A stretch of DNA of 64,000 nt, from the IMG/VR virus record IMGVR_UViG_3300028829_004911; one strand, written 5' to 3'. The position numbers were made by a program, and so were the translations under genes. Positions 1 to 64,000 of this stretch are shown in pieces (positions within the stretch are counted from its first letter, which is position 1; each line of letters opens with the position of its first letter). The notes under the pieces are model-generated. The model did not search any database. It had not been told where the DNA came from and saw only the letters and a list, made by a program, of their open reading frames with translations. The DNA is from a virus.

Positions 1-150
1 TTTCGGGAATGGGTTGGTGGATTATTTCGGGAATGGGTTGGTGGATTATTTCGGGAATGGGTTGGTGGATTATTTCGGGAATGGGTTGGTGGATTATTTC
101 GGGAATGGGTTGGTGGATTATTTCGGGAATGGATGGGTGTATTATTTTTG
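1..150. repeat. Tandem array: five perfect 25-bp units TTTCGGGAATGGGTTGGTGGATTAT (1-125) plus a sixth diverged unit (126-150)
   Basis: Read directly. The array begins at base 1, so it may continue upstream or mark a genome end. Confidence 0.95.
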
Positions 151-669
151 TGGTGGGCAGTTCTTGACTGGGTTTTGATCGCGTTACGTTACTCCTAGAA
201 TGATTCGCGGGTTGTGTCAAGCGGAGTGTATTGCGTGTATAGCGGTGTATTACGGGTGTATTGCGTATAAAAACAATACACCGCCCCGATCCACCTATTT
301 TTTAAGGATATAATTAGAAAGAAAGAAGATAGTGTATTGAATGTATTCAATTCCCTTACCTCGCTAGGGCAACCATACTTTTTTTTATAAAAACTATAAC
401 TTAATGCCTTACAGTATGTCGTATATATCGTAAAACGTGTGAAATATGTATTTTTTATAAAAATATGTATGGTTGATATAGAGCGGGGATGGAATCCAAT
501 ACATTCAATACATAATACATTTTTATACACTATTGACATTAAAATGTATGGTCTATATACAGTAGGGAGAAAAGCAATACACAATACACCTAATGTATCT
601 AGTAATATCAATGACTTAGCTGGTGTATTAGGTGAGGTGTGCTGCGGGTGTATTGAAATTCTAATACAC
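137..669. repeat. Dispersed heptamer field GTGTATT / AATACAC with ATGTATT / AATACAT variants
   Basis: GTGTATT at 137,226,245,256,332,623,648. AATACAC at 275,576,583,663. Relaxed copies at 341,446,498,507,514. AT-rich, no convincing gene. Confidence 0.85.
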
Positions 670-781
670 TCATGTTCCATTCGTGGTTACACGGATGCAC
701 CAGATTTTACACAAACCCCGCGTAGCGGGAAGGCTCTGCCTTCTTCTCATGGGTGATTCCACGATTCAAGAAAGGTTAACA

Positions 782-1486
782 ATGAAACACGTCCCTAAGA
801 CCCCAAATATCCGCATCCGCAAGCGCCGAGGAATTGATGACACGATTGGTGTACGCAAAGTCGAACAGATGCAGCGCCGTGAGCGTGCTCGTAATACTGT
901 CGATGTTATTACGTCCGGTCAAGACCCAGAAATTCCTCTCCTACGTAAAGGTGCGACAGAGGAAGAAATTGCGGAGATTGCGGCTGAGCGTGAAAAGCGC
1001 GAACAGCGTGACCTAGCCGAACACATCAAACAACACAACGCCGAGAACAAAGCACGCGTCACGCGCTACTCTAACAATGCCGCAAAAGCTGACGCGCTTC
1101 TCACCCCCACAACGTACACCCGCCTCGACCCCGAAAAGTTGATAGGCAACCACACCATGAAGTTTCGTATTCGATGTAAATTTTGTGGCGAAGTCCGCTA
1201 CACCAATGTAAACTATCCGAATACGTTGTGGCACAAGGGTGGCTACATCACTTGTTCCTGTACCAAGTCTCGTAACAATGTACGTGAAATGCGTAAACAC
1301 CTTCCTGATGGCTACGAGATGGATGGGGACCCAGTCACCCGTCACGCTCATAAGATGACTGTGACCTGCCCCGCTGGGCACGTATCAAATCCCACCTACA
1401 ATTCGTTCATGGCGAAGGCAAAAGCAGATGGGGGTATGTATACATGTAAGCGCTGCGCTGGCACGGATGGGAGATTTAAGCAATGA
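782..1486 (+). CDS. Hypothetical Cys-rich (zinc-ribbon-like) protein
   Basis: Track ORF 683..1486 trimmed to the ATG at 782 behind AGAAAGG. C-terminal CxxC and CxxC pairs. Confidence 0.6.
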   Translation: MKHVPKTPNIRIRKRRGIDDTIGVRKVEQMQRRERARNTVDVITSGQDPEIPLLRKGATEEEIAEIAAEREKREQRDLAEHIKQHNAENKARVTRYSNNAAKADALLTPTTYTRLDPEKLIGNHTMKFRIRCKFCGEVRYTNVNYPNTLWHKGGYITCSCTKSRNNVREMRKHLPDGYEMDGDPVTRHAHKMTVTCPAGHVSNPTYNSFMAKAKADGGMYTCKRCAGTDGRFKQ

Positions 1487-1497
1487 ATAGAGGGCTA

Positions 1498-1526
1498 TTG
1501 ACGAATCATGGTGGGTCCCCTATCAA
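1498..1526 (+). promoter_or_regulatory. Sigma70-like promoter with TTGACGAATCA box
   Basis: TTGACG, 17-nt spacer, TATCAA. 45 nt upstream of the 1572 gene. Confidence 0.6.
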
Positions 1527-1571
1527 CAAACCAGAAGCAGTGCGCAATAACCTAACGAAAGGACTATTAGA

Positions 1572-1844
1572 ATGAATTACGCGAAACTAGACGGCGAAAA
1601 TATCGTCATCACAATCCCCGCCAGCGACCTATCAGGTGCAGCATACCAAGGGCTTGAAGCCGTTGGCTGCGAATATGACGACGACATGGACTATGCTAAT
1701 CTAGCGCGCGATCTTGTGGTGGAATTGAACAGCGAAAGTGAAGACGGAGCCACACTTGTAAGTGCTATGTTGGATGCCGCCGTTAGTAAAATCATATCCG
1801 AGAAAGAAGCGGCAAGCAGACGTATGGAAGAAAAGCGAGTTTAG
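1572..1844 (+). CDS. Hypothetical acidic protein (possible extension to 1942 by a -1 shift)
   Basis: Track ORF, RBS AAAGGA. A start-less coding-looking frame continues 1835-1942. Confidence 0.7.
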   Translation: MNYAKLDGENIVITIPASDLSGAAYQGLEAVGCEYDDDMDYANLARDLVVELNSESEDGATLVSAMLDAAVSKIISEKEAASRRMEEKRV

Positions 1845-1951
1845 AGCGCCTAGCCGCAATCAAAGAGCGAGAAGAGGCCCAGCAAGAAGCAGCCGCATTC
1901 GCCCGTTTCAAAGCCGAAGAGGCAGTGAAGGGGGTAATTTGAAAATAGTGC

Positions 1952-1980
1952 TTGACGAATCACTCAGTGAACCGTATCTA
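1952..1980 (+). promoter_or_regulatory. Sigma70-like promoter with TTGACGAATCA box
   Basis: TTGACG, 17 nt, TATCTA. Confidence 0.6.
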
Positions 1981-2047
1981 TGATTTATTGCAACGATTTG
2001 GAGGACTTCATATGTAGAACTATCCACGCCGCGACGGATCATGGAGC

Positions 2048-2245
2048 GTGTACATCATACAAGCTTTGTACAATAAAGACGCCAAAAAACAGTGGGGAAC
2101 GTACACGTGGGTAGATCGTTACGACAACCGCGTGCGGTGCGAAGCGTTGGGGCTTGTATACGAAGAAACCACATTGCAGGCATCCGGCAAAATCTGGCAG
2201 CAGTCAGGAATTCACGGCACGAAAACCTTGAATACGCTAAGGTAA
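2048..2245 (+). CDS. Hypothetical small protein
   Basis: Track ORF with GTG start and poor RBS spacing. The overlapping Arg-rich ORF 2092..2337 looks less coding. Confidence 0.35.
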   Translation: MYIIQALYNKDAKKQWGTYTWVDRYDNRVRCEALGLVYEETTLQASGKIWQQSGIHGTKTLNTLR

Positions 2246-2409
2246 TTTTACGCCTTTGCCGACAAAATCACCCTGAACATACGCACAGAATTGTTCTGAT
2301 GAATGTGTCACGGGCGACGGTCGAGGTGGCGGCGTGAAGGAGACAGCCCGCAGCCGCTCTTCTTTGGAAGAAGCCTACGAAATTAAAGATAATCGTGAAG
2401 AGGAGAACA

Positions 2410-2859
2410 ATGACACCGGAAACTGAATCAGTGATCGAGAAACTGGTAAACCTTTTGAATCGCGCTGACGCGCGCACACAAACACTTGAGAATGCTTCTA
2501 ACGAACAAACAGATTTAATTGCTGAGCTTCAAGATCAGAAAGACGTTGACGTAGATTACATCCAGAGTTTGGAGGCACAAATCCGCACTCTGATTGATCA
2601 AGCGACGGAGGCACAGCACCGTACAAATCTCCGCACGATTCAACTTGCATGGGATGCGCGGGACAATTATACCAACTATGGTTGGTGGGAATACATGGTA
2701 AATACCGATGACCGTAATAATTTCAGAGCACTTGCTGACGCAATGAGATGCAACGAAAAAATAAATGCAATTAAGTACGTACGCGCCGTGACAGGGTGCA
2801 GCCTTAAAGACGGAAAGAATTTTGTTGAAGGACTATTCCATAAGGAAGACATGGATTGA
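2410..2859 (+). CDS. Hypothetical protein with a ribosomal L7/L12 C-terminal-domain-like segment
   Basis: ATG at 2410 behind GAGGAG. KINAIKYVRAVTGCSLKDGKNFVEG resembles bacterial L12 [25 protein letters not shown]. Confidence 0.7.
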   Translation: MTPETESVIEKLVNLLNRADARTQTLENASNEQTDLIAELQDQKDVDVDYIQSLEAQIRTLIDQATEAQHRTNLRTIQLAWDARDNYTNYGWWEYMVNTDDRNNFRALADAMRCNEKINAIKYVRAVTGCSLKDGKNFVEGLFHKEDMD

Positions 2860-2868
2860 AGAATTGAG

Positions 2869-2897
2869 TTGACGAATCAGTTTGAACAGGCAATAAC
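2869..2897 (+). promoter_or_regulatory. Candidate promoter with TTGACGAATCA box
   Basis: TTGACG present, -10 weak (AATAAC/ATAACG). Confidence 0.45.
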
Positions 2898-2923
2898 GTC
2901 GTTGATAATAAAAGGAGTAGGTA

Positions 2924-3121
2924 ATGAATAAACCATCCGTAGGAAATGCTACCGTGGAGATAGAAATTTCATCTCCTATTTTGCGCAGCGGTTTAACGAT
3001 ACGCACGTGGACAAGTGAAAAATACGTAGACAGCGCGGCGCGGTCTATGTTAAATATAGCGCGATCAATTAACACCAATCCGAACGCCTCGGCTGACACC
3101 GAAATTCAAAATGGAACCTGA
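2924..3121 (+). CDS. Hypothetical small protein
   Basis: Track ORF, RBS AAAGGAG. Confidence 0.65.
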   Translation: MNKPSVGNATVEIEISSPILRSGLTIRTWTSEKYVDSAARSMLNIARSINTNPNASADTEIQNGT

Positions 3122-3176
3122 GTATTTAGGTGACTAACCACCGCACAACAGCACAGGATAAATGATATGAAAAATA

Positions 3177-3205
3177 TTGACGAATCATTCGGCATCATCC
3201 ATAAA
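3177..3205 (+). promoter_or_regulatory. Candidate promoter with TTGACGAATCA box
   Basis: TTGACG, 17-18 nt, CATAAA/ATAAAA. Lies inside track ORF 3167..3352, which argues against that ORF's start. Confidence 0.5.
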
Positions 3206-3232
3206 AGTATCAACAGCAGAAGGAGAAGCGAT

Positions 3233-3352
3233 ATGAAACTCAACGGAAGCCCTATACTGAGCCAAAACATCCTCGCCCAACCGTACCTCGCGAAATTGAA
3301 CGTAACTGCCCCGCTACAAGTTAGGAGAAACCATGTCCGAATTTATTTTTAA
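3233..3352 (+). CDS. Hypothetical 39-aa peptide
   Basis: ATG at 3233 behind AAGGAGA, downstream of the 3177 promoter, in frame with track ORF 3167. Confidence 0.35.
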   Translation: MKLNGSPILSQNILAQPYLAKLNVTAPLQVRRNHVRIYF

Positions 3353-3983
3353 AGCTACTGAGTTTAGTTCCTATGGCACATTAGATACAGCGTTACAGGC
3401 AGCGAAACGCCACCGAAATGTGGCCATCAGCCGTGAATTTAACAACGCACTAGCGCGGTGGGATGAAACCGAAGGAAAACTTCTAAAAGAATGGGAAGAA
3501 GAATGCGATATTTACCGTACAGAACAGAGATGTTCTATGGAAGAACTGCAGAAAATACAACGCGTGATCGCTGATGAGTATGATAAAGCTGTTACAAAGT
3601 ACAAGGCGGGTGGGCTTATTTATAGAATGTTCCACAACATTGAATCGTATAGCAGTTATGAGAAAAAAGTTTTCCAAGCTGCGGGATGGTATAAATATCG
3701 GGGGAGGTGGACACCGCCACGAAAAGAGTATGCGCCTAGTGAATACTACACGGGGGCACGAGAAAATGCGACGGGACGGCCCACGAAACCTGAGATTTCC
3801 AGACCCACACGTGGTCAATATAAAAACCAATTCACAGAGTTTTTGGATCAACTCGCGCCGTTAAAAGCCGCTTTAGCTATGGGCGCGTCTGAAATTCGTA
3901 TAGATGTTTCGATGATGAAAACGTTCCTACGCGCACAGGAAGAATCTGATAAATATCTGAAAGGAATTACAACGTCCATTTAG
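3333..3983 (+). CDS. Hypothetical protein
   Basis: Track ORF, RBS AGGAGA. Confidence 0.8.
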   Translation: MSEFIFKATEFSSYGTLDTALQAAKRHRNVAISREFNNALARWDETEGKLLKEWEEECDIYRTEQRCSMEELQKIQRVIADEYDKAVTKYKAGGLIYRMFHNIESYSSYEKKVFQAAGWYKYRGRWTPPRKEYAPSEYYTGARENATGRPTKPEISRPTRGQYKNQFTEFLDQLAPLKAALAMGASEIRIDVSMMKTFLRAQEESDKYLKGITTSI

Positions 3984-4005
3984 ATACGAGAACGTATAAG
4001 GGGCC

Positions 4006-4034
4006 TTGACGAATCACATACAACTACGTAAATA
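4006..4034 (+). promoter_or_regulatory. Sigma70-like promoter with TTGACGAATCA box
   Basis: TTGACG, 17 nt, TAAATA. Confidence 0.6.
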
Positions 4035-4100
4035 TATACCAACAGAAACATTCAGGAGGTACTAAAATGGGAAGTTTTAATACAACGTGCGCGGTAACCA

Positions 4101-4760
4101 ATGTCGCTGCTTGAATGCGACGACTGCGCCTTCACAGGTGAAAACGTCCCGACCGACTTCCACGAAATCCACATCACCGTGGGCGCTCTTGAGCATAAGA
4201 CGGCAGATTTTGTCGCAGCTTGCGAAGAGTTAGAAGTGAAGCCTATCGTCATATCGTATAACAATCGGGACAACAACACGTTTACATTGTCTGATCCGAT
4301 GACGTCACATAAGTTTCGCGGGACCGAAGTGGAAGCACTGCAGGAGGCAAAGAGAATCAGCGAAGGGCTTAACTTCGCAGGGTTCTACCCAATCCGGTGT
4401 AAGATCGAGACTACCCTCACGAATCCTATTGTGGAACAAGGGAAGGGTTATTTTGAATCTCATATCGGAATCGACCTTCCGAAGGACCGAATCGAGGACC
4501 TACGTGCCAACGCGAAATCCTTGGGCGCACACGTATCCGCGAATGCTTTCAAAGACCATGGTGATGCGGTTACACAAATGGTGACAGTACGCGCTAACGC
4601 GCGTGACACCACACCAGCCAAGTTTCAATACCACATGCGCTGGATGCATGGTATGTTAGACAGCATGGAAGGCTTCAATGCAAATAAGTTGATTGTTGAA
4701 TACTGTTGGTATGATAGCAATCGTGACCACGATAAATTATGGATGGGAGACAAAGTATGA
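4101..4760 (+). CDS. Hypothetical protein with HITV / HIGI histidine motifs
   Basis: Track ORF. A strong RBS at 4054 instead serves a 15-codon ORF (4066-4113) overlapping this start. Confidence 0.75.
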   Translation: MSLLECDDCAFTGENVPTDFHEIHITVGALEHKTADFVAACEELEVKPIVISYNNRDNNTFTLSDPMTSHKFRGTEVEALQEAKRISEGLNFAGFYPIRCKIETTLTNPIVEQGKGYFESHIGIDLPKDRIEDLRANAKSLGAHVSANAFKDHGDAVTQMVTVRANARDTTPAKFQYHMRWMHGMLDSMEGFNANKLIVEYCWYDSNRDHDKLWMGDKV

Positions 4761-5196
4761 AATATGATACCTTTTTAAAAGCCGTCGAGGCTGTGAAGAT
4801 TCCGCAGCATGATTATTCGTCTAACAGAAGCACCGGAGTGGGCACACACGACCTTCGAGAATACGACTGGGGACGTGAAAACGACCGCGACGAAACCGTA
4901 TACGTATATGATCAAGTTTTTTAACTGGCGGAGTCTCAGGTGGATCATGTTGGGAGGACTCTAACCCCACTTCATATACTACAGGAGGTTCTCTTGGAAG
5001 ATTCGGCGCACTGGATAACATTGTGCGTGCGCTGGCTCCAAGCATATCGTTCTCAGAGTATGAAAGTATTCTAGAGAAAGTCGAGCGCGATTCTTATACA
5101 GATTATGAGTATTACGGGAATCAGACGACTTACGTATACCAGCGTATTTCTGTTCTCGATCTGTGGGGAATTCTATCGCAGTGTATGGCCCTGTAA
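4757..5196 (+). CDS. Hypothetical protein needing a -1 shift at a T6 run (4917-4922), or two fragments
   Basis: ORF 4757-4924 ends GTT TTT TAA. A 91-codon coding-looking frame with no start runs 4924-5196 and abuts the next gene. Confidence 0.5.
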
Positions 5197-5565
5197 GTGC
5201 CCGAAATAACTTTCATAATAGGACTCCCCGCGTCTGGAAAAACGACGCTGGGGAGGTCTATGGGGATACCTTTTTTTGAAGATGCCGAGGAAATTCCGAC
5301 AGGAATTGAAGGTGATTTTGCGTTAGATTCTCCTTTCTTTTGTGAAGAGAAATCCCTAGAACGTGCACAACTTTCTGCGAGGAAAATGTACCCGAACCAC
5401 AAACATGTTTTAATATTTTTTGAAAATAACCCACATCAATGCCTAATCAATTCCCACGAGCGCGGGGGTCGTCGGGTTTCTGGTTTTATTAGGCACATGT
5501 CACAAAGATATAGACCACCGTGTGATGCTATACCAGTGTGGGATTATTTTGAAAACAATACTTGA
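5197..5565 (+). CDS. Small P-loop NTPase / kinase-like protein
   Basis: GTG start right after TAA. Walker A GLPASGKTT. Confidence 0.7.
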   Translation: MPEITFIIGLPASGKTTLGRSMGIPFFEDAEEIPTGIEGDFALDSPFFCEEKSLERAQLSARKMYPNHKHVLIFFENNPHQCLINSHERGGRRVSGFIRHMSQRYRPPCDAIPVWDYFENNT

Positions 5566-5590
5566 CAGATAAAACAATCTACGATATTTG
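5562..5590 (+). promoter_or_regulatory. Candidate sigma70-like promoter
   Basis: TTGACA, 17 nt, TATTTG. Confidence 0.4.
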
Positions 5591-5653
5591 TCAGGAGAAG
5601 CATCAAACACAGTGTTTTAAAATACACAACAAATCACAGGAGAGTTTTTACAG

Positions 5654-5821
5654 ATGGATAGCCTAATCGACTTTCTACGAGAAACGAGCACCGCACGGAA
5701 GCTGTACATAGGAGCTACCGCAGCATTCACCACTGCAGGACTTGCGGGCGGAGGTATCGTTTCTGGTGCCTATGTACTTGGATGCTGCCTCTTTTTTGCA
5801 GCACTTTGGGAGGTAGTTTAA
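5654..5821 (+). CDS. Hypothetical 55-aa membrane protein
   Basis: Not in track (<60 aa). ATG behind AGGAGA, hydrophobic C-half, TAATATG junction with the next gene. Confidence 0.5.
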   Translation: MDSLIDFLRETSTARKLYIGATAAFTTAGLAGGGIVSGAYVLGCCLFFAALWEVV

Positions 5822-5822
5822 T

Positions 5823-6284
5823 ATGAGAAAACAAAACAAAAAATGGAATATTGATAGCATCAAAGCTGCTGCCGTTGCTTATGATGACATATCTAACTTT
5901 CGTAAGAATTCTCCGAAAGCCCACGCTGCAGCGCGTCGACTAAAAATTTTAAAAGACGTGACAGCCCATATGATCGAAACACAGGAACAGTGGAACCACG
6001 AAAATGTGGCCAAAACTGCCGCGCAGTACAAAACACGCGGAGAGTTTTCGAAAGCAGCGGCAGGCGGATATACATTTGCACGTCGTAAGGGAATTCTCGA
6101 TGAAATATGTGCCCACATGCCCAGCAATGTTTCCAAAGCAAACGCAAAGTGGACCAAGAGTACAATCATGGCGGAGGCGGCTAAATTTCCTACGAAGTCA
6201 AAATTTCGTACTGGAAACAGATCTGCATATGTAACTGCATCGAAGATGGGAATTCTTGCTGAGCTGTTTGGGGATCTGAAATAG
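5823..6284 (+). CDS. Hypothetical protein built of three ~45-aa repeats
   Basis: Repeats W..x..A..Y....F......Y..A.+.GIL.....HM at aa 6-50, 55-99, 108-152. Confidence 0.8.
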   Translation: MRKQNKKWNIDSIKAAAVAYDDISNFRKNSPKAHAAARRLKILKDVTAHMIETQEQWNHENVAKTAAQYKTRGEFSKAAAGGYTFARRKGILDEICAHMPSNVSKANAKWTKSTIMAEAAKFPTKSKFRTGNRSAYVTASKMGILAELFGDLK

Positions 6285-6488
6285 ATGGCTGATCTAACAT
6301 TATTTGAACGTGTCGAACTGCACACGAAAGGCAATCCAGAGGACAGTCTCGTACCAGATTTGGCGTATGAGATTGGACGACTGCAATATGGGTTGCGGAT
6401 GATCGCGGACAATACATTTTCGGACACCCCCCACACTGCTGTTGAAGACGTGCGTTCATTTGCAGACCACCACTTAAAGGAAGCTTAA
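6285..6488 (+). CDS. Hypothetical protein
   Basis: Track ORF, starts directly after the previous stop. Confidence 0.65.
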   Translation: MADLTLFERVELHTKGNPEDSLVPDLAYEIGRLQYGLRMIADNTFSDTPHTAVEDVRSFADHHLKEA

Positions 6489-6489
6489 C

Positions 6490-6699
6490 ATGTTTTATTT
6501 AGTGGCTTTCGCCTATCTTTTCGGCGTCGCAGTATCTATATATTTGGGGACACACACCACTCCTGTGCCAAAGGACAACGCACCTAGAGGGCAGTGTGAG
6601 GCGTTTCAGTACGGAGATATGATGGTATGTGAAACGTGTAGAACATCATGGTACATCGCCAAATCTTACGCGCCGCCGTGCTTGGGAGACGGAACATGA
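6490..6699 (+). CDS. Hypothetical membrane-anchored Cys-rich protein
   Basis: Track ORF, N-terminal hydrophobic helix. Confidence 0.6.
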   Translation: MFYLVAFAYLFGVAVSIYLGTHTTPVPKDNAPRGQCEAFQYGDMMVCETCRTSWYIAKSYAPPCLGDGT

Positions 6700-7358
6700 A
6701 AAACACCAAACTAAAAGCCTATCTGGTCAACAGTGATTGGGCAGAGGACAACACGTCAATACAGTTTGCACGCCATGCCATAACAGCGCGAGTGAACGGC
6801 TTGAATGACCTGAGTTGTGATACGGATTGCCTAGAAGGATCACGGTGTAACCGCGCCCCCCAATTGGACCAGTACGGGAGTGCTGGAAACGTGCCTGTGT
6901 GGCTTTTGGTAGAAATGGGGTGGGGGGGTTTCGAGTGTTCGGGGTGTGGACTAGAATTCAGCGCGGATTCTTTGAATGAAGAAAACAAGAATATCATAGA
7001 TATCGTAGGAGACTACGGGGGATTGTGTTTTTGCGATATAGCATGCCAAGATGACCACAATCGGTTCCTACACGAGGAGAGAAATTTTGAAGCGATTGAA
7101 ATAGACCGCATAAAAGCGGAGCTGGAGGCAGCGCACCCTAAAGGAATTGTATACGACGAAGTTAGTCAACATTTTCATGCCAGAAAAAATAAAAACGGAT
7201 GGCGTATTGTTCAAGCGCAGATTCATTTCAGATTTCCAGGATCAACTACAAGGACATGTACGGCAAATGTTACAGAAAAAGAGCCTAAGATGTATATTTT
7301 AGTTACGCCAAACGACCTTGTGGCCTATAATACATGGAAAGAAACGCAGTATACGTAG
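6696..7358 (+). CDS. Hypothetical Cys-rich protein
   Basis: Track ORF 6648..7358 trimmed to the ATGA-coupled ATG at 6696. Confidence 0.75.
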   Translation: MKNTKLKAYLVNSDWAEDNTSIQFARHAITARVNGLNDLSCDTDCLEGSRCNRAPQLDQYGSAGNVPVWLLVEMGWGGFECSGCGLEFSADSLNEENKNIIDIVGDYGGLCFCDIACQDDHNRFLHEERNFEAIEIDRIKAELEAAHPKGIVYDEVSQHFHARKNKNGWRIVQAQIHFRFPGSTTRTCTANVTEKEPKMYILVTPNDLVAYNTWKETQYT

Positions 7359-7382
7359 TTATAACATAGGGAGATTTCAAAG

Positions 7383-7694
7383 ATGGATCTTGAATACATC
7401 ATAAACACTACAAGCCGGATGGAGGTTGGACAAAAACTTATTATATCTAGGTACGAACTTAAGGAACTGGGCGGTTATAACTTTTTAACCGGAGAAACCG
7501 TAATCGACCGTATAAAATCCAATATAATTGGTTCTGCAACACAGTTTCGATTTACCTGTGATCTACGTACTGGAGATTTTATAATTGATAGAATACGATC
7601 TGACGGTAAACGCCGACACGTAGATCACGACCGCAGACACTTGTATCACGAGCCTGTTGAGGGGATATTCATGAGGAGAGAATTAAATGCATGA
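7383..7694 (+). CDS. Hypothetical protein
   Basis: Track ORF, RBS GGGAGA. Confidence 0.7.
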   Translation: MDLEYIINTTSRMEVGQKLIISRYELKELGGYNFLTGETVIDRIKSNIIGSATQFRFTCDLRTGDFIIDRIRSDGKRRHVDHDRRHLYHEPVEGIFMRRELNA

Positions 7695-7998
7695 TGACGT
7701 ACTAAAGGAAATGCAGAAAGCGGCGCTGGATATTGGACACGTTGAATGGGGCACAACCCATGCGCGGGATTCAGACGGACATGCAGAGCATATCCGCAAC
7801 ACTATAGATATTACAGCCAAAACGTTTGACCAGACTGGGGATCAAATGATGCACGGACTGTACGTAGAGGGAACTAACATAGTTGTAAGCCATACAGGCA
7901 CATCGCCGAACAGCCCGACGCATGCAAGAATACTGACCGCTCTATGGAATAAATTTGTAGACGATGCGGTGGCACAGATGGAGCAATCAAATGGATAG
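7687..7998 (+). CDS. Hypothetical protein
   Basis: Track ORF, overlaps the previous stop. Confidence 0.7.
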   Translation: MHDDVLKEMQKAALDIGHVEWGTTHARDSDGHAEHIRNTIDITAKTFDQTGDQMMHGLYVEGTNIVVSHTGTSPNSPTHARILTALWNKFVDDAVAQMEQSNG

Positions 7999-8143
7999 AA
8001 TATCGCCTTTATTTTTTGCTTTTACCAGCGGAGCAACATTCGCGATGGCCTGCGCTTCTGCGCCTGCAAGTTTATTTACGGTCTCTGCCGCAGCAGCAGC
8101 TTTGGCGTATTTAGGTACACACCCAAAGGAATCTGCGGGATGA
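7991..8143 (+). CDS. Hypothetical 50-aa membrane protein
   Basis: Not in track. Fills the gap between two plus-strand genes, ATGA-coupled to the 8140 gene. Preferred over minus ORF 7987..8199. Confidence 0.5.
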   Translation: MDRISPLFFAFTSGATFAMACASAPASLFTVSAAAAALAYLGTHPKESAG

Positions 8144-8457
8144 AACAGCCAGAGACCCCCGAAGAGATCGCAGCATACGAGACTTGGACCCGAGCACAAG
8201 TCGCCTCGTCAGAAGAAAAGGCGGCGTACGTATCCAGAATGATGGCAGACATCAAGGCGATTGAGAGTGGCGAAGTGCCTGATGGTTTCGCGGGCCTGAT
8301 CCGAAGCTCTAAAAAAGATGCCCTGAAAGAGGCGGGCGACGTTATCGAGTGCTACCACAAGAACACGGGCATTGATTTAGGCGCGGCGTCAATGATGCCG
8401 TTCTACGACGACACGATGTCCAAAATAGACAACTTGCTAAAGGAAACTGACAAATGA
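8140..8457 (+). CDS. Hypothetical protein
   Basis: Track ORF. Confidence 0.75.
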   Translation: MKQPETPEEIAAYETWTRAQVASSEEKAAYVSRMMADIKAIESGEVPDGFAGLIRSSKKDALKEAGDVIECYHKNTGIDLGAASMMPFYDDTMSKIDNLLKETDK

Positions 8458-8627
8458 TCAAATGGGAGAATAAATTTGCCCGTATTATCAGATCTGAGGT
8501 CGACGCGTATTTATCTGCCATGGGGGCTTTTGGGTGGGAGCTTGTTGCTGCGTCATGTGATGACCACAGGCAGCACGAACTTTATTTCAAGCGTCCCGAA
8601 CCAAAGGAAGGTGAAGCGAATGTCTAA
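8454..8627 (+). CDS. Hypothetical 57-aa protein
   Basis: ATGA-coupled ATG at 8454. The product (MIKWENKFARII..GWELVAAS..) looks more protein-like than the first half of track ORF 8476. Confidence 0.5.
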   Translation: MIKWENKFARIIRSEVDAYLSAMGAFGWELVAASCDDHRQHELYFKRPEPKEGEANV

Positions 8628-8787
8628 CTGGTCTTATAAAAAAGGTGCGGGGAAATGGTGTCCTGAGAACGACGGATCATATCAAGCGGAAATGGCAGCG
8701 ATACACCGTGAAACCGAAGCCCCCGAGGAAACAATGACACGGCTTACTGAAATGGAACTACAAGACGAATTGAACCCGGACATATAA
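8620..8787 (+). CDS. Hypothetical 55-aa protein
   Basis: ATG at 8620 behind GGAAGGTGA. C-terminal part of track ORF 8476..8787. Confidence 0.5.
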   Translation: MSNWSYKKGAGKWCPENDGSYQAEMAAIHRETEAPEETMTRLTEMELQDELNPDI

Positions 8788-8810
8788 ACTGGTATCAGTT
8801 TATGCGTCTA

Positions 8811-9173
8811 TTAATCCTCCCAATAGGAAAGATTAACCATCTCACATCGGGCAAGCGCACGCACATCGCGCCCTCTAAAATTTGTGACGACAACTTTGGT
8901 TTCATTGATAATACTTTGATCAAAAATACCATCCATTTTTTGGCAAGCCTCAAGAGCTATCGCAAAGTAAGGCGTATGATTACTGCCATAGATTCCCAGC
9001 CAAACGGTGCGTTCTCCTAAGAATTTTGCACCGGATAGTTCTTCGATTGGGTTTACATCTGAAATGTAGGTAATGAAACCGTCCTGTAACTCCCGCATTT
9101 CTTCTGGTGTTTGAGCCTCGGCGACGGTGGAAAGCGCGAGCAACGCCGGAGCAATTAATTTATTAATATGCAT
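8811..9173 (-). CDS. Secreted protein (signal peptide), paralog of 11569..11916
   Basis: Only minus-strand gene in the first 62 kb. N-terminal signal ..ALSTVAEA-Q. Shares FL..VWL..G...L..CQ.M...C..V.LS.W with the 11569 product. Confidence 0.8.
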   Translation of the reverse strand: MHINKLIAPALLALSTVAEAQTPEEMRELQDGFITYISDVNPIEELSGAKFLGERTVWLGIYGSNHTPYFAIALEACQKMDGIFDQSIINETKVVVTNFRGRDVRALARCEMVNLSYWED

Positions 9174-9401
9174 ATTTTGGTCCTCCTCTACGGATTAAAT
9201 TATGGCATTTGGCAGCGAAAAACGAATCACCCACCATTACGCTTTCTACTATGCTACATACTTTTATAACGACACGCAAGCGCTTTAATTCAAGAATCCT
9301 CGTCCCAAGAAGTACCTAAAGTAAATACATCTTGAGTTTTTAAAAAGAATCGGTTAGAAAGTTTTAAATACATATATGACCAACAACTGGAGGAACACCT
9401 G

Positions 9402-9824
9402 ATGACTGAATTATTTATTGTATCCTACGTAACTGGAATGGTACCAGAATTGACCGAACACACTGTACCTGTTCGGGCTGACAGTCTATTACAACTACAA
9501 CTATTACTTGACGCGGCAATAAAGCATAAAGAAGCGCAGAGAGACCACCTTATGGAATTATTTGCGCGAGAGCCGAAGCTACCTTATGGAGAAACACTTA
9601 CAGATTGGCCCGCCAATCCTATAATTAAAGAGCAGGTACATTTACAAGAATCTTTGTTGGGGAGTTACAAAGTTAGTGGCCGTTTCTTCGCCTGTTTGGA
9701 TGACTTAAACGGTGTAGAAGATATGGAAATTCTACCGATTGAAAAATGGGAAGACCAATTCAACAATGCCGATGCACAAGATGACGCCCGTCGTCACATC
9801 GCCAACGGGGGCCAAGTAAACTAG
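9402..9824 (+). CDS. Hypothetical protein
   Basis: Track ORF, RBS GGAGGA. Confidence 0.8.
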   Translation: MTELFIVSYVTGMVPELTEHTVPVRADSLLQLQLLLDAAIKHKEAQRDHLMELFAREPKLPYGETLTDWPANPIIKEQVHLQESLLGSYKVSGRFFACLDDLNGVEDMEILPIEKWEDQFNNADAQDDARRHIANGGQVN

Positions 9825-9861
9825 TGGTCAGATTTATGCATAAAAATAAGGAGATATTAGA

Positions 9862-10143
9862 GTGATCATCGGACTAGATTACGACGACACCTGGACCCGT
9901 GACCCCGAAGGATGGTTCACGGCTCTTTTAGTGTTGAAGCGGAGAAACACACTAATTTATGGCGTAACCATGCGCCACCCCCACGAAGCTGGCGGAATGG
10001 ATCATCGCTACGATACTTTGTGTGAAAAAGTATTCTTCACAGGGCGTAAGGCAAAGAAAAAATTTGTCAACGACCGAGGGTTGATCGTGGATGTTTGGAT
10101 TGATGACAACCCCATTTGGGTGGAAGTTGATGCTATAAGATAG
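9862..10143 (+). CDS. Small HAD-like hydrolase candidate
   Basis: GTG start behind AAGGAGA. IGLDYDDT (DxDxT-like) and VWIDDNP motifs. Confidence 0.55.
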   Translation: MIIGLDYDDTWTRDPEGWFTALLVLKRRNTLIYGVTMRHPHEAGGMDHRYDTLCEKVFFTGRKAKKKFVNDRGLIVDVWIDDNPIWVEVDAIR

Positions 10144-10146
10144 TAC

Positions 10147-10175
10147 TTGACACTAACTACTTTGATACGTATCTT
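10147..10175 (+). promoter_or_regulatory. Candidate sigma70-like promoter
   Basis: TTGACA, 17 nt, TATCTT. A GACGAATCA box follows at 10184-10192. Confidence 0.5.
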
Positions 10176-10205
10176 GTAATTAAGACGAATCAATAGGAGG
10201 ATCAT

Positions 10206-10661
10206 ATGCAGCCATTTTTAAGTAACCCACGGGTCGCGCGTGCATTTTACTACATGGTTAATGCCCATAGGGAGCAAATGTACGGCGATTTGCCTTATTT
10301 CACACACCCATTGCATGTAGCCGAAAATCTCCCCAATCCCACTGAGGATGAACTGGTAGCAGCTCTTTTACACGATGTTCCAGAAGACACCGTGTTTACG
10401 TTGTCAGACATTGCACATGAGTTTGGGGACAACGTACACCACATTGTTTCGTTGGTAACAAAAGACCCCACCCTGAATTATCAGGGAAACATTCTACGAG
10501 TAATAAACAGCAAGAACCGCGCAGCAATGAAGGTAAAGTGGGCCGATAATATGGCCAACATGGCATCGGACAAGTCGCATATGAGCGCAGAACGACGCGC
10601 CCGACTCAATAAAAAATACGCAGGTAGTTTTCCACTCCTGTCAGCAGCGTTAGGATTATAA
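10206..10661 (+). CDS. RelA/SpoT-type HD-domain hydrolase (small alarmone hydrolase-like)
   Basis: HP..VA ... LLHDVPEDT ... FG..V..IV..VTKD, as in SpoT/Mesh1 HD domains. Confidence 0.75.
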   Translation: MQPFLSNPRVARAFYYMVNAHREQMYGDLPYFTHPLHVAENLPNPTEDELVAALLHDVPEDTVFTLSDIAHEFGDNVHHIVSLVTKDPTLNYQGNILRVINSKNRAAMKVKWADNMANMASDKSHMSAERRARLNKKYAGSFPLLSAALGL

Positions 10662-10662
10662 A

Positions 10663-10914
10663 ATGATAACACAGATAGATATCGATGGATTTGTGGGTGA
10701 TGATGAGGAGATTCTTAGCGAATTTTACGTATCAGACCAGAATGCATTCGATCATATGGAGTACACGCTAAGCATGGAGGGACCTTTCGCAGAATTGTTT
10801 GAAGAAGAGTTGTTTGATTTCTTCCAATTTGCATACCATTTTTGGGGGGAGTATATCGGCATGGACGGCGTCGATTGGGTGTCCATGTTCTATGTGTGGA
10901 TGGGTGACGAATAA
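10663..10914 (+). CDS. Hypothetical acidic protein
   Basis: Track ORF. Confidence 0.7.
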   Translation: MITQIDIDGFVGDDEEILSEFYVSDQNAFDHMEYTLSMEGPFAELFEEELFDFFQFAYHFWGEYIGMDGVDWVSMFYVWMGDE

Positions 10915-10919
10915 AGCGC

Positions 10920-10948
10920 TTGACGCTTTATGGCGAATCACTTATACC
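10920..10948 (+). promoter_or_regulatory. Sigma70-like promoter, TTGACG-N8-GCGAATCAC variant
   Basis: TTGACG, 17 nt, TATACC. Near-identical layout at 41525. Confidence 0.55.
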
Positions 10949-10980
10949 GATTGTAGAAACAAAGTAAGGAGGACCTCTAA

Positions 10981-11532
10981 ATGCCCTGCAGAAGCGACCA
11001 CATGGAACCAACCGTACGCGAACGACAACAGCTCGAAGCTGCGCAACACCTGGCGTATGTGTATGACAAACTTGACGTTGTAGTTCCGCCCGAAGTAATG
11101 GAAGCTGCAAACAATATTTATGACAACAAAACCGATAAGCACATGAAGACACTGTGCGCATTATTGAAGGAAGCGAGCGAAGATCAGCGCGACGCCCTTA
11201 TCTATAACGCACGAGACCCGCAGGCGCGAAAGCTCGACGATTGGTGGGAAGAACACCAGCGCGAGGATGAAATTTCTCGCAAGGCGGAGGCAGAGAAAAA
11301 CTACCGTCGTGTCAAAGATTTTCTAGGACAAGAAGTTGTTGTAGGAGACCACATTTTCTACAGCACAACAGGACGCAACGCAGAATCTCGCTTGTGCATT
11401 GTTACACGTTTTACGCCTAAGACGATGTTTGCCAAGGTTTTGCGCGGCAACCGGGGGGGATTCACGTTTACCGAGGACGTCGCCGTGAAGAACGATTTTG
11501 TGAAGGTACCCACCCCACGGGAAAATAAATGA
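10981..11532 (+). CDS. Hypothetical protein
   Basis: Track ORF, RBS AAGGAGGA. Confidence 0.8.
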   Translation: MPCRSDHMEPTVRERQQLEAAQHLAYVYDKLDVVVPPEVMEAANNIYDNKTDKHMKTLCALLKEASEDQRDALIYNARDPQARKLDDWWEEHQREDEISRKAEAEKNYRRVKDFLGQEVVVGDHIFYSTTGRNAESRLCIVTRFTPKTMFAKVLRGNRGGFTFTEDVAVKNDFVKVPTPRENK

Positions 11533-11568
11533 AAACTTATACACACATACAACCAGAAAGGAACTATT

Positions 11569-11916
11569 ATGAAAAACATTATCACAGCAGCACTAATTGT
11601 AACCGCGACAGCAACAGCAGCCGACACGGACGAACATCGGGATCGGTTTGAAAATACTACTGTAAGTAAATATACCCAAGCTGGTGTAACTGCCTCCGCT
11701 TTTCTCAACGACAACGTACTTAGAGTGTGGCTAACAGGCGGAGAGGGTGAATACGATCTTCTAGCACTCCATGTCTGTCAAGACATGAACCGCATGTTTC
11801 CTGCTGAAATGGTCAGGGAAGTTACTGTTAAAATCATAGATACTTCGGGTGAAACAGGAATCATCGGTGAAGCACAGTGTGCCTCGGTACGCCTATCAAA
11901 CTGGAATGGGCAGTAA
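11569..11916 (+). CDS. Secreted protein (signal peptide), paralog of 8811..9173
   Basis: Signal-like N-terminus, conserved Cys pair and C-terminal LSNW. Confidence 0.8.
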   Translation: MKNIITAALIVTATATAADTDEHRDRFENTTVSKYTQAGVTASAFLNDNVLRVWLTGGEGEYDLLALHVCQDMNRMFPAEMVREVTVKIIDTSGETGIIGEAQCASVRLSNWNGQ

Positions 11917-11967
11917 CATTCAACTGTGATATTCGTAAATAACTTTGGTAAACGACCAATTTATGGG

Positions 11968-11996
11968 TTGCGAATCATCCATAGTGACGCTATTTA
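11968..11996 (+). promoter_or_regulatory. Sigma70-like promoter, TTGCGAATCA variant
   Basis: TTGCGA, 17 nt, TATTTA, upstream of rIIA. Confidence 0.55.
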
Positions 11997-12029
11997 TAGT
12001 CTATCGTAAAATTCTAGGAGGTATCTATC

Positions 12030-14309
12030 ATGATCACATCAGGACAAAACAAAGCAGCTAAGGTAAAAGTAAACGCTGGAGAACGGTCTGAAATGCAGAT
12101 CGCCGACGTCGCGAAAGTTTTTGATATGCTTTCTACCGGATTATATTCAAACGTCCCGCAATCCATCGCTCGCGAAATCGCCGCAAACGCTCGAGACGCC
12201 CACGCTGATAAGGGAAATCTTGATCAGCCGTGGGACATCACATTCCCGACCTCGTTTAATCCTGTGTTTCGAATTCGGGACTACGGTGTGGGCCTTACAC
12301 ACAAACAAGTTATGGGTTTATATACCAATTTAGGTGAGAGTACTAAAGAGACGTCGAACACAGGCGTAGGTAAATTCGGTATCGGATCGAAGGCTCCTTT
12401 CGCTTATATTGATAGCTTCTCTGTAATTGCGATCATGGATGGATTGAAAACGTTTTACTCTGTAGTAAAAGAGCCTGTTTATAAAGTAATGGACGAAGAA
12501 TCCTCCAACGATGAACTCGTTACATTCGTTCGGTGCGACTCCGCCGGACTTTCCGAAGACGGACGCCAGTTCAACGCCGATGACGTGGTTCCTGCTGGAA
12601 TGATCCCCGCCGTACACGTTATGGGACAGGAAGACACCACCGAAGATACCGGAGTCGAGGTGACATTCCCCATTGAAAGCGGGGACATTGAAAAATTCCG
12701 CACAGCGATTCAGCGTGTCATGTTTGGACATGAAGTGAAGCCCAATGTGGTCGATGCCACGGGCGTACCCGACGCACACTTTGAAGGCTGGAAAGAACTA
12801 CCGACCATTTCGGAAGGCAGAGGGTGGAAACTTCTTGGAGAAAATCTAGAAGGATATCGTGGAAAGGCGTACGCCAAAATGGGGTGCGTGCTGTACCCAA
12901 TCGATGTGGAATCCATCGATGGGCTAGACTATGGACAGCAACACCTACTCAACCATAGCATGATCATTGAATTTCCTTTAGGATCACTGGACATAACACC
13001 GTCCCGTGAAAGCCTTAAGTATGGTCGCCTGTCGCCAACCTCCCCAGCTATCGTAAAGCGTTTAAAGGGCATCATAGAAGACATGGTCAAAGAAACACTG
13101 GCAGTCTATGATAACTGCGACACATACTGGGAAGCGTGTCAAGCGTACCGCGACCACTTACGTAAGAACCTGCCACACGTTGTTCGTGATGCAGTGCGAG
13201 ATAAAGCACGTTGGAATGGCGCAGAGCTTGAGGACATCATTAGTTGGAATCGACCTGAGGGCGTGGGTACACGACTTACAGGTACCGTACTTTGTGGGTC
13301 AAAGCTGTCTAACAGGGTACTACGCCATACAAGCGAAGCAAACTTACACATCACACCTACACCGAAAACCATTTTCGCCTTTGAAGACCTCTCGGCACAG
13401 GGAAAAACCACCAAGCGCGTGGCGGCGCGTATCAGACACTTCGCTGATGCGAATAAATCTGATATTGACACTATAGTGTGGTTTAAATACCGTGGAGGAA
13501 AGGAAGCCAGTGAAGAAGTTTCACGCATCCTTGATTGGGCTGATGGTGCCACTATTCTTGATGTTGCGGATCTTCCAGAACCGCCTAAGAACAGTATAAC
13601 GGGACCACGCCGCCCAGTACAAGTGCGTCGTTTGCGCTACAGTTCTTTTGATGGACGCGTAGACCTGACACCAGAAGACTTTGAAGCAGGCGGATACTAT
13701 ATCCCACTTGAGCGCGGGGTTCCACGCGTTCCAAACGGCTACGCATCCCCTAGTGATATGTTTTCAGTATTGAAATCTTGTGGAGAAATTCCCGTCGGGG
13801 CGGACGTATATGGCGCACCAAAATCTTTGTGGAAGCACTTCGAAGGGACACAGTGGATCAGTTTGTATGAATTGGCTGACGCCACTTTTGCCAAACAATT
13901 TGACGAGGAAGCTGTGAAGCGTTCCAGAGCTATCAGCCTAGTAGTGAAGAATAGTTTCTTCCGCTTCTTAACTGAAAAACTAGACACGAAAAAATTTGGG
14001 GCAAAGAGCACCATCAAAAAAGCGCTGGAATTCCAGCACACCGTGGAAAGCATGCCAAAACCTGCTGTGGATATAATGATACAGTTAGCCCGCGCCGTAA
14101 ACAGAGACGCGGACACGCATCCTGTAAATCACGAATTAGTACTAAAGTCCGCTGATTTTGAAGATGCCACCGATGCTGAGTATCCTTTGCTGCGCGCAAT
14201 CAGCACCCACTGTCGCTATGCCGATGAGGTGCTTGACAAGCTCACAGAATATGTGCATACCTGTGACATCGCGAACGCAGCAACGAATCAAGCCGCTAAC
14301 GCGGCTTAG
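12030..14309 (+). CDS. rIIA: rIIA-like protein with N-terminal GHKL ATPase fold
   Basis: N-box E..ANA.DA and G-box IRDYGVGL...GKFGIGSK. Sits directly before a clear rIIB. Confidence 0.8.
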   Translation: MITSGQNKAAKVKVNAGERSEMQIADVAKVFDMLSTGLYSNVPQSIAREIAANARDAHADKGNLDQPWDITFPTSFNPVFRIRDYGVGLTHKQVMGLYTNLGESTKETSNTGVGKFGIGSKAPFAYIDSFSVIAIMDGLKTFYSVVKEPVYKVMDEESSNDELVTFVRCDSAGLSEDGRQFNADDVVPAGMIPAVHVMGQEDTTEDTGVEVTFPIESGDIEKFRTAIQRVMFGHEVKPNVVDATGVPDAHFEGWKELPTISEGRGWKLLGENLEGYRGKAYAKMGCVLYPIDVESIDGLDYGQQHLLNHSMIIEFPLGSLDITPSRESLKYGRLSPTSPAIVKRLKGIIEDMVKETLAVYDNCDTYWEACQAYRDHLRKNLPHVVRDAVRDKARWNGAELEDIISWNRPEGVGTRLTGTVLCGSKLSNRVLRHTSEANLHITPTPKTIFAFEDLSAQGKTTKRVAARIRHFADANKSDIDTIVWFKYRGGKEASEEVSRILDWADGATILDVADLPEPPKNSITGPRRPVQVRRLRYSSFDGRVDLTPEDFEAGGYYIPLERGVPRVPNGYASPSDMFSVLKSCGEIPVGADVYGAPKSLWKHFEGTQWISLYELADATFAKQFDEEAVKRSRAISLVVKNSFFRFLTEKLDTKKFGAKSTIKKALEFQHTVESMPKPAVDIMIQLARAVNRDADTHPVNHELVLKSADFEDATDAEYPLLRAISTHCRYADEVLDKLTEYVHTCDIANAATNQAANAA

Positions 14310-14335
14310 TATAAACCAGAAACAAGGAGGCCATT

Positions 14336-15841
14336 ATGCCTAGATTTACTTTCACAGCATCACCGCACTCGATCACAGTATTCGTGAACGGGCGACAGCA
14401 CATTATTGGCGCAGACCACAGTGGATTCCGTGCGCTGTCTGAACACCTGAAACTCCCTGAGCACGACGCGCAGTTCATCGAGGACTGTGTGGACAAGGCT
14501 AAGTTCATCAATCGTATGACCGCAGGAAATATCACAGTTCAGGGGTCTACAGTGTATTACATGGGTAATCCTGTACATTCTACGCTAACATCAAAACTGG
14601 TTGAATTGTTGGATCTGGGATACGATGCAGAACCGTGGGCACTGTTTATGGATAACCTTATGCAGAACCCGTCTGAGAATTCAAAATCACAGCTTTTTGA
14701 TTTCCTATCTTCCTTCAACGCACCGTTCACAGAAGACGGATGTTTTCTAGTGTTCAAACGAGTGAGCCAAGACTACAAAGACGTATACACCGGAAAATTT
14801 GATAACAGCATCGGTCAGGTTGTAAAGATGGACCGAAATGAAGTTGTTGATGATCCTAACCAAACATGCTCCGCAGGTCTTCACGTATGCTCGATTGGGT
14901 ATCTGTCCAGCGGCTATGGCTCAACAGGACGTACAGTTGCCTGTAAAGTCAACCCACGTGATGTTGTATCGGTTCCGGTAGATTATAAGTTTGCGAAGAT
15001 TCGATGCTGCCAATACGAGGTCATTGGCGATGTTGATGAAACAGGATCGTACACTGAGGATACAGTTGCAGACGCCACATACGTTGATACCCAAAATCCG
15101 ACACAAGATATGCCTGCAGTTGTAAATGGATCTGGTATTGAATACGAGGTGTCTGGTTACGATATTTACATGGACGAATCTGTATCAGAAGGTGATCATG
15201 CGTATCACCCTGAAAGCGGGCGTGTAGGCTTAGTAGTAAGTGAGTACGTAGCACAGTATAACGATAGAGAACATCCGGAAAACGCGGACTGGCTCAACGG
15301 GTACGCTTCCGGAAATGAAATTTACCCAGTAACCATGTTAGAGGTAGATTTTGGGGATAATGTGGAAACATTCACCCTGTACGAGCATGACGACGATCTG
15401 GTTTTGGCAGAACTCGCGTATGTAACAGACGAAGAAGCCGAAGGGGTTGTTACAGATATGGAAAATGGTGGCGATCTTCATGAGGGAGAATTGATATCAG
15501 TGACACCCATGGGAATCGTATGCTACGTTGACGAAGATCCTGCAGAAATTGAGAAAACTGCACTAGAATGTCGTCTGTTGGGAGCTACACGTGACGATAT
15601 GTGGCCTGCGGGTTACGATGTTGCGGCGCGTGTACCTGCCAACGCTTACTTGCGCCAAGAAAACACAACAGGTATTCCAGAACCAGTGCAACTTGCATCA
15701 CGATCTGGAGTTACAATGGCATTTACGCCATCAGACTTTGTTGCTAAAGTACAAGAATTAGGGCAGCGTGGTTTTGATCGTCAATACGACGTACCGCGCA
15801 CAACAGTTCAAGATGCCTTACGCCGTCTCGGCGACGATTGA
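14336..15841 (+). CDS. rIIB: rIIB-like protein with a ~250-aa acidic C-terminal extension
   Basis: NPSENSKSQLFDFL..FTEDG..FDNSIGQVVKM..DDPNQTCSAGLHVCS..VNPRDVVSVPVDY..KIRCCQYEV matches remembered T4 rIIB. Confidence 0.85.
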   Translation: MPRFTFTASPHSITVFVNGRQHIIGADHSGFRALSEHLKLPEHDAQFIEDCVDKAKFINRMTAGNITVQGSTVYYMGNPVHSTLTSKLVELLDLGYDAEPWALFMDNLMQNPSENSKSQLFDFLSSFNAPFTEDGCFLVFKRVSQDYKDVYTGKFDNSIGQVVKMDRNEVVDDPNQTCSAGLHVCSIGYLSSGYGSTGRTVACKVNPRDVVSVPVDYKFAKIRCCQYEVIGDVDETGSYTEDTVADATYVDTQNPTQDMPAVVNGSGIEYEVSGYDIYMDESVSEGDHAYHPESGRVGLVVSEYVAQYNDREHPENADWLNGYASGNEIYPVTMLEVDFGDNVETFTLYEHDDDLVLAELAYVTDEEAEGVVTDMENGGDLHEGELISVTPMGIVCYVDEDPAEIEKTALECRLLGATRDDMWPAGYDVAARVPANAYLRQENTTGIPEPVQLASRSGVTMAFTPSDFVAKVQELGQRGFDRQYDVPRTTVQDALRRLGDD

Positions 15842-15848
15842 TAACATA

Positions 15849-15885
15849 GGTGGGCTACTGACGTGGCCCACCATTTCATTCTATT
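15849..15885 (+). terminator. Rho-independent terminator candidate
   Basis: GGTGGGC-N10-GCCCACC followed by ATTTCATTCTATT. Confidence 0.6.
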
Positions 15886-16142
15886 GTACACACCTCGAAA
15901 ATTCCGAGAGGGCCGAGACTGTAGCCACCAACGTTATAAAGTCTCCGCCTGCTGAAAACGGTACTCAAGGAAGAAAGCTAATGAAAAGCGCGTCGGAGGC
16001 AGAATTCCCCACACTGACGCTGAAATAGGCGTTAAGAGGATATAATGGGTTAGGTGTGTACTATTGAGTGAAATATTTTGTTTAATTTATGAGTCGTAAT
16101 GGGTAGTAGAACTGTTAATGGCACATTTAGAAAGGTCTTTTC

Positions 16143-16370
16143 ATGGGAAATCTCCCAATCAGCGGCACGCCACGCTACATTTTTTCCCGTTCTGACGGGA
16201 AGATTCAAATCTTTTCGGTCGTGGATAACGTGCAGATGCTCGCAGACTGTGGCAAGGGCAGTAGTGTACAGAATTTTGTTGCAGAATGTGTCGATGAAGA
16301 CGATGCACACACTTTACTTGATCGAATAAACGTACCGCGAAAATATCAACCAAACGTAAAGAAGGGGTAA
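16143..16370 (+). CDS. Hypothetical protein
   Basis: Track ORF, RBS AGAAAGG. Confidence 0.6.
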   Translation: MGNLPISGTPRYIFSRSDGKIQIFSVVDNVQMLADCGKGSSVQNFVAECVDEDDAHTLLDRINVPRKYQPNVKKG

Positions 16371-16374
16371 ATAT

Positions 16375-16797
16375 ATGGGATATTATACACAATACGATGT
16401 ATCCACTGAGGGGGCCGATAAACGCAAAGCCCTCGCGGCGCTGGCATCCACGGTGGAATACGTTGGACAATTCACGGGCGATAACTCTTGGAGTACTGGT
16501 AATCCTGTCAAGTGGTATTCGTGGAAAAGAGACTTAGTATCAGTATCAACAGAATATTCAAATACGTTATTTATCGTGGAAGGTGCAGGCGAAGATAGCG
16601 GCGATATTTGGAAAGCTTGGGGATACAAAGGTGATATTGAAATAGTAACCGCTGTGATCGAGTTTCCGGAGCCTGTGTGGGTTAGCGGCGCTGTCCGAGC
16701 CAGCATAGAACGCGCAGAGGAAGAAAATGCACGTAGAATAGAGATGGAAGAACGTGCCCAACTAGAAATTTTGAAGGCAAAATACGAGAACACATGA
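16375..16797 (+). CDS. Hypothetical protein
   Basis: Track ORF. The antisense ORF 16383..16820 is a shadow. Confidence 0.75.
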   Translation: MGYYTQYDVSTEGADKRKALAALASTVEYVGQFTGDNSWSTGNPVKWYSWKRDLVSVSTEYSNTLFIVEGAGEDSGDIWKAWGYKGDIEIVTAVIEFPEPVWVSGAVRASIERAEEENARRIEMEERAQLEILKAKYENT

Positions 16798-17132
16798 CAC
16801 AGGGTGTATTTGAATTTCATAACGGCGGAAAGTACGCCGTTATGTCAATTCCAAACTACCCAGTCCGTGTTGCAGTTTCTGTCGGACGTTCCGAGGTGTA
16901 CAATAACGACATGTACGGAAATGAAATGGCAGTATTTGATGAAATGTCTCCGTGCGTAAAAGATGTATTGAGGAATAACAAAAACCGCGTTAATATGAGC
17001 GAACTTCTCGCGGATTCGTCTGTACGAATGTTCTACGAGAAGGGCACACCCGAAGACTTCGCCGCGTGGCTTGATAAGCAATTCAAATGGGCGGCGAGAG
17101 AAATACGACAACATTCACGGAGGCAGGGATAA
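16794..17132 (+). CDS. Hypothetical protein
   Basis: Track ORF, ATGA-coupled. Confidence 0.75.
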   Translation: MTQGVFEFHNGGKYAVMSIPNYPVRVAVSVGRSEVYNNDMYGNEMAVFDEMSPCVKDVLRNNKNRVNMSELLADSSVRMFYEKGTPEDFAAWLDKQFKWAAREIRQHSRRQG

Positions 17133-17209
17133 TGGGACCGACTAGAGATGAAGGCAGTAATGCCACACATAAAAACTGGGTTCATTACGTATAGAAGGAG
17201 ATAGAGAAA

Positions 17210-17311
17210 ATGACTGTAAACCATTTATGTTATGATGTAGAGACGACCGGAGCGTGCTCAGGAGAGTATGCCGAAGCACTGTCCCACATAATGACTTTAC
17301 AAAGCCAATGA
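17210..17311 (+). CDS. Hypothetical 33-aa peptide
   Basis: ATG behind AGAAGGAGA, ATGA-coupled to the next ORF. Confidence 0.35.
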   Translation: MTVNHLCYDVETTGACSGEYAEALSHIMTLQSQ

Positions 17312-17556
17312 TAGCTATTCTTATCGCCCGTCCAATAAGTCACGTCATTGAAGATCTAACAAAAGATGGTGCAGAATTTATAGATAGAGATCGTATGCAT
17401 GGTATCTGGCGCGGAAGTGAATTCAAAATATTTCATGCATATAGGAGAGGACACGCGGAACGGTTATGCGGGCACGTATTCACAGATTTTGCATGTTTCG
17501 GACGCATAGATCCAGAGGTACTTCACTACACAAAAACACGGGTAAGAAGATTATGA
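17308..17556 (+). CDS. Hypothetical protein
   Basis: Track ORF 17254..17556 trimmed to the coupled ATG at 17308. Confidence 0.5.
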   Translation: MIAILIARPISHVIEDLTKDGAEFIDRDRMHGIWRGSEFKIFHAYRRGHAERLCGHVFTDFACFGRIDPEVLHYTKTRVRRL

Positions 17557-18206
17557 TTAGATTTATTGGCGACATTCACGGCAAGCTGGATGAATACGAG
17601 ACATTTCTTGATGCGGATGAAACCGTGCAGATTGGTGACTTCGGATTCGGTTGGTTCAACGATTCCCGACTGAACAAGATCGAAGGGTGGCACAGCAATA
17701 AACTGCTTGGCGATCACAAGTTCATTCGGGGCAATCACGATGATCCCGAACAGTGTATGAACGCTACAGGATGGATCAAGGACGGCACTTTCGACGCAGA
17801 GCGCAGCATCATGTATGTTGGCGGAGCATGGTCGATTGACTGGAAAATGCGCACGCCTGGCGTATCTTGGTGGCCTGACGAAGAACTTTCAGGGCGTGAG
17901 TTTATGGATATACACAATCAGTACGTAAAAAACAAACCGCGTATCATGGTAACACACGACTGCCCTGATGACGCAGCGCTGGCGATGTTTACATTCCCTA
18001 ATTACTTTGGAGATTTTCGCAGCACACGCACTGGTGGAGCTTTGCGTGACATGTTTTATGTCCACAAGCCGGACCTGTGGATATTCGGACACTGGCACAC
18101 ACCGCGCGACGTCACGCTGGATGGAACACGTTTCCTATGTCTAGCAGAGCTTGAGGCCGTCGACGTCGATCCAGAAACTTTGGAAGTTTCCTTTGTTGAC
18201 AACTAA
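17553..18206 (+). CDS. Calcineurin-like metallophosphoesterase
   Basis: GDIHG, GDFGFG, GNHDD, HDCP and GHWH motifs. ATGA-coupled ATG at 17553. Confidence 0.85.
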   Translation: MIRFIGDIHGKLDEYETFLDADETVQIGDFGFGWFNDSRLNKIEGWHSNKLLGDHKFIRGNHDDPEQCMNATGWIKDGTFDAERSIMYVGGAWSIDWKMRTPGVSWWPDEELSGREFMDIHNQYVKNKPRIMVTHDCPDDAALAMFTFPNYFGDFRSTRTGGALRDMFYVHKPDLWIFGHWHTPRDVTLDGTRFLCLAELEAVDVDPETLEVSFVDN

Positions 18207-18255
18207 ACTGGTAGCGCCTATACAGGTTATATCGAAACGAATCGGAGGACTTAAT

Positions 18256-18372
18256 ATGAAACATGCTTTTGAACAACTTGCATTGATGACAGCGGTGACG
18301 CTGGGACTGGTGACAGCACCGCACGCGCTGTATTACGACAATCCACGTCTTGTGTTGGGATACTGGAAATGA
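18256..18372 (+). CDS. Hypothetical 38-aa membrane peptide
   Basis: ATG behind GGAGGA. Part of track ORF 18151..18372. Confidence 0.45.
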   Translation: MKHAFEQLALMTAVTLGLVTAPHALYYDNPRLVLGYWK

Positions 18373-18797
18373 GCGCACCAAATGTAATTAAACAGGCATG
18401 GTACTTCCGCGCCGATGCACAAAACAATTTTGGCAAAGCCGTGTATTTGTTCGGCGACAACTGCAAACGCAGAGGCTATGGTGGGCAGGCAAAAGAAATG
18501 CGGGACGAACCAAACGCAATCGGCATCGCCACGAAGAACACACCAACGTCTGGTAGTAATGCTTATTTCAGTGACGATGACTTTATTGAGAACTGTCGTG
18601 TAATTGCTACAGACTTCCGAGCCGCCTTTCAAGCACGAGATGACGGATTGATCGTAATCTTCCCAACCGATGGACTCGGTACAGGGTTGTCCGAGTTACC
18701 TAAACGCGCTCCGCGCACAAACGCATTCCTTGACGAAATCGTGGAAATGCTCTTCTCAGGAGGACAACCCGCATGGAAGCAGATTCTGAACGATTAA
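18369..18797 (+). CDS. Conserved-looking hypothetical protein
   Basis: Track ORF. FGDN..RRGYGGQA..PNAIGIATK and GLGTGLSEL motifs, family not recognised. Confidence 0.75.
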   Translation: MSAPNVIKQAWYFRADAQNNFGKAVYLFGDNCKRRGYGGQAKEMRDEPNAIGIATKNTPTSGSNAYFSDDDFIENCRVIATDFRAAFQARDDGLIVIFPTDGLGTGLSELPKRAPRTNAFLDEIVEMLFSGGQPAWKQILND

Positions 18798-19972
18798 ATC
18801 CTGAATGGCTACAAGGCCCGCTACGCGGGCTATTGGAAACACTCAACAATGATGGCTTTGAAGCCTTCGCTGTTGGTGGATGCGTACGTGATGCTGTCAT
18901 GGGACGCCCATGTAACGACATCGACGTGTCAACCAACGCCACACCTGATCAAGTTTTCAACACGCTTTACGCTGCTAGGTGGAGAATGGTTCCTACAGGG
19001 GTTGAGCACGGCACATGGACAGCGGTCAAAGATCGTCACACATTCGAGGTGACAACTTACCGTCGCGATGTGGCTACAGACGGACGTCGTGCCACCATTG
19101 CATACGCTGATACCATGAACCAAGACGCTGAGCGCAGGGACTTCACCATGAACGCGCTGTACATGGACCTGAACGGGGAAGTATATGACCCAACAAGAAC
19201 AGGCATTGAAGACGCCAAAGCAGGTCGTATCCGATTCGTTGGCGACGCTGCCACACGATGCCGCGAAGACTACCTACGCATATTGCGATTCTACCGATTC
19301 AATGCGACGCACGGCTTCGACAACATGGACAAAGATGGTATGATAGCATGCGAAGCGTACGCTGCCGGACTAAAAGACATATCGCGTGAGCGTGTGCTGA
19401 TGGAGATGCAGAAGCTGTTATCTGCTGTTAATACGCGGTTCGACAATCCGTCAACAAACAACGCCCATCTGTGGCTGGTACTTACCCGCATGCAGTCGCA
19501 TGGGGTGTTGGATGAAGTGTTCCCGCACGGACACACACTGTATAATCTGTTTGATCTACTGAGCGGCGAAAGTGATTTTGGCGGCACGAACACCGACTGG
19601 CGCACGCGTTTATATACTGTATGCGGCAAAAACGTACCGCTACCGTTGGCGAAAAAAGATCGCGTGTTCGTCGAAACGCTGGCGACTTTGTACAGCAATC
19701 CACAGACGCTGTCCCTCGAAGCGTTGGCACAGGTGCACGGCATGCCGCTTGCGCGCGAGCTGGGGTATCTGCGCAAAGACGACTTTACTGGCAGAGCCTT
19801 GCAAGTGGCTTCTGAACAGAAATTTCCTGTGAAAGCAGTAGATTTCATGGATAGGGGGTTTACACAGGGACAAGAACTTGGTAAAGCAATCCGACAGGCC
19901 AGAGAATTTTGGCTGCACAGAAACATGGCGGCAACACGTGACGAGTGCATCGCTGCAGTTATGGGTGACTGA
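18773..19972 (+). CDS. cca: tRNA nucleotidyltransferase (CCA-adding enzyme, class II)
   Basis: GGCVRD..G....DIDV, GVEHGT, TYRRD, RRDFTMNA and ED.LRILRF.RF motifs. Confidence 0.9.
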   Translation: MEADSERLNPEWLQGPLRGLLETLNNDGFEAFAVGGCVRDAVMGRPCNDIDVSTNATPDQVFNTLYAARWRMVPTGVEHGTWTAVKDRHTFEVTTYRRDVATDGRRATIAYADTMNQDAERRDFTMNALYMDLNGEVYDPTRTGIEDAKAGRIRFVGDAATRCREDYLRILRFYRFNATHGFDNMDKDGMIACEAYAAGLKDISRERVLMEMQKLLSAVNTRFDNPSTNNAHLWLVLTRMQSHGVLDEVFPHGHTLYNLFDLLSGESDFGGTNTDWRTRLYTVCGKNVPLPLAKKDRVFVETLATLYSNPQTLSLEALAQVHGMPLARELGYLRKDDFTGRALQVASEQKFPVKAVDFMDRGFTQGQELGKAIRQAREFWLHRNMAATRDECIAAVMGD

Positions 19973-19973
19973 T

Positions 19974-20303
19974 ATGAATGTGCGCAATGTAGAAGAAGTA
20001 GTTGTCCACGGATTCAATTTGACAATAGACCACAACATAGGACACCTTGTGGTATATCACGATGGAAATATCACATGGGACCAGCTACAGGCTGTGAAAG
20101 ATTTTTTGTGGGGGCCGGAAACCGCCGCCATAGAGGTCTACCCACCCGCTTCTAAAGTGGTGCACAGTGTCAATGCTCGCCACCTGTGGCGTTTAGGCAG
20201 CGGCGAATTCTATCCAGATATGCTTGGAGAAGATCGTGGAGCGGACACTCTCCAATCCAGATACGTCCGAACATGGACCGCAGATACGGAGGACAACACA
20301 TAA
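19974..20303 (+). CDS. Hypothetical protein
   Basis: Track ORF 19878..20303 trimmed to the ATG just after the cca stop. Confidence 0.7.
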   Translation: MNVRNVEEVVVHGFNLTIDHNIGHLVVYHDGNITWDQLQAVKDFLWGPETAAIEVYPPASKVVHSVNARHLWRLGSGEFYPDMLGEDRGADTLQSRYVRTWTADTEDNT

Positions 20304-20653
20304 TGTCAATTGAACCTACCTGTGACTTCTGTAATGCCAGCGACAAGTTTCGCTGCAAAACAACAAATGATGCCGCCGGGTGCGAAAGCTACCGTAAGCA
20401 GAACCGCATCCGCGCCTCGATAGGTGGCACAGTCTCAGGACGTGTAAGCCATACTGAACCAAACATGGAAAGCCAACCCAAGGCTGGACAAGAAATTTCA
20501 ATCACGGTGCAGGGCCTACATGGACCAATAACCGTGATGGAATGCGGGACAAAGATTCTCGTACAACGCGACGGAGAATCTATCGCCGTCGATCCCGACG
20601 AGGCTGCGCAAATGATGACAGCACTCAACCAAATCCTAAAACTACGAAAGTGA
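20303..20653 (+). CDS. Hypothetical protein
   Basis: TAATG-coupled ATG at 20303 within track ORF 20186..20653. Confidence 0.7.
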   Translation: MSIEPTCDFCNASDKFRCKTTNDAAGCESYRKQNRIRASIGGTVSGRVSHTEPNMESQPKAGQEISITVQGLHGPITVMECGTKILVQRDGESIAVDPDEAAQMMTALNQILKLRK

Positions 20654-20657
20654 GAAC

Positions 20658-21029
20658 ATGAACACACAACCACAAGTAAGCGTATCCGACATGGTTCTGG
20701 ATTCCGTGAGCGATTCCATCGCGACGGTAAAGAGCATGCTCGGCCTCAAAACAACCACCGAAGTCCTTCCCTTCATGAAGGTCGTCATAGCCTGTCGCTC
20801 GTTAAATGGCGACGCACATGAACAGGTTGTGAAGCCAATCGTCGCTGGCATTCTCGAACAGGTCGAACTGAACCCGGTCGAAAACGCCGCTGACCGTGAG
20901 AAAGCTGTGGAATATGCGGAGCTTATCGCACTGTCCATATCGGACGCGACGCAGCTTATCTATCAGGAGATGCAGCGCCAGGTGCAAGAGCGTGCACAAG
21001 CCTCTGGACAAATCCCACTGGGCAGTTAA
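20658..21029 (+). CDS. Hypothetical protein
   Basis: Track ORF. Confidence 0.75.
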   Translation: MNTQPQVSVSDMVLDSVSDSIATVKSMLGLKTTTEVLPFMKVVIACRSLNGDAHEQVVKPIVAGILEQVELNPVENAADREKAVEYAELIALSISDATQLIYQEMQRQVQERAQASGQIPLGS

Positions 21030-21059
21030 AGAAAAATGATCCTGTCCGCAATTTAGTTG

Positions 21060-21089
21060 TTGACAGGATCACACACCCCTGCGTATACA
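21060..21089 (+). promoter_or_regulatory. Sigma70-like promoter embedded in a 9-bp inverted repeat
   Basis: TTGACA, 18 nt, TATACA. GATCCTGTC (21038-46) and GACAGGATC (21062-70) overlap the -35. Confidence 0.5.
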
Positions 21090-21122
21090 GGGTACACGAA
21101 ACGAGGATTGTTATGAAGCGCT

Positions 21123-21183
21123 CACATGTGTCGGCATACTTCTAATTTTCTTTTTTGAGTAGAGCACAAAGCCTCACGCTTTG
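21123..21183 (+). repeat. Leader repeat copy 1: CACATGTG-N2-GGCATACTTCTA, then hairpin CAAAGC-CTCAC-GCTTTG
   Basis: Read directly. Same two-part unit recurs at 21408-21463. CATACTTCTA alone recurs at 21232-21241. Confidence 0.85.
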
Positions 21184-21252
21184 GCGCTTCTTATCAGTCC
21201 TCGGATTTATGAAAGAGAACGCATTCGTTGACATACTTCTAACAATGGTCAA

Positions 21253-21328
21253 CCTGCGGGTCGTTGGTTCGAATCCAACCTCGGTGCTTGCATCGGGTAG
21301 CTCAGTTGGTAGAGCAGCAGGCTTTAAA
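21253..21328 (+). ncRNA. Circularly permuted tRNA-like element (T arm, then acceptor hairpin capped by CUUG, then D arm, then anticodon-loop-like tail)
   Basis: CCTGC/GCAGG and CTCGGTG/CATCGGG pair. Canonical GTTGG-TTCGAAT-CCAAC and GCTC-AGTTGGTA-GAGC arms. No conventional partner halves nearby. Confidence 0.7.
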
Positions 21329-21407
21329 AGTCGCGAGCTTGTTCTTTTTTATAAATTCGAGATTGACAATATACCACCAATCAAATAGGTGGAACGTAAT
21401 ATCCGAC

Positions 21408-21463
21408 CGCATGTGATGGCATACTTCTATCATGCATTTTAGCAAAGCAAAGCCTCACGCTTT
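21408..21463 (+). repeat. Leader repeat copy 2: CGCATGTG-N2-GGCATACTTCTA, then hairpin AAAGC-CTCAC-GCTTT
   Basis: Direct repeat of 21123-21183. Ends 30 nt before the 21493 start. Confidence 0.85.
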
Positions 21464-21492
21464 AGTCGGACCAAAATAGAAGGAGACGCAAG

Positions 21493-23640
21493 ATGATCGA
21501 CGCCCGCATTATGAGCCTTTTTGGTGCAGTTCTCGTTGAGGACAACGTACCAGCAAACGAAAACGAAGCCACAGTTGTGGACATCGCCGCCTTGGCGCTT
21601 GAATACCGCTACTCGCTGACACCTGAATTCGTTCAGAAGTTGGAAGCGATGACCGGAACCCAGCGTGGCACGATCTTCATACGCATCGGCGAAGCGCTCT
21701 CCACAAACATCGACGGCATCTCGGCGAAGACCTCGCCACTGTACCGACAGTTTCCAAATCACACTATCGTGCCTCTTGAAGCACGTATTTCTGTGTGGAT
21801 GCTGCGTGCACTCGGAGCCGCCCTCGAATTTGACGCACGTGTATATGGTGCTGACCCGGTAACAGGGTTCCAAAGCGACATGCATGGCGCAAACGTGGAC
21901 TTCGATAACGAATACACGCTCGAATTCAAGGCAGAAAAGGGTAACTCTCGCCGCAAGATTCGCTTCTTGAAGCCAATGTCCCATGCGGATTTGGGCGACA
22001 AGGCTGCGGCAATGCTGGGCAACCTAACACCATTCACACCGACCGAACTGGCTTTCGTCAAGTGGTCACTGGATGCTGACATTGTATCGAGTGAAGTTGT
22101 ACGCAACGTGAAGTTCCGCGAAAAGCTGCCCTTGGTAGCCGCAGACCTCTCAGCGGATGTGTATGCCTCTCTCTGTAACTCTGTCACAGATGTTTTACGT
22201 CTCGCTGTACACCTGTCTGGAACGCAAGTCGTTCGCAAGACCGGAACCGGATGGCGCGCACACCTCGTATCCAATGTAACAGTGGAGCCAGACTTGTCTC
22301 TCAACATGAATCCACGCTTCAAGTTGAACAAGAACCAAGGCAAGAAGATGATGAAGATCATCGACGCAATCTTGGAACGCGGCAACACCGATCACGAAAC
22401 AGACTTCATGCGTAACGTTGAATTCTGGAAGCGCTTTGCATCCCACGTTGCAAGCAACCGCCACAACAAGGTCGCGCCGCGTGCCGCCGAAGTCCTGCGC
22501 ACCCTCCGCAAGGGAAACATGCAGTCGTGGGAGCAAAAGTATGCTGCCGCACCTATCGGCTTGAAGATCGATATGGCAATGCAGCGTCCGGGCGAGCTTG
22601 CTCGTCGTATGACTGCGCTTAGCCGTGCAGTTGATGCCGAAGGAAAAGGCCGCAACCGTTTGATCAGCGCCGCGCGTACAGCGTTGCCTGAGGTAAACGC
22701 GATGACATTGCTACAGCTTAACACGCACATGGCGAAAACGGCTAACACCGTGAATCGTTTTCACGCGCTGCCTAACGGCACGTTGATGAAGTCTGAGCGT
22801 GGACGTGAGCCTATCCCGTTTACGGTTAAGGCGGACCTTGAAAAGCACCTTCGCGAACGTCTCGCAGGGACCCTGTCTTTCAGCCGCAAGGGTATTCCAT
22901 CGGATGCCTACGGTATGTTCGTACCTGTCGGTGGTCGCAATGCTTCTGAGGGGGACACGCGTTCCAATCGCGGCGACCGTGTGAAACTGTCCTTCGAAGA
23001 TTCGGATACAATTCGCTTCTTCTTGCATTGGCACGAAAGCTGTGACGTAGACATGTCAGCGGTCGCGTACAATGAAGATTTGGACAAGCTGTTTGATTGT
23101 GCCTATTACAATCTGAATGGGACTGGGATGAAACATTCCGGCGACATTTTGAACGGAAGCAACGGCGCAGCGGAATACATTGACATTGACGTGGCGAAAG
23201 CTAAAGAACGCGGTGTTCGTTATATCCTCATGAACGCGAACGTGTACAGTGGAAACAACTTCGATACGTTTGAATGTAATGTTGGTCTGATGATCCGCGA
23301 CGGGCAAACGGGGCACCACTTCGAGTGCTCAACCGTGGAAAGCAAAATGTCTTTGGACAGCGCCAACCGTAACTGCACGCCAGCCCTGCTGGACCTAGAT
23401 ACGGGTGAAATGATCTATGTTGACCTATCCGGCAACTGGAACCAAGGCGCGAACGTCCACGCCAAGGCTGGAACGCTGAAAGAAACGTTGGATTATTTTG
23501 TCAACTATGGCAAGTACCGCACGTCTTTCGGGGATATAATCGAGTATGCGGGCAGCGACGATCCAGATGCCCCAAAGGCAACGGTAGGTGCCCTACGCGC
23601 CGCACAAGACGAAATCTTGGCTGAAATGGCTGACGCATAA
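21493..23640 (+). CDS. Large protein with a C-terminal TerD-like domain
   Basis: RBS AGAAGGAGA. C-terminal FFLHW..DVDMSAVAY..HSGDILNGSNGAAEYIDIDV..ILMNANVYSG.NF resembles TerD. N-terminal ~500 aa not recognised. Confidence 0.85.
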   Translation: MIDARIMSLFGAVLVEDNVPANENEATVVDIAALALEYRYSLTPEFVQKLEAMTGTQRGTIFIRIGEALSTNIDGISAKTSPLYRQFPNHTIVPLEARISVWMLRALGAALEFDARVYGADPVTGFQSDMHGANVDFDNEYTLEFKAEKGNSRRKIRFLKPMSHADLGDKAAAMLGNLTPFTPTELAFVKWSLDADIVSSEVVRNVKFREKLPLVAADLSADVYASLCNSVTDVLRLAVHLSGTQVVRKTGTGWRAHLVSNVTVEPDLSLNMNPRFKLNKNQGKKMMKIIDAILERGNTDHETDFMRNVEFWKRFASHVASNRHNKVAPRAAEVLRTLRKGNMQSWEQKYAAAPIGLKIDMAMQRPGELARRMTALSRAVDAEGKGRNRLISAARTALPEVNAMTLLQLNTHMAKTANTVNRFHALPNGTLMKSERGREPIPFTVKADLEKHLRERLAGTLSFSRKGIPSDAYGMFVPVGGRNASEGDTRSNRGDRVKLSFEDSDTIRFFLHWHESCDVDMSAVAYNEDLDKLFDCAYYNLNGTGMKHSGDILNGSNGAAEYIDIDVAKAKERGVRYILMNANVYSGNNFDTFECNVGLMIRDGQTGHHFECSTVESKMSLDSANRNCTPALLDLDTGEMIYVDLSGNWNQGANVHAKAGTLKETLDYFVNYGKYRTSFGDIIEYAGSDDPDAPKATVGALRAAQDEILAEMADA

Positions 23641-23645
23641 GAACT

Positions 23646-23680
23646 GACCCCGATTCTGCGGGTCTTTTCATTTTTGGAGG
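23646..23680 (+). terminator. Rho-independent terminator candidate
   Basis: GACCC-N9-GGGTC followed by TTTTCATTTTT. Confidence 0.5.
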
Positions 23681-23709
23681 TTGCGAATCGTTTCATAATT
23701 TCCTATATA
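23681..23709 (+). promoter_or_regulatory. Sigma70-like promoter, TTGCGAATCG variant
   Basis: TTGCGA, 17 nt, TATATA. Confidence 0.6.
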
Positions 23710-23745
23710 CGTTTCAATTGAAATGAAATGATTTGGAGATTTCAC

Positions 23746-24054
23746 ATGATCGAACTTGACGACAGAACTTTTATGCCCACACTGAAAGTATCATCACCGA
23801 TGCTAGTAATGTTTCATGCAAAATGGGCAGGGCCTTGCAATCTGGCGTTACCTAACTTCCAATCAGTGGCACAACGCCGAGGCAATGAAGTTATATTTGC
23901 TACGTTCGATCTTGAAGACAATCCTAAAATTCCTGCGGCGTATAACGTGCGAGCACTTCCTTTATTTCTTTCTTTCTTCGATGGAAAGCCTGTCGGAATG
24001 AAAGCAGGCGCAATCACGGAAGAGTTGATAGAGAGTATGTGCGATGCCGATTAA
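23746..24054 (+). CDS. Thioredoxin-fold protein with a WAGPC motif (first active-site Cys absent)
   Basis: Aligns to E. coli Trx FWAEWCGPC..IRGIPTLLLF as FHAKWAGPC..VRALPLFLSF. ATG behind GGAGA. Confidence 0.85.
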   Translation: MIELDDRTFMPTLKVSSPMLVMFHAKWAGPCNLALPNFQSVAQRRGNEVIFATFDLEDNPKIPAAYNVRALPLFLSFFDGKPVGMKAGAITEELIESMCDAD

Positions 24055-24577
24055 AGAGGACCCCAAGGCTCTTTGGGAAATTCTCGTCCCTTGCCAATAT
24101 AACGACGGCACTCCGGTTACCACCAAACACCACAAAGAGTGGGACCGAAAGGTGATGATGGTGTCCGGCGGACTGACCATCCTAAAACCCGTTACAGGGC
24201 AATGGTCCTTCGGGGGCAAAGTGTATCGGGACCGAAATATTCCTGTACGCATTCTCGGAACGGATGCTGATATTTCCAAGATAATTGGGATGACCATGAT
24301 GCATTACGAACAACTTGCCATCATCGCTTATACTATCAGTGAGCGTGCACAGGTATTCGAAACGCCTCAGGGAATGGTTGACAATTTTTTTTTCGAAAGG
24401 GATCAAATGGCGAGTGAAGATGTAAAGACGGCAGCAGCCGAAGCGTTGACGTATAATCGAATGGGTGGCGTAACTAAAGAAATGATCGAGGACATATGTT
24501 TTGACCATAAAGTCGATATGGGTGATGTTCTTGAAGAAATGGAATGGGGAAGAGACCACTATGACAACGTATCTTAA
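24044..24577 (+). CDS. Hypothetical protein
   Basis: Track ORF, overlaps both neighbours. Confidence 0.75.
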   Translation: MPIKEDPKALWEILVPCQYNDGTPVTTKHHKEWDRKVMMVSGGLTILKPVTGQWSFGGKVYRDRNIPVRILGTDADISKIIGMTMMHYEQLAIIAYTISERAQVFETPQGMVDNFFFERDQMASEDVKTAAAEALTYNRMGGVTKEMIEDICFDHKVDMGDVLEEMEWGRDHYDNVS

Positions 24578-25280
24578 CATTGAATCAATCCCGTTTTGGG
24601 CACCGGAGCAAGTGCGGCTACGCCGCCTAATCACCTCGGCGGTAGCGGATGCGGTAATCCCCGCACTTTCCGAAATCAACAAGGCATGGACGTTCCATGA
24701 AATAGACGGTCCTATCCTAACGCCGCAGATTTGCATGAACAAAGAATACACAGGTGACGACGTGTTCTTCACCCAAGTTTTCAAGTCGGAAAATCAACTG
24801 GCTTTGCGCCCTGAAACCACGCCGTCTTCTTATCAGTATGCGCGTGAGCGCTTCCGTAACAAGAAGAGTTTTCCGGCATGTGTATGGCAAGCCGGAAAAT
24901 CCTTCCGTGTAGAGGCATCAGACGGCGCGCGCGCTGCCACCCTCCGATTCAATGAATTCTACCAACTGGAATTCCAGTGCATCTATGCCAAAGGGACTAT
25001 GGCAGATTATCGCACGCCAGTCACCACCGCGATGCGCACAGCGCTTGACGCCGTGATGTTGGGGACGTCTCGTCTGGTGGAATCCGACCGACTTCCTAGC
25101 TACAGCACGCAGACCATGGACATTGAAATGCCATGGAAAGGTGAGTGGAAAGAGATTGCGAGCATTTCCACCCGAACAGATTTTGGCGACGAATACGAAG
25201 TTCTTGAACTGGCCCTCGGACTTGACCGCGCGGTATTGATTGCGGAACAAAACTACGCCTCACGAAAGGAATCCATGTAA
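24561..25280 (+). CDS. Stand-alone class II aminoacyl-tRNA-synthetase-like catalytic core (GlyRS-like), no anticodon-binding domain
   Basis: LALRPETTPSSY..WQAGKSFRVE...RFNEFYQLEFQ (motif 2-like) and LELALGLDRAVL (motif 3-like). Only 239 aa. Confidence 0.7.
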   Translation: MTTYLNIESIPFWAPEQVRLRRLITSAVADAVIPALSEINKAWTFHEIDGPILTPQICMNKEYTGDDVFFTQVFKSENQLALRPETTPSSYQYARERFRNKKSFPACVWQAGKSFRVEASDGARAATLRFNEFYQLEFQCIYAKGTMADYRTPVTTAMRTALDAVMLGTSRLVESDRLPSYSTQTMDIEMPWKGEWKEIASISTRTDFGDEYEVLELALGLDRAVLIAEQNYASRKESM

Positions 25281-25591
25281 TGCCATTGGTAAAGCGATAC
25301 GACGATGACCCTGATCCAGTGTCTTTCCCGATCACAGGTCACTTGACAACCGCTGACGAAGCTGCGACGTTTTACGAATCATTTCTGAACGATTTGGCCT
25401 GTACCCACGGTGGCACCATCCATCGACTGGCACCAAAGCCAGATCGCAATGCGCATGGCGTTAGATGGACGGTGGGACCAGAGAATTGGGCAAAGGTTTG
25501 CGCCGAAGGTCCTGACATGAAAACTGACGCGTTTACAGTGTTTCACGAGGATGGTGATACGATCTTTTTTCAGGACCGCACCGACCCTTAA
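25280..25591 (+). CDS. Hypothetical protein
   Basis: Track ORF, TAATG-coupled. Confidence 0.75.
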   Translation: MPLVKRYDDDPDPVSFPITGHLTTADEAATFYESFLNDLACTHGGTIHRLAPKPDRNAHGVRWTVGPENWAKVCAEGPDMKTDAFTVFHEDGDTIFFQDRTDP

Positions 25592-25602
25592 TAGGCGAAT
25601 TG

Positions 25603-25653
25603 AATGGAGCGCCCCCATGCTTGTGCGCGTATAAGTGGTCCTCCATTTTTCTT
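25603..25653 (+). terminator. Terminator candidate
   Basis: AATGGAG...CTCCATT with a long GC-rich loop, then TTTTTCTT. Confidence 0.45.
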
Positions 25654-25654
25654 A

Positions 25655-25682
25655 TTGACTACAGGATTTACTACAGTATGTT
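25655..25682 (+). promoter_or_regulatory. Candidate sigma70-like promoter
   Basis: TTGACT, 16 nt, TATGTT. Confidence 0.45.
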
Positions 25683-25720
25683 GGTGGTTATCAGAGAGAA
25701 ATATATAAAGGATTGAACAA

Positions 25721-26141
25721 ATGTCATACACTTGTAAGCACTGGGAAGGGGACGTTGTTAACGGTTTTTGGATTTGTGCGCGGTGCTACGTTAAATTAGG
25801 CGAACGACCCCGAAGATTTTTCAACCCAATGAAGGTTGCCGACTTCTACGCAGACCAGCCCCCAAAACCCCCCCTGTCAAGAAGTAATTGCGGCACCGGT
25901 CGCCGTATATGATGGAATTACGCTGGGTCAGTTCATTAATAGCATGGCGGCGCGAATTGTTGTACGTACTGGAGGCAGTTTCATGCTAGAAGATGCGACC
26001 AATTACGCGATAGACTTACTCCAAAATTACGGGGAGCCGTTTGGCTCTGCTGATATGGCGTGGGACGCTGGCGGTGCATGGGAACTTGTAGACGAAGATA
26101 TGCAACATTGGGATACTGATGAAGGTACCTCGAATCAATAA
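25721..26141 (+). CDS. Hypothetical zinc-ribbon protein interrupted by a frame break at a C7 run (25868-25874)
   Basis: ORF 25721..25912 and start-less ORF 25836..26141 overlap. Only a poorly placed TTG could start the second. Confidence 0.5.
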
Positions 26142-26159
26142 CATGGAGTAACATAATAG

Positions 26160-26405
26160 ATGCCACTTACAAAACCGATGAATGCTGGAATAAAGAACGG
26201 CAGGTTGGTCATTGATATGGCGGAAGCGGATGCGCTTTGGAAAGGACTTACACAAGAGCAACAATATGAGGCAATGTGCATCATGTTCGAGCCAATTATG
26301 GATACAGCGACGAAAATGAAGCGCGCCCTTATCGATGTAGTGGAAGCGGCAGAAAGACAAGGGGCAGGCGTTTGCTATGAGATAGCGCGGGAGGCGTTGG
26401 AATAG
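26160..26405 (+). CDS. Hypothetical protein
   Basis: Track ORF, RBS GGAG. Confidence 0.7.
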   Translation: MPLTKPMNAGIKNGRLVIDMAEADALWKGLTQEQQYEAMCIMFEPIMDTATKMKRALIDVVEAAERQGAGVCYEIAREALE

Positions 26406-26406
26406 T

Positions 26407-26622
26407 ATGGTGAATATACATACCATGATATCTCGATTTAAGCAGGATAGAGCGCGTGTACTGACTTCCATGGGTCTTCGCACCACACACCCATCTAAGG
26501 CGTATGCACAGGGCGTAGAGGACGTGTCAGCACGCATTGCACGACGTGTTCCCAAGGCTTTTCACGAGATTGGGATGGCAGTGGCCCAAACACTCGAAGA
26601 TAATCCATATGAAAAGGATTGA
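26407..26622 (+). CDS. Hypothetical protein
   Basis: Track ORF. Confidence 0.65.
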   Translation: MVNIHTMISRFKQDRARVLTSMGLRTTHPSKAYAQGVEDVSARIARRVPKAFHEIGMAVAQTLEDNPYEKD

Positions 26623-26679
26623 CAGCTAAACAACGATTGTTTACAAAGAATCAACCGCAACAATCATGAGGAGACCACC

Positions 26680-27039
26680 ATGGCTTACCAACAAGAAGTA
26701 AAAGAAACTGCAAAATTTAGTTCATTATTTGTGCTAGTTGCGATTATTTTGGTCGTAGGTATCGGAGGATTTGCTCTTTTTGGCGAGCGCTTTACAAACC
26801 CGTTTCAAGAAGATACGCATACAGCGCTGCAGCACATCCGACAGGTTTCTTGCCAAGAACGGAGCCTGACAATAGATCGAGGGATAGTTGCACACTCCGC
26901 CGCCGAAAGTGCTGCAGAACGTAATGCTGTTTTATTCATCGTACAATTTGAGATTGACAGAACGTCCACGCCTACTACATGTCAACTAGAGGACTGGCAA
27001 ATAAGTTACATGCAGAACGCTGGCGTCTATTTATATTAA
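26680..27039 (+). CDS. N-terminally anchored membrane protein, tandem paralog A
   Basis: RBS GAGGAGA. First ~45 aa about 80 percent identical to the 27053 product. Confidence 0.8.
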   Translation: MAYQQEVKETAKFSSLFVLVAIILVVGIGGFALFGERFTNPFQEDTHTALQHIRQVSCQERSLTIDRGIVAHSAAESAAERNAVLFIVQFEIDRTSTPTTCQLEDWQISYMQNAGVYLY

Positions 27040-27052
27040 AGAGGAGACCATC

Positions 27053-27409
27053 ATGTCTTATAGACAAGAAGTAAAAGAAACTGCAAAATTTAGCTCATTG
27101 TTTGTGTTAGCTGCGATTATTTTGGTTGGAGGTGTCGGAGGATTTGTTATTTTTGGTGAGCGCTTTGTAAAACCGTTCCAAGAAGAAACTCGATACCAAA
27201 CACAGCAAAACAGCCAAGCATACCGCGACGGCCTACGCCAACAGATCAATCAAATGCAGCTTGACTACGCCTCCGCCGATGTCGGAGCACGTAATGCTAT
27301 TCTATCTGTTGCACGCCAGCAGTTTGGGTCACTCGACAGCAGCACGCTAAGCAGCTTACAACAACAACAAAAAGATTTTCTGCGTGAAGCAGGGATCTAC
27401 GTGAATTAA
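27053..27409 (+). CDS. N-terminally anchored membrane protein, tandem paralog B
   Basis: RBS GAGGAGA. Shared M.Y.QEVKETAKFSSLFVL.AIILV.G.GGF..FGERF..PFQE. Confidence 0.8.
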   Translation: MSYRQEVKETAKFSSLFVLAAIILVGGVGGFVIFGERFVKPFQEETRYQTQQNSQAYRDGLRQQINQMQLDYASADVGARNAILSVARQQFGSLDSSTLSSLQQQQKDFLREAGIYVN

Positions 27410-27419
27410 GGAGATATAC

Positions 27420-28001
27420 ATGAAAAATATTTTTAAAGCGCTCGCACTTGTTATTGGCCTGACCAGTATGGGTACTGTCGCGACAGCCTGCGGCGGTTTA
27501 TTTGGCTCCGCCTGTACTGGAAGCGCTTCGGACACAGCAGTTTCCCAGCAATTAGAAGGACTTGTAGCACAAGGCGTACGACAAGTACCAATGCCCGCCA
27601 TCACTAATTTTTTCGAACGACAGATGGTGAAGATGATCTATGAATTGCGCGACAATCCCGAATATCAGACGTACACTTATTTTGTTACGTTGGATGGGAC
27701 ATTTGTATACATTTGTGACAGTGTCGGATACGGTATCAATTCTTCCATTCAATACGCCAGCCCCGTTAAACTGACCCCCGACATCGATTTGGGGGATTCC
27801 CGAGGAGCGATGCCTCTCCCACAAATGGAACCAAACGCTTTGTTCATGCCCGAAGGATTGGCAGCAACTTACGTTATCTGTTCTTTCGATCCGAATACAG
27901 GTCCGGTAGAAGGTGATCTAGGACTTCACGCGGTGTATATGGAACAAGATGCGTTTGTAACGCCCTTTGAAATTCCAACGGCAAACAACCCATACCGATA
28001 A
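27420..28001 (+). CDS. Predicted lipoprotein
   Basis: RBS AAGGAGA. Signal with lipobox-like VATA-C. Confidence 0.75.
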   Translation: MKNIFKALALVIGLTSMGTVATACGGLFGSACTGSASDTAVSQQLEGLVAQGVRQVPMPAITNFFERQMVKMIYELRDNPEYQTYTYFVTLDGTFVYICDSVGYGINSSIQYASPVKLTPDIDLGDSRGAMPLPQMEPNALFMPEGLAATYVICSFDPNTGPVEGDLGLHAVYMEQDAFVTPFEIPTANNPYR

Positions 28002-28067
28002 AAATGGAAGGCGGGGCTTGTCCTCGCCACCCACATCTGAATATACGCCAAAATTTAGGAGGACATT

Positions 28068-28628
28068 ATGGCATCAATACTCACAGTCATTGACGCCCAC
28101 GAAGGGCCAACCGAAATCGACACAACAGTAGGCGGAGTGTTATTCTGCGACGTAGATGGAACTGTTGCTGATTTTACACACCGTCGGCTTGCATCCGAAG
28201 CTGTTCCAAAGGCGTATAAATGGCCCGTGTTTCGGAAGAACATGGATCAGGACCTGCCAATCCAGCCAATCATAGACGCCGTTAAGACGTTGAAAGCTGC
28301 CGGATGGGTCGTGGTTATGATGACAGCCCGCAGTCGCATTGATTTGGAGGTCACCGAAGAGTGGTTAGCAAAATACGGCATAACCTACGATGCAATCTAT
28401 ATCCGCGACGATTGGGTGCGCAATGAAGATGGCTCCATCAAACTGACCCGCAAGGGCAAGCAAATGCCAGACAGCCGTAAAGACGATATCGTGAAAACAG
28501 AGTTATTGGCAAAGGCGCGTGCGGATGGATACGATCCAACACTGGTATTTGATGATCGAAATCAGGTTGTAGATATGTGGCGCTCGCACGGTATCATGTG
28601 TGTTCAAGTTGCAGAAGGAGATTTCTAA
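28068..28628 (+). CDS. HAD-type polynucleotide 3'-phosphatase (Pnkp phosphatase-domain-like)
   Basis: DVDGTVA, MMTARS and VFDDRNQVVDMWRSHGIMCVQVAEGDF, as in the T4 Pnkp C-terminal domain. Confidence 0.8.
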   Translation: MASILTVIDAHEGPTEIDTTVGGVLFCDVDGTVADFTHRRLASEAVPKAYKWPVFRKNMDQDLPIQPIIDAVKTLKAAGWVVVMMTARSRIDLEVTEEWLAKYGITYDAIYIRDDWVRNEDGSIKLTRKGKQMPDSRKDDIVKTELLAKARADGYDPTLVFDDRNQVVDMWRSHGIMCVQVAEGDF

Positions 28629-28900
28629 TGAATTGGTTAACAACAATTTTATGGACGGCAGTGTTGGGAACGGTCGCGGCAGTTTTTTTGTACGAAAAAC
28701 AACCCCATGTTATTACTGAGCGGGAGGTAATTAGAACGGATTATTTTGTTCTACATCTGGAAGAAGACATGCTATATCTGCATGACACATTCACTGGTGA
28801 CTGTTTCAGCTTCCTGCCAACGCTTGGCACAGGGGGACCAGCTATGGCGCATATACCGTGTCGGGACCGCCCCAACATGGTCGAGTTTTCGTCACAATGA
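28628..28900 (+). CDS. Hypothetical membrane-anchored protein
   Basis: TAATG-coupled ATG within track ORF 28577..28900. Confidence 0.65.
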   Translation: MNWLTTILWTAVLGTVAAVFLYEKQPHVITEREVIRTDYFVLHLEEDMLYLHDTFTGDCFSFLPTLGTGGPAMAHIPCRDRPNMVEFSSQ

Positions 28901-29292
28901 TCCTAACGTCTTCGGCGATGTGTATAGCACTCGCCGTGTATTTCGAAGCCCGTGGAGAACCCGTTGAAGGTCAGTACGCGGTCGCCGAAGTAATCCTCAA
29001 TCGCGTGGACAGTCCTCGGTATCCGGATAATGCCTGCGCGGTGACCGCCCAAGACAATGGACCCCGACCGCACGACTGCCAGTTTTCATACATGTGCGAC
29101 GGCTTACCCGAAACTACGCAAGAAACAGAAGCATGGGAACGAGCACAGCAGATCGCTATTGACGTCACGGACGAATCGACTATGTATGTAGAAGGAGCGA
29201 CACACTTTGCCGCAAGCTCGGTGAATAATCGCTGGACCAGACAATTTGAACAAATTGGCACAATTGGAGGCCACACGTTCTACAAAGAATAG
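28897..29292 (+). CDS. SleB-family cell wall hydrolase
   Basis: YFEARGEP..G..AVAEVILNRV.SPRYPD..C.V......QFSY. ATGA-coupled. Confidence 0.85.
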   Translation: MILTSSAMCIALAVYFEARGEPVEGQYAVAEVILNRVDSPRYPDNACAVTAQDNGPRPHDCQFSYMCDGLPETTQETEAWERAQQIAIDVTDESTMYVEGATHFAASSVNNRWTRQFEQIGTIGGHTFYKE

Positions 29293-29301
29293 GAGAACAA
29301 T

Positions 29302-30588
29302 ATGTACCCAGCTATTCAGCATATATCCGAAATACTCCCAGCGGTGGATGGCGATAGCGCCTTCCGCGTGGTCGAAAAGGATTGTGGATATACCTATATC
29401 AACTACAACCATATGGGCAGCGACGTGTTCCCACCAATGCCAACCGATGCGGAGTGGGAACAAGCACAAGGGGATGAATGGGAAAACCACGTTCTCGACC
29501 AAGATTCACTGAGAAGCGCCCTAAGACGCGAATGCCGTGGTATTGCCTTTAATACTGCGTCAGGCTTTATTGCATCCCGCCCTTTCCACAAGTTCTTCAA
29601 CGCTGGCGAACGTGAAGAAGTATCAATGACTGCGCTCCCTTTTAACACCCCACACGTTATCATGGATAAAATGGATGGATCCATGATGCGCCCGTTCTTG
29701 GTCGCAGATAAAGTGCGGTGGGGCACCAAAATGGGTCCTGATACTGACGTTGCAAAAATGGCACAGATTTTCGCAGCACAGTATGATAAGTATGAGAACA
29801 TGGCGCGCGCCTGCATGGAACTAGGTGTTACCCCCATCTTCGAATATGTGTCTAAAGAAAACCGCATCGTCGTATCTTATCCAAAGCGTGACATGGTCTT
29901 GCTGGCTATTCGAGAAACTATAAGTGGGGTATACTGGTCCCGCGAAGACGTTCTCCAAGTCGCAAACGCTTTCGACGTACCTGTTGTAGATGTTTATAAT
30001 GCCGACATCGGCAATAATACAGGATTAGATGCATGGGATACAACTACCAACGAAGGCCTCGCCACAAAGTTTGTCCAAAGTATTCGACAATCTTCGGACA
30101 TTCCCGAAGGCGTCGTCTTGTGGTGGCCTAGTTGGGGCTTTGTAAAGGTAAAGACAGAAGAATACGTTGATTTACACAGAGCGAAAGAGAAGATGGCGAC
30201 GGAGCGAAATCTCATCACCGTTATTCTCTCAGATACAATCGATGATCTTCTTCCCTTACTGGACACCGAAGATCAAGATCGACTAACTGCATTTGTAGAT
30301 TCTTTCTGGGGCGAAATGAATTTGCTTGAAGACAAGATAGAAACCTACTACGAGTGGTCAAAACGGGATTTCGACACAAAACGAGGTTTCGCTGTAAGCG
30401 GTAAATTGGCAGACCAACCTCACATTCGTTCACTCGTGTTCGCATTGTGGGACGGCAAGCTGGAAGACAGCCAGAAAGCAGCAATGAAAGCACTTGAGAG
30501 CGGGCTAGTGTCTGAAACTAAGTGGCGAGAAATAAAAGACAAATGGGAATTCTCATTTGACTGGAACGAAACGGAGGACAATGAATGA
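29302..30588 (+). CDS. ATP-dependent RNA ligase, Rnl1-like
   Basis: Motif I DKMDGS, EGVV, and FVKVKTEEYVDLH resembling T4 Rnl1 HFKIKSDWYVSLH. Confidence 0.8.
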   Translation: MYPAIQHISEILPAVDGDSAFRVVEKDCGYTYINYNHMGSDVFPPMPTDAEWEQAQGDEWENHVLDQDSLRSALRRECRGIAFNTASGFIASRPFHKFFNAGEREEVSMTALPFNTPHVIMDKMDGSMMRPFLVADKVRWGTKMGPDTDVAKMAQIFAAQYDKYENMARACMELGVTPIFEYVSKENRIVVSYPKRDMVLLAIRETISGVYWSREDVLQVANAFDVPVVDVYNADIGNNTGLDAWDTTTNEGLATKFVQSIRQSSDIPEGVVLWWPSWGFVKVKTEEYVDLHRAKEKMATERNLITVILSDTIDDLLPLLDTEDQDRLTAFVDSFWGEMNLLEDKIETYYEWSKRDFDTKRGFAVSGKLADQPHIRSLVFALWDGKLEDSQKAAMKALESGLVSETKWREIKDKWEFSFDWNETEDNE

Positions 30589-31082
30589 ATGATCTTGTAA
30601 CGGCTAATGGAAACATCGCGGGGCCAGTATGTGTTCTGCTTGTGGGTTTACCTGGTTCGGGTAAATCCACATGGCGTACCAGCTTGGGGACCAACTACAC
30701 TTTCTTATCGACAGACGACTATGTCGAGAAAGTAGCGAAAGCATACGGAACCACTTATGACCGTGTTTGGGTGCAACACATCGATGAAGCCACAAAGGCT
30801 ATGGATATCGAATTCCGTGAAGCCATCGAATCGAAAAAATCAATTGCGGTTGATCGCACCAATTTGTCCCTAAAATCACGTAGAAAGTTTTTATCACAAT
30901 TACCTAAGATCTATTCTAAAGTAGCTGTATACTTTGAAATCGATGAAGAACTTAGACAAATGAGAATGAAAGGTCGCGAAGGAAAATTGATACCTGCTGC
31001 TGCGGATGATCGATTACGTTCGGCGTACGTACGCCCAACGAAAGATGAAGGTTTCGACATGATTTTGACAGGTGTCGCATGA
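30585..31082 (+). CDS. Polynucleotide 5'-kinase-like P-loop protein
   Basis: GLPGSGKSTW Walker A, ~165 aa, ATGA-coupled to the RNA ligase. Confidence 0.7.
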   Translation: MNDLVTANGNIAGPVCVLLVGLPGSGKSTWRTSLGTNYTFLSTDDYVEKVAKAYGTTYDRVWVQHIDEATKAMDIEFREAIESKKSIAVDRTNLSLKSRRKFLSQLPKIYSKVAVYFEIDEELRQMRMKGREGKLIPAAADDRLRSAYVRPTKDEGFDMILTGVA

Positions 31083-31612
31083 CAACAATTACTTATCGAG
31101 ACGGCGTCATGGCGGCAGACAGCGGTGAAGCATGGGGTGACGAGATTCGTGCAAACGCCGTCAAAATTTACAATACTGGGAAATATTTAGTAGGACTTTC
31201 TGGGAACTTTGCAGCAGTTGTTTCTTACATCGAGTGGATAACCGATATACAGGATTCACATGATAATCCGTCAACCATGTTTCGAGATAAAGATTTACTA
31301 ATGAATTCTCCCAATAATGGTGTTAACATTCTAATGGTTGACCGAGACGGAGGTATATGGGCAATGACTACGGAAGGCCACGCAACGACACGAGCGTACG
31401 AATATGACTCTATTGGATCTGGCGGCGCATATGCAATGGGCGCGATGCATTGCGGGGCTGGTGCAGAAGAGGCGGTCAAAGCGGCAATCGCATATGACAT
31501 AAATTCAATTGGCCCCGTGTTTCTAACAACTTTCGAGCACGAGACATCCACTTACGGTTCTTTCTTGACAGCACCGAAAGAGTTTGCTAAACAATATACA
31601 GTCGTTGGATAG
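31079..31612 (+). CDS. Ntn-hydrolase, proteasome beta / HslV-like peptidase
   Basis: Starts M-TTITYRDGVMAADS. Later GLSG and IGSGG.YAMGAM motifs. Confidence 0.75.
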   Translation: MTTITYRDGVMAADSGEAWGDEIRANAVKIYNTGKYLVGLSGNFAAVVSYIEWITDIQDSHDNPSTMFRDKDLLMNSPNNGVNILMVDRDGGIWAMTTEGHATTRAYEYDSIGSGGAYAMGAMHCGAGAEEAVKAAIAYDINSIGPVFLTTFEHETSTYGSFLTAPKEFAKQYTVVG

Positions 31613-31645
31613 ACCAACGCACAACATAGCGAGAGGAGTTTTCGC

Positions 31646-32770
31646 ATGACACATGATGTCTTGACCTTTATTGGTCGTTTTCAGCCGTTCCACAACGGAC
31701 ACAAGGCTGTAGTTGATGAAGCACTTACCAAGGCGGAGAAAGTTGCCTTGGTAATCGGGAGCGATCAACAACCGCGCTACGCGCGTAACCCGTGGACTAC
31801 ACAAGAACGCATAGACATGATCACCGCCGTCTATCCAGACGAGGTTGCATCTGGACGCCTCCATTTCTGTCCACAGGTTGATCACACGTACAACTTAGAC
31901 CGCTGGATTGGTGGAATTCAATCAAGTGCAGTTACAGTGGCCCAGAAAACACATAATATGGGTATTATTGGGCACTCAAAAGATGCGTCAAGTTTCTACC
32001 TCAAAGCGTTTCCAACATGGGAAAACATTGAGGCGGCAAACGTGGAAGGCATCAACGCAACTGATATTCGTAAAGATTATCTGGAGAATGAGGACTGGCA
32101 AACGCGCTGGTCTGAGAAACTGCCAGAGGAAGTTTTACATTGGCTGGAGGACTGGCAGGACAGTACTGGGTTCGAACAAGTGGCACAAGAGCATGCGTTA
32201 TTAAAGAAGTACAAGAAACAGTTCATACGTCCGTCTGATAAAGAGATTCGAAAATTCGCTGTAAATAACGGGATGGCAGACTACATCAGTGCTGATGTAA
32301 AAATGCTCAATGATTTCGCTGATGCATATTGTCCAAAATACCCTCCGGTATTCTACACCGCTGACGCGGTTGTAGTGCAAGCGGGTCACATTCTGTTGGT
32401 GAAACGTGGCGGGTTTCCTGGCCAAGGTCTCTGGGCGTTGCCGGGTGGATTTGTCAATGAGACAGAAGATAGCCGCGTAGCGGCTATTCGCGAACTACGC
32501 GAAGAGACCCGTCTGGCGGTGCCACAACCCGTTCTAAACGGATCAATTACCGAGTCACGCGAATTCAGTGATCCGTATCGATCACAGCGTGGACGTACTG
32601 TCACCATGGCATACAAATTCGAACTGTCCGACAATAACGGCGGAGGCCTACCGAAAGTTAAAGGGGCCGATGATGCTGTAAAGGCTGTATGGGTGCCTAT
32701 TTCTGAGCTACGCCGCGACAAAATGTTCGAGGATCACTACGATATTATTGAATGTATGGTGGGTTTATAA
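31646..32770 (+). CDS. natV: Bifunctional NMN adenylyltransferase / Nudix hydrolase (NadM-Nudix type)
   Basis: GRFQPFHNGH motif plus Nudix box GGFVNETEDSRVAAIRELREET. Confidence 0.9.
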   Translation: MTHDVLTFIGRFQPFHNGHKAVVDEALTKAEKVALVIGSDQQPRYARNPWTTQERIDMITAVYPDEVASGRLHFCPQVDHTYNLDRWIGGIQSSAVTVAQKTHNMGIIGHSKDASSFYLKAFPTWENIEAANVEGINATDIRKDYLENEDWQTRWSEKLPEEVLHWLEDWQDSTGFEQVAQEHALLKKYKKQFIRPSDKEIRKFAVNNGMADYISADVKMLNDFADAYCPKYPPVFYTADAVVVQAGHILLVKRGGFPGQGLWALPGGFVNETEDSRVAAIRELREETRLAVPQPVLNGSITESREFSDPYRSQRGRTVTMAYKFELSDNNGGGLPKVKGADDAVKAVWVPISELRRDKMFEDHYDIIECMVGL

Positions 32771-33078
32771 TGGTTGAAGCAATCAAACCAACGGACGTCG
32801 CTGAAACAAAAGCAGCCACTATGCCAGACGCAGTCATTACGGCTTGGAACAACATTATCGCCAAAAATTTCAGCAACGGAAGAGCGTGCGTCCGTCAAAA
32901 TGATATCATCGCCACGCTGATGCCTCACACGAAAGATGGACAGAGCGCGCAAGTTTTCGCGGAAGGGTGGCTTGATATCGAAGAGATTTACCGTGCGCAA
33001 GGGTGGGAAGTTGTATACAACAAGCCTGCATATTCCGAAACAGGCATACCCACATTCATATTCAAGGCCAAGGAATAG
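32770..33078 (+). CDS. Hypothetical protein
   Basis: TAATG-coupled ATG within track ORF 32752..33078. Confidence 0.7.
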   Translation: MVEAIKPTDVAETKAATMPDAVITAWNNIIAKNFSNGRACVRQNDIIATLMPHTKDGQSAQVFAEGWLDIEEIYRAQGWEVVYNKPAYSETGIPTFIFKAKE

Positions 33079-33112
33079 ATTCTAGCCTATAACGAGAGAA
33101 GGAGATTTTCTC

Positions 33113-34510
33113 ATGCATAAACTACTATCACCCATTACACGAACCGACAGTTACAAGGTATCCCACTTCACGCAATATCCAGATAACACAACCCATGTGT
33201 CGTCCTACATTGAAGCCCGTGGCGGTGAATACGATGAGACCGTATTCTTTGGCTTACAAGCTTTCATCAAAGAATACCTGCAAACACCGATCACCGAAGA
33301 GGACGTGCAGGCAGCAAAGGCGCTATTGGAAGCGCACGGAGAACCCTTCAACGAAGAGGGGTGGATGATCATCGTAGATGAACATGAAGGCATCCTGCCT
33401 ATCGAAATTAAAGCAGTTGCCGAGGGCACGGTGATGCCCACAGGCAACGTACAGGTACAGGTGGTAAACACCGATCCACGCCTGCCGTGGTTGACGTCCT
33501 ATGTGGAGACCAAACTACTACGTGCTGTGTGGTATCCATCAACAGTAGCAACACTGAGCCGCGAAGTGAAGAAGATCATCTATCAAGGGCTGGTATTGAC
33601 TGCGGACAATCCTGATGAAGAAATCCCGTTCAAACTACACGACTTCGGCGGACGAGGCGCAACGTGCTCCGAATCAGCATTACTGGGTGGCATGGCACAC
33701 TTGGTTAACTTCATGGGCACAGACACTGTAGAAGGCCTCATTGGACCCATTGCTTATTACAATGCAGAAGGACCCGTAGGGTATTCTATCCCTGCAACGG
33801 AGCACAGCACTGTAACATCGTGGGGGCGTGATGGGGAACCAGCGATGCTGGAAAACCTGCTCGATAACAACCCCACAGGACTGGTTGCCTGTGTTATTGA
33901 CAGCTACGATGCAGAGAACTTCGCCCGAAACATTGTTGGAGGTGTGCTGAAAGAAAAAATCTTGGCTCGCGACGGCGTATTCGTCGCACGCCCCGACAGT
34001 GGTGATCCGGTTCTCATGCCTGTCAACATCATCGAAATCTTGATGGACAAGTTTGGGTTCGAAGTGAACAGTAAGGGGTTCAAGGTTCTTCCTCCGCAGG
34101 TGCGCGTTCTACAGGGTGATGGTATGGATATTGACAAAATCCGTCGCCTCATGATATGTCTACATGATCGTGGGCTGTCTGTATCCAACATTGCCGTTGG
34201 CATGGGAGGCGGCTTGTTGCAGAAGGTTGACCGTGATACGTGTAAATATGCCATGAAAGCTAGCGCGCGTAAGACTGATGATAAATGGTTCGACGTCTAT
34301 AAAGACCCAATCACCGACCAAGGTAAGCGATCTAAGAAAGGTGTTCTTGCGTTGGTAAAACGCGACACAGGGTTTGAAACAATTCGCGCGGAGAACCTAG
34401 TTAAAGGAGGGCACGGTGTTGAGCGTAATTATCTGCGCACCGTGTATCTCAATGGAGACCTGTCTATTGATGACACCTTCGACACGGTACGCGAGCGTGC
34501 AAAAATATAA
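33113..34510 (+). CDS. nadV: Nicotinamide phosphoribosyltransferase (NAMPT)
   Basis: TDSYKVSHF.QYP N-terminus, HDFGGRG and 465-aa length typical of NadV. Confidence 0.9.
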   Translation: MHKLLSPITRTDSYKVSHFTQYPDNTTHVSSYIEARGGEYDETVFFGLQAFIKEYLQTPITEEDVQAAKALLEAHGEPFNEEGWMIIVDEHEGILPIEIKAVAEGTVMPTGNVQVQVVNTDPRLPWLTSYVETKLLRAVWYPSTVATLSREVKKIIYQGLVLTADNPDEEIPFKLHDFGGRGATCSESALLGGMAHLVNFMGTDTVEGLIGPIAYYNAEGPVGYSIPATEHSTVTSWGRDGEPAMLENLLDNNPTGLVACVIDSYDAENFARNIVGGVLKEKILARDGVFVARPDSGDPVLMPVNIIEILMDKFGFEVNSKGFKVLPPQVRVLQGDGMDIDKIRRLMICLHDRGLSVSNIAVGMGGGLLQKVDRDTCKYAMKASARKTDDKWFDVYKDPITDQGKRSKKGVLALVKRDTGFETIRAENLVKGGHGVERNYLRTVYLNGDLSIDDTFDTVRERAKI

Positions 34511-34517
34511 TAGAAAT

Positions 34518-34545
34518 GCGTCACGCGTTAGCGTGGCGCGTCTTT
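34518..34545 (+). terminator. Terminator candidate
   Basis: GCGTCACGC-GTTA-GCGTGGCGC, then GTCTTT. Confidence 0.5.
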
Positions 34546-34561
34546 ACTGAGGAAGGTAATT

Positions 34562-35065
34562 GTGCCTAAGCGATTAACAACAGAAGAATTTATCGAGAAA
34601 GCAATAAGCGTGCACGGAGACGTGTACGATTATTCCTCTGTTGAATACGTACATAGTAAGGAAAAAATAGAAATAATTTGTAATAAGCATGGAGCTTATA
34701 CGCAAGAACCAGCCAATCATTTAAGTGGAAATGGATGTCCTAAATGCACCGATTACTCTACAGGCTCCTTAGTATACCTAATAGAAGTCGAGCACGGATT
34801 AGATCACTTTGCCAAAATTGGGCTAACAACCCACTCGGCGGAGAAGAGATTTCCATTCTTAGCTGAAAATATCACAACACACTTATCCCATGATTTTGGA
34901 GAATCCGCACGCGAAACAGAGCGTGCTATATTGGATTATTTAAAGACAGTCGACGGGTTAGAACCCGCCCAATGTCTTATCGGAAACGGGAGTACAGAGA
35001 CGTTTAAGGTCGGATTGATACCAGATGTTTTTAAATTATTATCTGAAAAAGTTCTTGCAAAATGA
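34562..35065 (+). CDS. T5orf172 / GIY-YIG-superfamily homing-endonuclease-like protein
   Basis: GTG start behind GGAAGG. N-terminal FIEKA..VHG..YDYS..Y...K..IIC..HG...Q....HL.G.GCPKC and SLVYLIEV....FAKIGLT....KRF. Confidence 0.65.
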   Translation: MPKRLTTEEFIEKAISVHGDVYDYSSVEYVHSKEKIEIICNKHGAYTQEPANHLSGNGCPKCTDYSTGSLVYLIEVEHGLDHFAKIGLTTHSAEKRFPFLAENITTHLSHDFGESARETERAILDYLKTVDGLEPAQCLIGNGSTETFKVGLIPDVFKLLSEKVLAK

Positions 35066-35114
35066 GCTGTGTAGGATATAAGAGCGTAAATTAAAACAAA
35101 TACGGAGATCTCAT

Positions 35115-35468
35115 ATGCTAAAATTTCTATCATTAATCCCCAAAACACTATACAAAGTGTACGATACTTTAGGTTTTGCCGTGGGGGTTTTACTTTTCCT
35201 CGCGAGTTTCGCCGGACTTATTCTGGCGGTGACGGTCGTTCTACTAAGTTTTTTAACCGCTTGGGCGCTGGCGGTGGTGTTGTCTGTTCCAAGCAATATT
35301 CTACAGCGTTGGGCACAAGCTTGGGACTCTAATTATAATTCTCCCCCTAAATTACAGGCAGTATTAGGGTCTTTATCAGCAAAAACCACCGATGACAGTG
35401 CCCTTACACCGAAGAACGGCCTAGGAGATTTACAGGATCTCGTTGCTCAAAAAGAAAGCGGTTATTGA
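35115..35468 (+). CDS. Hypothetical membrane protein
   Basis: Track ORF, two hydrophobic helices. Confidence 0.7.
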   Translation: MLKFLSLIPKTLYKVYDTLGFAVGVLLFLASFAGLILAVTVVLLSFLTAWALAVVLSVPSNILQRWAQAWDSNYNSPPKLQAVLGSLSAKTTDDSALTPKNGLGDLQDLVAQKESGY

Positions 35469-35496
35469 TCTAAGTAATTTACCACTGTGTTTAAAG

Positions 35497-35531
35497 TCTC
35501 CAAAAAGGCGAAAACTCTTTTGGAGATTTTT
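35497..35531 (+). terminator. Rho-independent terminator
   Basis: TCTCCAAAA-N12-TTTTGGAGA followed by TTTTT. Confidence 0.7.
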
Positions 35532-35580
35532 AAACTGAGGTAATGCGGCAACACTGATCACTTTTTGATTGTATAATATT

Positions 35581-35609
35581 TTGACGAGATTACACTAGGT
35601 AGTGTACTA
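35581..35609 (+). promoter_or_regulatory. Candidate promoter with an embedded palindrome TACACTA-GG-TAGTGTA
   Basis: TTGACG at 35581. Palindrome at 35591-35606. -10 poor (GTACTA). Confidence 0.35.
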
Positions 35610-35744
35610 CGTTTTAGTAATATCAAGAATTGGGGCAATAGCTTACGTGCCTACTGAATCAAATGTAATAAAAACACCTAGCACCTGTTGTGTGTGGGGA
35701 TAAATGTGTGTAGTTTCTGACATCTGCACTATAAGGATGACGTA

Positions 35745-38700
35745 ATGAATTTGGCTGAACTTCTCGAACTGATTTTTGAAGAGCCTGTTGGCATAGAAAT
35801 ATTTGATCAGCTTGACGAGAACAACGACAACGATAACGATTTCATCGTAAGCAGTTTTGACAAGGTGGATCTAGGTGTCGCGTTGATGCAAGGTCCTTGT
35901 GTTTCTCTTATTATTGACGATGAAGTATTTGCCGTCGCCTCTTGGGAAGAGAATGAACACGCCACCGTGTTGTTGAAAAATGACGATGGACGTGTGCTAT
36001 CTATTTGGGTACTGGAAGATCCTTTACATGCTGACAAGCTGTCAGACGAAAATCTATTAACAGAGATACCATTGACGTGGAAAGTCCATTCTGGAACTGG
36101 AAACCTTTATGGGATGGGAGACGTGCATGCTTTGGCACAAGACGACAATATTGTGGAACCGACTACGCTGGAAGTGGAAGATGAAACAAGCGATCAAGGA
36201 ACAGAACAAGCACCTAATGAAGATGGGACTACCCCCCCGCAAGAACCTACTCTGATCAACGACGCACAGGTAATTGGTGACGCTGCCCATCCGGATATGC
36301 AAGAGATTCTCGCCAAACCTGTTACATTCATGACCGGGGAGTTATGGGATCAAGGGAATCGCCGTAATACGCAGTCAGGCGGATGGCAGAAGAATGAGCA
36401 AACGTGGTTAAGCTTGCTAATGGCAGAGTGGTCACCATTTACGGTTCATGCCGAATCTAAAGGAAAGCAAGGCGCGGCCATCGTCGTCGGGGAGACAATC
36501 GAAGGAAATCGAAACGCGGAATCTGTCAAGTCAATCGGCGCAGTTGTGCTAGATATCGACAGCGGACCAACATATGAATCAGTGCGCGACCAATTGGAAG
36601 AGCTTGGTCAATTCGCGATCATGTACACCAGTTTTAACAACAAAAAAACGGAAATCGTGCTAAAACACGACGAGGTTGTACGTAAGCTGAAACTGGACGA
36701 CACGCCAAATCGCCTCCAGGTGATAGAGTACATAAAATTGCATCATAAGGACCGATACGATGCCGCATTTTTGCAAGGGATCGAAATCGTAGACGCCCGA
36801 CACCACGGGCCAAAGGGCCTGCAAATAATCCTGAAAACCCCGCCCCTTCACAAGTTTCGTGTTGTTCTTCCTCTCTGGGAGCCTGTAGAGTTGGCTTCAT
36901 TGGGGACAACAAGTGCGCAGTGGAAAAATGCGTGGGCAGATATTGTCACTGGATACTGTGTTTCCACGCTGAAAATAAGTTTCGATAGCACTAGCTGTGA
37001 CGTTAATCGCCTGTTTTATACCGCCCGGCATCCAAAAGGCGGTGACTGGGAAGCAACCGTAATCCAAGGCCGCGCACTGCGTGTTGACGAAGTCGAGACC
37101 TATTCCAAGAACGCTTACCTCAAAAATCGTGAACCGTTAGATCCTTTTGTAGCAGCGGGTACGGGCGGAGATGTTGATGATGACCGTCCACCGCAGTGCC
37201 TGACTCCCTCCGGTATGGTGCTCAATGCCTGGCATACCAAAGCAAAAGAGCGCTTTTTGCTAGACGAAGTAATTATGGTAGAGGCCTCCGACAAAATCCG
37301 CCGTGAAGTAAGCGACGGAAAAATCGAGATTGAGTGCCCCTTCGAACATGAGCATTCCAGTGAAGGTGGCACAGGGACGTTGGCAATGTCCCCGCACGTA
37401 AACGAGAACGGCTACTGGAGCATCAGTTGCCCACACGACGCCTGCCAAGGCCGTCACAAGCTTGCACACCTCGCAGAGATGCTTAAGGCTGGATGGTTTG
37501 ATGAAGACTGCTTGACGAGTGAAGAGTATCTGATCCCAAGCGACGAAGACGACGAAGAGGAAAAGATTGAGAAAGCGCGTGCGGAAGCTCCAAAGGATGC
37601 GGACGGAAATATACGAACGCCCATCGCGATGACACGCGATCTTCCTGACACCATCACAGATGATAAAGTGGTGGCTTTCATGAAACGTATCCGCAGCATG
37701 GGTGTGGATCAGTCTACACGCAACATGATAACAGACATTCTAGAAAAAAAGACAGCACTGACTAAGGGAAATCTGAACAAAATGTGGCGCGGACTTGAAC
37801 GCGACGCAACTGCAGAACAAAAAGAAATTGCTGCCGAAGACCTGACTAATTTCAAAGGGGTACCAATCGTGAACCAATGGGATTATGATATGCAGGTAGA
37901 ATACGCGCGCCTACGTATCCATGATGAAAACACGAAGCACCCATTCCTGTTTCACTACATGGATGAAATGGCCCGAATCGAACAAGACGGTGAAGGTGTG
38001 CCAAAAGTTCGCATGCTATCGCAAGATCAATTTGGAGCGGAACTCAATACAATGACAAAGTGGAACACCATATCATTTGCAGGGGAGACGCAAGTTGAGC
38101 GCGGGGTGCCAGCACCAATCGAAGTCGTAAAACATCTGTACAACGCACGCCGTAACGCACTTCCCCCGCTACGCGGGATGGTGACGTCTCCCATCTTCAC
38201 TAAGAAGGGAGAGCTACTCACTACAGCAGGATATCACACATCAAGTGGGCTATATTATGAGCCGGATTTATCTGTAGACATTCCGAAGGTGAGTACAAAA
38301 CCAACGCAAGAAGAAGTTGATGGCGCACTAGAACTTTTAGTTGATACCATTGCTGACTTTCCACTTGGAGGCATGGCCCGTAAAGAAATAGTTGAGAAAG
38401 CATTCAGTGAAGAAGGTATTCCAGCGGTTACGCACTGCCTATCAATGATTCTTTTGCTGTTCGCCCGTGAAATGGTTGCAGGTTCTACGCCGGGACACTT
38501 GATGACCAAGCCTGCTCCTGGTACAGGTGCGTCTTTACTGAACGACGTTTGTTCTATTATTGCCACAGGGCAGCCAACACCTGCTGTTGCCATGCCACGT
38601 AATCCAGAAGAGATGTCAAAAACATTAATTACGTTCATGGCTGACGGTTCTCCAATCATCTACTTTGATAACATTAGTGCGGGAGTGGATAGTGGCGAGC

Positions 38701-39443
38701 TTGCGTCAGCAATGACGGCACCAAAGTACAAGGCGCGTATGCTGGGGAAATCTCAGACGGTTGAAGCCGAAGTACGCTGTGTGTGGGTGTTTACAGGTAA
38801 CAACGTACAACTATCGAGTGAACTATTGCGCCGTTTGGTTATGATCGATTTAGACGCCCGTATGGCCAACCCTGAAATGCGTACTAAATTTAAGCGTAAA
38901 GATATTGTAACATGGGCCAAAGAGAATCGAGGCATACTTGTACACGCGTGTTTGACCATAATTCAAAACTGGATTGCACAAGGTAAACCTGAATACGAAG
39001 GTCCTATTTTAAATTCATTCGAGAACTGGTCTCGTGTTATGGGCGGAATTCTCACCACTGCTGGTTTGGGCGGATTCCTTGGAAACCGTGATGAGTTGAA
39101 AGAAATCGCCAGCGATGATGCGGACGATGACATCGTTCCGTTGTTAGATACATGGTGGGATCTACACCCAGAAGACAAGGTTGTGGTTAAGCTGAACAAG
39201 GATATTCCAAGTCTTATGGAAGTAGCGCTGGAAAATGACATTCAACTACCCATTAGAATGAAAGTGACGGTAGACGGTGACCGAACACTTGACGGACGCG
39301 CTTTCGGTAAACTTCTATCACAACATCGCGGACGTGTGTTCGTACTGACAAGCGGCGAAGAAGTCATGATTGAAAAATTGGCAACACGTCATAAGCACGG
39401 CACCCTTTGGACACTTATACCTGCAGGCGGGGAGGAAGACTAA
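35745..39443 (+). CDS. Large replication protein, primase-polymerase-like with a C-terminal NTPase-like region
   Basis: 1232 aa. VVLDIDSG (DxD-like), Zn cluster CPFEHEH...CPHDACQGRH, P-loop-like APGTGAS lacking the Lys. Confidence 0.5.
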   Translation: MNLAELLELIFEEPVGIEIFDQLDENNDNDNDFIVSSFDKVDLGVALMQGPCVSLIIDDEVFAVASWEENEHATVLLKNDDGRVLSIWVLEDPLHADKLSDENLLTEIPLTWKVHSGTGNLYGMGDVHALAQDDNIVEPTTLEVEDETSDQGTEQAPNEDGTTPPQEPTLINDAQVIGDAAHPDMQEILAKPVTFMTGELWDQGNRRNTQSGGWQKNEQTWLSLLMAEWSPFTVHAESKGKQGAAIVVGETIEGNRNAESVKSIGAVVLDIDSGPTYESVRDQLEELGQFAIMYTSFNNKKTEIVLKHDEVVRKLKLDDTPNRLQVIEYIKLHHKDRYDAAFLQGIEIVDARHHGPKGLQIILKTPPLHKFRVVLPLWEPVELASLGTTSAQWKNAWADIVTGYCVSTLKISFDSTSCDVNRLFYTARHPKGGDWEATVIQGRALRVDEVETYSKNAYLKNREPLDPFVAAGTGGDVDDDRPPQCLTPSGMVLNAWHTKAKERFLLDEVIMVEASDKIRREVSDGKIEIECPFEHEHSSEGGTGTLAMSPHVNENGYWSISCPHDACQGRHKLAHLAEMLKAGWFDEDCLTSEEYLIPSDEDDEEEKIEKARAEAPKDADGNIRTPIAMTRDLPDTITDDKVVAFMKRIRSMGVDQSTRNMITDILEKKTALTKGNLNKMWRGLERDATAEQKEIAAEDLTNFKGVPIVNQWDYDMQVEYARLRIHDENTKHPFLFHYMDEMARIEQDGEGVPKVRMLSQDQFGAELNTMTKWNTISFAGETQVERGVPAPIEVVKHLYNARRNALPPLRGMVTSPIFTKKGELLTTAGYHTSSGLYYEPDLSVDIPKVSTKPTQEEVDGALELLVDTIADFPLGGMARKEIVEKAFSEEGIPAVTHCLSMILLLFAREMVAGSTPGHLMTKPAPGTGASLLNDVCSIIATGQPTPAVAMPRNPEEMSKTLITFMADGSPIIYFDNISAGVDSGELASAMTAPKYKARMLGKSQTVEAEVRCVWVFTGNNVQLSSELLRRLVMIDLDARMANPEMRTKFKRKDIVTWAKENRGILVHACLTIIQNWIAQGKPEYEGPILNSFENWSRVMGGILTTAGLGGFLGNRDELKEIASDDADDDIVPLLDTWWDLHPEDKVVVKLNKDIPSLMEVALENDIQLPIRMKVTVDGDRTLDGRAFGKLLSQHRGRVFVLTSGEEVMIEKLATRHKHGTLWTLIPAGGEED

Positions 39444-39444
39444 A

Positions 39445-39621
39445 TTGTATAATAAGCCATCGAAAGCAGATAGAACTAGAATTGAAGAAATGTATGATTG
39501 GCAACGCGCAAGCGGTGACTGCATCTGTGATATTTGCGGACATCTATTCTATGATCATCACCCAGTACCGGGGTATAATTGGCTTCGCATGTTATGTGAC
39601 GGAGGGCTTGTGAAACTATGA
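39445..39621 (+). CDS. Hypothetical small Cys/His-rich protein
   Basis: TTG start 9 nt after GGAGGA. Tail of track ORF 39370..39621. Confidence 0.45.
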   Translation: MYNKPSKADRTRIEEMYDWQRASGDCICDICGHLFYDHHPVPGYNWLRMLCDGGLVKL

Positions 39622-39809
39622 GTGAATGCACCTGCCCGAAAGATGGGAGAGAGATCGACCGAGATTACCGTGTATACGTGTATAGTCCAGAAGCCGATGT
39701 GACAGTAATGACACAACAAGGACCTGAACGACGTGTGGACGGGAATCAGGTTCATATATTCCACAAAGATTGCCCGAAACATGGATATAAGGTCCTAAAT
39801 GATGAATAA
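39618..39809 (+). CDS. Hypothetical small protein
   Basis: Track ORF, ATGA-coupled. Confidence 0.6.
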   Translation: MSECTCPKDGREIDRDYRVYVYSPEADVTVMTQQGPERRVDGNQVHIFHKDCPKHGYKVLNDE

Positions 39810-40203
39810 TACGACAAATATCGAAGACTTTTTTGAGCAATACGACGAATTAGCCACTCACGTGTGTTCGGATACTATTCCAAATATTGGTTCAGGGGTG
39901 GAGCACACTAACGAACAGATGTGTGACGAAATCTGTGAGATAGAAGATGTGGATCATTTCGATCTTTTTGCTGACCTTGATCCAGAGGCAGTCATGGAAA
40001 GTGGTGATTCTACCATAACAAAATCCACTGCATTCAAATACCTCCTCAGATATCAAACGTTCCGCACGGCAGAAGAATACGGTGTAGGAGACGCCACCTT
40101 TAACGAGTTGGCAATTGCGCATAGCGAATTGTGGTACATAAAACTGACACACAAATATGCGGAATTGTGTGGGGTCGAAACCGATAATACGTGGATGCAT
40201 TAA
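39799..40203 (+). CDS. Hypothetical acidic protein
   Basis: Track ORF. Confidence 0.7.
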   Translation: MMNNTTNIEDFFEQYDELATHVCSDTIPNIGSGVEHTNEQMCDEICEIEDVDHFDLFADLDPEAVMESGDSTITKSTAFKYLLRYQTFRTAEEYGVGDATFNELAIAHSELWYIKLTHKYAELCGVETDNTWMH

Positions 40204-40210
40204 AAAATAC

Positions 40211-40240
40211 TTGATTTCTTTCTACCGAATTTGGTATACA
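40211..40240 (+). promoter_or_regulatory. Candidate sigma70-like promoter
   Basis: TTGATT, 18 nt, TATACA, followed by (AAT)5 and an inverted TGATTCG box. Confidence 0.45.
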
Positions 40241-40275
40241 ATAATAATAATAATACTGATTCGTAGGAGAATATC

Positions 40276-40533
40276 ATGGACAACGGCTGGAACGCAGACT
40301 TAACTACTATTCCTAAAGATGGCACTGTGTTTGACGTGTGGACAATAGAAGGGATCCGGATCCCCGACTGCGCCTTTGTCTATCCATGGGAACCGAATCG
40401 AGCACCGCCTAGTCAACCAGAAACCATTTGTAGCTACGAACAAGTTGACTACGATGGGGTTGAGGGATGGGATCCGGTCGAAAATGAGCGCGTAACACAC
40501 TGGCGTTTTGCACCAGAAGGACCGAAAGGATAG
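40276..40533 (+). CDS. Hypothetical protein
   Basis: Track ORF, RBS AGGAGA. Confidence 0.75.
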   Translation: MDNGWNADLTTIPKDGTVFDVWTIEGIRIPDCAFVYPWEPNRAPPSQPETICSYEQVDYDGVEGWDPVENERVTHWRFAPEGPKG

Positions 40534-40536
40534 GTA

Positions 40537-41211
40537 ATGGCTAATTCACATGCACCAATTTTGGATCGGAGCGGCTTAACTGATTTGCTTGATCAGGTTT
40601 TGAAAAGCAACCCGCAACCACAGGTAATGTCCGTGGCTTTTATGCTATCGTATTACGCAGGAATGCGTGTTCAAGAAATTGCTGGACTACGCTGGACACC
40701 ACACGTCATTGATCATCGGGGGGAGGTTCGTACACACGAATACCCCATTACCGAGGGACCGGGGAATCTACTTCGGGACAACCTTGGGAATATTGTCAGT
40801 GAAAGACTTCCCACCATTTTCATTGGCTCAGATATTTCAAAATACACGGGTGAACGTGAAATACCTTGCCACACCGATTTGAAAAAAGAATTAGAATCAC
40901 TTTATTCTGTCAGCGAAAGTGAGTGGGTCATTCCGAGTGGAAACTCAGGCGCACGAGAAAATCTAAAGCATCGTGCGCACGCCCTGCGTATGCGGATTAA
41001 ACGCGTGTACACAAAATTAGGGTTAGAAGAACACTCTTCTCATAGTGGGCGGCGTTCGTATATTACAAGAGGCGCGCGTGTCGCCAATATGAATGGAGCA
41101 TCTATTCGCGACATTCAAAGTATGGCAGGACACGCCAGCATCAAGACGACTCAAGCATACATTGACGAAAATCTGTCAGGACAGGCACGTACAACAGAGG
41201 CCATGTGGTAA
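40537..41211 (+). CDS. Short tyrosine recombinase / integrase-family protein
   Basis: GMRVQEI (Arg I), HSGRRSY (HxxR) and GHASIKTTQAYI (His, Tyr). Only 224 aa, no arm-binding domain. Confidence 0.85.
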   Translation: MANSHAPILDRSGLTDLLDQVLKSNPQPQVMSVAFMLSYYAGMRVQEIAGLRWTPHVIDHRGEVRTHEYPITEGPGNLLRDNLGNIVSERLPTIFIGSDISKYTGEREIPCHTDLKKELESLYSVSESEWVIPSGNSGARENLKHRAHALRMRIKRVYTKLGLEEHSSHSGRRSYITRGARVANMNGASIRDIQSMAGHASIKTTQAYIDENLSGQARTTEAMW

Positions 41212-41235
41212 TTACAGGGATGTTTGGAGAATTCT

Positions 41236-41487
41236 ATGAGCAGAACTAAAAAGCACTTCCGTGATGTTGAATCAGTTGTCGGCGAACTTTTTACCGACTA
41301 TGACATTGTACAGGGAAAGAAACATATTGATATTGTTGTTCGACATTCGGGCAGGGCCAGAAAGATAACGGCGAGCAGTACCCCCTCATGCCGACATGCC
41401 ACAAATCAATTGAGACGCGATATGCGTAAAATCTTACACGAACTGACAACTGGAGCAGAATCTGGTTCAGGCTGGACGAAAGGATGA
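41236..41487 (+). CDS. Hypothetical basic protein
   Basis: ATG behind GGAGA within track ORF 41224..41487. Confidence 0.65.
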   Translation: MSRTKKHFRDVESVVGELFTDYDIVQGKKHIDIVVRHSGRARKITASSTPSCRHATNQLRRDMRKILHELTTGAESGSGWTKG

Positions 41488-41524
41488 ATAATGGAGAGGC
41501 TATTTCGAAAGTATTCAAAACCAC

Positions 41525-41553
41525 TTGACGATGTAGGGCGAATCACTTAGGTT
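41525..41553 (+). promoter_or_regulatory. Sigma70-like promoter, TTGACG-N8-GCGAATCAC variant
   Basis: TTGACG, 17 nt, TAGGTT. Same layout as 10920. Confidence 0.55.
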
Positions 41554-41581
41554 CAGCTACAACAACAAATAGGAGGACCTA

Positions 41582-42571
41582 ATGTCACATATCAAATTTC
41601 CAAGCATCGAGAGCTACGCACACGTATACCGCAGCCAACAACGTTTCGACGTACCTTCATCGGTAAAGTATGGCGCGAAGATCAAACTCCACGGCACCAA
41701 TGCCGCCGTACGTATTTCAGCGAAGGGGGACGTGGTAGCGCAGGGACGCAACCGCGATATATTCGTAGGAGAAGATCAATTTGGTTTTGCAGGTTTCGTG
41801 GACAAGAACGACAGCGACTGGCGCGTAGCTGCCACTAAATTCCTGACGGCACTGAGCCTACAACGCGATGACGTAGTGGTTCACGGAGAATGGGCAGGTC
41901 CGGGCATCCAGAAAAAAGATGCAGTCTCTACGTTGGCAAAGAAATACTTCTTCATTTTTGCGGTACAAGTTGGGGACGCCATGTACACAGATCCTGACGT
42001 GATCGAAGCAGCCGTGCCTGATCTTGACAACCTTTTAGTTCTGCCATGGTTCATCGAAGTTCCTAATATGATGAATTTCGCGGATGCCAGTTTGTGTGAC
42101 TATTTTGCCAGTTGGGCAAATCGTCAGGCAAATATCATCGGTGAACGAGATCCTTTCATAGAAGAAATTTTCGGCGTAGAAGGTCCTGGGGAAGGTCTGG
42201 TGTTCGTTCCAATGGCGCAGGGCATCGACCGAAACGTGTACAGTGCGCTAACGTTCAAAGCCAAGTGCGAAGGACACGGTGCTAAAGCGGGTCCAGCGGT
42301 CGTTCGTGATTTGGTCATTCCAAAAGGTGTAGAAGACTTTGTGAAGACGTTTGTTACCGAAGCACGCTGTGAACAGGCTGTTTCCGAAGGGTGTGGCGGG
42401 ATTGCAACACTGGAAAAGACTGGCGACTTTCTCAAGTGGATTGGACAAGACGTGGCGAAAGAAAGTGGCGAAGAACTCTCTGAAATGGATCTCGAATGGA
42501 AACAGGTGCAAAAGTACGTCATCACCGCAGCGAAACTGTGGTTCCGCGCCAAAGCGACGGCAATCGTATGA
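41582..42571 (+). CDS. RNA ligase, Rnl2-like
   Basis: Motif I KLHGTN. HGEWAGPGIQK resembles T4 Rnl2 FGEFAGPGIQK. 329 aa. Confidence 0.8.
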   Translation: MSHIKFPSIESYAHVYRSQQRFDVPSSVKYGAKIKLHGTNAAVRISAKGDVVAQGRNRDIFVGEDQFGFAGFVDKNDSDWRVAATKFLTALSLQRDDVVVHGEWAGPGIQKKDAVSTLAKKYFFIFAVQVGDAMYTDPDVIEAAVPDLDNLLVLPWFIEVPNMMNFADASLCDYFASWANRQANIIGERDPFIEEIFGVEGPGEGLVFVPMAQGIDRNVYSALTFKAKCEGHGAKAGPAVVRDLVIPKGVEDFVKTFVTEARCEQAVSEGCGGIATLEKTGDFLKWIGQDVAKESGEELSEMDLEWKQVQKYVITAAKLWFRAKATAIV

Positions 42572-42762
42572 TGGATATAACTGCGCAAACAAAACTTATT
42601 GGCGAGAAGACGGCGGAGCTGAACGATCTTATTTATCAACTTCCGCGAACCTGTAAAGTCGAGGTCGTTGTAACAGAACGCCTGGCAGTGCAAAGCCAAT
42701 TCCCCCCACCACACGTATCGGTAACTGTATTTCAGTGGCTAGGAGGAAATAGAAGTGGGTGA
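42568..42762 (+). CDS. Hypothetical protein
   Basis: ATGA-coupled ATG within track ORF 42496..42762. Confidence 0.6.
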   Translation: MMDITAQTKLIGEKTAELNDLIYQLPRTCKVEVVVTERLAVQSQFPPPHVSVTVFQWLGGNRSG

Positions 42763-43102
42763 ACCTATCATACCGTACACGTGGGACCATTTCGATGATG
42801 GGCACCGCCCTCCCACTGCGTTCGAATTGGCCGTGGATATTTGTGATGAATTCCACGAAGCCGAGTTAATATCGGTGCATCACAAAATTTGTTCAATGAA
42901 TCATTCTCAACAAGAATCCGTAACAATATACATGCACATTGGCGCGCACACTAATCCAGGCGAGATAAACGGAGAGTCGTATGATTTTATTGGCATGCAA
43001 GGCCCTGCCAAGGTGATGTTTCGAACCGTATCCATATCAAACTATTCATCAAATATGTATAGTCAAGCCGCAACACTTGAAGGACAAGTATATTATGACT
43101 GA
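42755..43102 (+). CDS. Hypothetical protein
   Basis: GTG start behind AGGAGGA. Confidence 0.7.
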   Translation: MGEPIIPYTWDHFDDGHRPPTAFELAVDICDEFHEAELISVHHKICSMNHSQQESVTIYMHIGAHTNPGEINGESYDFIGMQGPAKVMFRTVSISNYSSNMYSQAATLEGQVYYD

Positions 43103-43577
43103 CATTCTAAAAGACGCAATTTTATCTGAGGATGGCGTGTACCGCTACAATCTAATCCGTGAATGGGATTCGATGGATCCGGTGATGCTATTCATCATGC
43201 TGAACCCATCGACCGCTGACGCGGTTGACGATGACCCTACAATACGTCGCTGTACTAGTTTCGCCCAACGAGAGAACTGCGGCATGATCGAAGTTGTAAA
43301 CCTATTTGCCTTCCGCGCCACTGACCCAAAAGAGTTGAAGACGGCGGAAGAACCAATCGGTGCGGACAATGATGAAATCATTGTGATGGCAGCAGAAGAG
43401 GCTGATATCATCGTATGTGCTTGGGGAACTAACGGCGCATTGTACGAACGAAATGAAAAAGTTATTTCTTTGTTGCAATCGGTGGAGAAACCTATTATGT
43501 GTCTTGGTAAGACAAAGGACGGACACCCGAAACACCCGTTGTATCTTCCCGCTAACGCGGAGTTAATTGAATTATAG
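43095..43577 (+). CDS. DUF1643-like protein
   Basis: YRY.L.R.W....+MFIMLNPSTAD...DDPTIRRC..FA ... NLFA.RATDP ... AWG ... HPLYL pattern. Confidence 0.7.
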   Translation: MTDILKDAILSEDGVYRYNLIREWDSMDPVMLFIMLNPSTADAVDDDPTIRRCTSFAQRENCGMIEVVNLFAFRATDPKELKTAEEPIGADNDEIIVMAAEEADIIVCAWGTNGALYERNEKVISLLQSVEKPIMCLGKTKDGHPKHPLYLPANAELIEL

Positions 43578-43586
43578 GAGGAATTT

Positions 43587-43877
43587 ATGGTGGATTTAAA
43601 TTGGAATGAAGAAGGAGACGCCGTAATTCCATGCATTGGGTGCGCTTACTCTGTGGGACAGAATCATGTGACCCATCCAATCAGGCCGACTTCTGGATAC
43701 AGTTTTGGATTCTTTACCTCGCTGGAACAATACGATGAATTTGACACAAGATTGCTCGCACAAGAATCGAAATATTTTCCGGTTAATTTTGTGACAGGAT
43801 TCGACACCGAAACGCATGCAACCGCTGCAGCAGAAAAACACTTTCAAAACCTACTATCCACAATAAAAGGAGACTAA
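43587..43877 (+). CDS. Hypothetical protein
   Basis: Track ORF, RBS AGGAGGA. Confidence 0.75.
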   Translation: MVDLNWNEEGDAVIPCIGCAYSVGQNHVTHPIRPTSGYSFGFFTSLEQYDEFDTRLLAQESKYFPVNFVTGFDTETHATAAAEKHFQNLLSTIKGD

Positions 43878-43878
43878 C

Positions 43879-44181
43879 ATGCACAAGACACCTGCACTCT
43901 GGTACATGGATAGCGATGTATTGATGGGCTTTTATTGCTCAGACGTGATTGTCGCAGCCACCGACCGCGATGACGCAATTCAGCAAGCCCTACACGCGTA
44001 TGATTTATGGGTGAAAGAAGGCCTTGACGAATATGGTTTTCATTGCCTCATCAGTGATTGCTATCCCACCGACGAATATTTCATACAGCAATCAAAAGAT
44101 AAACGCGTCGAATTTCATGAAGAGGTGAAAACTCGCTTGAAGCAACAAACACGGCGCTGTCTTATCAAGACTGTGTCATAA
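43879..44181 (+). CDS. Hypothetical protein
   Basis: Track ORF, RBS AAAGGAG. Confidence 0.75.
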   Translation: MHKTPALWYMDSDVLMGFYCSDVIVAATDRDDAIQQALHAYDLWVKEGLDEYGFHCLISDCYPTDEYFIQQSKDKRVEFHEEVKTRLKQQTRRCLIKTVS

Positions 44182-44215
44182 ACAGGTGACAGAATTTTCG
44201 ACGGAAAAGTTACTC

Positions 44216-44243
44216 TTGACTACGAAACCCAAGATGATAGTAT
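44216..44243 (+). promoter_or_regulatory. Candidate sigma70-like promoter
   Basis: TTGACT, 16 nt, TAGTAT. A CGAATCA box follows at 44254-44260. Confidence 0.5.
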
Positions 44244-44278
44244 AGGTTATTATCGAATCATATCATAAGGAGACCAAC

Positions 44279-44500
44279 ATGAATACCAACACTCCCACAC
44301 GCCAAGTACTCCGCGCCGAGAATCGCCGAGCAGAAAAATATCGCAGACGACACGAAAACGAGGTTGTTAAGGGAAAAAATATTTCACGAATGAAATCTCC
44401 CCTACCACTCAATCGTGCGGGGCGTCGTAAATTCACGTCTAACACGTGTCCACAGGATTTCCGCTTGGCGGTTATCCAACACATGGCTGGAACTGCGTGA
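44279..44500 (+). CDS. Hypothetical highly basic protein
   Basis: Track ORF, RBS AAGGAGA. Confidence 0.7.
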   Translation: MNTNTPTRQVLRAENRRAEKYRRRHENEVVKGKNISRMKSPLPLNRAGRRKFTSNTCPQDFRLAVIQHMAGTA

Positions 44501-44970
44501 TGCGTCGCTGGGTATCTTTAATTGCCCTGATTACATGTTCATCTGCATATGCAGATGGGCATGGCATCTACCTAGAACATGGAGACGGAAGCAGAACTGC
44601 ACCTTGCTGTGGACAGAGTACAGAGCCTTTCAAAGGCACTGAAAACAGGCCGTTTACATCTCCAGCCGTCTCCAGAGCAGCCGTACATACTCCTATGCTG
44701 ATAGCTGTTGAAAGTCCTGCCGAAGGTGAGTTTCACTTTGCTGACGTGACTATCCACAACCGATTGGTGTTCGCGGATACGACACACACTCGGTACGACT
44801 TTCAGATAAAAGGTGAAGTTGTTATTGTTGTGCCAGAACCGCGTAGCGGTAATGACCCTGACACGTTTACGGTGATTCCTCCTGATGGTTATATCGCGGT
44901 TCCTGACAGAGTCACGCTTGAGGAAGGTGAAAACGCTGTTATTAAAATCTTTTCCAATCTACTAGGATAA
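44500..44970 (+). CDS. Secreted protein (signal peptide)
   Basis: Coupled ATG at 44500 within track ORF 44446..44970. MRRWVSLIALITCSSAYA signal. Confidence 0.7.
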   Translation: MRRWVSLIALITCSSAYADGHGIYLEHGDGSRTAPCCGQSTEPFKGTENRPFTSPAVSRAAVHTPMLIAVESPAEGEFHFADVTIHNRLVFADTTHTRYDFQIKGEVVIVVPEPRSGNDPDTFTVIPPDGYIAVPDRVTLEEGENAVIKIFSNLLG

Positions 44971-45008
44971 ACTCAAGTTTCTCTAATCCGTTAAGGTGTT
45001 TCGATTTC

Positions 45009-46802
45009 ATGACCCAATTTGACCGTATTGATGGTAAGTTTGTAACCACACGTAAATACGAGAAAGATCGTTTTGCACTGAAACGTGCTAAGTGGAAGTA
45101 CGACTTCCGTCGAAAGCATTGGTGGACTGCTGATGAAGAAAAAGCTCTACTTGTAAAGGATTGGGCGATTGGTGCAGCTAAAGAGTACCTTGACAACGCC
45201 CTAGCGATCCGTCAGGCGGCGATTGACGCATCTTGGGCAGAAGACACCGTGGCAGAATTCCCTGCCCCTGAGGGGCTTGCTTACATGCCCTTCCAACGCG
45301 CTGGGATAGAGTACGCCTCCAAGCGCTCCAGAACTCTGATAGCCGACCCTCCGGGGCTGGGTAAAACGATTCAGGCTATCGGATTACACAACACCAAGAA
45401 ATTGAATAAAATCCTTATCATCTGCCCTGCGTCATTGAAACGCAATTGGAAGCGTGAGTGGGAGCGCTGGGACGTTCACGGGTTATCTGTGGGACAAACT
45501 GCGTCAATATTGCACAATGATCCGGTGTTCATGCCTAACGGAGGCCGAGCGCGGGATCACCGCGATAAGCCTATATCAAAATCGCGTACGGAACACTTCT
45601 GGCCTGCCGCTGATGTGTGTATCGTCAACTACGACATGCTTGAAGCGTTCGATGATCAGATCAAAAAAGTCGAATGGGACCTTGTTATCTGCGACGAAGC
45701 CCACCTGTTAAAAACGGCAACGTCACTACGATCCATGTGTGTTTTTGGCGGAGAGCGTAAGGCAAGTCGAAAGAAAGGAATATCGAAAAAAGTATTCACG
45801 CCTATCGAGGCTGCACACCACCTGTACCTAACTGGGACGCCAATTCTTTCAAAACCATCAGAACTTTGGACGATTATTAGAGCGTGCGACCCTGAGGGAC
45901 TAGGGCTGAACTGGAGAAAATACGCACTAACGTACTGTGACGCACAGGAATCGTTCGGGGGCCTTGATTCGTCCGGCGCGTCAAATCTTGAAGAACTTAA
46001 CCGTCTCCTGCGTGAGCGTTTCATGGTACGTCGCGATAAGCAATCGGTGCTGAAAGAGCTGCCCGACAAAAACCGCGAAATGGTTCTACTTCCAAAAGAC
46101 AAACTGGAAGCACCTGTCAAGAAAGAGCAAAACCGCGTCGAGAACGCGTTGGAAGCCTACGAGAAATCAGTACTGGGAATCGATACTTCAAATCTGTTCC
46201 GATACATCGACAACCTTTGTGACAAATTGGCAGCAGCTTTGGCAGAACAATCAGGAGAAGAACCTGATTGGGGCGAGGCGGTAAAAACGCTCTCCGCACC
46301 AGAACAAATCATGTTCACCGAAATCAGCTCGGCACGTGAAGAAGTGGCACTAGCCAAGGTCGGATTGGTGGTAGAGCACGTCGAGAAACTGGTCCAGTGC
46401 GGCGAGCCTGTAATTTGTTTTGGATACCACAAGTCGGTAATCAAATCGATCAAAGAGCGCCTTGAAAAGAAAGGAATTCGCGTCGGTGTGATTACCGGAG
46501 ACGTCCATCCAGACAAGCGCCAGGACATCGTGGACGATTTCCAAGACGGGCATCTCGATGTGATACTTGGAAACATCATTGCTATGGGTGTTGGTTTTAC
46601 ATTGACGCGCGCGCGCTTTGTTGTATTTGCGGAACTAGATTGGGTTCCTGCGATGATTGAGCAAGCCGAAGATCGTGCATGGCGACACGGACAATTAAAT
46701 GCTGTACTTGTACAGCACCTTGTGGTAGACGGGTCCATTGAAAGCCGAATGGCGATAGCCTTGTTAGAAAAAATGGGCGTAATTAAAGAGGCACTGGATT
46801 GA
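45009..46802 (+). CDS. SNF2-family helicase / ATPase
   Basis: PPGLGKT, DEAH box (ICDEAHLLK), LTGTP and QAEDRAWR motifs. Confidence 0.9.
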   Translation: MTQFDRIDGKFVTTRKYEKDRFALKRAKWKYDFRRKHWWTADEEKALLVKDWAIGAAKEYLDNALAIRQAAIDASWAEDTVAEFPAPEGLAYMPFQRAGIEYASKRSRTLIADPPGLGKTIQAIGLHNTKKLNKILIICPASLKRNWKREWERWDVHGLSVGQTASILHNDPVFMPNGGRARDHRDKPISKSRTEHFWPAADVCIVNYDMLEAFDDQIKKVEWDLVICDEAHLLKTATSLRSMCVFGGERKASRKKGISKKVFTPIEAAHHLYLTGTPILSKPSELWTIIRACDPEGLGLNWRKYALTYCDAQESFGGLDSSGASNLEELNRLLRERFMVRRDKQSVLKELPDKNREMVLLPKDKLEAPVKKEQNRVENALEAYEKSVLGIDTSNLFRYIDNLCDKLAAALAEQSGEEPDWGEAVKTLSAPEQIMFTEISSAREEVALAKVGLVVEHVEKLVQCGEPVICFGYHKSVIKSIKERLEKKGIRVGVITGDVHPDKRQDIVDDFQDGHLDVILGNIIAMGVGFTLTRARFVVFAELDWVPAMIEQAEDRAWRHGQLNAVLVQHLVVDGSIESRMAIALLEKMGVIKEALD

Positions 46803-46839
46803 CACTTCGCAGATTGCGGGGATATTTTAAATTTAAGTA

Positions 46840-46867
46840 TTGACACCAACAAGTTTTATGATAAAAG
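46840..46867 (+). promoter_or_regulatory. Candidate promoter with an extended -10
   Basis: TTGACA, then TG-A-TAAAAG. Confidence 0.45.
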
Positions 46868-46890
46868 AACCAAACCAATGAGGACAACGA

Positions 46891-47472
46891 ATGACACACC
46901 CGTATATCACAACCGCGACCGGACGTAAGTTTCACTTCGGTCCTCACGATCCATCTGAATTTTATCTACCGGATATTGCACGAGCGCTAAGCCGTATCTG
47001 CCGATTCACAGGACATCTCTCAGACAGATACGAAGACGACATATACTCAGTTGCGCAACATAGCGTGTACGTTGAGCGTCTTTTGGTACAGCGAGGAGCA
47101 CCAGAGTATGTACGCAAGTGGGCTTTGACCCACGACGCCCCTGAATACGCATGGGGCGATGTAAACTCTCCCCTCAAATCACTTTTACCAGACTACCGCC
47201 GTTTCGAAAACGGAAGTGCTCAAGCATTCCGCACACGTTACGGCGTTCCATATGACGATGGCATTGAAGCCTACGTCAAGTGGGCAGACATTCAACTGCT
47301 TTATGCGGAAGCCGAAGAGCTTACGACAACCTCGCCGTGGGAGTGGGACCAGTTCCCCGGCCGCGCCGAGCAGACACTTTACGAAATCGACTCGGACTTT
47401 TATCCGTGGCGACCAAAGAAAGCGCGTGACGAATACCTCGCCGCGTGCGATGCACTCGGAATCAAGGAGTAA
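46891..47472 (+). CDS. HD-domain phosphohydrolase (YfbR-like 5'-deoxynucleotidase)
   Basis: SVAQHS..V and LTHDAPEYAWGDVNSPLK resemble YfbR. Confidence 0.7.
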   Translation: MTHPYITTATGRKFHFGPHDPSEFYLPDIARALSRICRFTGHLSDRYEDDIYSVAQHSVYVERLLVQRGAPEYVRKWALTHDAPEYAWGDVNSPLKSLLPDYRRFENGSAQAFRTRYGVPYDDGIEAYVKWADIQLLYAEAEELTTTSPWEWDQFPGRAEQTLYEIDSDFYPWRPKKARDEYLAACDALGIKE

Positions 47473-47475
47473 ACA

Positions 47476-48018
47476 ATGCCAACACATATGAACCTGCGCT
47501 GGACCGAAATGGAAGACGCACTCGAAGCCACTGACAAGCTGAAACACCTCGCCAAGTCGTACGGCATCGCGGACCCATTCTCGGACAACGGCGTAAAAGT
47601 CCTGCAAATCGCGATAGCAACTGGTCTAGATATCCACCCAGGACGTCGCGGTCCAGACGCCATGGATCGCATTGGAAACGAATACGAAATTAAAACGGTC
47701 GATTTGAACAAAAAGAACTCAGGATTCTCAACAAATCATCACCTGAATACCGCAGTTATCGACCGATTTATGGCACGCCGTTTCGTGTTTGCTACATATA
47801 AAGATAGTACCCTTGTCGAAGCCTACTTGGTTGAATCGGCTGCACTTATGCCTGTGTTCGCCAAGTGGCGACGCTCTTTAAAAGGGCGTACACACTTGAA
47901 TAATCCTAAAATTCCAATCGACTACGTGCGTGAAGTCGGTACAGCGATGTATCTGAAAGACGTGACACCGTCATGGGCTTCCAAGGAAACCACTACTGAG
48001 GATGTAGCGGCGGCGTAA
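47476..48018 (+). CDS. PvuII-family type II restriction endonuclease homolog
   Basis: Collinear with remembered R.PvuII: DNG.K.LQ..GL...PGR.G.DA.D..G.EYE.K, GFST.HH.N, NNPKIP..YV.E.GT..Y. Catalytic D/E/K kept. Confidence 0.85.
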   Translation: MPTHMNLRWTEMEDALEATDKLKHLAKSYGIADPFSDNGVKVLQIAIATGLDIHPGRRGPDAMDRIGNEYEIKTVDLNKKNSGFSTNHHLNTAVIDRFMARRFVFATYKDSTLVEAYLVESAALMPVFAKWRRSLKGRTHLNNPKIPIDYVREVGTAMYLKDVTPSWASKETTTEDVAAA

Positions 48019-48142
48019 ATAATTAATGTGTCTATCGACACGCTGCCAATACGCGTGACTCTGTTTGTTATCAGCCCCCGACCTGTTACGGCAGAGTCAC
48101 GTTATTAACTCAACAACTAATCGAAATGTGGACATTAAAACA

Positions 48143-50398
48143 ATGACTTACTCATTCAATCCAATCCAGATCGTGACGGGCGAATTCGAAGAAGTAATAT
48201 TCGATATCGAGACCAACGGGCTTTTACCCGAACACGTCGAACCACCGTTCTGCATGGATCGAATTCACTGCCTTGTGATCAAAGATATTCACACTGAAAA
48301 GACGATAGAATTTGTTAACAACGATGAAGGAAATAACCTCGAAGAAGGTGTAAAAATCCTGATGGATGCGAAGACAATCATCGGACACAACATCATCGAC
48401 TTTGATATCCCCGCGATTGCACTTATATATCCATATTTCGTTCCCGAAGCCCGTATTGTTGACACACTGGTCATGGTTCGCATGTGTTTTGCAGATCAAA
48501 AGGAAAAAGATTTTCGATTAGCGTCAACAGGTAAACTGGCTGGGCGACTAATTGGTACACAGGGCCTTGAAGGCTGGGGCCAACGTCTTGGGATGCATAA
48601 AGGCGACTATAAGAAAGACCGTGAAAACGAACTAAAGGATATTCACAAAGAAAAAGGACTAGATGCACCGACTACAGAGGAGTTACACCACTACGTCTGG
48701 GGCACGTGGAGTCAGAATATGCACGACTACTGTATCAACGATGTTGACGTTAACATGTTGGTGTGGACAAGTATTCTACGCTGCAATTGGTCCCGCGAAG
48801 CTACCATTATGGAGCACCAAATACATGATCTAATGGTAAAGCAAGAGCGTAATGGGTTTGTGTTTGACAAAAATAAAGCGGACAAACTGGCTCAAGATTT
48901 TCAGACGCAATACGATGCACTCGCAGAGGAAGCTACGGCGGATATCGGAAAATGGCATCGACCGTTAAAAGCCCACACGGACGAATTTGTAACAGAACAT
49001 GGAGAACACCACGCCCGCCGCACATGGGGAAACGTTGATACCTACAAGCGCAACATAGACAGAAGTAAATCTCGTGCAAAGGCTGCGGCTGGTGGAGACT
49101 TTCGTAAGATGATGCCAGATGTTTATGCGGATGTTCCTCTAGTGAAAATTGAATTGAAAGAATTCAACCCCAATTCACGTCCTCAAATTACAGATCGTTT
49201 AAAAACGTTGTATGGGTGGGAACCGCAAGACTTCACGGAAAAAGGTGCAGCCAAAGTTAATGATGAAATCCTACGAGATCTTGCTGATGATGTTCCTTTG
49301 GCTGCAACATTGGCGGAATTATTCTTTTACAAAAAACGACTAGGACAAGTATCTGACGGTAAAAATGGATGGCTGAAATTACTCCGCAGTGACGGACGAA
49401 TCCACGGACGTGTAAATGTAGGTGGAACCGTATCAGGACGTGCTACACACTCTTCCCCAAACATCTCACAGGTGCCGGGGGTAAATGCGGTGGAATTTGG
49501 AGCTAACGAAGACAAAGGAATAACTCCTGAAATGGCGAAAGAAAAAGGAGAGGAGTTTCTTTCTAAAAACGCTGGGAACGTAAATAGCTGGAGTGCGCCT
49601 ATCATCGTATCATCAAAGTGGAAAGAGAATAAATCTGAGTGGTCTATCGTGGCACGCGGACGCGCGGGGGATTACGGATACGATTGCCGCGAATTGTTTA
49701 CCGTACCTAAAGGCTATAAGCTGGTAGGATGCGATCTCTCGGGAATCGAATTTCGTTGCCTAGGGAATCTTACGTTCCCGTTTGATGGTGGAGAAATCGT
49801 GGACGTAGTACTCAACGGAGATATTCACGCTCGAAACGCCCAGTTGGCGGGAATTACACGATCAGTGGCTAAGCGCCTCCTGTACGCCGCCATGTATGGC
49901 GGAGGGGACGGAAAGCTTGGTTCTATTGTTGAGCCATTCTCATCCGCAGCCCGTCAGCAGTCTTTAGGTAAGACACTTCGATCAAAGCTCATGGCGGCGA
50001 TGCCTTCACTACAGAAGGCGATCCGTGAAATTCACAAAGAGATGCGAAAGAACTCTAACACCATTCGCGGACTGGACGGACGTCGATTATATGCACGCTC
50101 AAAGCATTCTGCGTTGAATCTTCGCCTGCAATCTGACGGTGCGCTAATTGCGAAGAAATGGTGTCTACTTGTTGACGATATGTTCTATGAAGAAGGGTGG
50201 GATCACGGCCCCAATTTAGAATATTTCTTCTGCTCGTGGTCTCACGACGAAATTCAGATCGCAGTACGCGAAGACTTGGCAGAACGCGCCGCTGAAATAA
50301 TGGAAGCTGCGGCACCTCTTGCAGGGGAGCATTTTAATTTCAACTGCCCTGTAACCGCCGAATCCGCTATTGGTATGACGTGGGCCGCTACTCACTAA
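48143..50398 (+). CDS. Family A DNA polymerase with a 3'-5' exonuclease domain
   Basis: Exo I FDIETNGL, motif B R..AKRLLYAAMYGG, motif C SWSHDEIQI. Start uncertain (weak RBS). Confidence 0.9.
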   Translation: MTYSFNPIQIVTGEFEEVIFDIETNGLLPEHVEPPFCMDRIHCLVIKDIHTEKTIEFVNNDEGNNLEEGVKILMDAKTIIGHNIIDFDIPAIALIYPYFVPEARIVDTLVMVRMCFADQKEKDFRLASTGKLAGRLIGTQGLEGWGQRLGMHKGDYKKDRENELKDIHKEKGLDAPTTEELHHYVWGTWSQNMHDYCINDVDVNMLVWTSILRCNWSREATIMEHQIHDLMVKQERNGFVFDKNKADKLAQDFQTQYDALAEEATADIGKWHRPLKAHTDEFVTEHGEHHARRTWGNVDTYKRNIDRSKSRAKAAAGGDFRKMMPDVYADVPLVKIELKEFNPNSRPQITDRLKTLYGWEPQDFTEKGAAKVNDEILRDLADDVPLAATLAELFFYKKRLGQVSDGKNGWLKLLRSDGRIHGRVNVGGTVSGRATHSSPNISQVPGVNAVEFGANEDKGITPEMAKEKGEEFLSKNAGNVNSWSAPIIVSSKWKENKSEWSIVARGRAGDYGYDCRELFTVPKGYKLVGCDLSGIEFRCLGNLTFPFDGGEIVDVVLNGDIHARNAQLAGITRSVAKRLLYAAMYGGGDGKLGSIVEPFSSAARQQSLGKTLRSKLMAAMPSLQKAIREIHKEMRKNSNTIRGLDGRRLYARSKHSALNLRLQSDGALIAKKWCLLVDDMFYEEGWDHGPNLEYFFCSWSHDEIQIAVREDLAERAAEIMEAAAPLAGEHFNFNCPVTAESAIGMTWAATH

Positions 50399-50408
50399 AT
50401 TTTTCTTG

Positions 50409-50437
50409 TTGACATACGAGATATATAACTATACAAA
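50409..50437 (+). promoter_or_regulatory. Candidate sigma70-like promoter
   Basis: TTGACA, 17 nt, TACAAA. Confidence 0.45.
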
Positions 50438-50446
50438 GGCAAAGCA

Positions 50447-51058
50447 ATGAACAAAAACGTACTCTTTTTCGATACTGAAACCACTGGATTAAAGTTGGAT
50501 AAGTTCGAAGATATTCACCCGAGACAGCCTATGGCTGTACAAATAGGTATGAAGCTGGACGGGATGAACCGTAACGAGCGTGGTGCCTTTAATTACTGTA
50601 TCCGTACAAACGGAGATTGGATTGTAAACCCAAAAGCTGCCGAAATTACCGGAATTGACAACGATATCGCCGACGAGTATGGATGTGACCTGATAACAGG
50701 TGTTGAAATGTTTCTTGATATGATGGAAAACGCTGACACAATTGTGGCACATAACATCGCTTTTGACGTCACGGTGATGCGCCGTATGTGTAAAGTGTAC
50801 AGCGAGCGCACAGATCAAAAATACACCGACCCGTTTATTGGAAAAACCTTAGCGTGTACAATGGTGAACTCAACGAACATCGTTAAGGCCCTGCCTATGC
50901 GCTACGGTAAATATAAGTGGCCTAAGCTGGAAGAATGTATGATGCACTTTTTCGGCGAAGAACTAGACGGTGCCCACGACGCCTTGGTTGACGTTAAAGG
51001 GACTGCAAAAGTATTCTACCATCTACTGGATTTAGGAGTGTTCAATGGAACCGAATAA
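50447..51058 (+). CDS. DEDD (DnaQ-like) 3'-5' exonuclease
   Basis: FFDTETTGL, AHNIAFDV and GAHDALVD motifs. Confidence 0.85.
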   Translation: MNKNVLFFDTETTGLKLDKFEDIHPRQPMAVQIGMKLDGMNRNERGAFNYCIRTNGDWIVNPKAAEITGIDNDIADEYGCDLITGVEMFLDMMENADTIVAHNIAFDVTVMRRMCKVYSERTDQKYTDPFIGKTLACTMVNSTNIVKALPMRYGKYKWPKLEECMMHFFGEELDGAHDALVDVKGTAKVFYHLLDLGVFNGTE

Positions 51059-51314
51059 TAACTACAATAACCCGACATCTACTCAAGATACAGGGTCTAA
51101 TGAAAATCCTCTTTACAACGAACGTATTTCAGTGTATATGAGTGATATCACTCGCGGAGGGGAACGCTTGGTACAGAAAGTCTCCAACGACATCAATGAA
51201 ATAAGCATTAGACGTGCAATGCAGATCGGATACATGATGGCGTGTCAGGACCACAATTTGAAGGTACCACAAATGGATGATCCAGCAAAATCAATGGGGT
51301 ATGGTAACGTATAA
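51045..51314 (+). CDS. Hypothetical protein
   Basis: Track ORF. Confidence 0.65.
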   Translation: MEPNNNYNNPTSTQDTGSNENPLYNERISVYMSDITRGGERLVQKVSNDINEISIRRAMQIGYMMACQDHNLKVPQMDDPAKSMGYGNV

Positions 51315-52474
51315 TGAGCTATTACGAAGAACTCATGGCGACAGGTGTCCCTAAGGACATCCCTGCGGGCGGGTTCACGTTTGAGGATTGTTTTGACGAA
51401 TTCGTCGCCAGCCACCAGAAGACGTGGAAATATGACCGTAATGAAATGGTAGGTGCCTCCGAATGTTTTGGGTGCATCCGTAAGACTTGGTTCGGGAAGC
51501 ACGGAAAGAAATTTGGACACGAAGTAGATAAAGACCACGAAGAGAACTGGGGCGCGATGCGTCGTGGGGATATAATGGAGAACTATCTTATCGTCCCCGC
51601 AATCCGCCAAGGTTTGAACCGTCGTGGACTTGATTTGATTATGGAAGGAGACGATCAAGAGACAATTCGTGATGGATGTAATTCTGCAACACTGGACGGA
51701 TTAATCGTTCCCATTGATCCAGAAATGGGTGGTAAACTACCCAAAGATTTTTTAGAATACTACGGTTTCGAAGGAGATTTAGACGCCGACAGTGTTGTTT
51801 TAGAGATGAAGTCTTTTGACCCTAGAATTGAAATCAAACAAGCTAAAGCCATTCACCACGGACAGACGCAGATGCAGATGGGACTTGTGCGCGACACTAC
51901 GGAGTACAAACCCGAATACGCTATTGTCATATACGTGAATGCCTCTTGGTATGATGACATTCGCCCGTTTTTAGTACCGTTCTCGGAGAGCGAATACCAA
52001 ATCGGACGCGAGCGTAATAAAAAGGTTTTCGAAGTGGAAGATCCTGCGCTGTTTGCTCCAGAAGGAAAATTAGACGGGGATTGTAAGTACTGTAAGTTTA
52101 AAGACGCATGCAGCATCGTATCAACTGGACGTGTTCCTGAAAAACGTGACCCTCTGAAAGCTGGAGAGATTGACGGACAGGATCCAGATATGATATCACG
52201 CATGGACATTCTTGTCGCTAATCAAGCTAAATTGAAAGCATTGGAAAAGCAGACCGAGAGAGATGTCAAGGAAGCTAACGAGGCTATTCGACAAGAAATG
52301 ATAAACGCTGGAACAAGTCGAGCGGTGGGTGAGAATTGGAAAGTCTTTTACAGTGCACAAGCTGGCGCAAAACGACTATCTACGGCACTCATGGAAGAGG
52401 CTGGACTAGATCCAGAAGACTACAAAGAACAAGGGAATGGTTTTGAAAAATTAACCGTAACCGTATCGAAATAG
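51314..52474 (+). CDS. PD-(D/E)XK Cas4/RecB-like nuclease with a Cys cluster
   Basis: N-terminal ECFGC, VLEMKS, C-terminal CKYCKFKDAC (CxxCx5C). Confidence 0.75.
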   Translation: MSYYEELMATGVPKDIPAGGFTFEDCFDEFVASHQKTWKYDRNEMVGASECFGCIRKTWFGKHGKKFGHEVDKDHEENWGAMRRGDIMENYLIVPAIRQGLNRRGLDLIMEGDDQETIRDGCNSATLDGLIVPIDPEMGGKLPKDFLEYYGFEGDLDADSVVLEMKSFDPRIEIKQAKAIHHGQTQMQMGLVRDTTEYKPEYAIVIYVNASWYDDIRPFLVPFSESEYQIGRERNKKVFEVEDPALFAPEGKLDGDCKYCKFKDACSIVSTGRVPEKRDPLKAGEIDGQDPDMISRMDILVANQAKLKALEKQTERDVKEANEAIRQEMINAGTSRAVGENWKVFYSAQAGAKRLSTALMEEAGLDPEDYKEQGNGFEKLTVTVSK

Positions 52475-52494
52475 CGCCGCGCTAGCGGTACTAT

Positions 52495-52522
52495 ATGTAA
52501 AACGAACCCGTGCGTTTTACAT
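52495..52522 (+). other. Perfect 10-bp hairpin ATGTAAAACG-N8-CGTTTTACAT
   Basis: Read directly. No T-tract follows. Confidence 0.8.
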
Positions 52523-52574
52523 TTAATGAAAACGGGTATGAATGTAAAAATAAAATCGAAGAAGGAAAGAAAAT

Positions 52575-53375
52575 ATGAACGCACTTGTTGAAGCGCAAAA
52601 CGCAGGCCTAGCGGTCGCAGGCGCAAACCCATTTGCTCAAGCTGGTGCTGGGGCAAGCGGAACAACATATGTCAAGTTTAAAGGTGTAACTGGACAATTT
52701 GTGGCGGGACAAGACGAAACAGAGTTGGACCACGGAACGCAGTTCGCTGCTGATGTAGAAAATTCTCTATGGTCTTGGTCATTCTGGTGGGATGGGGAAG
52801 TTCTCGAAACTGTTGACGTAATGTTGACAGCGGATCCAAACGGATGGAAAAACGGTCCTAACCGTCTCCCAGACGATCCAGAAGAGAAGGTTGACATGTC
52901 TCTTGACGAAATTCGTGCAAAGCAGAATGACCGCAGCAATAACTTCATGGATGGTTGGACCTGTCAAGCCGTTCTGGGCATGCGCCCTGTTGACGGAGAT
53001 GAAGAAGAGTACACTATCAAGCTAAACCAAGGCGTAGCCTTAAACGGTTTCCGCACACTAGTGGCTCAATTCGGCAAGTCCTACAAAATTAAAGCAGGCC
53101 TTACACCGATCATCGAAATTGATGCGAACAAGTACAAGGCAAAGGCTAAAAACGTGGGATGGCGCTATGCTCCCCAACTGAAAATTGTTGACTGGGCTTC
53201 GGAAGAAGAACTGCTGGCTATGGTTGGAGAAGATGGCGGCGATTACGATCAAGAGCCAGAAACTAACGAGGAGTCTGTACAAATCGAAGACCAATCCGAA
53301 GGGGCTGACGATTCAACTCCTACCGAAGATGAAGCTCCGAAGCGACGCGGTCGCCGTGGTGCCAAAAACTTCTAA
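52575..53375 (+). CDS. Hypothetical protein with an acidic C-terminal region (ssDNA-binding role is only a positional guess)
   Basis: Track ORF, RBS GAAGGAAAG. Lies between a nuclease and a helicase. Confidence 0.8.
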   Translation: MNALVEAQNAGLAVAGANPFAQAGAGASGTTYVKFKGVTGQFVAGQDETELDHGTQFAADVENSLWSWSFWWDGEVLETVDVMLTADPNGWKNGPNRLPDDPEEKVDMSLDEIRAKQNDRSNNFMDGWTCQAVLGMRPVDGDEEEYTIKLNQGVALNGFRTLVAQFGKSYKIKAGLTPIIEIDANKYKAKAKNVGWRYAPQLKIVDWASEEELLAMVGEDGGDYDQEPETNEESVQIEDQSEGADDSTPTEDEAPKRRGRRGAKNF

Positions 53376-53383
53376 ATGAAAAA

Positions 53384-53413
53384 GGTCAAGGACATCCGAT
53401 TTTGTCCTTGACC
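53384..53413 (+). other. Perfect 11-bp hairpin GGTCAAGGACA-N8-TGTCCTTGACC
   Basis: Read directly. An A-run precedes it, no T-run follows. Confidence 0.8.
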
Positions 53414-53477
53414 ATCTACCCCCCTGCATGTAGAAAGGCTTTAATAAAATGAATCCATCTGAACAACGGAATTATAC

Positions 53478-54917
53478 ATGTCTATCACATTAACAGACGA
53501 ACAATTTAGCGGTGTCAAAGAAGGTGCACTGTGGTATGAAAATTGCGAGAACTCCATTGATCAATATGGATTTGAAGTTGAGACAAAAACATGGAACGAA
53601 GAGCGTGAATCGTATGATTACGCCTCCAGAAATGTAGCTCCCTCTAGCATTCAGCCTTTCGTGTTTACAGGATTTGCGGGTAGTGGTAAATCCACTTGTG
53701 TTGGATCCATGATCGAACATATAGGATTAACACCAGATGAAGTAATGTTCATGGCTCCGACAGGCAAGGCGGCGAAAGTGCTGTCCAGAAAACTAAAGGA
53801 GAGTGGTTGGCCGTCTGGTGCAACAACTATTCACAAAGCCATCTACATGCCTAAATCTGCACGTGCCGATGCCCTTGAAATACAGATAAAAGGGATTGAG
53901 AACCACGTATTATTTTTACGTACAAACGGAGACGCAGGCGCAAAACACCCCGATCATTCCATTGCTTCCATGGATGTAAAGACCGCAGAATCTAAAATTG
54001 CTGGTCTTATCATAGAGTTAGGAGACGCAATGAACAATGAGGGTCCGAAATTTAACCTAAAATCAGCGTCAGAGCTTCCTCCCGAAGTTAAGCTGATCGT
54101 TATCGATGAGGCTTCCATGGTGGGCACCGAAATCGTTGCGGATCTTGAATCTTTTGGTATTCCAATTATGGCCATCGGTGATCCGGGGCAGCTCCCTCCT
54201 GTAGGAGACTCTTGGGGCTTCGATATGGAAATGCCGAATGTGTTTTTAAAAGAAATACATCGCCAAGCTGCAGACAACCCCATAATTCGTTTAGCCACGA
54301 TGGCCCGAGAGGGGCGCAATATTCCTATCGCTGATTATGGTGACGATGTACGCGTGGTCGCCCGCCGAAATGATGACGTCACGTTCAACATGAAACGCGA
54401 TGCAATGGTTCTTGTTGGTACTAATAAAAAGCGTTGGGATGTCACAGCCAAAATCCGTACGGAGTGTGGGTGGGAAGAAACTGGACCAATGAAAGATGAG
54501 CCTTTACTGGTATGCCGCAATTCGAGACAGTACCCAGGACTGGTGAACGGAACGCTCCTTCGTTGTACAGAAGACATTGGAAATCTCAACAACGCGAGCG
54601 CCCGAATCAACTTGAAAGCCATTGATGAAGACGTTGGCGGGATGGAATATGATATATGGGCTACCCAAGGCCTATTCGAAGAACATGCATTCCGTAACAA
54701 GGGGTCACATTCTGCCCCCGACCGTGAAGCATTTCGTGCCAATAAAGAGTGTGAACATGTTGACTGGGGCCACGCTATCACGGTCCACAAATCACAGGGT
54801 TCAGAGTTTGAAGATGTGGCGCTGCACGACGAAAGTCCCGTGTTCCGCCAAGACGCGCAACGCTGGTTGTATACGGGGATAACCCGCGCCAGCCACAAAT
54901 TAACGGTGATCGTATAA
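53478..54917 (+). CDS. SF1 helicase, Dda/RecD-like
   Basis: GFAGSGKST, VIDEASMV, IHRQ and TVHKSQGSEF motifs. Confidence 0.9.
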   Translation: MSITLTDEQFSGVKEGALWYENCENSIDQYGFEVETKTWNEERESYDYASRNVAPSSIQPFVFTGFAGSGKSTCVGSMIEHIGLTPDEVMFMAPTGKAAKVLSRKLKESGWPSGATTIHKAIYMPKSARADALEIQIKGIENHVLFLRTNGDAGAKHPDHSIASMDVKTAESKIAGLIIELGDAMNNEGPKFNLKSASELPPEVKLIVIDEASMVGTEIVADLESFGIPIMAIGDPGQLPPVGDSWGFDMEMPNVFLKEIHRQAADNPIIRLATMAREGRNIPIADYGDDVRVVARRNDDVTFNMKRDAMVLVGTNKKRWDVTAKIRTECGWEETGPMKDEPLLVCRNSRQYPGLVNGTLLRCTEDIGNLNNASARINLKAIDEDVGGMEYDIWATQGLFEEHAFRNKGSHSAPDREAFRANKECEHVDWGHAITVHKSQGSEFEDVALHDESPVFRQDAQRWLYTGITRASHKLTVIV

Positions 54918-55201
54918 TGTCAGAAGTAACCTATGAAACAATCATCGCAGATCAACGCAAAGTGATCCACGAACTTCGCCAAACAATTGTGGCGCAGGAT
55001 ATAGAAATCTCAGGACTCGAATCGCGTGAATCGGACCTTGAAGAAGAGGTCTACACCGTCACGACAGAACGTGATAATAACGAAATGCGTGCCGACGTAC
55101 TGCAATACGAAATCGATGATCTTGAAAGACAGCTTGACGAAGTTCGCGACGAATTGTTCGAAGCCGAAGCTGCTTTAGATGCATCCGAAGGAGGATACTA
55201 A
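54917..55201 (+). CDS. Hypothetical coiled-coil protein
   Basis: Track ORF, coupled to the helicase stop. Confidence 0.7.
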   Translation: MSEVTYETIIADQRKVIHELRQTIVAQDIEISGLESRESDLEEEVYTVTTERDNNEMRADVLQYEIDDLERQLDEVRDELFEAEAALDASEGGY

Positions 55202-55447
55202 TGCTTTTTGGAACAATCAATAACATGAGACCGGATCGTGAACCAGACTTCTTGATCGGTCCCGAAGGTGACCCATACATGGAACGCTGGTATCTCGTAC
55301 CACGCAATCCTGAATTCAATATTTATTACCACCGCATCCGTTGTGTACCTCTGCGTCGCCCCGCCTAATTGGGACCCAGCAATTCGCTGGAAAGAGGTGC
55401 AGAACGGTACTAGACCCAGTTTCTTTGGAAAGGCAGACTACGAATGA
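55201..55447 (+). pseudogene. Small gene with a frame break near a C4 run (55359-55362)
   Basis: A TAATG-coupled ORF ends at 55368. A second open frame (55256-55447) is ATGA-coupled to the next gene. Confidence 0.4.
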
Positions 55448-55821
55448 AACGAGAAATTGAAGACTTCCAAACATGGATTTGGAACTGGATGCAGGAATGT
55501 TTCGGCACGCCAGAAGAGGTGGCGAAAGATCGCCCGATGCGCTTTTTTGAGGAAGCCTTGGAACTGGTCCAAGCAACGGGATTAACGAAATCTCAAGTGC
55601 TGGAACTGGTAGATTATGTCTATGACCGTGAAGCCGGAGACCCTTTCTCCGAAGTCGGTGACGTTATGCTGACGCTGGCAGGGCTGGCTTCATCACGCAA
55701 CATCTCCATGGACAAGTCGGCGTATGCCGTGATGTATCGCGCACACAAGAACCGTGACAAAATTATCGCAAAGCGTAAGCTCCGCCCAACAGACGGCTCA
55801 GCACTACCAGTTGAATCGTAG
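55444..55821 (+). CDS. mazG: MazG-like nucleotide pyrophosphohydrolase
   Basis: FFEEALELVQA ... GDVMLTLAGLA helical MazG pattern. Confidence 0.7.
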   Translation: MKREIEDFQTWIWNWMQECFGTPEEVAKDRPMRFFEEALELVQATGLTKSQVLELVDYVYDREAGDPFSEVGDVMLTLAGLASSRNISMDKSAYAVMYRAHKNRDKIIAKRKLRPTDGSALPVES

Positions 55822-55859
55822 TAATCACCCGCTACGCGGACAAACAGAAAGCCATAAAT

Positions 55860-56339
55860 ATGCCAACACGTGATGCCGTTTACCGCGCAATAAACACCGA
55901 ACGCGCCTATCAAGATGCCCAACGTGGCAATGCGAAACGCCATGAAGGACAACCTGCAATGACACCCGGCGAGTACATTCTCTGTATGGAGAAATGTCTG
56001 GCAGATGCACGCGAGGCTTGGTACAAGCCAAATGGTGGCGAGGCATGCATGGAACATATCCGCAAGGTCAGTGCTCTCGGCGTAGCCGCAATGGAACGAT
56101 ATTCTGCACCTTTGCGTGGTAAAGTTATCCCACCTGAACAAAAGGAAGAATTCATCGAAAGACTGCGTGAATCAGGACTAATTACAGCAGAGCCACACGT
56201 AAACTGGATCACCCGCTACGCGGGAATAGGCCAAGACATGAAACCCATCCCCATCAAAGAAGCTGACTTGATCGCTTGCCAGTACGGCTGCGATCAGGTG
56301 ATCATATACGCCCGAAAAGTGGGTCCTGATGGGGGGTGA
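55860..56339 (+). CDS. Hypothetical protein (N-terminal half MazG-like all-alpha pattern)
   Basis: Track ORF. I..ER.YQD...G ... RKVSALGVAAMERY. Confidence 0.7.
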   Translation: MPTRDAVYRAINTERAYQDAQRGNAKRHEGQPAMTPGEYILCMEKCLADAREAWYKPNGGEACMEHIRKVSALGVAAMERYSAPLRGKVIPPEQKEEFIERLRESGLITAEPHVNWITRYAGIGQDMKPIPIKEADLIACQYGCDQVIIYARKVGPDGG

Positions 56340-56423
56340 GCATATGACAACCTATGGCGTCAACAAGGCACACTGTGGGGCTGCTGCAAAGATAGGCAAC
56401 TTCCTTAAATACAAAATTATGGG

Positions 56424-56615
56424 ATGGATAAAATGAAATATCTAAAATCTTTCATGTGGCACGCACGTCGTGGCGAAGTTTCTTGGCAGGCGCATGGCTT
56501 TCGTTTCCTACCATGGGCTGCACACCTAAACGGAGCCGACGACTTTTCTGGTGTTGAATACACCCGAATATTCGCGGGCTGGCTATTTCTTCAATTCAAC
56601 TGGACACACGTATAA
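56424..56615 (+). CDS. Hypothetical protein
   Basis: Track ORF. Confidence 0.55.
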   Translation: MDKMKYLKSFMWHARRGEVSWQAHGFRFLPWAAHLNGADDFSGVEYTRIFAGWLFLQFNWTHV

Positions 56616-57052
56616 TGAGCAAAACAGAAGTATGGATGCACGTCAAATCTGGCGGAGTATACCGCGTCAGCGGTAACTGCCTGATTGAGGCGACGATGAC
56701 TGAGGCGGTGATTTATCAGAGCCTAGAAGATGGTCAGACGTGGGTGCGACCCGCCCACGAATTTTATGACGGACGTTTTGCCAACATCGATTCCGAAGGA
56801 CTCAAGATAGAGATAATGGCAGAAGATGATTCAGATGAACTGTTTCTTCTGACAGGCAAGCGTCAACCAGAAGACTGGATGGGTCAACCCGAATTCGAAG
56901 GCGTCACGATTCACGACCCTGATGGATGGGATCGTGCCAACTGGGAAGAAAGCTGGTCCATCGCTTTGACCCTCGAAGAAATGCAGACACGCGTCTCTCG
57001 ATGTACGGTGTCGATCACCAGAGACAGTCCGATGTATACACAAAATATTTGA
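56615..57052 (+). CDS. Protein with an N-terminal DUF1653-like domain
   Basis: GGVYRV.G..L.EAT..EAVIYQS..DGQTWVRP..EF.DGRF. Confidence 0.65.
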   Translation: MSKTEVWMHVKSGGVYRVSGNCLIEATMTEAVIYQSLEDGQTWVRPAHEFYDGRFANIDSEGLKIEIMAEDDSDELFLLTGKRQPEDWMGQPEFEGVTIHDPDGWDRANWEESWSIALTLEEMQTRVSRCTVSITRDSPMYTQNI

Positions 57053-57063
57053 AGGAAACCCCC

Positions 57064-57243
57064 ATGACACAACGATACATTATCGCCAGTAACGACAGCG
57101 GGGACCACTTCTATATCCCCATCGAGAAACAAGATGAATGGGACGCGTGGCTGTTCTCCGAATTGTGGGAGATGGGCGAAACACCTGACTACGCGAGGCA
57201 CATCGACGGAACCTTCACCTTCACAGACCCGAAAGTAGAATGA
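57064..57243 (+). CDS. Hypothetical 59-aa protein
   Basis: ATG within track ORF 56926..57243, after the previous stop. Confidence 0.6.
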   Translation: MTQRYIIASNDSGDHFYIPIEKQDEWDAWLFSELWEMGETPDYARHIDGTFTFTDPKVE

Positions 57244-57797
57244 TGGCATACGCAGGCATGGACAGCGACCACCAATCGTCGCGACCAAACATACTGATCC
57301 TAGGATACGCCCGCCACGGCAAAGACACTGTTGGTGAAATCCTGCGCGATGATTACGGTTTTAAGTTCACATCTTCATCCGAGTTTGTCGGACGCGAAGT
57401 CATGTGGGACAACTGGGGCTGCGCGGTGTACAAAGACTTTGATGAAATGTTCGCAGACCGTGTCAACAACCGTGTCTTGTGGATGCAAATGATCAGCGCG
57501 TTCAACACGCCAGACAAAACCATGACAGCAAAGACGATGTTGAAACGTGGATTCAACTTGTACGTCGGCATGCGCCGTCTCGATGAATTACAGGCATGTC
57601 AGGCGCAAGGCATTTTCGACGCAGTGATTTGGGTTGATGGTAGCGACCGCCATCCACCAGAAACAGGTTCGATGGATATTACATACGAGAACAGTGGCGC
57701 TGACTACCGCATCGACAACAACCGTTCTCTGGAAGACCTTCACCAGAACGTCGCTGATATTGTTCCTAAACTGGATCAAAAAACGTTTACAGTTTAG
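57240..57797 (+). CDS. Deoxynucleoside monophosphate kinase-like
   Basis: GYARHGKDT P-loop variant typical of phage dNMP kinases. ATGA-coupled. Confidence 0.7.
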   Translation: MMAYAGMDSDHQSSRPNILILGYARHGKDTVGEILRDDYGFKFTSSSEFVGREVMWDNWGCAVYKDFDEMFADRVNNRVLWMQMISAFNTPDKTMTAKTMLKRGFNLYVGMRRLDELQACQAQGIFDAVIWVDGSDRHPPETGSMDITYENSGADYRIDNNRSLEDLHQNVADIVPKLDQKTFTV

Positions 57798-57886
57798 TGG
57801 AATTTACTGTATAACTAACTGAACATAAACGACAATCACGTACATTAAACCGGACATTTAGCCAGACAACATCGGCAAGGAACACC

Positions 57887-58885
57887 ATGACAATCACAGC
57901 TAAAATAATCGCAGACAGCGTTGGACCAAAATCTCCACGCATTACCACATTTGAATTGCACTACCCGCGCTTCATTCATGCCGAATTAATGACCCACCGC
58001 ATGTTCAGCCGTAACGCTTCGTCGTCCCGCGCCATTCCTGTAGAGCGTCAAATTGCCGCAATTATCGAAGACACGGCGATGCCCGTACACTGGGGGATGA
58101 ACCAGTCGGGCATGCAGGCGGAGCAAGAAACTGACGCCGCTGTATTTGTCAACGGATTTGAATATTACGATGATGGTGATGATCGTTGTGGTCTGCTTGA
58201 ACATAGAATTATGTACTCGGCAGAAGGTGCTTGGAACGAAGCCCGAGATCGCGCCATCGAAGTCGCCGAGGCATTTGTCGCCGCAGGTTATCACAAGCAA
58301 GTGGTCAACCGCATCCTCGAACCATTCTCACACATCAAGGTAGTTGTCACCGCAACAAACTACGATAACTTCTTCCACCTGCGCAGCCACAAAGACGCCC
58401 AGCCGGAAATCAAAGTTTTGTCCGATCTGATGATGGCAGCATATGCGGAATCAACACCGCGCGAGCTATCCAACGAGGACTGGCACCTGCCGTATGTGAC
58501 GGACGCCGAGCTTGATTACATCCAGTCGGCGGAAAACCTTGTACATGACGCGGTGCCTATGACGGTGGACGATCTTATCAAGGTCAGCGTCGCTCGCTGC
58601 GCCCGTGTGTCGTACAAAACGCATGACGGTACACCAACATCCGTTGAAGCAGACATGGCCTTGTACGAACGCCTCCTTGGCTCTGTACCGCTACATGCAT
58701 CTCCTGCAGAACACCAAGCAAAGATGGACACTTTAACGTACTTTGGTTGCAGCGGCGTAGATGTGGCTAAGTGGGAGAATGAACATTTGTCGGGAAACTT
58801 CGGCGGCGGGTGGATTCAGTATCGCAAGACGCTGGACCATGAATCCATTCGAACACCACAATGGGACGACGATATCTATGACTGA
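57887..58885 (+). CDS. thyX: FAD-dependent thymidylate synthase ThyX
   Basis: ThyX signature THRMFSRNASSSRA. Confidence 0.9.
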   Translation: MTITAKIIADSVGPKSPRITTFELHYPRFIHAELMTHRMFSRNASSSRAIPVERQIAAIIEDTAMPVHWGMNQSGMQAEQETDAAVFVNGFEYYDDGDDRCGLLEHRIMYSAEGAWNEARDRAIEVAEAFVAAGYHKQVVNRILEPFSHIKVVVTATNYDNFFHLRSHKDAQPEIKVLSDLMMAAYAESTPRELSNEDWHLPYVTDAELDYIQSAENLVHDAVPMTVDDLIKVSVARCARVSYKTHDGTPTSVEADMALYERLLGSVPLHASPAEHQAKMDTLTYFGCSGVDVAKWENEHLSGNFGGGWIQYRKTLDHESIRTPQWDDDIYD

Positions 58886-59105
58886 TCAACTGTGTGAATA
58901 CTTGAGAGAGTTTTTCGAAATTCTGGACCTAGTCGAGGAAACGGATTCGGGTGAAAAATTTCACCCAACATCCATTCACTCTTCCCGCACATCACATGTT
59001 GAACGCCTTTCTGTTATTCTCCCTCGAATGCGCCAATACATTAATGACGAGGAACGCGCTGATCAAGAATCTTTGGATGCGTTCGCCTTGGGGAGAACAC
59101 ATTGA
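58878..59105 (+). CDS. Hypothetical protein
   Basis: ATG overlapping the thyX end, within track ORF 58761..59105. Confidence 0.65.
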   Translation: MTDQLCEYLREFFEILDLVEETDSGEKFHPTSIHSSRTSHVERLSVILPRMRQYINDEERADQESLDAFALGRTH

Positions 59106-59356
59106 GAGCCGCAATAATTCTTCGAGACCTGCGTGACGGTACGGTCGAGATGACGACAGAAATGGAAGAGGTCACATCCCTAGAGAACCAATCACCGCCT
59201 ACGGCGGCGAGTGTTATGATGTTAGGTGCTATGGCTTTATTTGAAACGGGCATACTTGCGCAAGCGGGGGCTATTGCTGTCAAAGCCCTTGAAAATGAAA
59301 TACCGCCTACGGCGGCAGTAAAGGAAAGATACGGAAATGGTGACACCGACCCGTGA
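59102..59356 (+). CDS. Hypothetical protein with an internal EN..PPTAA repeat
   Basis: Track ORF, TTG start. Confidence 0.5.
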   Translation: MRAAIILRDLRDGTVEMTTEMEEVTSLENQSPPTAASVMMLGAMALFETGILAQAGAIAVKALENEIPPTAAVKERYGNGDTDP

Positions 59357-59687
59357 AGAGATTGTAGCTCTCCGAGAGCAGGGATTAACAAGAGAAAAGA
59401 TTGCCGAACATTTTGATGTGAGTATCACAACTATCCGACGATGCATCAAACAGTACAGAATCCCCCGCCCCTCAAAACAAGCCCGACGAAAGCGTGAAAG
59501 CCACCTATCACGTAATGGTGAGATCATCGTGCACCTAAAAGATGATCGATCCATGCTCGAACAGGCGCAAGAGATATTGGGGGATAGATTTACAGAAAAA
59601 CGCCATATCGGGTACTTACTGGACGGTCGCCCCGCACACATCGACAGAATCATCGAAGCGGCGGGGCTTATCCCCCACAAATTATAA
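59337..59687 (+). CDS. Helix-turn-helix DNA-binding protein
   Basis: LREQGLTREKIAEHFDVSITTIRRCIK HTH pattern. Confidence 0.7.
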   Translation: MVTPTREEIVALREQGLTREKIAEHFDVSITTIRRCIKQYRIPRPSKQARRKRESHLSRNGEIIVHLKDDRSMLEQAQEILGDRFTEKRHIGYLLDGRPAHIDRIIEAAGLIPHKL

Positions 59688-59712
59688 CCGCACGGCCTTG
59701 ACATCATTTAGT

Positions 59713-59741
59713 TTGACATCCTGATTTTTTCGAGGTAAATT
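59713..59741 (+). promoter_or_regulatory. Candidate sigma70-like promoter for the RNR gene
   Basis: TTGACA, 17 nt, TAAATT. A second TTGACATC lies at 59698. Confidence 0.5.
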
Positions 59742-59860
59742 ACAAGTCTTACCCATTTTCGGGTTATCGCATACCACCTATAGTGTTGTCGTTCACGTAA
59801 TCATCTTTGATAGAGGTGAATTTGACGTCACTATCCCATCCCATTTTCGGAGAATATCGA

Positions 59861-61915
59861 ATGATTGAACAAAGCGCACGCGCTCAAATTGTAGAGCGTC
59901 GCACGTATCTACGCCCCACAAACAAAAACGGCACAGAATTTGAAACCCCTGATCAGGCGTGGCGACGCGTCATTGATCATCAGCGTTGGTTGTGGGAACG
60001 TGCGCAGGGCGATGCGCTTGATGCAGACCAAGCAGATGAACTAGAAGAACTTTACCAACTATTTATTGATCGAAAGGCTACCGTGTCAGGGCGTACACGC
60101 TGGCTGGGTGGAACAGATGTGGCGAAAGAACGTGAAGCCTCCCAATTCAATTGCTCATTCGGTGAAGTCCAGACCGTACATGATGTGGTAGATACAATTT
60201 GGCTTCTTCTACAGGGTTGTGGTGTCGGCTTTCGCGGAAATGTAGGAGTTCTGAACGGGTTCACTGCTCCCGTTGAATTGGAAATCATTCGTTCGACTAA
60301 GGTCCTCCCGCACGACGAAGCTGGAAATCCAATTTCTGATCCAGCTCTAAAAGGACGCCCTAACAACCGTGAGTTTTTTAATAAGCGTACAGGTGTATGG
60401 ACGATCAAGGTCGGAGACAGCGCGGAGGCTTGGGCAAAGCTTTTCGGTAAAATCATGGCAGGTAAGAAACGTGCCAAAAAGTTGATCATTGATTTATCTG
60501 AAATCCGTCCTGCTGGTTATCGCCTGTCAGGTTACGGTTGGATCAGTTCTGGAGACGAACAGATTACGACGGCACTTCACGGTATTGTGGGGGTCATGAA
60601 CAGAGCTGCGGGTGAACTTCTCACCGCAATCGATATTCTAGACATTGAAAATTTCTTGGGGACGATTCTGTCATCCCGACGTTCTGCTGAAATCGCTCTC
60701 TATCCATTCGGTGAGCCTGAGTGGAAAGAATTTGCAACAGCCAAGAAAGGTCACAACGAGAACGGGTTGTGGCATCGTGGTATGTCCAATAATTCGTTGC
60801 TGTTTTACCACACTCCAACTAAATCTGACTTACACGAAATATTTGAACTGATGGAGGATGCAGGGGGGTCGGAGCCAGGCTTCATCAACGCCATCGCAGC
60901 GCTAAAGCGTGCGCCACACTTTAAGGGTGTAAATCCCTGTGCGGAGATCTTGCTTGGGGACAAATCATTCTGTAACCTCGTAGAGGTTGCCGTATCCCGC
61001 TTCAATGGAGATCTTGCAGGACTTCACCGCGCAATATATTTGATATCCCGCGCAAACTATCGCCAAACCTGCGTCAACCTTAAAGATGGCGTGCTTCAAG
61101 AGACGTGGCACGAATTGAATGAGTTCCTCCGCTTGTGTGGAGTGGGTCTGACAGGGATTATTGGATGGGAAGGCCACACGAGTGCCGAACAGCTCGAAGG
61201 GCTTCGTACAGTCGCGCATAACGGCTGTGACAGCATGGCAGATGAGCTGGGACTACCACGCGCGAAACTGAAAACCACTATCAAACCATCGGGAACACAA
61301 TCTAAAGTGTTTGGCCTAGTTGGCGACGAAGTATCGGAAGGTGCGCACCGTCCTCTAGGTAAGTATCTTTTCAACCGCATCAACTTTTCTGGTGCAGATC
61401 CGATGTTAAAAGCTTTGGAGGCGGCGGGGTACAAAACCGAGCCAAACCCATACGATCCTACAGCACGCTTGGTTGTGATTCCTGCGGAATACAGTAATGT
61501 AGATTTCGACACAGTAGAAGTTAACGGTGTCAACGTTGAGGTTAATATGGAGCCTGCTCTAGATCAACTTGAACGATACAAGATGATGCAGGATCACTAC
61601 GTTGATCACAACTGTTCAATCACAATTTACTATGATTTAACAGAAGTGGAGACTATCATTGATTGGTTATTGGCTAATTGGGATTCTTACGTAGGTGTGT
61701 CATTTTTGTACCGCCCCGATCCTGTAAAGATGGTTAGCGATCCAGAAGGATACGCAAAAGACGCTGGATATTCGTATCTACCGCAAACGCCCGTGTCACA
61801 AGACGACTACGCAGCGTATGTCGTGACCCTAAAAGCAGTGAACTTCGAGGGCACTGATCAGGAAGGACTTCTAGATCTTGATGAATGCGCGGGGGGTGCG
61901 TGTCCGATCCGATGA
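59861..61915 (+). CDS. nrdJ: Class II (adenosylcobalamin-dependent) ribonucleotide reductase
   Basis: ERRTYLRP, NPCAEI active-site Cys and C-terminal CAGGACP. ATG behind GGAGAA within track ORF 59807. Confidence 0.85.
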   Translation: MIEQSARAQIVERRTYLRPTNKNGTEFETPDQAWRRVIDHQRWLWERAQGDALDADQADELEELYQLFIDRKATVSGRTRWLGGTDVAKEREASQFNCSFGEVQTVHDVVDTIWLLLQGCGVGFRGNVGVLNGFTAPVELEIIRSTKVLPHDEAGNPISDPALKGRPNNREFFNKRTGVWTIKVGDSAEAWAKLFGKIMAGKKRAKKLIIDLSEIRPAGYRLSGYGWISSGDEQITTALHGIVGVMNRAAGELLTAIDILDIENFLGTILSSRRSAEIALYPFGEPEWKEFATAKKGHNENGLWHRGMSNNSLLFYHTPTKSDLHEIFELMEDAGGSEPGFINAIAALKRAPHFKGVNPCAEILLGDKSFCNLVEVAVSRFNGDLAGLHRAIYLISRANYRQTCVNLKDGVLQETWHELNEFLRLCGVGLTGIIGWEGHTSAEQLEGLRTVAHNGCDSMADELGLPRAKLKTTIKPSGTQSKVFGLVGDEVSEGAHRPLGKYLFNRINFSGADPMLKALEAAGYKTEPNPYDPTARLVVIPAEYSNVDFDTVEVNGVNVEVNMEPALDQLERYKMMQDHYVDHNCSITIYYDLTEVETIIDWLLANWDSYVGVSFLYRPDPVKMVSDPEGYAKDAGYSYLPQTPVSQDDYAAYVVTLKAVNFEGTDQEGLLDLDECAGGACPIR

Positions 61916-61941
61916 ACACGTGTGGGGTCTGCATCTAAATC

Positions 61942-61970
61942 ACGCCGCATTTTCTGCGGCGTTTTCACTT
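61942..61970 (+). terminator. Rho-independent terminator
   Basis: ACGCCGCA-N5-TGCGGCGT, then TTTCACTTT. Confidence 0.75.
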
Positions 61971-62022
61971 TAAATTACTTTAACTCTTGTCCATTAGGAC
62001 AATAAATGCTAGGAGAACTACC

Positions 62023-62151
62023 ATGAGTGTACTATCGCTTGGAATTGGCATCTTAATCGGTGCCGCACTTGGTCCAGTAGCCCGCATGACCATCAACGGT
62101 TGGCGCAAATGGGCTATTGGTGAAGTAACTGATTTAGTAACAAAGGACTAA
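62023..62151 (+). CDS. Hypothetical 42-aa membrane peptide
   Basis: Not in track. ATG behind AGGAGAA, hydrophobic N-half. Confidence 0.5.
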   Translation: MSVLSLGIGILIGAALGPVARMTINGWRKWAIGEVTDLVTKD

Positions 62152-62155
62152 ACTT

Positions 62156-62611
62156 ATGCTCCCGACAAAACTACTTACGAACACTGCCACGCTCCCGACG
62201 CGTGGGTCCGAAACTGCCGCAGGATTAGACTTATATTGGGATGAGGCATCACAGTACGGGATCAATCAAAAGCCTGCTGCCACGTTCTTTCTCGACACAA
62301 ACGAACGCGCGGTTCTTAAAACTGGTATCGCCGTGGCTATTCCTGACGGGTTTTATGGTCAGATCGCCCCGCGTAGCGGGCTAGCCGTAGCACACGGATT
62401 GGAAATTCTCGCAGGAGTAATCGATTCTGATTACCGTGGTGAGATAATGGTAGCTGTGTTAAACTCTGGCGAGTACCCTATAGCATTTAATCACGGGGAT
62501 CGTATCGCTCAGATGCTAATACTGCCGTGTGAATTGAGCACGCCATGCGTAGTTGAAGATCTTGATGACACGGCGCGTGGGTCGGGTAAATTCGGTTCTA
62601 CAGGACGTTGA
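62156..62611 (+). CDS. dut: dUTP pyrophosphatase
   Basis: AAGLDL, PRSGLA, GVIDSDYRGEI, GDRIAQM and RG..GFGSTG motifs. Confidence 0.92.
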   Translation: MLPTKLLTNTATLPTRGSETAAGLDLYWDEASQYGINQKPAATFFLDTNERAVLKTGIAVAIPDGFYGQIAPRSGLAVAHGLEILAGVIDSDYRGEIMVAVLNSGEYPIAFNHGDRIAQMLILPCELSTPCVVEDLDDTARGSGKFGSTGR

Positions 62612-62625
62612 TATACCTATTAATT

Positions 62626-62653
62626 AAAGGGCCTTTCACGGCCCTTTAATTTT
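62626..62653. terminator. Bidirectional terminator at the strand switch
   Basis: AAAGGGCC-N6-GGCCCTTT flanked by an A-run and a T-run. Overlaps the 3' end of the minus-strand lipoprotein gene. Confidence 0.7.
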
Positions 62654-62971
62654 ACCTGACTTCATCGCGTTTTGACGACGTATTTCTGCCTGATAATTAC
62701 GTATTACACGTACTAATCCATCTTGACGATCCGCACAGGTTTCTAGTGCTCCGTGAAGCGCCAACGTCCATGCAGCGACAACACTTTGGGCTTCTGCACC
62801 AAGCGATTCAAGAGTTGCACGAGTAGGCGGTACGGGAATATTACAGGAAGCCATAAGCGTCTCCGGAACTTGTATATTTATATATACGGGTTCCACCACT
62901 GTCACTTCTTTAGGCACGGCGCACGCCGTTAAAAGGCACAAAACCGAAATACATGTTGCCAATTTATTCAT
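62636..62971 (-). CDS. Outer-membrane lipoprotein, o-spanin candidate
   Basis: Lipobox LLTA-C. Overlaps the i-spanin candidate by 8 nt. Confidence 0.7.
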   Translation of the reverse strand: MNKLATCISVLCLLTACAVPKEVTVVEPVYINIQVPETLMASCNIPVPPTRATLESLGAEAQSVVAAWTLALHGALETCADRQDGLVRVIRNYQAEIRRQNAMKSGKIKGP

Positions 62972-63341
62972 TGGAAAACTCTCTAATTGTATCTAAAGCA
63001 TCTAGTAGAACTGGGGCCACCGCACCGTTGTCTTCTGGATCCACTTGCAGAGCGCGCTGACGCGCAGATTCAATTTCTACAGATCGCTGTATTTCCGAAT
63101 TCAATATTTCCTCCGCTACAGCCGTTGCCTCATTCGCTAAGTTAAGCGACGTTACGAGGCCATCTATTCTTATCTGATTTTGCTGAATCACTGTTCGCTG
63201 CATACGTACTTGATTCTCTAGCTCATATTTCTCGGCAATGAATAGTGTCGCCATATACACTACGTACATCAATACAAGTGCGCCGCCTAGTACGAGCAAA
63301 CGTTTTGGATTGAACCAACTCAGTAAAGCTAAAATATTCAT
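62964..63341 (-). CDS. i-spanin candidate
   Basis: N-terminal TM helix, then a coiled-coil-like periplasmic region. Confidence 0.7.
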   Translation of the reverse strand: MNILALLSWFNPKRLLVLGGALVLMYVVYMATLFIAEKYELENQVRMQRTVIQQNQIRIDGLVTSLNLANEATAVAEEILNSEIQRSVEIESARQRALQVDPEDNGAVAPVLLDALDTIREFSNE

Positions 63342-63658
63342 TACCCTTTTGCCTCTTCTTGCTTCGGAGGTGCATACGGATCTTCCTGACTGTCTCGTCG
63401 GAACATGTTTCCAAACCCGCCGTTGTAGTCAATTGACGATCCGCCCACATAGGCAACAGTTGAGATTCCTGCGAGACCTAGCGCGGCTTCCACATACAGT
63501 GTAATTAGCGAAGCCTGCGTTGTCAATAGTCCTAAACCAGCCAAGGCTGTGAACACGGTGGCAGATATTAAGGCGTATCCTACAACAAGAAATATGAAAT
63601 AGGATCGTCTAGATCGGCTTACGGGTTCGGAGAGGACTTTATTAGTATCTTTAGACAT
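63341..63658 (-). CDS. Holin-like membrane protein
   Basis: Two to three hydrophobic helices, charged C-terminus, directly upstream of the spanin pair. Confidence 0.6.
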   Translation of the reverse strand: MSKDTNKVLSEPVSRSRRSYFIFLVVGYALISATVFTALAGLGLLTTQASLITLYVEAALGLAGISTVAYVGGSSIDYNGGFGNMFRRDSQEDPYAPPKQEEAKG

Positions 63659-63669
63659 TATTTATCTCC

Positions 63670-64000
63670 TCATGTGTCCGGTTCATGGGGATCTTCCCCA
63701 TCGGTTTCATCTTGGGACTGAACCGAGTATATACTACCATTGCAGCGTGTGCCTGGGCGAGGGTTTTTTGGAAAAGACTCCACTGCAGCGTTAAAACGAT
63801 TAGCAGCACCTTCAACCAGCGCGCTTATTACGGGGATATCCATTGTATCCACCTTGTATTCTTCGTTGGAATCGTCAATCTCAGGATCAGTAGTCTCTTC
63901 TAGATTTAAAATTCCTTGATTGATTATACTCGCGGCATTAATTCCATCTTTAACACGTCTAGTATTTTCTGTATACGAATGCTGTGCAGTGTACGTATCA
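63670..64000 (-). CDS. C-terminal part of a protein whose start lies beyond the window
   Basis: The minus-strand frame of track ORF 63670..63852 stays open to base 64000. Confidence 0.6.
   Translation of the reverse strand, partial: DTYTAQHSYTENTRRVKDGINAASIINQGILNLEETTDPEIDDSNEEYKVDTMDIPVISALVEGAANRFNAAVESFPKNPRPGTRCNGSIYSVQSQDETDGEDPHEPDT

What the first reader, a model, noticed from the sequence alone, without database searches (positions are those of the whole stretch)
21253..21328. A complete tRNA encoded in circularly permuted order with a CUUG-capped acceptor stem
Seen directly, in this order:
- CCTGC (21253-57), then GGGTC;
- T arm GTTGG-TTCGAAT-CCAAC (21263-79);
- CTCGGTG (21280-86);
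- loop CTTG (21287-90);
- CATCGGG (21291-97), then TA;
- D arm GCTC-AGTTGGTA-GAGC (21300-15), then A;
- GCAGG (21317-21);
- CTTTAAA (21322-28).

CCTGC and GCAGG are perfect complements, matching an anticodon stem. CTCGGTG and CATCGGG pair 7 of 7 with two G.U pairs, matching an acceptor stem. The closing G-C pair around CUUG matches the stable G(CUUG)C tetraloop class. CTTTAAA has the format of an anticodon loop (Y32, U33, A37). No conventional 5' half lies upstream and no 3' half lies downstream, so the ends of this tRNA fold sit in the anticodon loop.

Three readings:
- (a) A tRNA mimic like the tRNA-like module of bacterial YrlA-type Y RNAs.
- (b) A permuted tRNA gene matured by end-joining. 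This phage carries a CCA-adding enzyme, Pnkp-like kinase and phosphatase, and two RNA ligases, one of them Rnl1-like, the class that seals anticodon-loop breaks.
- (c) Debris of tandem tRNA genes.

The tetraloop and the matched stems argue against pure debris.
Basis: partly seen in the sequence, partly recalled or inferred. Interest (0 to 1): 0.9.

Follow-up and report, generated by a model that had tools for sequence, protein, structure and literature searches.

The report
tRNA mimic in phage Y-like RNA
A phage small RNA folds into a complete tRNA shape whose own ends lie where the anticodon would be. It is one of three related structured RNAs that sit in front of a large protein gene of unknown function, and it looks like a Ro60-free cousin of bacterial Y RNAs rather than a working tRNA gene.

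Summary
Window 21253-21321 encodes variable loop, T arm, 7-bp acceptor hairpin, D arm and a 5-bp anticodon-like stem in permuted order.

It is not debris. The same module lies next to homologues of the downstream 715-aa gene in 12 loci. 23 of 32 pairs show compensatory changes, and 90% of cells are paired against 42-52% for slid controls.

It is the middle unit (B) of three paralogous units, A 21102-21203, B 21213-21348 and C 21402-21470. All three share:
- a closing stem;
- a CRCA/CYYY internal loop;
- a second stem with an invariant U.G;
- an invariant loop sequence, AUACUUCUA.

Rfam's YrlA model matches only the tRNA-like core (40.3 bits; gathering score 69). The Ro60-binding motif GNCGAAN0-1G is absent. 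No Ro60 gene is found in the window or in two complete related phage genomes.

The scaffold instead travels with a roughly 700-aa family that has a TerD-like C-terminal domain (2,526 cluster representatives). This holds in roseophages, jumbo phages, Lactobacillus and Rhodococcus phages, and some bacterial islands.

Best reading: a Ro60-independent, Y-RNA-like tRNA mimic. The permuted-tRNA-gene reading is unlikely, because the would-be anticodon is not conserved.

Verdict: a new variant of a known kind.

The parts
21060..21089 (+). Promoter-like site ahead of unit A: TTGACA (21060-65), an 18-nt spacer, then TATACA (21084-89). Inferred.
   Evidence: Read directly. TTGACA stands at the same relative place in L015 and L016, and TTGAC at the same place in L141, L143 and L140. 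The strict consensus scan found no promoter, so this is an inference only.
21102..21203 (+). Unit A, a short box RNA without a tRNA module. It has a 20-nt closing stem (21102-21121 with 21184-21203), the box CATACTTCTA at 21135-44, and a GUAGAGC remnant of a D arm at 21159-65.
   Evidence: Inverted repeat I1. Fold energy -39.2 kcal/mol, z=-4.66, 0 of 200 shuffles as good. Model R2 scores 74.7 bits. Covariation of the closing stem and stem 2 across 22 short units.
21213..21348 (+). Unit B, the same scaffold carrying the tRNA-like module. P1 pairs 21213-19 with 21342-48. The internal loop is CGCA (21220-23) opposite CUUG (21338-41). Stem 2 pairs 21224-32 with 21330-37. The loop begins AUACUUCUAA at 21233-42.
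   Evidence: Model R1 scores 132.4 bits. P1 is 7/7 paired. Stem 2 is 7/7 paired, with an invariant U.G and covarying pairs in 12 B units.
21253..21321 (+). Permuted tRNA-like module (the finding). In order: anticodon-like stem 3' strand 21253-57; variable loop 21258-62; T arm 21263-79; acceptor hairpin 21280-97 (7 bp, CUUG loop); U8 A9; D arm 21300-15; A26; anticodon-like stem 5' strand 21317-21.
   Evidence: Rfam YrlA 40.3 bits, E 3e-7. Covariation: acceptor 83/84 cells paired, anticodon-like stem 56/60, T stem 60/60, D stem 48/48. On the whole structure, 0 of 500 shuffles reach the observed score. RNAalifold predicts the same four stems on its own.
21363..21368 (+). TTGACA between units B and C, a likely -35 element of the promoter for unit C plus the 715-aa gene. 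Inferred.
   Evidence: TTGACA stands at the same place in L016, L004, L017, L019 and L139. It is absent in L015.
21402..21470 (+). Unit C, a short box RNA that ends 8 nt before the ribosome-binding site of the 715-aa gene. The closing stem pairs TCCGAC (21402-07) with GTCGGA (21465-70). The box is at 21420-29.
   Evidence: Model R2 scores 63.4 bits. Repeats D1 and D4. A unit sits in the same position in all close homologous loci.
21493..23640 (+). 715-aa protein, helical in its N-terminal part with a TerD-like beta-sandwich at the C terminus. It is the candidate protein partner or regulated gene.
   Evidence: No Pfam hit. AlphaFold2 mean pLDDT 78. Foldseek against PDB matches only TerD structures 3ibz and 2qz7, with no Ro60. 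NCBIfam gives a partial hit to the MXAN_6230/SCO0854 family. The family has 2,526 cluster representatives. Box RNAs lie next to the gene in every locus of the close subfamily (14 of 14) and in most distant homologues examined.
18773..19972 (+). CCA-adding tRNA nucleotidyltransferase. This is context: an enzyme that recognises the acceptor/T minihelix that unit B imitates.
   Evidence: Pfam PolyA_pol 107 bits. NCBIfam CCA tRNA nucleotidyltransferase 188 bits, below that model's cut-off of 290. In other clades an RlaP-family nucleotidyltransferase directly follows the 715-aa homologue.

Best explanation
Window 21253-21321 is the tRNA-mimic arm of a small non-coding RNA, unit B (21213-21348). It is not a tRNA gene. 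Unit B is one of three paralogous units, A, B and C.

Shared scaffold (shown). Each unit has:
- a closing stem made from its own 5' and 3' ends;
- a conserved 4x4 internal loop, CRCA opposite CYYY;
- a second stem with an invariant U.G pair;
- a loop that opens with the invariant sequence AUACUUCUA.
In unit B a full T arm, 7-bp acceptor hairpin, D arm and 5-bp anticodon-like stem are inserted into that loop.

Expression (inferred). The units appear to be read from sigma-70-like promoters. Unit C forms the end of the 5' leader of the 715-aa gene.

Mechanism (inferred). The shared scaffold is the docking or operator site for the TerD-domain protein encoded immediately downstream. This parallels the way a Y RNA stem holds Ro60. 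The L-shaped arm of unit B would present an authentic acceptor/T minihelix and D/T elbow to an enzyme that recognises tRNA. Candidates are RNase P, the phage CCA-adding enzyme or an RlaP-type nucleotidyltransferase, or PNPase. It would act either as a tether or as a decoy during infection.

Shown: the structure, its conservation, the linkage to the protein family, and the absence of Ro60.
Inferred: transcription, protein binding and the recruited enzyme.

My confidence differs by step. It is about 0.9 that this is a selected, structured tRNA mimic and not a tRNA gene or debris. It is about 0.5 that the downstream protein is its direct partner.
For: - Structure. Four stems covary in 12 loci: 90% of cells paired against 42-52% when slid, 23 of 32 pairs with double changes, 0 of 500 shuffles as good. 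The Levitt 15-48 pair covaries, G-C to A-U in L002b. The acceptor strands are exactly 7 nt, with 7 bp in 11 and 6 bp in 1 of the 12 aligned modules, and by reading the sequences also in L149, L150 and L011. In L153 only 6 bp can form.
- Scaffold. P1 averages 6.75 of 7 pairs in 40 units from 14 loci, with very different sequences. Stem 2 covaries in 22 short units and in 12 B units. The box occurs 3 times in the window against 0.09 expected.
- Kinship with YrlA. It is the only Rfam match. A Ro60-linked Streptomyces-phage YrlA scores 67 bits on model R1, and its GUCGAAUG motif aligns with the CgCAU of this family. Tandem-tRNA junctions score only 32-39 bits.
- Link to the protein. Units lie directly upstream of homologues in all 14 close loci. 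They also lie next to homologues at 23-30% identity: L011, L149 and L153, L155, L006 and L010, Lactobacillus phage LpeD, and Rhodococcus phage Weasels2, where the unit is downstream of the gene.
- Model R2 finds nothing in the two Ro60 loci.
- Nucleotidyltransferase neighbours.
Against: - There is no expression or binding data. Promoters are inferred, and the strict scan found none.
- The protein has no recognisable RNA-binding domain.
- L150 and L154 have units but no homologue within the DNA held.
- No unit was detected next to some distant homologues (L005, L008, L012-L014).
- A unit that ends just before the ribosome-binding site fits pure cis-regulation as well as it fits an RNP.
- A host Ro60 could still be the partner. 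Host genomes were not searched.
Confidence: 0.6

Rival explanations
1. Two-piece, CCA-ended tRNA mimic. RNase P cuts 5' of C21291 in the acceptor loop, the loop remnant is trimmed, and the phage CCA-adding enzyme adds CCA. The RNA would then have a free acceptor end like a two-piece tmRNA, and could be charged or serve as a decoy or substrate for enzymes that attack or repair tRNA. This adds to the best explanation rather than replacing it.
For: - The acceptor strands are exactly 7 nt in all 12 aligned modules, with 7 bp formed in 11 of them. Chen et al. 2014 (PMC4201824) report that M. smegmatis YrlA, the one with a 7-bp stem, is cut by RNase P and receives CCA in vivo.
- The acceptor loop tolerates anything from 4 nt to an insertion of about 99 nt in L017 and L019.
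- An encoded ACCA follows the acceptor 3' strand in L002b and L011.
- CCA-adding or RlaP nucleotidyltransferases are neighbours. RlaP adds 1-2 nucleotides to damaged RNA 3' ends (PMC12776372).
Against: - The window sequence has CUUG, a stable tetraloop, rather than CCA.
- Two ACCA cases among 17 modules is only suggestive. About 0.27 NCCA are expected by chance.
- There is no cleavage data.
- S. Typhimurium YrlA is not cleaved.
Confidence: 0.25
2. Purely cis-regulatory leader. The units are operators or sensors that control translation of the 715-aa gene, for example by the pyrimidine-rich box CUUCU pairing with the Shine-Dalgarno sequence, with no function in trans.
For: - The last unit ends 8-20 nt before the ribosome-binding site in all close loci and in L155, L010 and L006.
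- In the window, UAGAAG in the ribosome-binding region (21477-82) is a perfect complement of CUUCUA.
Against: - Units A and B are closed by their own stems, and in L155 each unit has its own promoter-like site.
- In Weasels2 the units lie downstream of the gene.
- A leader has no obvious need for a complete, covarying tRNA fold.
- Any pyrimidine-rich loop pairs with a purine-rich ribosome-binding site, so that match says little.
Confidence: 0.2
3. Classical YrlA. The RNA works with a Ro60 (Rsr) protein supplied by the host or encoded outside the window.
For: The module order and tertiary-contact nucleotides match YrlA. NNCGCAUG occupies the place of the Ro60 motif GNCGAAN0-1G in the model alignment.
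Against: - No Ro60 in the 64-kb window, by tblastn and by HMM.
- With the Agrobacterium-phage Ro60 as query, 369 phage records hold Ro60 and none is a Rhodobacter or Ruegeria phage. RcXuper and RpAliso are complete genomes. The Streptomyces-phage query gave 363 records; two organism names in its summary were not shown.
- The canonical motif is absent.
- The score is below Rfam's threshold.
- The scaffold follows a different protein family across phyla.
Confidence: 0.07
4. Permuted tRNA gene. The transcript is cut and its ends joined in the anticodon loop by the phage Pnkp and Rnl1, giving a circular or re-linearised functional tRNA, here an ochre-reading UUA.
For: The rotated sequence (21291-21328 followed by 21253-21287) is called tRNA(tta) by ARAGORN. 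C32-U33-like CU follows the stem in 7 of 12 homologues, and AA precedes it in 11 of 12. The phage encodes an RNA repair toolkit.
Against: - The would-be anticodon 7-mers differ: CTTTAAA, CTCAAAA, CTGGAAA, CTCACAA, CGGGTAA, CAAAATG and so on.
- About 75 nt of conserved, covarying scaffold would have to be excised.
- The same scaffold exists without any tRNA in units A and C.
- No bulge-helix-bulge motif and no splicing endonuclease are known in bacteria.
- The flanks are far too short for split group I intron halves.
Confidence: 0.03
5. Debris of tandem tRNA genes left by a deletion.
For: Junctions of real tandem tRNAs give similar local matches: blastn hits in cyanophages and R1 hits of 32-39 bits.
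Against: The arrangement is conserved, with compensatory changes in all stems, in 12 or more loci whose neighbouring protein is only 44-83% identical. There is no 5' half upstream and no 3' half downstream in any of them.
Confidence: 0.01

Closest known systems
YrlA-type bacterial and phage Y RNAs (Rfam RF02553; Chen et al. 2014, PMC4201824)
   Same: - Module order: T arm, capped acceptor-like stem, D arm, then an anticodon-like stem that leads into a long stem made by the RNA's own ends.
- The tRNA tertiary-contact nucleotides are kept: U8-A14, G15-C48, G18/G19, T-loop.
- Several paralogous RNAs sit side by side, one with the tRNA module and others without (like YrlA and YrlB), on the same strand as a large protein gene.
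- A conserved motif lies just inside the closing stem.
   Different: - 40.3 bits against a gathering score of 69.
- GNCGAAN0-1G is replaced by NNCRCAU opposite a conserved 3' CGCYYY.
- An extra invariant loop sequence, AUACUUCUA, that the Ro60-linked YrlA in L003 lacks.
- No Ro60/TROVE gene. The linked gene encodes a roughly 700-aa protein with a TerD-like domain.
[quoted passage not shown]
   Same: A 7-bp acceptor stem, the feature that paper links to RNase P cleavage.
   Different: Processing is not shown here. The partner protein and the scaffold differ.
Circularly permuted tRNA genes of Cyanidioschyzon merolae
   Same: The 3' half lies upstream of the 5' half with a short linker across the acceptor end. 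The rotated sequence passes a tRNA finder.
   Different: Those genes yield decoding tRNAs through bulge-helix-bulge splicing and circular intermediates. Here no anticodon is conserved, there is no such motif, and the flanks are a conserved functional scaffold.
Two-piece (permuted) tmRNA of Alphaproteobacteria (Rfam RF04321, RF01849)
   Same: Permuted order with the T arm and acceptor 3' strand ahead of the acceptor 5' strand. Related phages RcXuper and RpAliso carry a real one a few hundred nt upstream.
   Different: No tag reading frame and no pseudoknots. Rfam gives no match at this site. This RNA has a full D arm.
Type III toxin-antitoxin RNA arrays (ToxI/ToxN)
   Same: Tandem structured RNA units directly upstream of, and on the same strand as, the protein gene they are thought to bind. 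Both occur in phages and mobile islands.
   Different: The units here are 70-135 nt and diverged rather than identical 36-nt repeats. The protein is about 700 aa and has no match in PADLOC.

Membership tests
YrlA / bacterial Y RNA (RF02553) | tRNA-like domain: T arm, capped acceptor-like stem, D arm in that order, with conserved tertiary-contact nucleotides | tested here: met
   cmscan aligns model positions 23-85 to 21255-21319. U8, A14, G15-C48, GG in the D loop and the T loop are all present.
YrlA / bacterial Y RNA (RF02553) | Score at or above Rfam's gathering threshold (69 bits) | tested here: not met
   40.3 bits. Model positions 1-22 and 86-114, the Ro60-binding stem, are not matched.
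YrlA / bacterial Y RNA (RF02553) | GNCGAAN0-1G motif near the 5' end (proposed Ro60 contact) | tested here: not met
   No match in 21030-21492. CTCACATGT, AACGCATTC and ACCGCATGT stand in its place.
YrlA / bacterial Y RNA (RF02553) | Encoded within about 4 kb of a Ro60/TROVE gene on the same strand | tested here: not met
   tblastn with two phage Ro60 proteins and an HMM built from them find nothing in the window or in 14 related loci. No Rhodobacter or Ruegeria phage appears among the 369 phage records that hold Ro60.
YrlA / bacterial Y RNA (RF02553) | Long stem formed by the 5' and 3' ends of the RNA | tested here: met
   P1 and stem 2 are supported by covariation.
YrlA / bacterial Y RNA (RF02553) | Bound by Ro60 in vivo | not testable with these tools
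   Needs immunoprecipitation.
Canonical tRNA gene | Contiguous cloverleaf detected by a tRNA finder or Rfam RF00005 | tested here: not met
   ARAGORN genes in the window and none in the native 21200-21360 stretch. Nothing in the window reaches an Rfam gathering score, so RF00005 is not matched.
Circularly permuted tRNA gene | The rotated sequence forms a valid tRNA | tested here: met
   ARAGORN calls tRNA(tta), 73-76 nt.
Circularly permuted tRNA gene | A conserved 7-nt anticodon loop and anticodon identity after joining, across orthologues | tested here: not met
   The 7-mers after the stem differ in nearly all of the 12 homologues.
Circularly permuted tRNA gene | Processing motif at the transcript ends (bulge-helix-bulge) and a circular intermediate | not tested
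   No such motif was searched for formally. The ends form a long regular stem with a 4x4 internal loop. Circular RT-PCR is needed.
Two-piece tmRNA | Match to RF04321 or RF01849 with a tag reading frame | tested here: not met
   The only hit is 11.5 bits, E 7.9, at 21541-21594 inside the ORF. True tmRNAs in L001 and L002 score 83-130 bits on RF04321 and RF01849.
Known anti-phage defence system components (PADLOC) | The neighbouring protein matches a defence model | tested here: not met
   0 families for the 715-aa protein and four neighbours.

The most novel reading that the evidence does not exclude
The AUACUUCUA-box RNAs and the roughly 700-aa TerD-domain proteins form a widespread, undescribed phage ribonucleoprotein. 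It would be the functional counterpart of Ro60 with its Y RNA, built on an unrelated protein. Its tRNA-shaped member would be opened at the acceptor loop by RNase P and given CCA by the phage nucleotidyltransferase. The result would be a two-piece tRNA mimic that steers tRNA repair or absorbs host nucleases that target tRNA.
Probability: 0.2. Interest if true: 0.85.

Novelty: new variant of a known kind. Interest (0 to 1): 0.68.

Why it matters
What the tRNA-like domain of Y RNAs does is still an open question. So far it has been studied only together with Ro60.

Here the same kind of tRNA mimic is kept under strong structural selection on a different scaffold, without Ro60. It sits next to a large uncharacterised phage protein family with 2,526 cluster representatives.

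This suggests the tRNA-shaped arm is a portable module that can serve different protein partners.

It also offers tractable systems for testing this. Ruegeria phage RpAliso on R. pomeroyi DSS-3 and Rhodobacter phage RcXuper on R. capsulatus are both isolated phages on named laboratory host strains.

Finally, it defines an unannotated RNA family. No Rfam model covers the scaffold, and it lies in stretches of phage genomes with no annotated feature.

Tried and rejected
- Ro60 as a neighbour. I searched with two phage Ro60 proteins and an HMM built from them and found nothing.
- The 715-aa protein as a divergent Ro60. Foldseek against PDB finds only TerD domains.
- Defence-system assignment. PADLOC gives no match.
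- tmRNA. The only hit is at chance level.
- Pattern scan GCATN{7,8}CATACTTCTA of viral contigs. The 14 specified bases are too few, so nearly all of the 119 stretches were chance matches. Model R1 found no family member in 100 of them; its only 2 hits were partial matches to the tRNA-like core.
- Protein-based scan of bacterial genomes. It returned only Salipiger mucosus.
- My first scaffold model, a box hairpin such as TTGAC/GTCAA plus a hairpin AAGC-N5-GCUU. I dropped it because the second hairpin showed no double changes and was 75% paired (helix 7). RNAalifold on 22 short units found a better supported stem 2, with GGC/GCC and an invariant U.G.
- Strict sigma-70 and terminator scan. It found nothing, so the promoters stay inferred.
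- The class II aaRS-like ORF at 24501-25280 as a dedicated charging enzyme. It is not conserved next to the RNAs in L016.
- Anticodon-arm mimicry by the box. The loop sequence equals the tRNA-Arg(UCU) anticodon loop CUUCUAA (compare L152). However, the flanking bases do not form a 5-bp anticodon stem consistently.
Full report
**1. The observation**

- CCTGC, then GGGTC;
- T arm GTTGG-TTCGAAT-CCAAC;
- CTCGGTG, then CTTG, then CATCGGG, then TA;
- D arm GCTC-AGTTGGTA-GAGC, then A;
- GCAGG, then CTTTAAA.

ARAGORN finds no tRNA in the whole 64-kb window. Nothing in the window reaches an Rfam gathering score. With permissive thresholds, the only meaningful Rfam hit in 20800-21800 is YrlA (RF02553). 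It scores 40.3 bits at E=3e-7 and aligns model positions 23-85 of 114, which is just the T-acceptor-D core, to 21255-21319. When the two halves are rotated (21291-21328 followed by 21253-21287), ARAGORN calls a 73-nt tRNA with anticodon UUA.

**2. Surroundings in the window**

The window is part of a large phage. Its genes include:
- rIIA and rIIB;
- a family A DNA polymerase, an SNF2 helicase, NAMPT, and a NadR-like nucleotidyltransferase-NUDIX fusion;
- an RNA repair set: a CCA-adding enzyme at 18773-19972, a metallophosphatase at 17466-18206, a HAD_PNKP phosphatase at 28068-28628, an Rnl1-type ligase at 29302-30588, an AAA_33 kinase-like ORF at 30585-31082 and a second RNA ligase at 41582-42571.

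The finding lies in a 463-nt gap between an ORF that ends at 21029 and a 715-aa ORF at 21493-23640. That gap holds three copies of CATACTTCTA, at 21135, 21232 and 21420. These are the only three in the window, against 0.09 expected by chance. The first copy lies inside a 102-nt element closed by a 20-nt stem. That element folds at -39.2 kcal/mol with z=-4.7.

**3. Relatives**

The 715-aa protein has no Pfam domain. It has homologues at 43-83% identity in metagenomic phage contigs, in Ruegeria phage RpAliso, in Rhodobacter phage RcXuper, and in the genomes of Sulfitobacter sp. R18_1 and Salipiger mucosus. I fetched 14 such loci.

Every one carries two to four box units directly upstream of the gene on the same strand. 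Eleven of the 14 carry at least one unit with a permuted tRNA-like module. RpAliso has two.

In L017 and L019 the acceptor loop holds a structured insertion of about 99 nt, yet the 7-nt acceptor strands on either side still pair.

**4. Is the fold selected?**

I cut 12 modules into their elements by hand. The counts of paired cells were:

| Stem | Cells paired |
|---|---|
| Acceptor | 83 of 84, with up to six different pair types at one position |
| Anticodon-like | 56 of 60 |
| T | 60 of 60 |
| D | 48 of 48 |

The acceptor strands are 7 nt in all 12 modules, with 7 bp formed in 11 and 6 bp in one. The 15-48 Levitt pair switches from G-C to A-U in L002b.

On an unguided MAFFT alignment (A3), 90% of cells pair, against 42-52% when the partners are slid by one to three columns. 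23 of 32 pairs show changes on both sides, and none of 500 shuffles reaches the observed values. RNAalifold, with no guidance, predicts the same four stems, and 19 of its 22 pairs have compensatory changes. This rules out debris.

**5. The scaffold**

All units share the same frame, with or without the tRNA module.

- Closing stem (P1). In 40 units from 14 loci, the seven bases before the 5' motif pair with seven bases at a fixed distance downstream. The mean is 6.75 of 7 pairs, and the sequences are very different from unit to unit.
- Stem 2. RNAalifold on 22 short units found a second stem. It has an invariant U.G, an adjacent pair that covaries (G-C, A-U, U-A), two variable pairs, and GGC pairing with GCC. 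Overall 86% of cells are paired against 38-46% when slid, and 11 of 13 pairs show double changes. The same pairs hold in the 12 tRNA-bearing units. Examples are GAC/GUC in the window and AGC/GCU in L017.
- Internal loop. Between the two stems lies a conserved 4x4 loop, CRCA opposite CYYY.
- Loop. Stem 2 closes a loop that opens with the invariant AUACUUCUA.

In unit B the tRNA module sits inside that loop, so the ends of the tRNA fold lie in a multi-helix junction and not in a 7-nt anticodon loop.

Unit A keeps GUAGAGC. In most relatives this reads UGGUAGAGC, which is the 3' part of a D arm. Unit A therefore looks like a B-type unit that lost its core.

TTGACA hexamers stand before unit A and between units B and C in most loci. 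The strict promoter scan reported none, so transcription from these sites is an inference.

**6. Relation to Y RNAs**

A covariance model of unit B (R1) gave these scores:

| Target | Score |
|---|---|
| Family members | 102-138 bits |
| Junctions of real tandem tRNAs | 32-39 bits |
| Unannotated RNA 2 kb upstream of the annotated Ro-like protein of Streptomyces phage Blueeyedbeauty (L003) | 67 bits |

In the L003 alignment, the phage YrlA's GUCGAAUG, which is the GNCGAAN0-1G motif that Chen et al. 2014 (PMC4201824) connect with Ro60 binding, falls on the CgCAU of this family. The YrlA has a gap where the AUACUUCUA box stands.

The two RNA types therefore share their general plan: several paralogous RNAs, a long terminal stem with a conserved motif just inside it, and one paralogue carrying a tRNA-like domain.

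The window RNA nevertheless fails the tests for YrlA membership:
- It scores below the gathering threshold.
- It has no GNCGAAN0-1G.
- There is no Ro60. tblastn with two phage Ro60 proteins and an HMM built from them find nothing in the window or in related loci.
- With the Agrobacterium-phage Ro60 as query, none of the 369 phage records that hold Ro60 is a Rhodobacter or Ruegeria phage, although RcXuper and RpAliso are complete genomes. The first Ro60 query gave 363 records, but two organism names in its summary were not shown.

The short-unit model R2 finds no match in the two Ro60 loci I held.

**7. The linked protein**

AlphaFold2 gives a confident model, with mean pLDDT 78. Foldseek against PDB matches only the C-terminal 180 residues, to TerD structures 3ibz and 2qz7. 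The helical N-terminal two-thirds match nothing solved, and Ro60 does not appear. Among predicted viral structures, full-length matches are uncharacterised proteins of Lactobacillus phage LpeD and Campylobacter phages. NCBIfam gives a partial match to the MXAN_6230/SCO0854 RING-domain family. PADLOC gives nothing. A profile search finds 2,526 cluster representatives.

The RNA follows this family well beyond the close subfamily:
- A viral-contig scan for box plus T loop found AT-rich phages whose units score 70-95 bits. The homologous ORF lies directly downstream in L149 and L153. The same holds in L011, which was found through its protein.
- A 741-aa relative (L155) has two short units, each with its own promoter-like site.
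- Jumbo-phage loci L006 and L010 have CUUCCUUCUA units right before the gene.
- Lactobacillus phage LpeD has two GCUUACUUCUA units before its homologue.
- Rhodococcus phage Weasels2 has a short unit and a tRNA-bearing unit just after its homologue.

There are exceptions. L150 and L154 hold units but no homologue within the DNA I held; GIY-YIG genes lie between the units. I found no unit next to a few distant homologues.

**8. Other neighbours**

An RlaP-family nucleotidyltransferase (PF10127) directly follows the gene in L001, L002, L004, L017, L019 and L139. In the window and in L015 a CCA-adding enzyme lies 1.5 kb upstream. RlaP adds one or two nucleotides to damaged RNA 3' ends and helps restore tRNA function (PMC12776372). 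Enzymes that read tRNA acceptor ends are therefore recurring neighbours.

**9. Weighing the readings**

- Debris is excluded by covariation.
- A permuted tRNA gene is unlikely. The bases that would form the anticodon loop are not conserved. About 75 nt of selected scaffold would have to be removed. The scaffold also exists without any tRNA.
- A classical Ro60 partner is unlikely, for the reasons given in section 6. A host Ro60 was not excluded.
- Best supported: a Y-RNA-like small RNA whose common scaffold binds, or is regulated by, the downstream TerD-domain protein, and whose tRNA-shaped arm engages an enzyme that recognises tRNA.
- Processing at the acceptor loop remains open. In its favour are the exact 7-bp stem, tolerance of any loop, encoded ACCA in L002b and L011, and the M. 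smegmatis precedent.

**10. Verdict**

The object is not a YrlA member. It is the tRNA-bearing unit of an undescribed RNA family tied to a different protein. I rate it a new variant of a known kind, with interest 0.68.

Noticed in passing
L001 3216-3632; L002 2875-3181: RcXuper and RpAliso carry a permuted alphaproteobacterial tmRNA (Rfam RF04321 at 108-130 bits; RF01849 at 83-106 bits). It is not annotated in either GenBank record, and it lies a few hundred nt upstream of the box-RNA cluster.
   Followed up: partly
window 21541-21594: A chance-level tmRNA_permuted hit (11.5 bits, E 7.9) lies inside the 5' end of the 715-aa ORF. The peptide there, PANENEATVVDIAALA, resembles an SsrA tag. It may be coincidence.
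   Followed up: no
window 24501-25280: A 259-aa ORF resembles a class II aminoacyl-tRNA synthetase catalytic core (Pfam tRNA-synt_2b 38.7 bits; weak GlyRS, HisRS and HisZ matches), with no anticodon-binding domain. It lies three genes downstream of the RNAs and is absent at the same place in L016.
   Followed up: partly
L017 3690-3790; L019 3692-3790: An insertion of about 99 nt sits inside the acceptor loop of the tRNA-like module. In L017 it contains a second T-arm-like hairpin, CGUAUGG-GUUCGAC-CAUACG.
   Followed up: no
L152 1711-1893: This is a genuine phage tRNA-Arg(UCU). Its anticodon arm, ACAUA-CUUCUAA-UAUGU, has the same sequence as the family's invariant box CAUACUUCUAA. That hints the box may descend from, or imitate, this anticodon loop.
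   Followed up: partly
L001 2372-2502: An unannotated tRNA-like gene with an insertion of about 55 nt between its halves (RF00005 31.3 bits) directly follows tRNA-Met in RcXuper.
   Followed up: no
L141 5540-8115: In Sulfitobacter sp. R18_1, units A and B and the 704-aa gene lie directly 3' of a tRNA gene, near SIR2, phospholipase-like and DUF5131 genes. It looks like an integrated island.
   Followed up: no
L154 6800-11300; L150 1-4500: These AT-rich phage contigs have several box and tRNA-like units interspersed with GIY-YIG endonuclease ORFs, in a region otherwise almost free of ORFs. No TerD-family gene lies within the DNA held.
   Followed up: partly
window 21037-21071: A 15-nt-arm hairpin lies right after the upstream ORF, and its 3' arm contains the TTGACA of the inferred promoter for unit A. 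The same arrangement occurs in L015 and L016.
   Followed up: no
window 31646-34510: NAD salvage genes (a NadR-like nucleotidyltransferase-NUDIX fusion and NAMPT) lie next to the RNA repair genes.
   Followed up: no

Follow-up and report, generated by a model that had tools for sequence, protein, structure and literature searches.

Glycyl-tRNA synthetase (GlyRS) normally reads the anticodon bases C35 and C36 and uses insertion domains to hold the acceptor stem; the α2-type enzymes (PRK04173; PDB 8t5n, 1ati and 2pme) are about 460–690 aa long. The α subunit of the bacterial α2β2 GlyRS, GlyQ, is a catalytic protein of about 300 aa that is capable of forming glycyl-adenylate and has no tRNA-binding domain of its own. 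Several other class II cores without tRNA-binding modules work outside translation. AsnA (derived from AspRS/AsnRS), the amino acid:[carrier protein] ligases (from SerRS) and PoxA/EpmA (from LysRS) act as tRNA-independent ligases; HisZ and Pol gamma B are derived from HisRS and GlyRS, respectively. These paralogues have either linked partner genes (encoding a carrier protein, efp/epmB, hisG or a polymerase) or, as in HisZ and Pol gamma B, degenerate active sites. The PylSn-less PylRS of Methanomethylophilus alvus (PDB 6jp2) is a stand-alone class II catalytic domain that is a complete synthetase and leaves the anticodon unread. Synthetases truncated by loss of the anticodon-binding domain are also found in class I, where GluQRS/YadB modifies a tRNA nucleoside and CysRS* charges a tRNA, the dedicated opal tRNA-Cys (PMC5389517).

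Family assignment of a stand-alone class II core

Analysis of the window, the whole 64-kb stretch of DNA studied here, revealed a jumbo phage gene encoding a 239-aa protein, here termed mini-GlyRS (Table 1). Its reading frame opens with ATG and closes with TAA (25278–25280); this ATG was favoured over an upstream TTG at 24501 because the family N-terminus reads MSxALY..GLRFW. An earlier reading of the letters (the sequence-only reading) had described the product as a class II core closest to the glycyl/prolyl/histidyl (IIa) group, with no anticodon-binding domain and nothing else attached. The four segments that it quoted are all present in the protein: LALRPETTPSSY (residues 80–91), AGKSFRVE (111–118), RFNEFYQLEFQ (129–139) and LGLDRAVL (219–226). 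The C-terminus lies 16 residues past the motif-3 Arg and Pfam found no further domain, anticodon-binding or other.

The class II assignment held and could be narrowed to GlyRS. The protein matched Pfam PF00587 (tRNA-synt_2b) with an E value of 1.2e-9, its 38.9 bits exceeding the gathering cut-off (29.3). The best NCBIfam match was the GlyRS model PRK04173 (E = 7.9e-14), its 51.3 bits being short of the curated equivalog cut-off of 312, and TIGR00389 gave 27 bits against a cut-off of 243.3. A single-sequence search of PDB sequences had Mycobacterium GlyRS as its best match (E = 2.4e-5); with a family profile the Mtb GlyRS reached 3.2e-13 and GlyRS alone scored below 1e-4. The AF2 model (pLDDT 87.5, pTM 0.86) showed the strand and helix order expected for the antiparallel β-sheet class II fold flanked by helices. 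Its best Foldseek matches were the GlyRS of Mtb, M. thermoresistibile and Tth (E about 2e-12), and the best 50 of the 693 PDB matches at E ≤ 0.001 were all class II synthetases. The class II signature residues P51 (motif 1), R116/E118 (motif 2, fRxE) and G220/D222/R223 (motif 3, gxgxgf(d/e)R) were present and conserved. The protein is a member of the class II aaRS catalytic-core superfamily, and its closest relatives by sequence, profile and fold are the α2-type GlyRS.

Mini-GlyRS was colinear with α2 GlyRS over residues 170–308 of the Mtb enzyme, and the two have in common the residues of motifs 1, 2 and 3 and the pocket Glu residues of the E245/E296/E522 type. It has neither of the α2 GlyRS insertions (one between motif 1 and the RPET strand, the other preceding motif 3) nor any part of the anticodon-binding domain. 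Its motif-2 loop is 2 residues longer. One subfamily of homologues bears an insertion, which its model showed as a confidently predicted helical element whose place in the fold corresponds to that of GlyRS insertion 1; the top 23 structural matches of the insertion-bearing member modelled were all GlyRS. TM-scores were not improved, and the insert is no more than a possible homologue of GlyRS insertion 1.

The M. alvus PylRS, which is of similar size, was also among the top structural matches (TM 0.63/0.55, rmsd 3.7 Å). PylRS differs from mini-GlyRS in belonging to another subclass, in its large hydrophobic pyrrolysine pocket and in the N-terminal helices with which it grips tRNA; the PylS_Cterm model (TIGR02367) scored mini-GlyRS at 29.2 bits against a cut-off of 178.15, so that the likeness is one of structural and functional analogy. 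The earlier statement that the protein cannot be a normal tRNA synthetase was nevertheless too strong, since there are complete synthetases of similar size, such as M. alvus PylRS (275 aa), that pay no heed to the anticodon, and CysRS* serves its opal tRNA without an anticodon-binding domain. GlyQ resembles mini-GlyRS in being a small catalytic subunit without a tRNA-binding domain, but it is of a structurally distinct lineage and needs GlyS to bind tRNA, whereas mini-GlyRS resembles the α2 type; no GlyS-like partner is encoded near the mini-GlyRS gene. CysRS* and GluQRS/YadB share the truncation and the loss of the anticodon-binding domain, but both are class I enzymes, and the genetic linkage of CysRS* to its tRNA has no parallel in mini-GlyRS, to which no one tRNA is linked.

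Homologues were found in 514 protein clusters at E ≤ 1e-3 (listed lengths 225–253 aa). Family length is nearly always 210–260 aa, about 235 aa being typical. An extra domain was found in none of the 116 clusters (50% identity) at E ≤ 1e-30, and none of roughly 150 best cluster representatives had anticodon-binding or GlyRS insertion domains. The homologues were encoded by jumbo phages and by the chromosomes of cultured Alphaproteobacteria (Devosia, Phenylobacterium, Caulobacter); the isolated jumbo phages with a family member have Caulobacter, Brevundimonas, Sinorhizobium and Xanthomonas as hosts. In public records the members go under 'hypothetical protein', 'aminoacyl--tRNA ligase-related protein', 'aminoacyl-tRNA synthetase', 'glycyl-tRNA synthetase' or 'serine-tRNA synthetase'. 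This naming lacks consistency, and the entries that specify a synthetase claim more than has been established. The literature searched contained no description of the family. PHROGs held no family for the protein, PADLOC reported nothing for it or its neighbours, and a megablast search with the region found no near relative among 50,697 phage records.

Table 1. Positions of the mini-GlyRS gene, its conserved segments and nearby features in the window
Feature	Positions	Strand	Basis or remark
CCA-adding-type tRNA nucleotidyltransferase	18773..19972	+	PF01743; NCBIfam NF009814 E=3e-55, below cut-off
tRNA-like RNA element	at 21253, ending 21319		Rfam YrlA, tRNA-like module
Thioredoxin-fold gene, WAGPC for WCGPC (first active-site Cys replaced)	23728..24054	+	PF00085 E=7.8e-15
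177-aa gene, function unassigned	24044..24577	+	overlaps mini-GlyRS start by 17 nt
mini-GlyRS gene	24561..25280	+	ORF; 239-aa stand-alone class II aaRS catalytic core; stop codon included
Motif 1 (WTFHEIDGPILTPQ, residues 43–56; class II proline P51)	24687..24728	+	presumed dimer interface
ALRPETTPSSY strand (residues 81–91)	24801..24833	+	invariant R83, E85, T86, T87
Motif 2 (residues 110–139): GKSFRVE, 10-residue loop, LRFNEFYQLEFQ	24888..24977	+	invariant columns and profile alignment
SDRLPSYS..T.DIE....W.E.ASIS.RTDF block (residues 175–208)	25083..25184	+	alignments to Mycobacterium GlyRS 170–308
Motif 3 (YEVLELALGLDRAVL, residues 212–226)	25194..25238	+	AF2 strand 212–220, then helix 221–238
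103-aa gene	25280..25591	+	ATG overlaps mini-GlyRS stop
Stand-alone PNKP-type HAD phosphatase	28068..28628	+	PF25109 E=2.7e-28
T4 Rnl1-type RNA ligase	29302..30588	+	PF09511 E=1.9e-26
AAA_33 kinase like the polynucleotide-kinase domain of Pnkp	30585..31082	+	PF13671; weak TIGR04075 bacter_Pnkp match
Family A DNA polymerase	48065..50398		replication module

Conservation of the active site

Around motif 1 the AF2 model showed a helix (residues 15–39) followed by strands 44–47 and 53–55; W43 was invariant and P51 and P55 nearly so among 29 members, and dimerisation is presumed to proceed through this motif. Profile alignment to human GlyRS residues 241–296 placed E85 at E245, the first glycine-ammonium-binding Glu, and R116, E118 and E137 at R277, E279 and E296, respectively. 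Residues 121–123 of the motif-2 loop were subfamily-specific (DGA versus Q-x-T/S) and had low pLDDT. The SDRLPSYS block was colinear with the GlyRS active-site strands 'HYS..T.DIE...W.E..G.A.RTDFD', with P179, Y181, D187, E198, S201, R205 and D207 invariant. In motif 3, E216-x-A218-x-G220-x-x-R223 is spaced like E522-P-S524-F-G526-L-G-R529 of human GlyRS. E216, A218, D222 and R223 were invariant in 32/32 compared sequences and G220 in 31 of them (Ser in P0170). This motif-3 correspondence was drawn from pattern, spacing and topology rather than from a scored alignment, because a phmmer search of PDB with the 44-aa C-terminal fragment gave no match.

Across 29 diverse members there were 50 invariant columns, which included all three motifs, and the ATP and pocket residues did not vary in any of the members sampled, whether divergent, insertion-bearing or bacterial. 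The glycine-pocket Glu set of GlyRS (E85, E137 and E216; human E245, E296 and E522) was kept in every subfamily, and the ATP-binding Arg residues R116 and R223 (human R277 and R529) were likewise invariant. Profile searches and structure prediction had been proposed with the sequence-only reading as a check on the closest family and on the pockets; they gave GlyRS with its ATP and amino-acid residues kept, the sole pocket change being an invariant Ala218 at the position of human S524. With this Ser-to-Ala change, the amino acid used may be one other than glycine.

The invariance of motifs and pocket argues for an active, glycine-type adenylate-forming enzyme rather than a scaffold in the manner of Pol gamma B or HisZ. 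A polymerase-accessory role had been thought conceivable from the sequence, and a non-catalytic subunit of this kind could be either a processivity or assembly factor for the family A polymerase, like Pol gamma B, or a HisZ-like allosteric subunit. Pol gamma B has a GlyRS-like fold, a family A DNA polymerase gene is present in the window and the gene two upstream of mini-GlyRS specifies a thioredoxin-fold protein of non-redox type. We regard this reading as extremely improbable, however, because the catalytic and pocket residues are invariant in phage and bacterial members over very deep divergence, unlike those of Pol gamma B and HisZ, and because the C-terminal domain resembling an anticodon-binding domain, the one that Pol gamma B uses, is missing. 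The polymerase gene lies 23 kb away in another module, the thioredoxin-like neighbour does not co-occur with homologues elsewhere, and homologues occur as single genes on bacterial chromosomes. The HisZ model (TIGR00443) gave 25.4 bits against a cut-off of 271.65, and no hisG was found in any neighbourhood. POLG2 structures were not among the best 50 structural matches.

The same residues bear on synthesis of an Ap4A-type dinucleotide polyphosphate, or of another nucleotide signal, during infection. LysU and human GlyRS make Ap4A-type nucleotides as a side reaction, human GlyRS doing so without amino acid; human GlyRS with Ap4A (PDB 2zt5) was among the structural matches, and NUDIX hydrolases are frequent neighbours of the family. 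All three glycine-binding Glu residues are nevertheless invariant, and amino-acid binding is therefore under selection. NUDIX genes are, moreover, common in jumbo phages anyway, and we consider such a role very improbable.

At only about half the length of GlyRS, the protein could also be thought a decayed fragment of a full-length synthetase, a possibility that the sequence-only reading had itself raised together with the absence of a class II fold. The fold was found and confidently predicted as compact, the motifs are invariant, a length of 210–260 aa is kept over hundreds of clusters and the reading frame, part of an operon, is probably coupled to its neighbours in translation. Being intact and conserved, the gene is therefore not a decayed fragment, and that explanation may be taken as refuted. 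Mini-GlyRS is neither a pseudogene nor an orphan; it belongs to a real, strongly conserved family.

Neighbouring genes, tRNAs and the tRNA-like element

The thioredoxin-fold gene is two genes upstream of mini-GlyRS, as had been noted, with the 177-aa gene between them, the start of which it overlaps. The 17-nt overlap of the 177-aa gene with the start of mini-GlyRS makes translational coupling likely, and the mini-GlyRS stop in turn overlaps the ATG of the next gene (TAATG). The 177-aa product had no Pfam or NCBIfam match and a weak match to phrog_3543, and the 103-aa product had no family match. None of these three neighbours recurred beside homologues elsewhere; they were restricted to close relatives of the window. 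Clustering of ORFs by BLAST (23 phage and 41 genome loci) found no universal partner gene, and phmmer searches of ORFs from 67 loci, with the neighbours in the window as queries, gave nothing universal either. The lack of a conserved partner gene suggests a ubiquitous acceptor. Scans for sigma-70 promoters and terminators did no better than on shuffled sequence. A 715-aa neighbour considered as a Ro/TROVE protein proved instead to be a relative of the SCO0854/MXAN_6230 family.

Genes for tRNA maturation and RNA repair lie on either side of mini-GlyRS in the window (Table 1), and genes for Rnl1, HAD-PNKP, the AAA_33 kinase, Pth, the CCA-adding enzyme, Tpt1 and TilS-like proteins were found near homologues in different lineages. 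In the window and in loci L001, L003, L009 and L013 an Rnl1 gene lay no more than 8 kb from the homologue, the PNKP-type phosphatase also occurred near the homologues in L009 and L015, and the AAA_33 kinase was present in L009 too, with gene order kept. A tRNA gene was located within 1 kb of the homologue in 10 of 28 phage-like loci (36%), compared with 20 of 168 control positions (12%) taken within the same loci (Fisher p = 0.003). An RNA- or tRNA-directed role, which the sequence-only reading had entertained, fits this context. A tRNA-Gly gene immediately flanked the homologue in L076, L137 and L066, that is in 3 of the 7 loci with an adjacent tRNA, a share not significantly above what the local tRNA background would give (p about 0.10). 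The adjacent tRNAs shared no common identity and no common acceptor-stem identity. Adjacency to tRNA(CUA) in six loci was rejected as a sign of a specific partner, being inherited synteny inside one Phosso-like clade. No tRNA gene was found in the 64-kb window.

The tRNA-like element that had been proposed as a possible target does end 3.2 kb upstream of the mini-GlyRS gene. Its match to the tRNA-like module of Rfam YrlA fell short of the gathering score, and ARAGORN did not call it as a tRNA. The only other sub-threshold YrlA match near a homologue was in L029, so that the arrangement is known from 2 distinct loci and the link to this RNA is weak. An element in L015 was rejected as Y-RNA-like, being more likely a tRNA with a long insert.

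A paralogue acting in the GluQRS/YadB manner would place activated glycine not on the 3′ end but on a nucleoside, perhaps a modified one, either in a tRNA or in a tRNA-like RNA, of which this upstream element is an example. We know of no class II precedent for such an RNA-nucleoside-modifying synthetase paralogue. GluQRS itself is a precedent for a truncated synthetase without an anticodon-binding domain that modifies tRNA (PMC9437257); the neighbourhood is one of tRNA genes and tRNA processing, TilS-like PP-loop enzymes are encoded nearby in L023 and L026, and the YrlA-like tRNA mimics lie close to the gene in the window and L029. Set against this, Y-RNA-like elements are limited to those loci and no queuosine or other modification pathway was consistently linked, and we judge a modifying role improbable.

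Candidate activities in phages and bacteria

The reading we prefer is that mini-GlyRS is a functional minimal class II aaRS core derived from α2-type GlyRS, blind to the anticodon, which charges the acceptor ends of tRNAs. We advance it tentatively, its chance falling a little short of even. The protein would form a dimer via motif 1 and condense ATP and glycine (or some other very small amino acid) into an aminoacyl-adenylate. The amino acid would then be passed to the 3′ end of a tRNA recognised by its acceptor end only, through the motif-2 loop, and the anticodon would go unread. In phages the enzyme may be part of an auxiliary toolkit for tRNA supply and repair, along with tRNA genes, the CCA-adding enzyme, PNKP parts, Rnl1 and Pth, and such a toolkit would sustain translation while the host's tRNA machinery is being attacked or withheld by the host itself. 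From the gene neighbourhood and by analogy we infer that mini-GlyRS may bind tRNA. The absence of the anticodon-reading parts and insertion domains of GlyRS counts against tRNA charging. Proteins of this type are acidic (pI 5.1–6.4) with no obvious added RNA-binding element; the acidic pI, the lack of a common tRNA identity, the non-significant tRNA-Gly adjacency, the lack of a tRNA gene in the window and the Ser-to-Ala pocket change are further points against this reading.

The main rival, which we hold to be possible though doubtful, is a tRNA-independent amino-acid ligase that would transfer glycine, or another small amino acid, from the adenylate to a non-tRNA acceptor. Candidates for the acceptor are a small molecule, a phosphopantetheinyl carrier, a protein side chain and ammonia. 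PylRS apart, the known class II cores that stand alone at this size all act without tRNA. The ligase reading is also favoured by the absence of anticodon-binding and GlyRS insertion domains from every member and by the acidity of the proteins. The bacterial homologues are isolated single chromosomal genes among metabolic genes, with tRNA or RNA-repair neighbours in 0/10 and, in Rfam searches upstream of them, no riboswitch or T-box; they fit a tRNA-independent housekeeping ligase equally well. On the other side, the phage copies sit within tRNA arrays and RNA-repair islands, and in the phage and bacterial loci examined no carrier protein, EF-P/EpmB-like gene or biosynthetic cluster was seen next to the gene. 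Mini-GlyRS also keeps the motif-2 loop, the part of class II enzymes that touches the acceptor end; this loop exceeds its GlyRS counterpart in length and shows conservation within subfamilies. Likeness to the SerRS-type amino acid:[carrier protein] ligases, AsnA and the LysRS-type PoxA is weak or absent. Mini-GlyRS has neither a linked partner gene nor a degenerate active site, one or other of which marks the class II paralogues that act outside translation.

Particular ligases were also considered. An amino acid:[carrier protein] ligase was rejected: the SerRS model matched at only E = 7e-4, the annotated phage and bacterial neighbourhoods contained no carrier protein, and no recurrent partner cluster turned up. 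For PoxA/EpmA or AsnA, the window protein had no PF00152 or AsnA match.

Mini-GlyRS may be among the smallest natural enzymes of its class. A bolder version, which we think rather unlikely, would make it the smallest natural class II aaRS (~235 aa, anticodon-blind and glycylating), used by phages to keep tRNAs charged whatever the state of their anticodons, an unrecognised part of tRNA repair and counter-defence of which some Alphaproteobacteria have domesticated a copy. Possible substrates would include variant tRNAs encoded by phages, tRNAs that are nicked or have been repaired and, as in the Phosso-like clade, amber-suppressor tRNA(CUA). If active, the protein could also be a new player in the conflict between phage and host over tRNAs, beside phage tRNAs, RNA ligases, PNKP, CCA-adding enzymes and Pth. 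An active mini-GlyRS would give a natural example of a nearly minimal class II synthetase core, with a mass about half that of GlyRS and neither insertions nor an anticodon reader, and would bear on how small a functional synthetase can be, a matter addressed so far mostly with engineered 'urzymes'. A compact anticodon-independent glycine-activating enzyme would also be of practical interest for genetic-code engineering, and the cultured Devosia, Phenylobacterium and Caulobacter strains and the isolated jumbo phages make the family experimentally tractable.

Relationship of the mini-GlyRS to glycyl-tRNA synthetases

The mini-GlyRS product contained all of the class II motif-like segments from which the sequence-only reading had proposed a GlyRS-like core. 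Pfam assigned it the class II core PF00587 with 38.9 bits against a gathering score of 29.3 (E=1.2e-9). The top NCBIfam match was GlyRS PRK04173 (E=7.9e-14), followed by HisRS, the PylRS C-terminal domain and HisZ, all of these matches being far under the family cut-offs, and Mycobacterium GlyRS ranked first among PDB sequences. No PHROG family covered the protein. With PF00587 above its gathering score and GlyRS first in both searches, the core is real and far above chance.

An AlphaFold2 model built from a 29-sequence alignment (pLDDT 87.5, pTM 0.86) predicted a class II fold with motif-1 helix and strand, motif-2 hairpin and motif-3 strand-helix in canonical order; the motif-2 loop (residues 121-128) was the sole internal low-confidence stretch. 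Foldseek comparison with the PDB placed GlyRS of M. tuberculosis and M. thermoresistibile on top (E about 2e-12), followed by PheRS-alpha, PylRS catalytic domains and T. thermophilus GlyRS. Only GlyRS scored below 1e-4 when the family profile was compared with PDB sequences (8t5n, 3.2e-13; N. equitans GlyRS, 3.5e-11), and in BFVD an uncharacterised 222-aa phage member came first and a giant-virus GlyRS next. The mini-GlyRS was colinear with residues 170-308 of the M. tuberculosis enzyme, an alpha2 GlyRS, but lacked the motif 1-RPET region, the pre-motif-3 insertion and the anticodon-binding domain (ABD).

Family distribution and active-site residues

A search of 5.8 billion proteins returned 514 clusters at E<=1e-3; the 120 listed were all 225-253 aa long, many on contigs of 200-600 kb. 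Exhaustive HMMER analysis of 1.84 billion representatives gave 116 clusters at 50% identity (E<=1e-30), in which complete members were 210-260 aa and none carried an extra domain, so that the missing ABD noted from the sequence holds for the family. A small subfamily of 306-352 aa had an insert of ~80 aa, without a Pfam match, between motif 1 and the RPETT strand; the model of one such member (P0149) had a pLDDT of 86.1 and its top 23 PDB matches were all GlyRS. Homologues with 33-44% identity were present in isolated jumbo phages (Caulobacter phages CcrBL9, CcrSC and other Bertelyvirus, Brevundimonas vB_BpoS phages, Sinorhizobium phage Phosso and Xanthomonas phage XbC2) and in two huge metagenomic phages, annotated variously as hypothetical protein, aminoacyl-tRNA synthetase, serine-tRNA synthetase or RNA synthetase class II. 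A GTDB genome scan yielded 41 loci, some of them, unexpectedly, in cultured strains of Devosia, Phenylobacterium, Pseudaminobacter and Caulobacter. The contigs bearing the gene in these genomes reached 5.8 Mb, and its product was named 'aminoacyl--tRNA ligase-related protein' by RefSeq and 'glycyl-tRNA synthetase' by JGI.

Public records gave the family generic automatic names only, some contradictory, and no description was found by full-text literature search or in reviews of jumbo-phage comparative genomics, aaRS paralogues and huge phages. It is best classed with the stand-alone class II synthetase-core paralogues, from which it is set apart by its GlyRS origin, by keeping the whole active site despite extreme compactness, and by its phage tRNA-island context. 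Even smaller class II-core-like viral proteins were seen in BFVD (A0A2I7SAH4, 185 aa; A0A292GIB7, 196 aa; 14-15% identity, Foldseek E about 1e-7), and a Staphylococcus Kayvirus-like phage (OR844995.1, 66793-67200) had a 30%-identity match to mini-GlyRS residues 76-208; such matches hint that phages harbour more families of mini class II proteins.

Alignment of 29 diverse members revealed 50 invariant columns. The human GlyRS catalytic-region sequence used for comparison was 100% identical to PDB chains 2pme/4kr3, and the literature residue numbering therefore applies. In GlyRS structures the glycine ammonium group is held by E245, E296 and E522, and ATP is bound by R277 and R529. The family HMM paired mini-GlyRS E85, R116, E118 and E137 with human E245, R277, E279 and E296, and motif 3 (E216-L-A218-L-G220-L-D-R223) had spacing equal to human E522-P-S524-F-G526-L-G-R529 and fell on the motif-3 strand-helix junction of the model. 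These GlyRS-type glycine and ATP residues, together with P179, Y181, D187, E198, S201, R205 and D207, were unchanged across phage, insertion-bearing, very divergent (E about 1e-30) and bacterial chromosomal members, except that the pocket Ser was Ala in every one; the motif-2 loop was subfamily-specific (DGA vs Q-x-T/S). As judged by alignment, the family is a conserved GlyRS-derived minimal class II core with intact catalytic residues, the pattern that selection on catalysis would produce. Since the three pocket glutamates are kept, the amino acid is probably glycine, and the invariant Ser-to-Ala change may leave room for another very small substrate.

This pattern is the opposite of that in the non-catalytic relatives Pol gamma B and HisZ, and the phage's family A polymerase lay 23 kb away, among helicases, ThyX and RNR in the replication module. 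A polymerase-accessory role, which the sequence-only reading had thought conceivable, or a HisZ-like scaffold is thus essentially excluded. The hundreds of clusters, conserved lengths and unchanged active-site residues leave practically no room for a decayed synthetase fragment with disrupted motifs.

Genes and RNAs near the homologues

No universal neighbour gene was found across 23 phage loci and 41 genome loci. Rnl1 recurred in five lineages, and one locus (L009) shared with the window the order of mini-GlyRS, HAD phosphatase, Rnl1 and kinase; Pth occurred near the homologue in four loci, and Tpt1 and TilS-like genes sporadically. A metagenome scan then brought the collection to 98 non-redundant loci. 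Of these, 28 were phage-like and extended at least 7 kb to each side, and in 10 of the 28 a tRNA gene lay within 1 kb of the homologue. At control positions 3.5-6.5 kb off in those loci the count was 20 of 168 (Fisher p=0.003, odds ratio 4.1), a conservative control. Phage mini-GlyRS genes are therefore physically tied to tRNA genes and, in several lineages, lie near tRNA-repair genes. A canonical bacterial-type tRNA-Gly lay within 100 nt of the homologue in three independent lineages (L076, L137, L066), an adjacency that was not significant against the local tRNA mix (p about 0.10). In six Phosso-like loci (L003, Sinorhizobium phage Phosso, 6594-6669; L103, L105, L107, L116, L130) a tRNA(CUA) lay 0.3-0.9 kb upstream, in a conserved block of CysRS, 199-aa ORF, tRNA(CUA), small ORF and mini-GlyRS, with Pth further on and, in Phosso, an RNA ligase nearby. 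As this clade is broadly syntenic, the adjacency represents roughly one event; these amber-suppressor-type tRNAs all had a G73 discriminator. A distant member (L018) had a tRNA(CUA) 1.7 kb away.

No tRNA gene lay near the homologue in high-GC bacterial loci (0/10). An RNA-directed role, which the sequence-only reading had thought conceivable, fits the phage context. Chromosomal copies (L031-L033, L044-L047, L060; e.g. WP_055999404.1, WP_284339267.1, WP_242564549.1, WP_423311632.1) were single-copy in Devosia, Pseudaminobacter, Phenylobacterium and Caulobacter. Those of Phenylobacterium and Devosia were surrounded by unrelated metabolic and transport genes, and neither a carrier protein nor a tRNA or riboswitch was seen in their vicinity; the Phenylobacterium copies were syntenic, with an acyl-CoA dehydrogenase upstream, and the Devosia sp. 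Root413D1 copy had a host-like GC3 of 0.85. Together these features suggest a stable cellular role beside the phage one.

The mini-GlyRS has neither an anticodon reader nor coupling to any dedicated partner gene. Our preferred, tentative reading is anticodon-blind glycylation: the protein would dimerise, make glycyl-adenylate and pass glycine to the tRNA 3' end, recognising the tRNA via its acceptor end alone. The 275-aa PylRS, an anticodon-blind synthetase among the structural matches, and CysRS*, which lacks an ABD (PMC5389517), show that such enzymes are viable. The isolated bacterial copies and the lack of any RNA-binding appendage favour instead a glycine ligase that works without tRNA, as AsnA, aa:CP ligases and PoxA do; this main rival we consider less likely. 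A GluQRS-like RNA-modifying role is improbable and Ap4A-type synthesis very improbable.

Several other RNAs were observed. An 83-kb phage contig (L006) had an alphaproteobacterial-type permuted tmRNA (4516-4938; RF01849, 89 bits) 3 kb upstream of the homologue. Another locus (L015) had a tRNA-like gene (10096-10233) whose anticodon region is interrupted by 79 extra nt and which follows an additional T-arm, and a skipping-rope RNA match (7166-7283; 41.2 bits, above gathering score) 0.7 kb upstream of the homologue. A member on an NCBI contig of 1,136,180 bp (L023, GCA_043956695.1) had phage-like local genes (T4 gp13/gp15-type, baseplate V) plus Tpt1/KptA, Cpn10, a PP-loop ATPase and a tRNA-like gene of 96 nt for which a four-base anticodon (tccg) was called; the contig must be a phage of extreme size unless the assembly is chimeric or integrated.

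Surroundings of the mini-GlyRS gene in the window

RNA-repair and NAD-salvage genes were dense at 17466-34510, with a further ligase at 41582-42571, and we read the surroundings as a tRNA-maintenance and counter-defence island in which PNKP is split into separate phosphatase and kinase genes. Exactly these components form the jumbo-phage RNA-repair repertoire of Iyer et al. (2021), whose account does not mention the synthetase-like core.

Features of the window around the mini-GlyRS gene
Feature	Coordinates	Strand	Remarks
CCA-adding-type nucleotidyltransferase	18773-19972		
Y-RNA-like element	21255-21319	+	inside intergenic 21040-21492; Rfam YrlA match
715-aa protein	21493-23640	+	matches phrog_33734 and NCBIfam NF041916
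Thioredoxin-fold gene	23728-24054	+	WAGPC replaces WCGPC
mini-GlyRS	24561-25280	+	239 aa; ATG 24561, stop 25278-25280
Small paralogue 1	26680-27039	+	119 aa
Small paralogue 2	27053-27409	+	118 aa
HAD phosphatase, PNKP-type	28068-28628		stand-alone
Rnl1 RNA ligase	29302-30588		
AAA_33 protein	30585-31082		polynucleotide-kinase-like
NadM-Nudix	31646-32770		398 bits; meets 397-bit cut-off
NAMPT	33113-34510		
Rnl2-like ligase	41582-42571		farther on
rIIA-like and rIIB-like genes			island members
Metallophosphatase			island member

At its start the mini-GlyRS gene shared 17 nt with the 177-aa gene before it, and at its end the stop overlapped the ATG of a 103-aa gene downstream (TAATG), which places it in a translationally coupled block headed by the thioredoxin-fold gene. 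The latter, two genes upstream as first described, is a monothiol, and probably non-redox, because of its altered motif; it did not accompany the homologues in other phages.

The Y-RNA-like element, 3.2 kb upstream, was a permuted tRNA-like module (T-arm, closed hairpin, D-arm) that matched YrlA (bacterial Y RNA) with 40.3 bits (E=2e-7; gathering score 69 not reached). ARAGORN found no tRNA there, and no Ro/TROVE gene adjoined it; the 715-aa protein downstream is an SCO0854/MXAN_6230-family relative (RING-domain family NF041916, 183 bits, under cut-off) without a Pfam match, and its C-terminal part appeared TerD-like by eye (HSGDILNGSNGAAEYIDIDV). A similar full-length sub-threshold YrlA match was found in L029 (2362-2469). 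Within 330 nt (21135-21463, + strand), CATACTTCTA occurred exactly three times (21135, 21232, 21420) and AAGCCTCACGCTTT twice (21169, 21450); the copies bracket the element, are the only exact ones in the 64-kb window and may be repeats belonging to a local promoter or leader. The tandem small paralogues had nearly identical N-termini (M[AS]Y[QR]QEVKETAKFSSLFVL.AIILV) and, by eye, one predicted transmembrane segment each.
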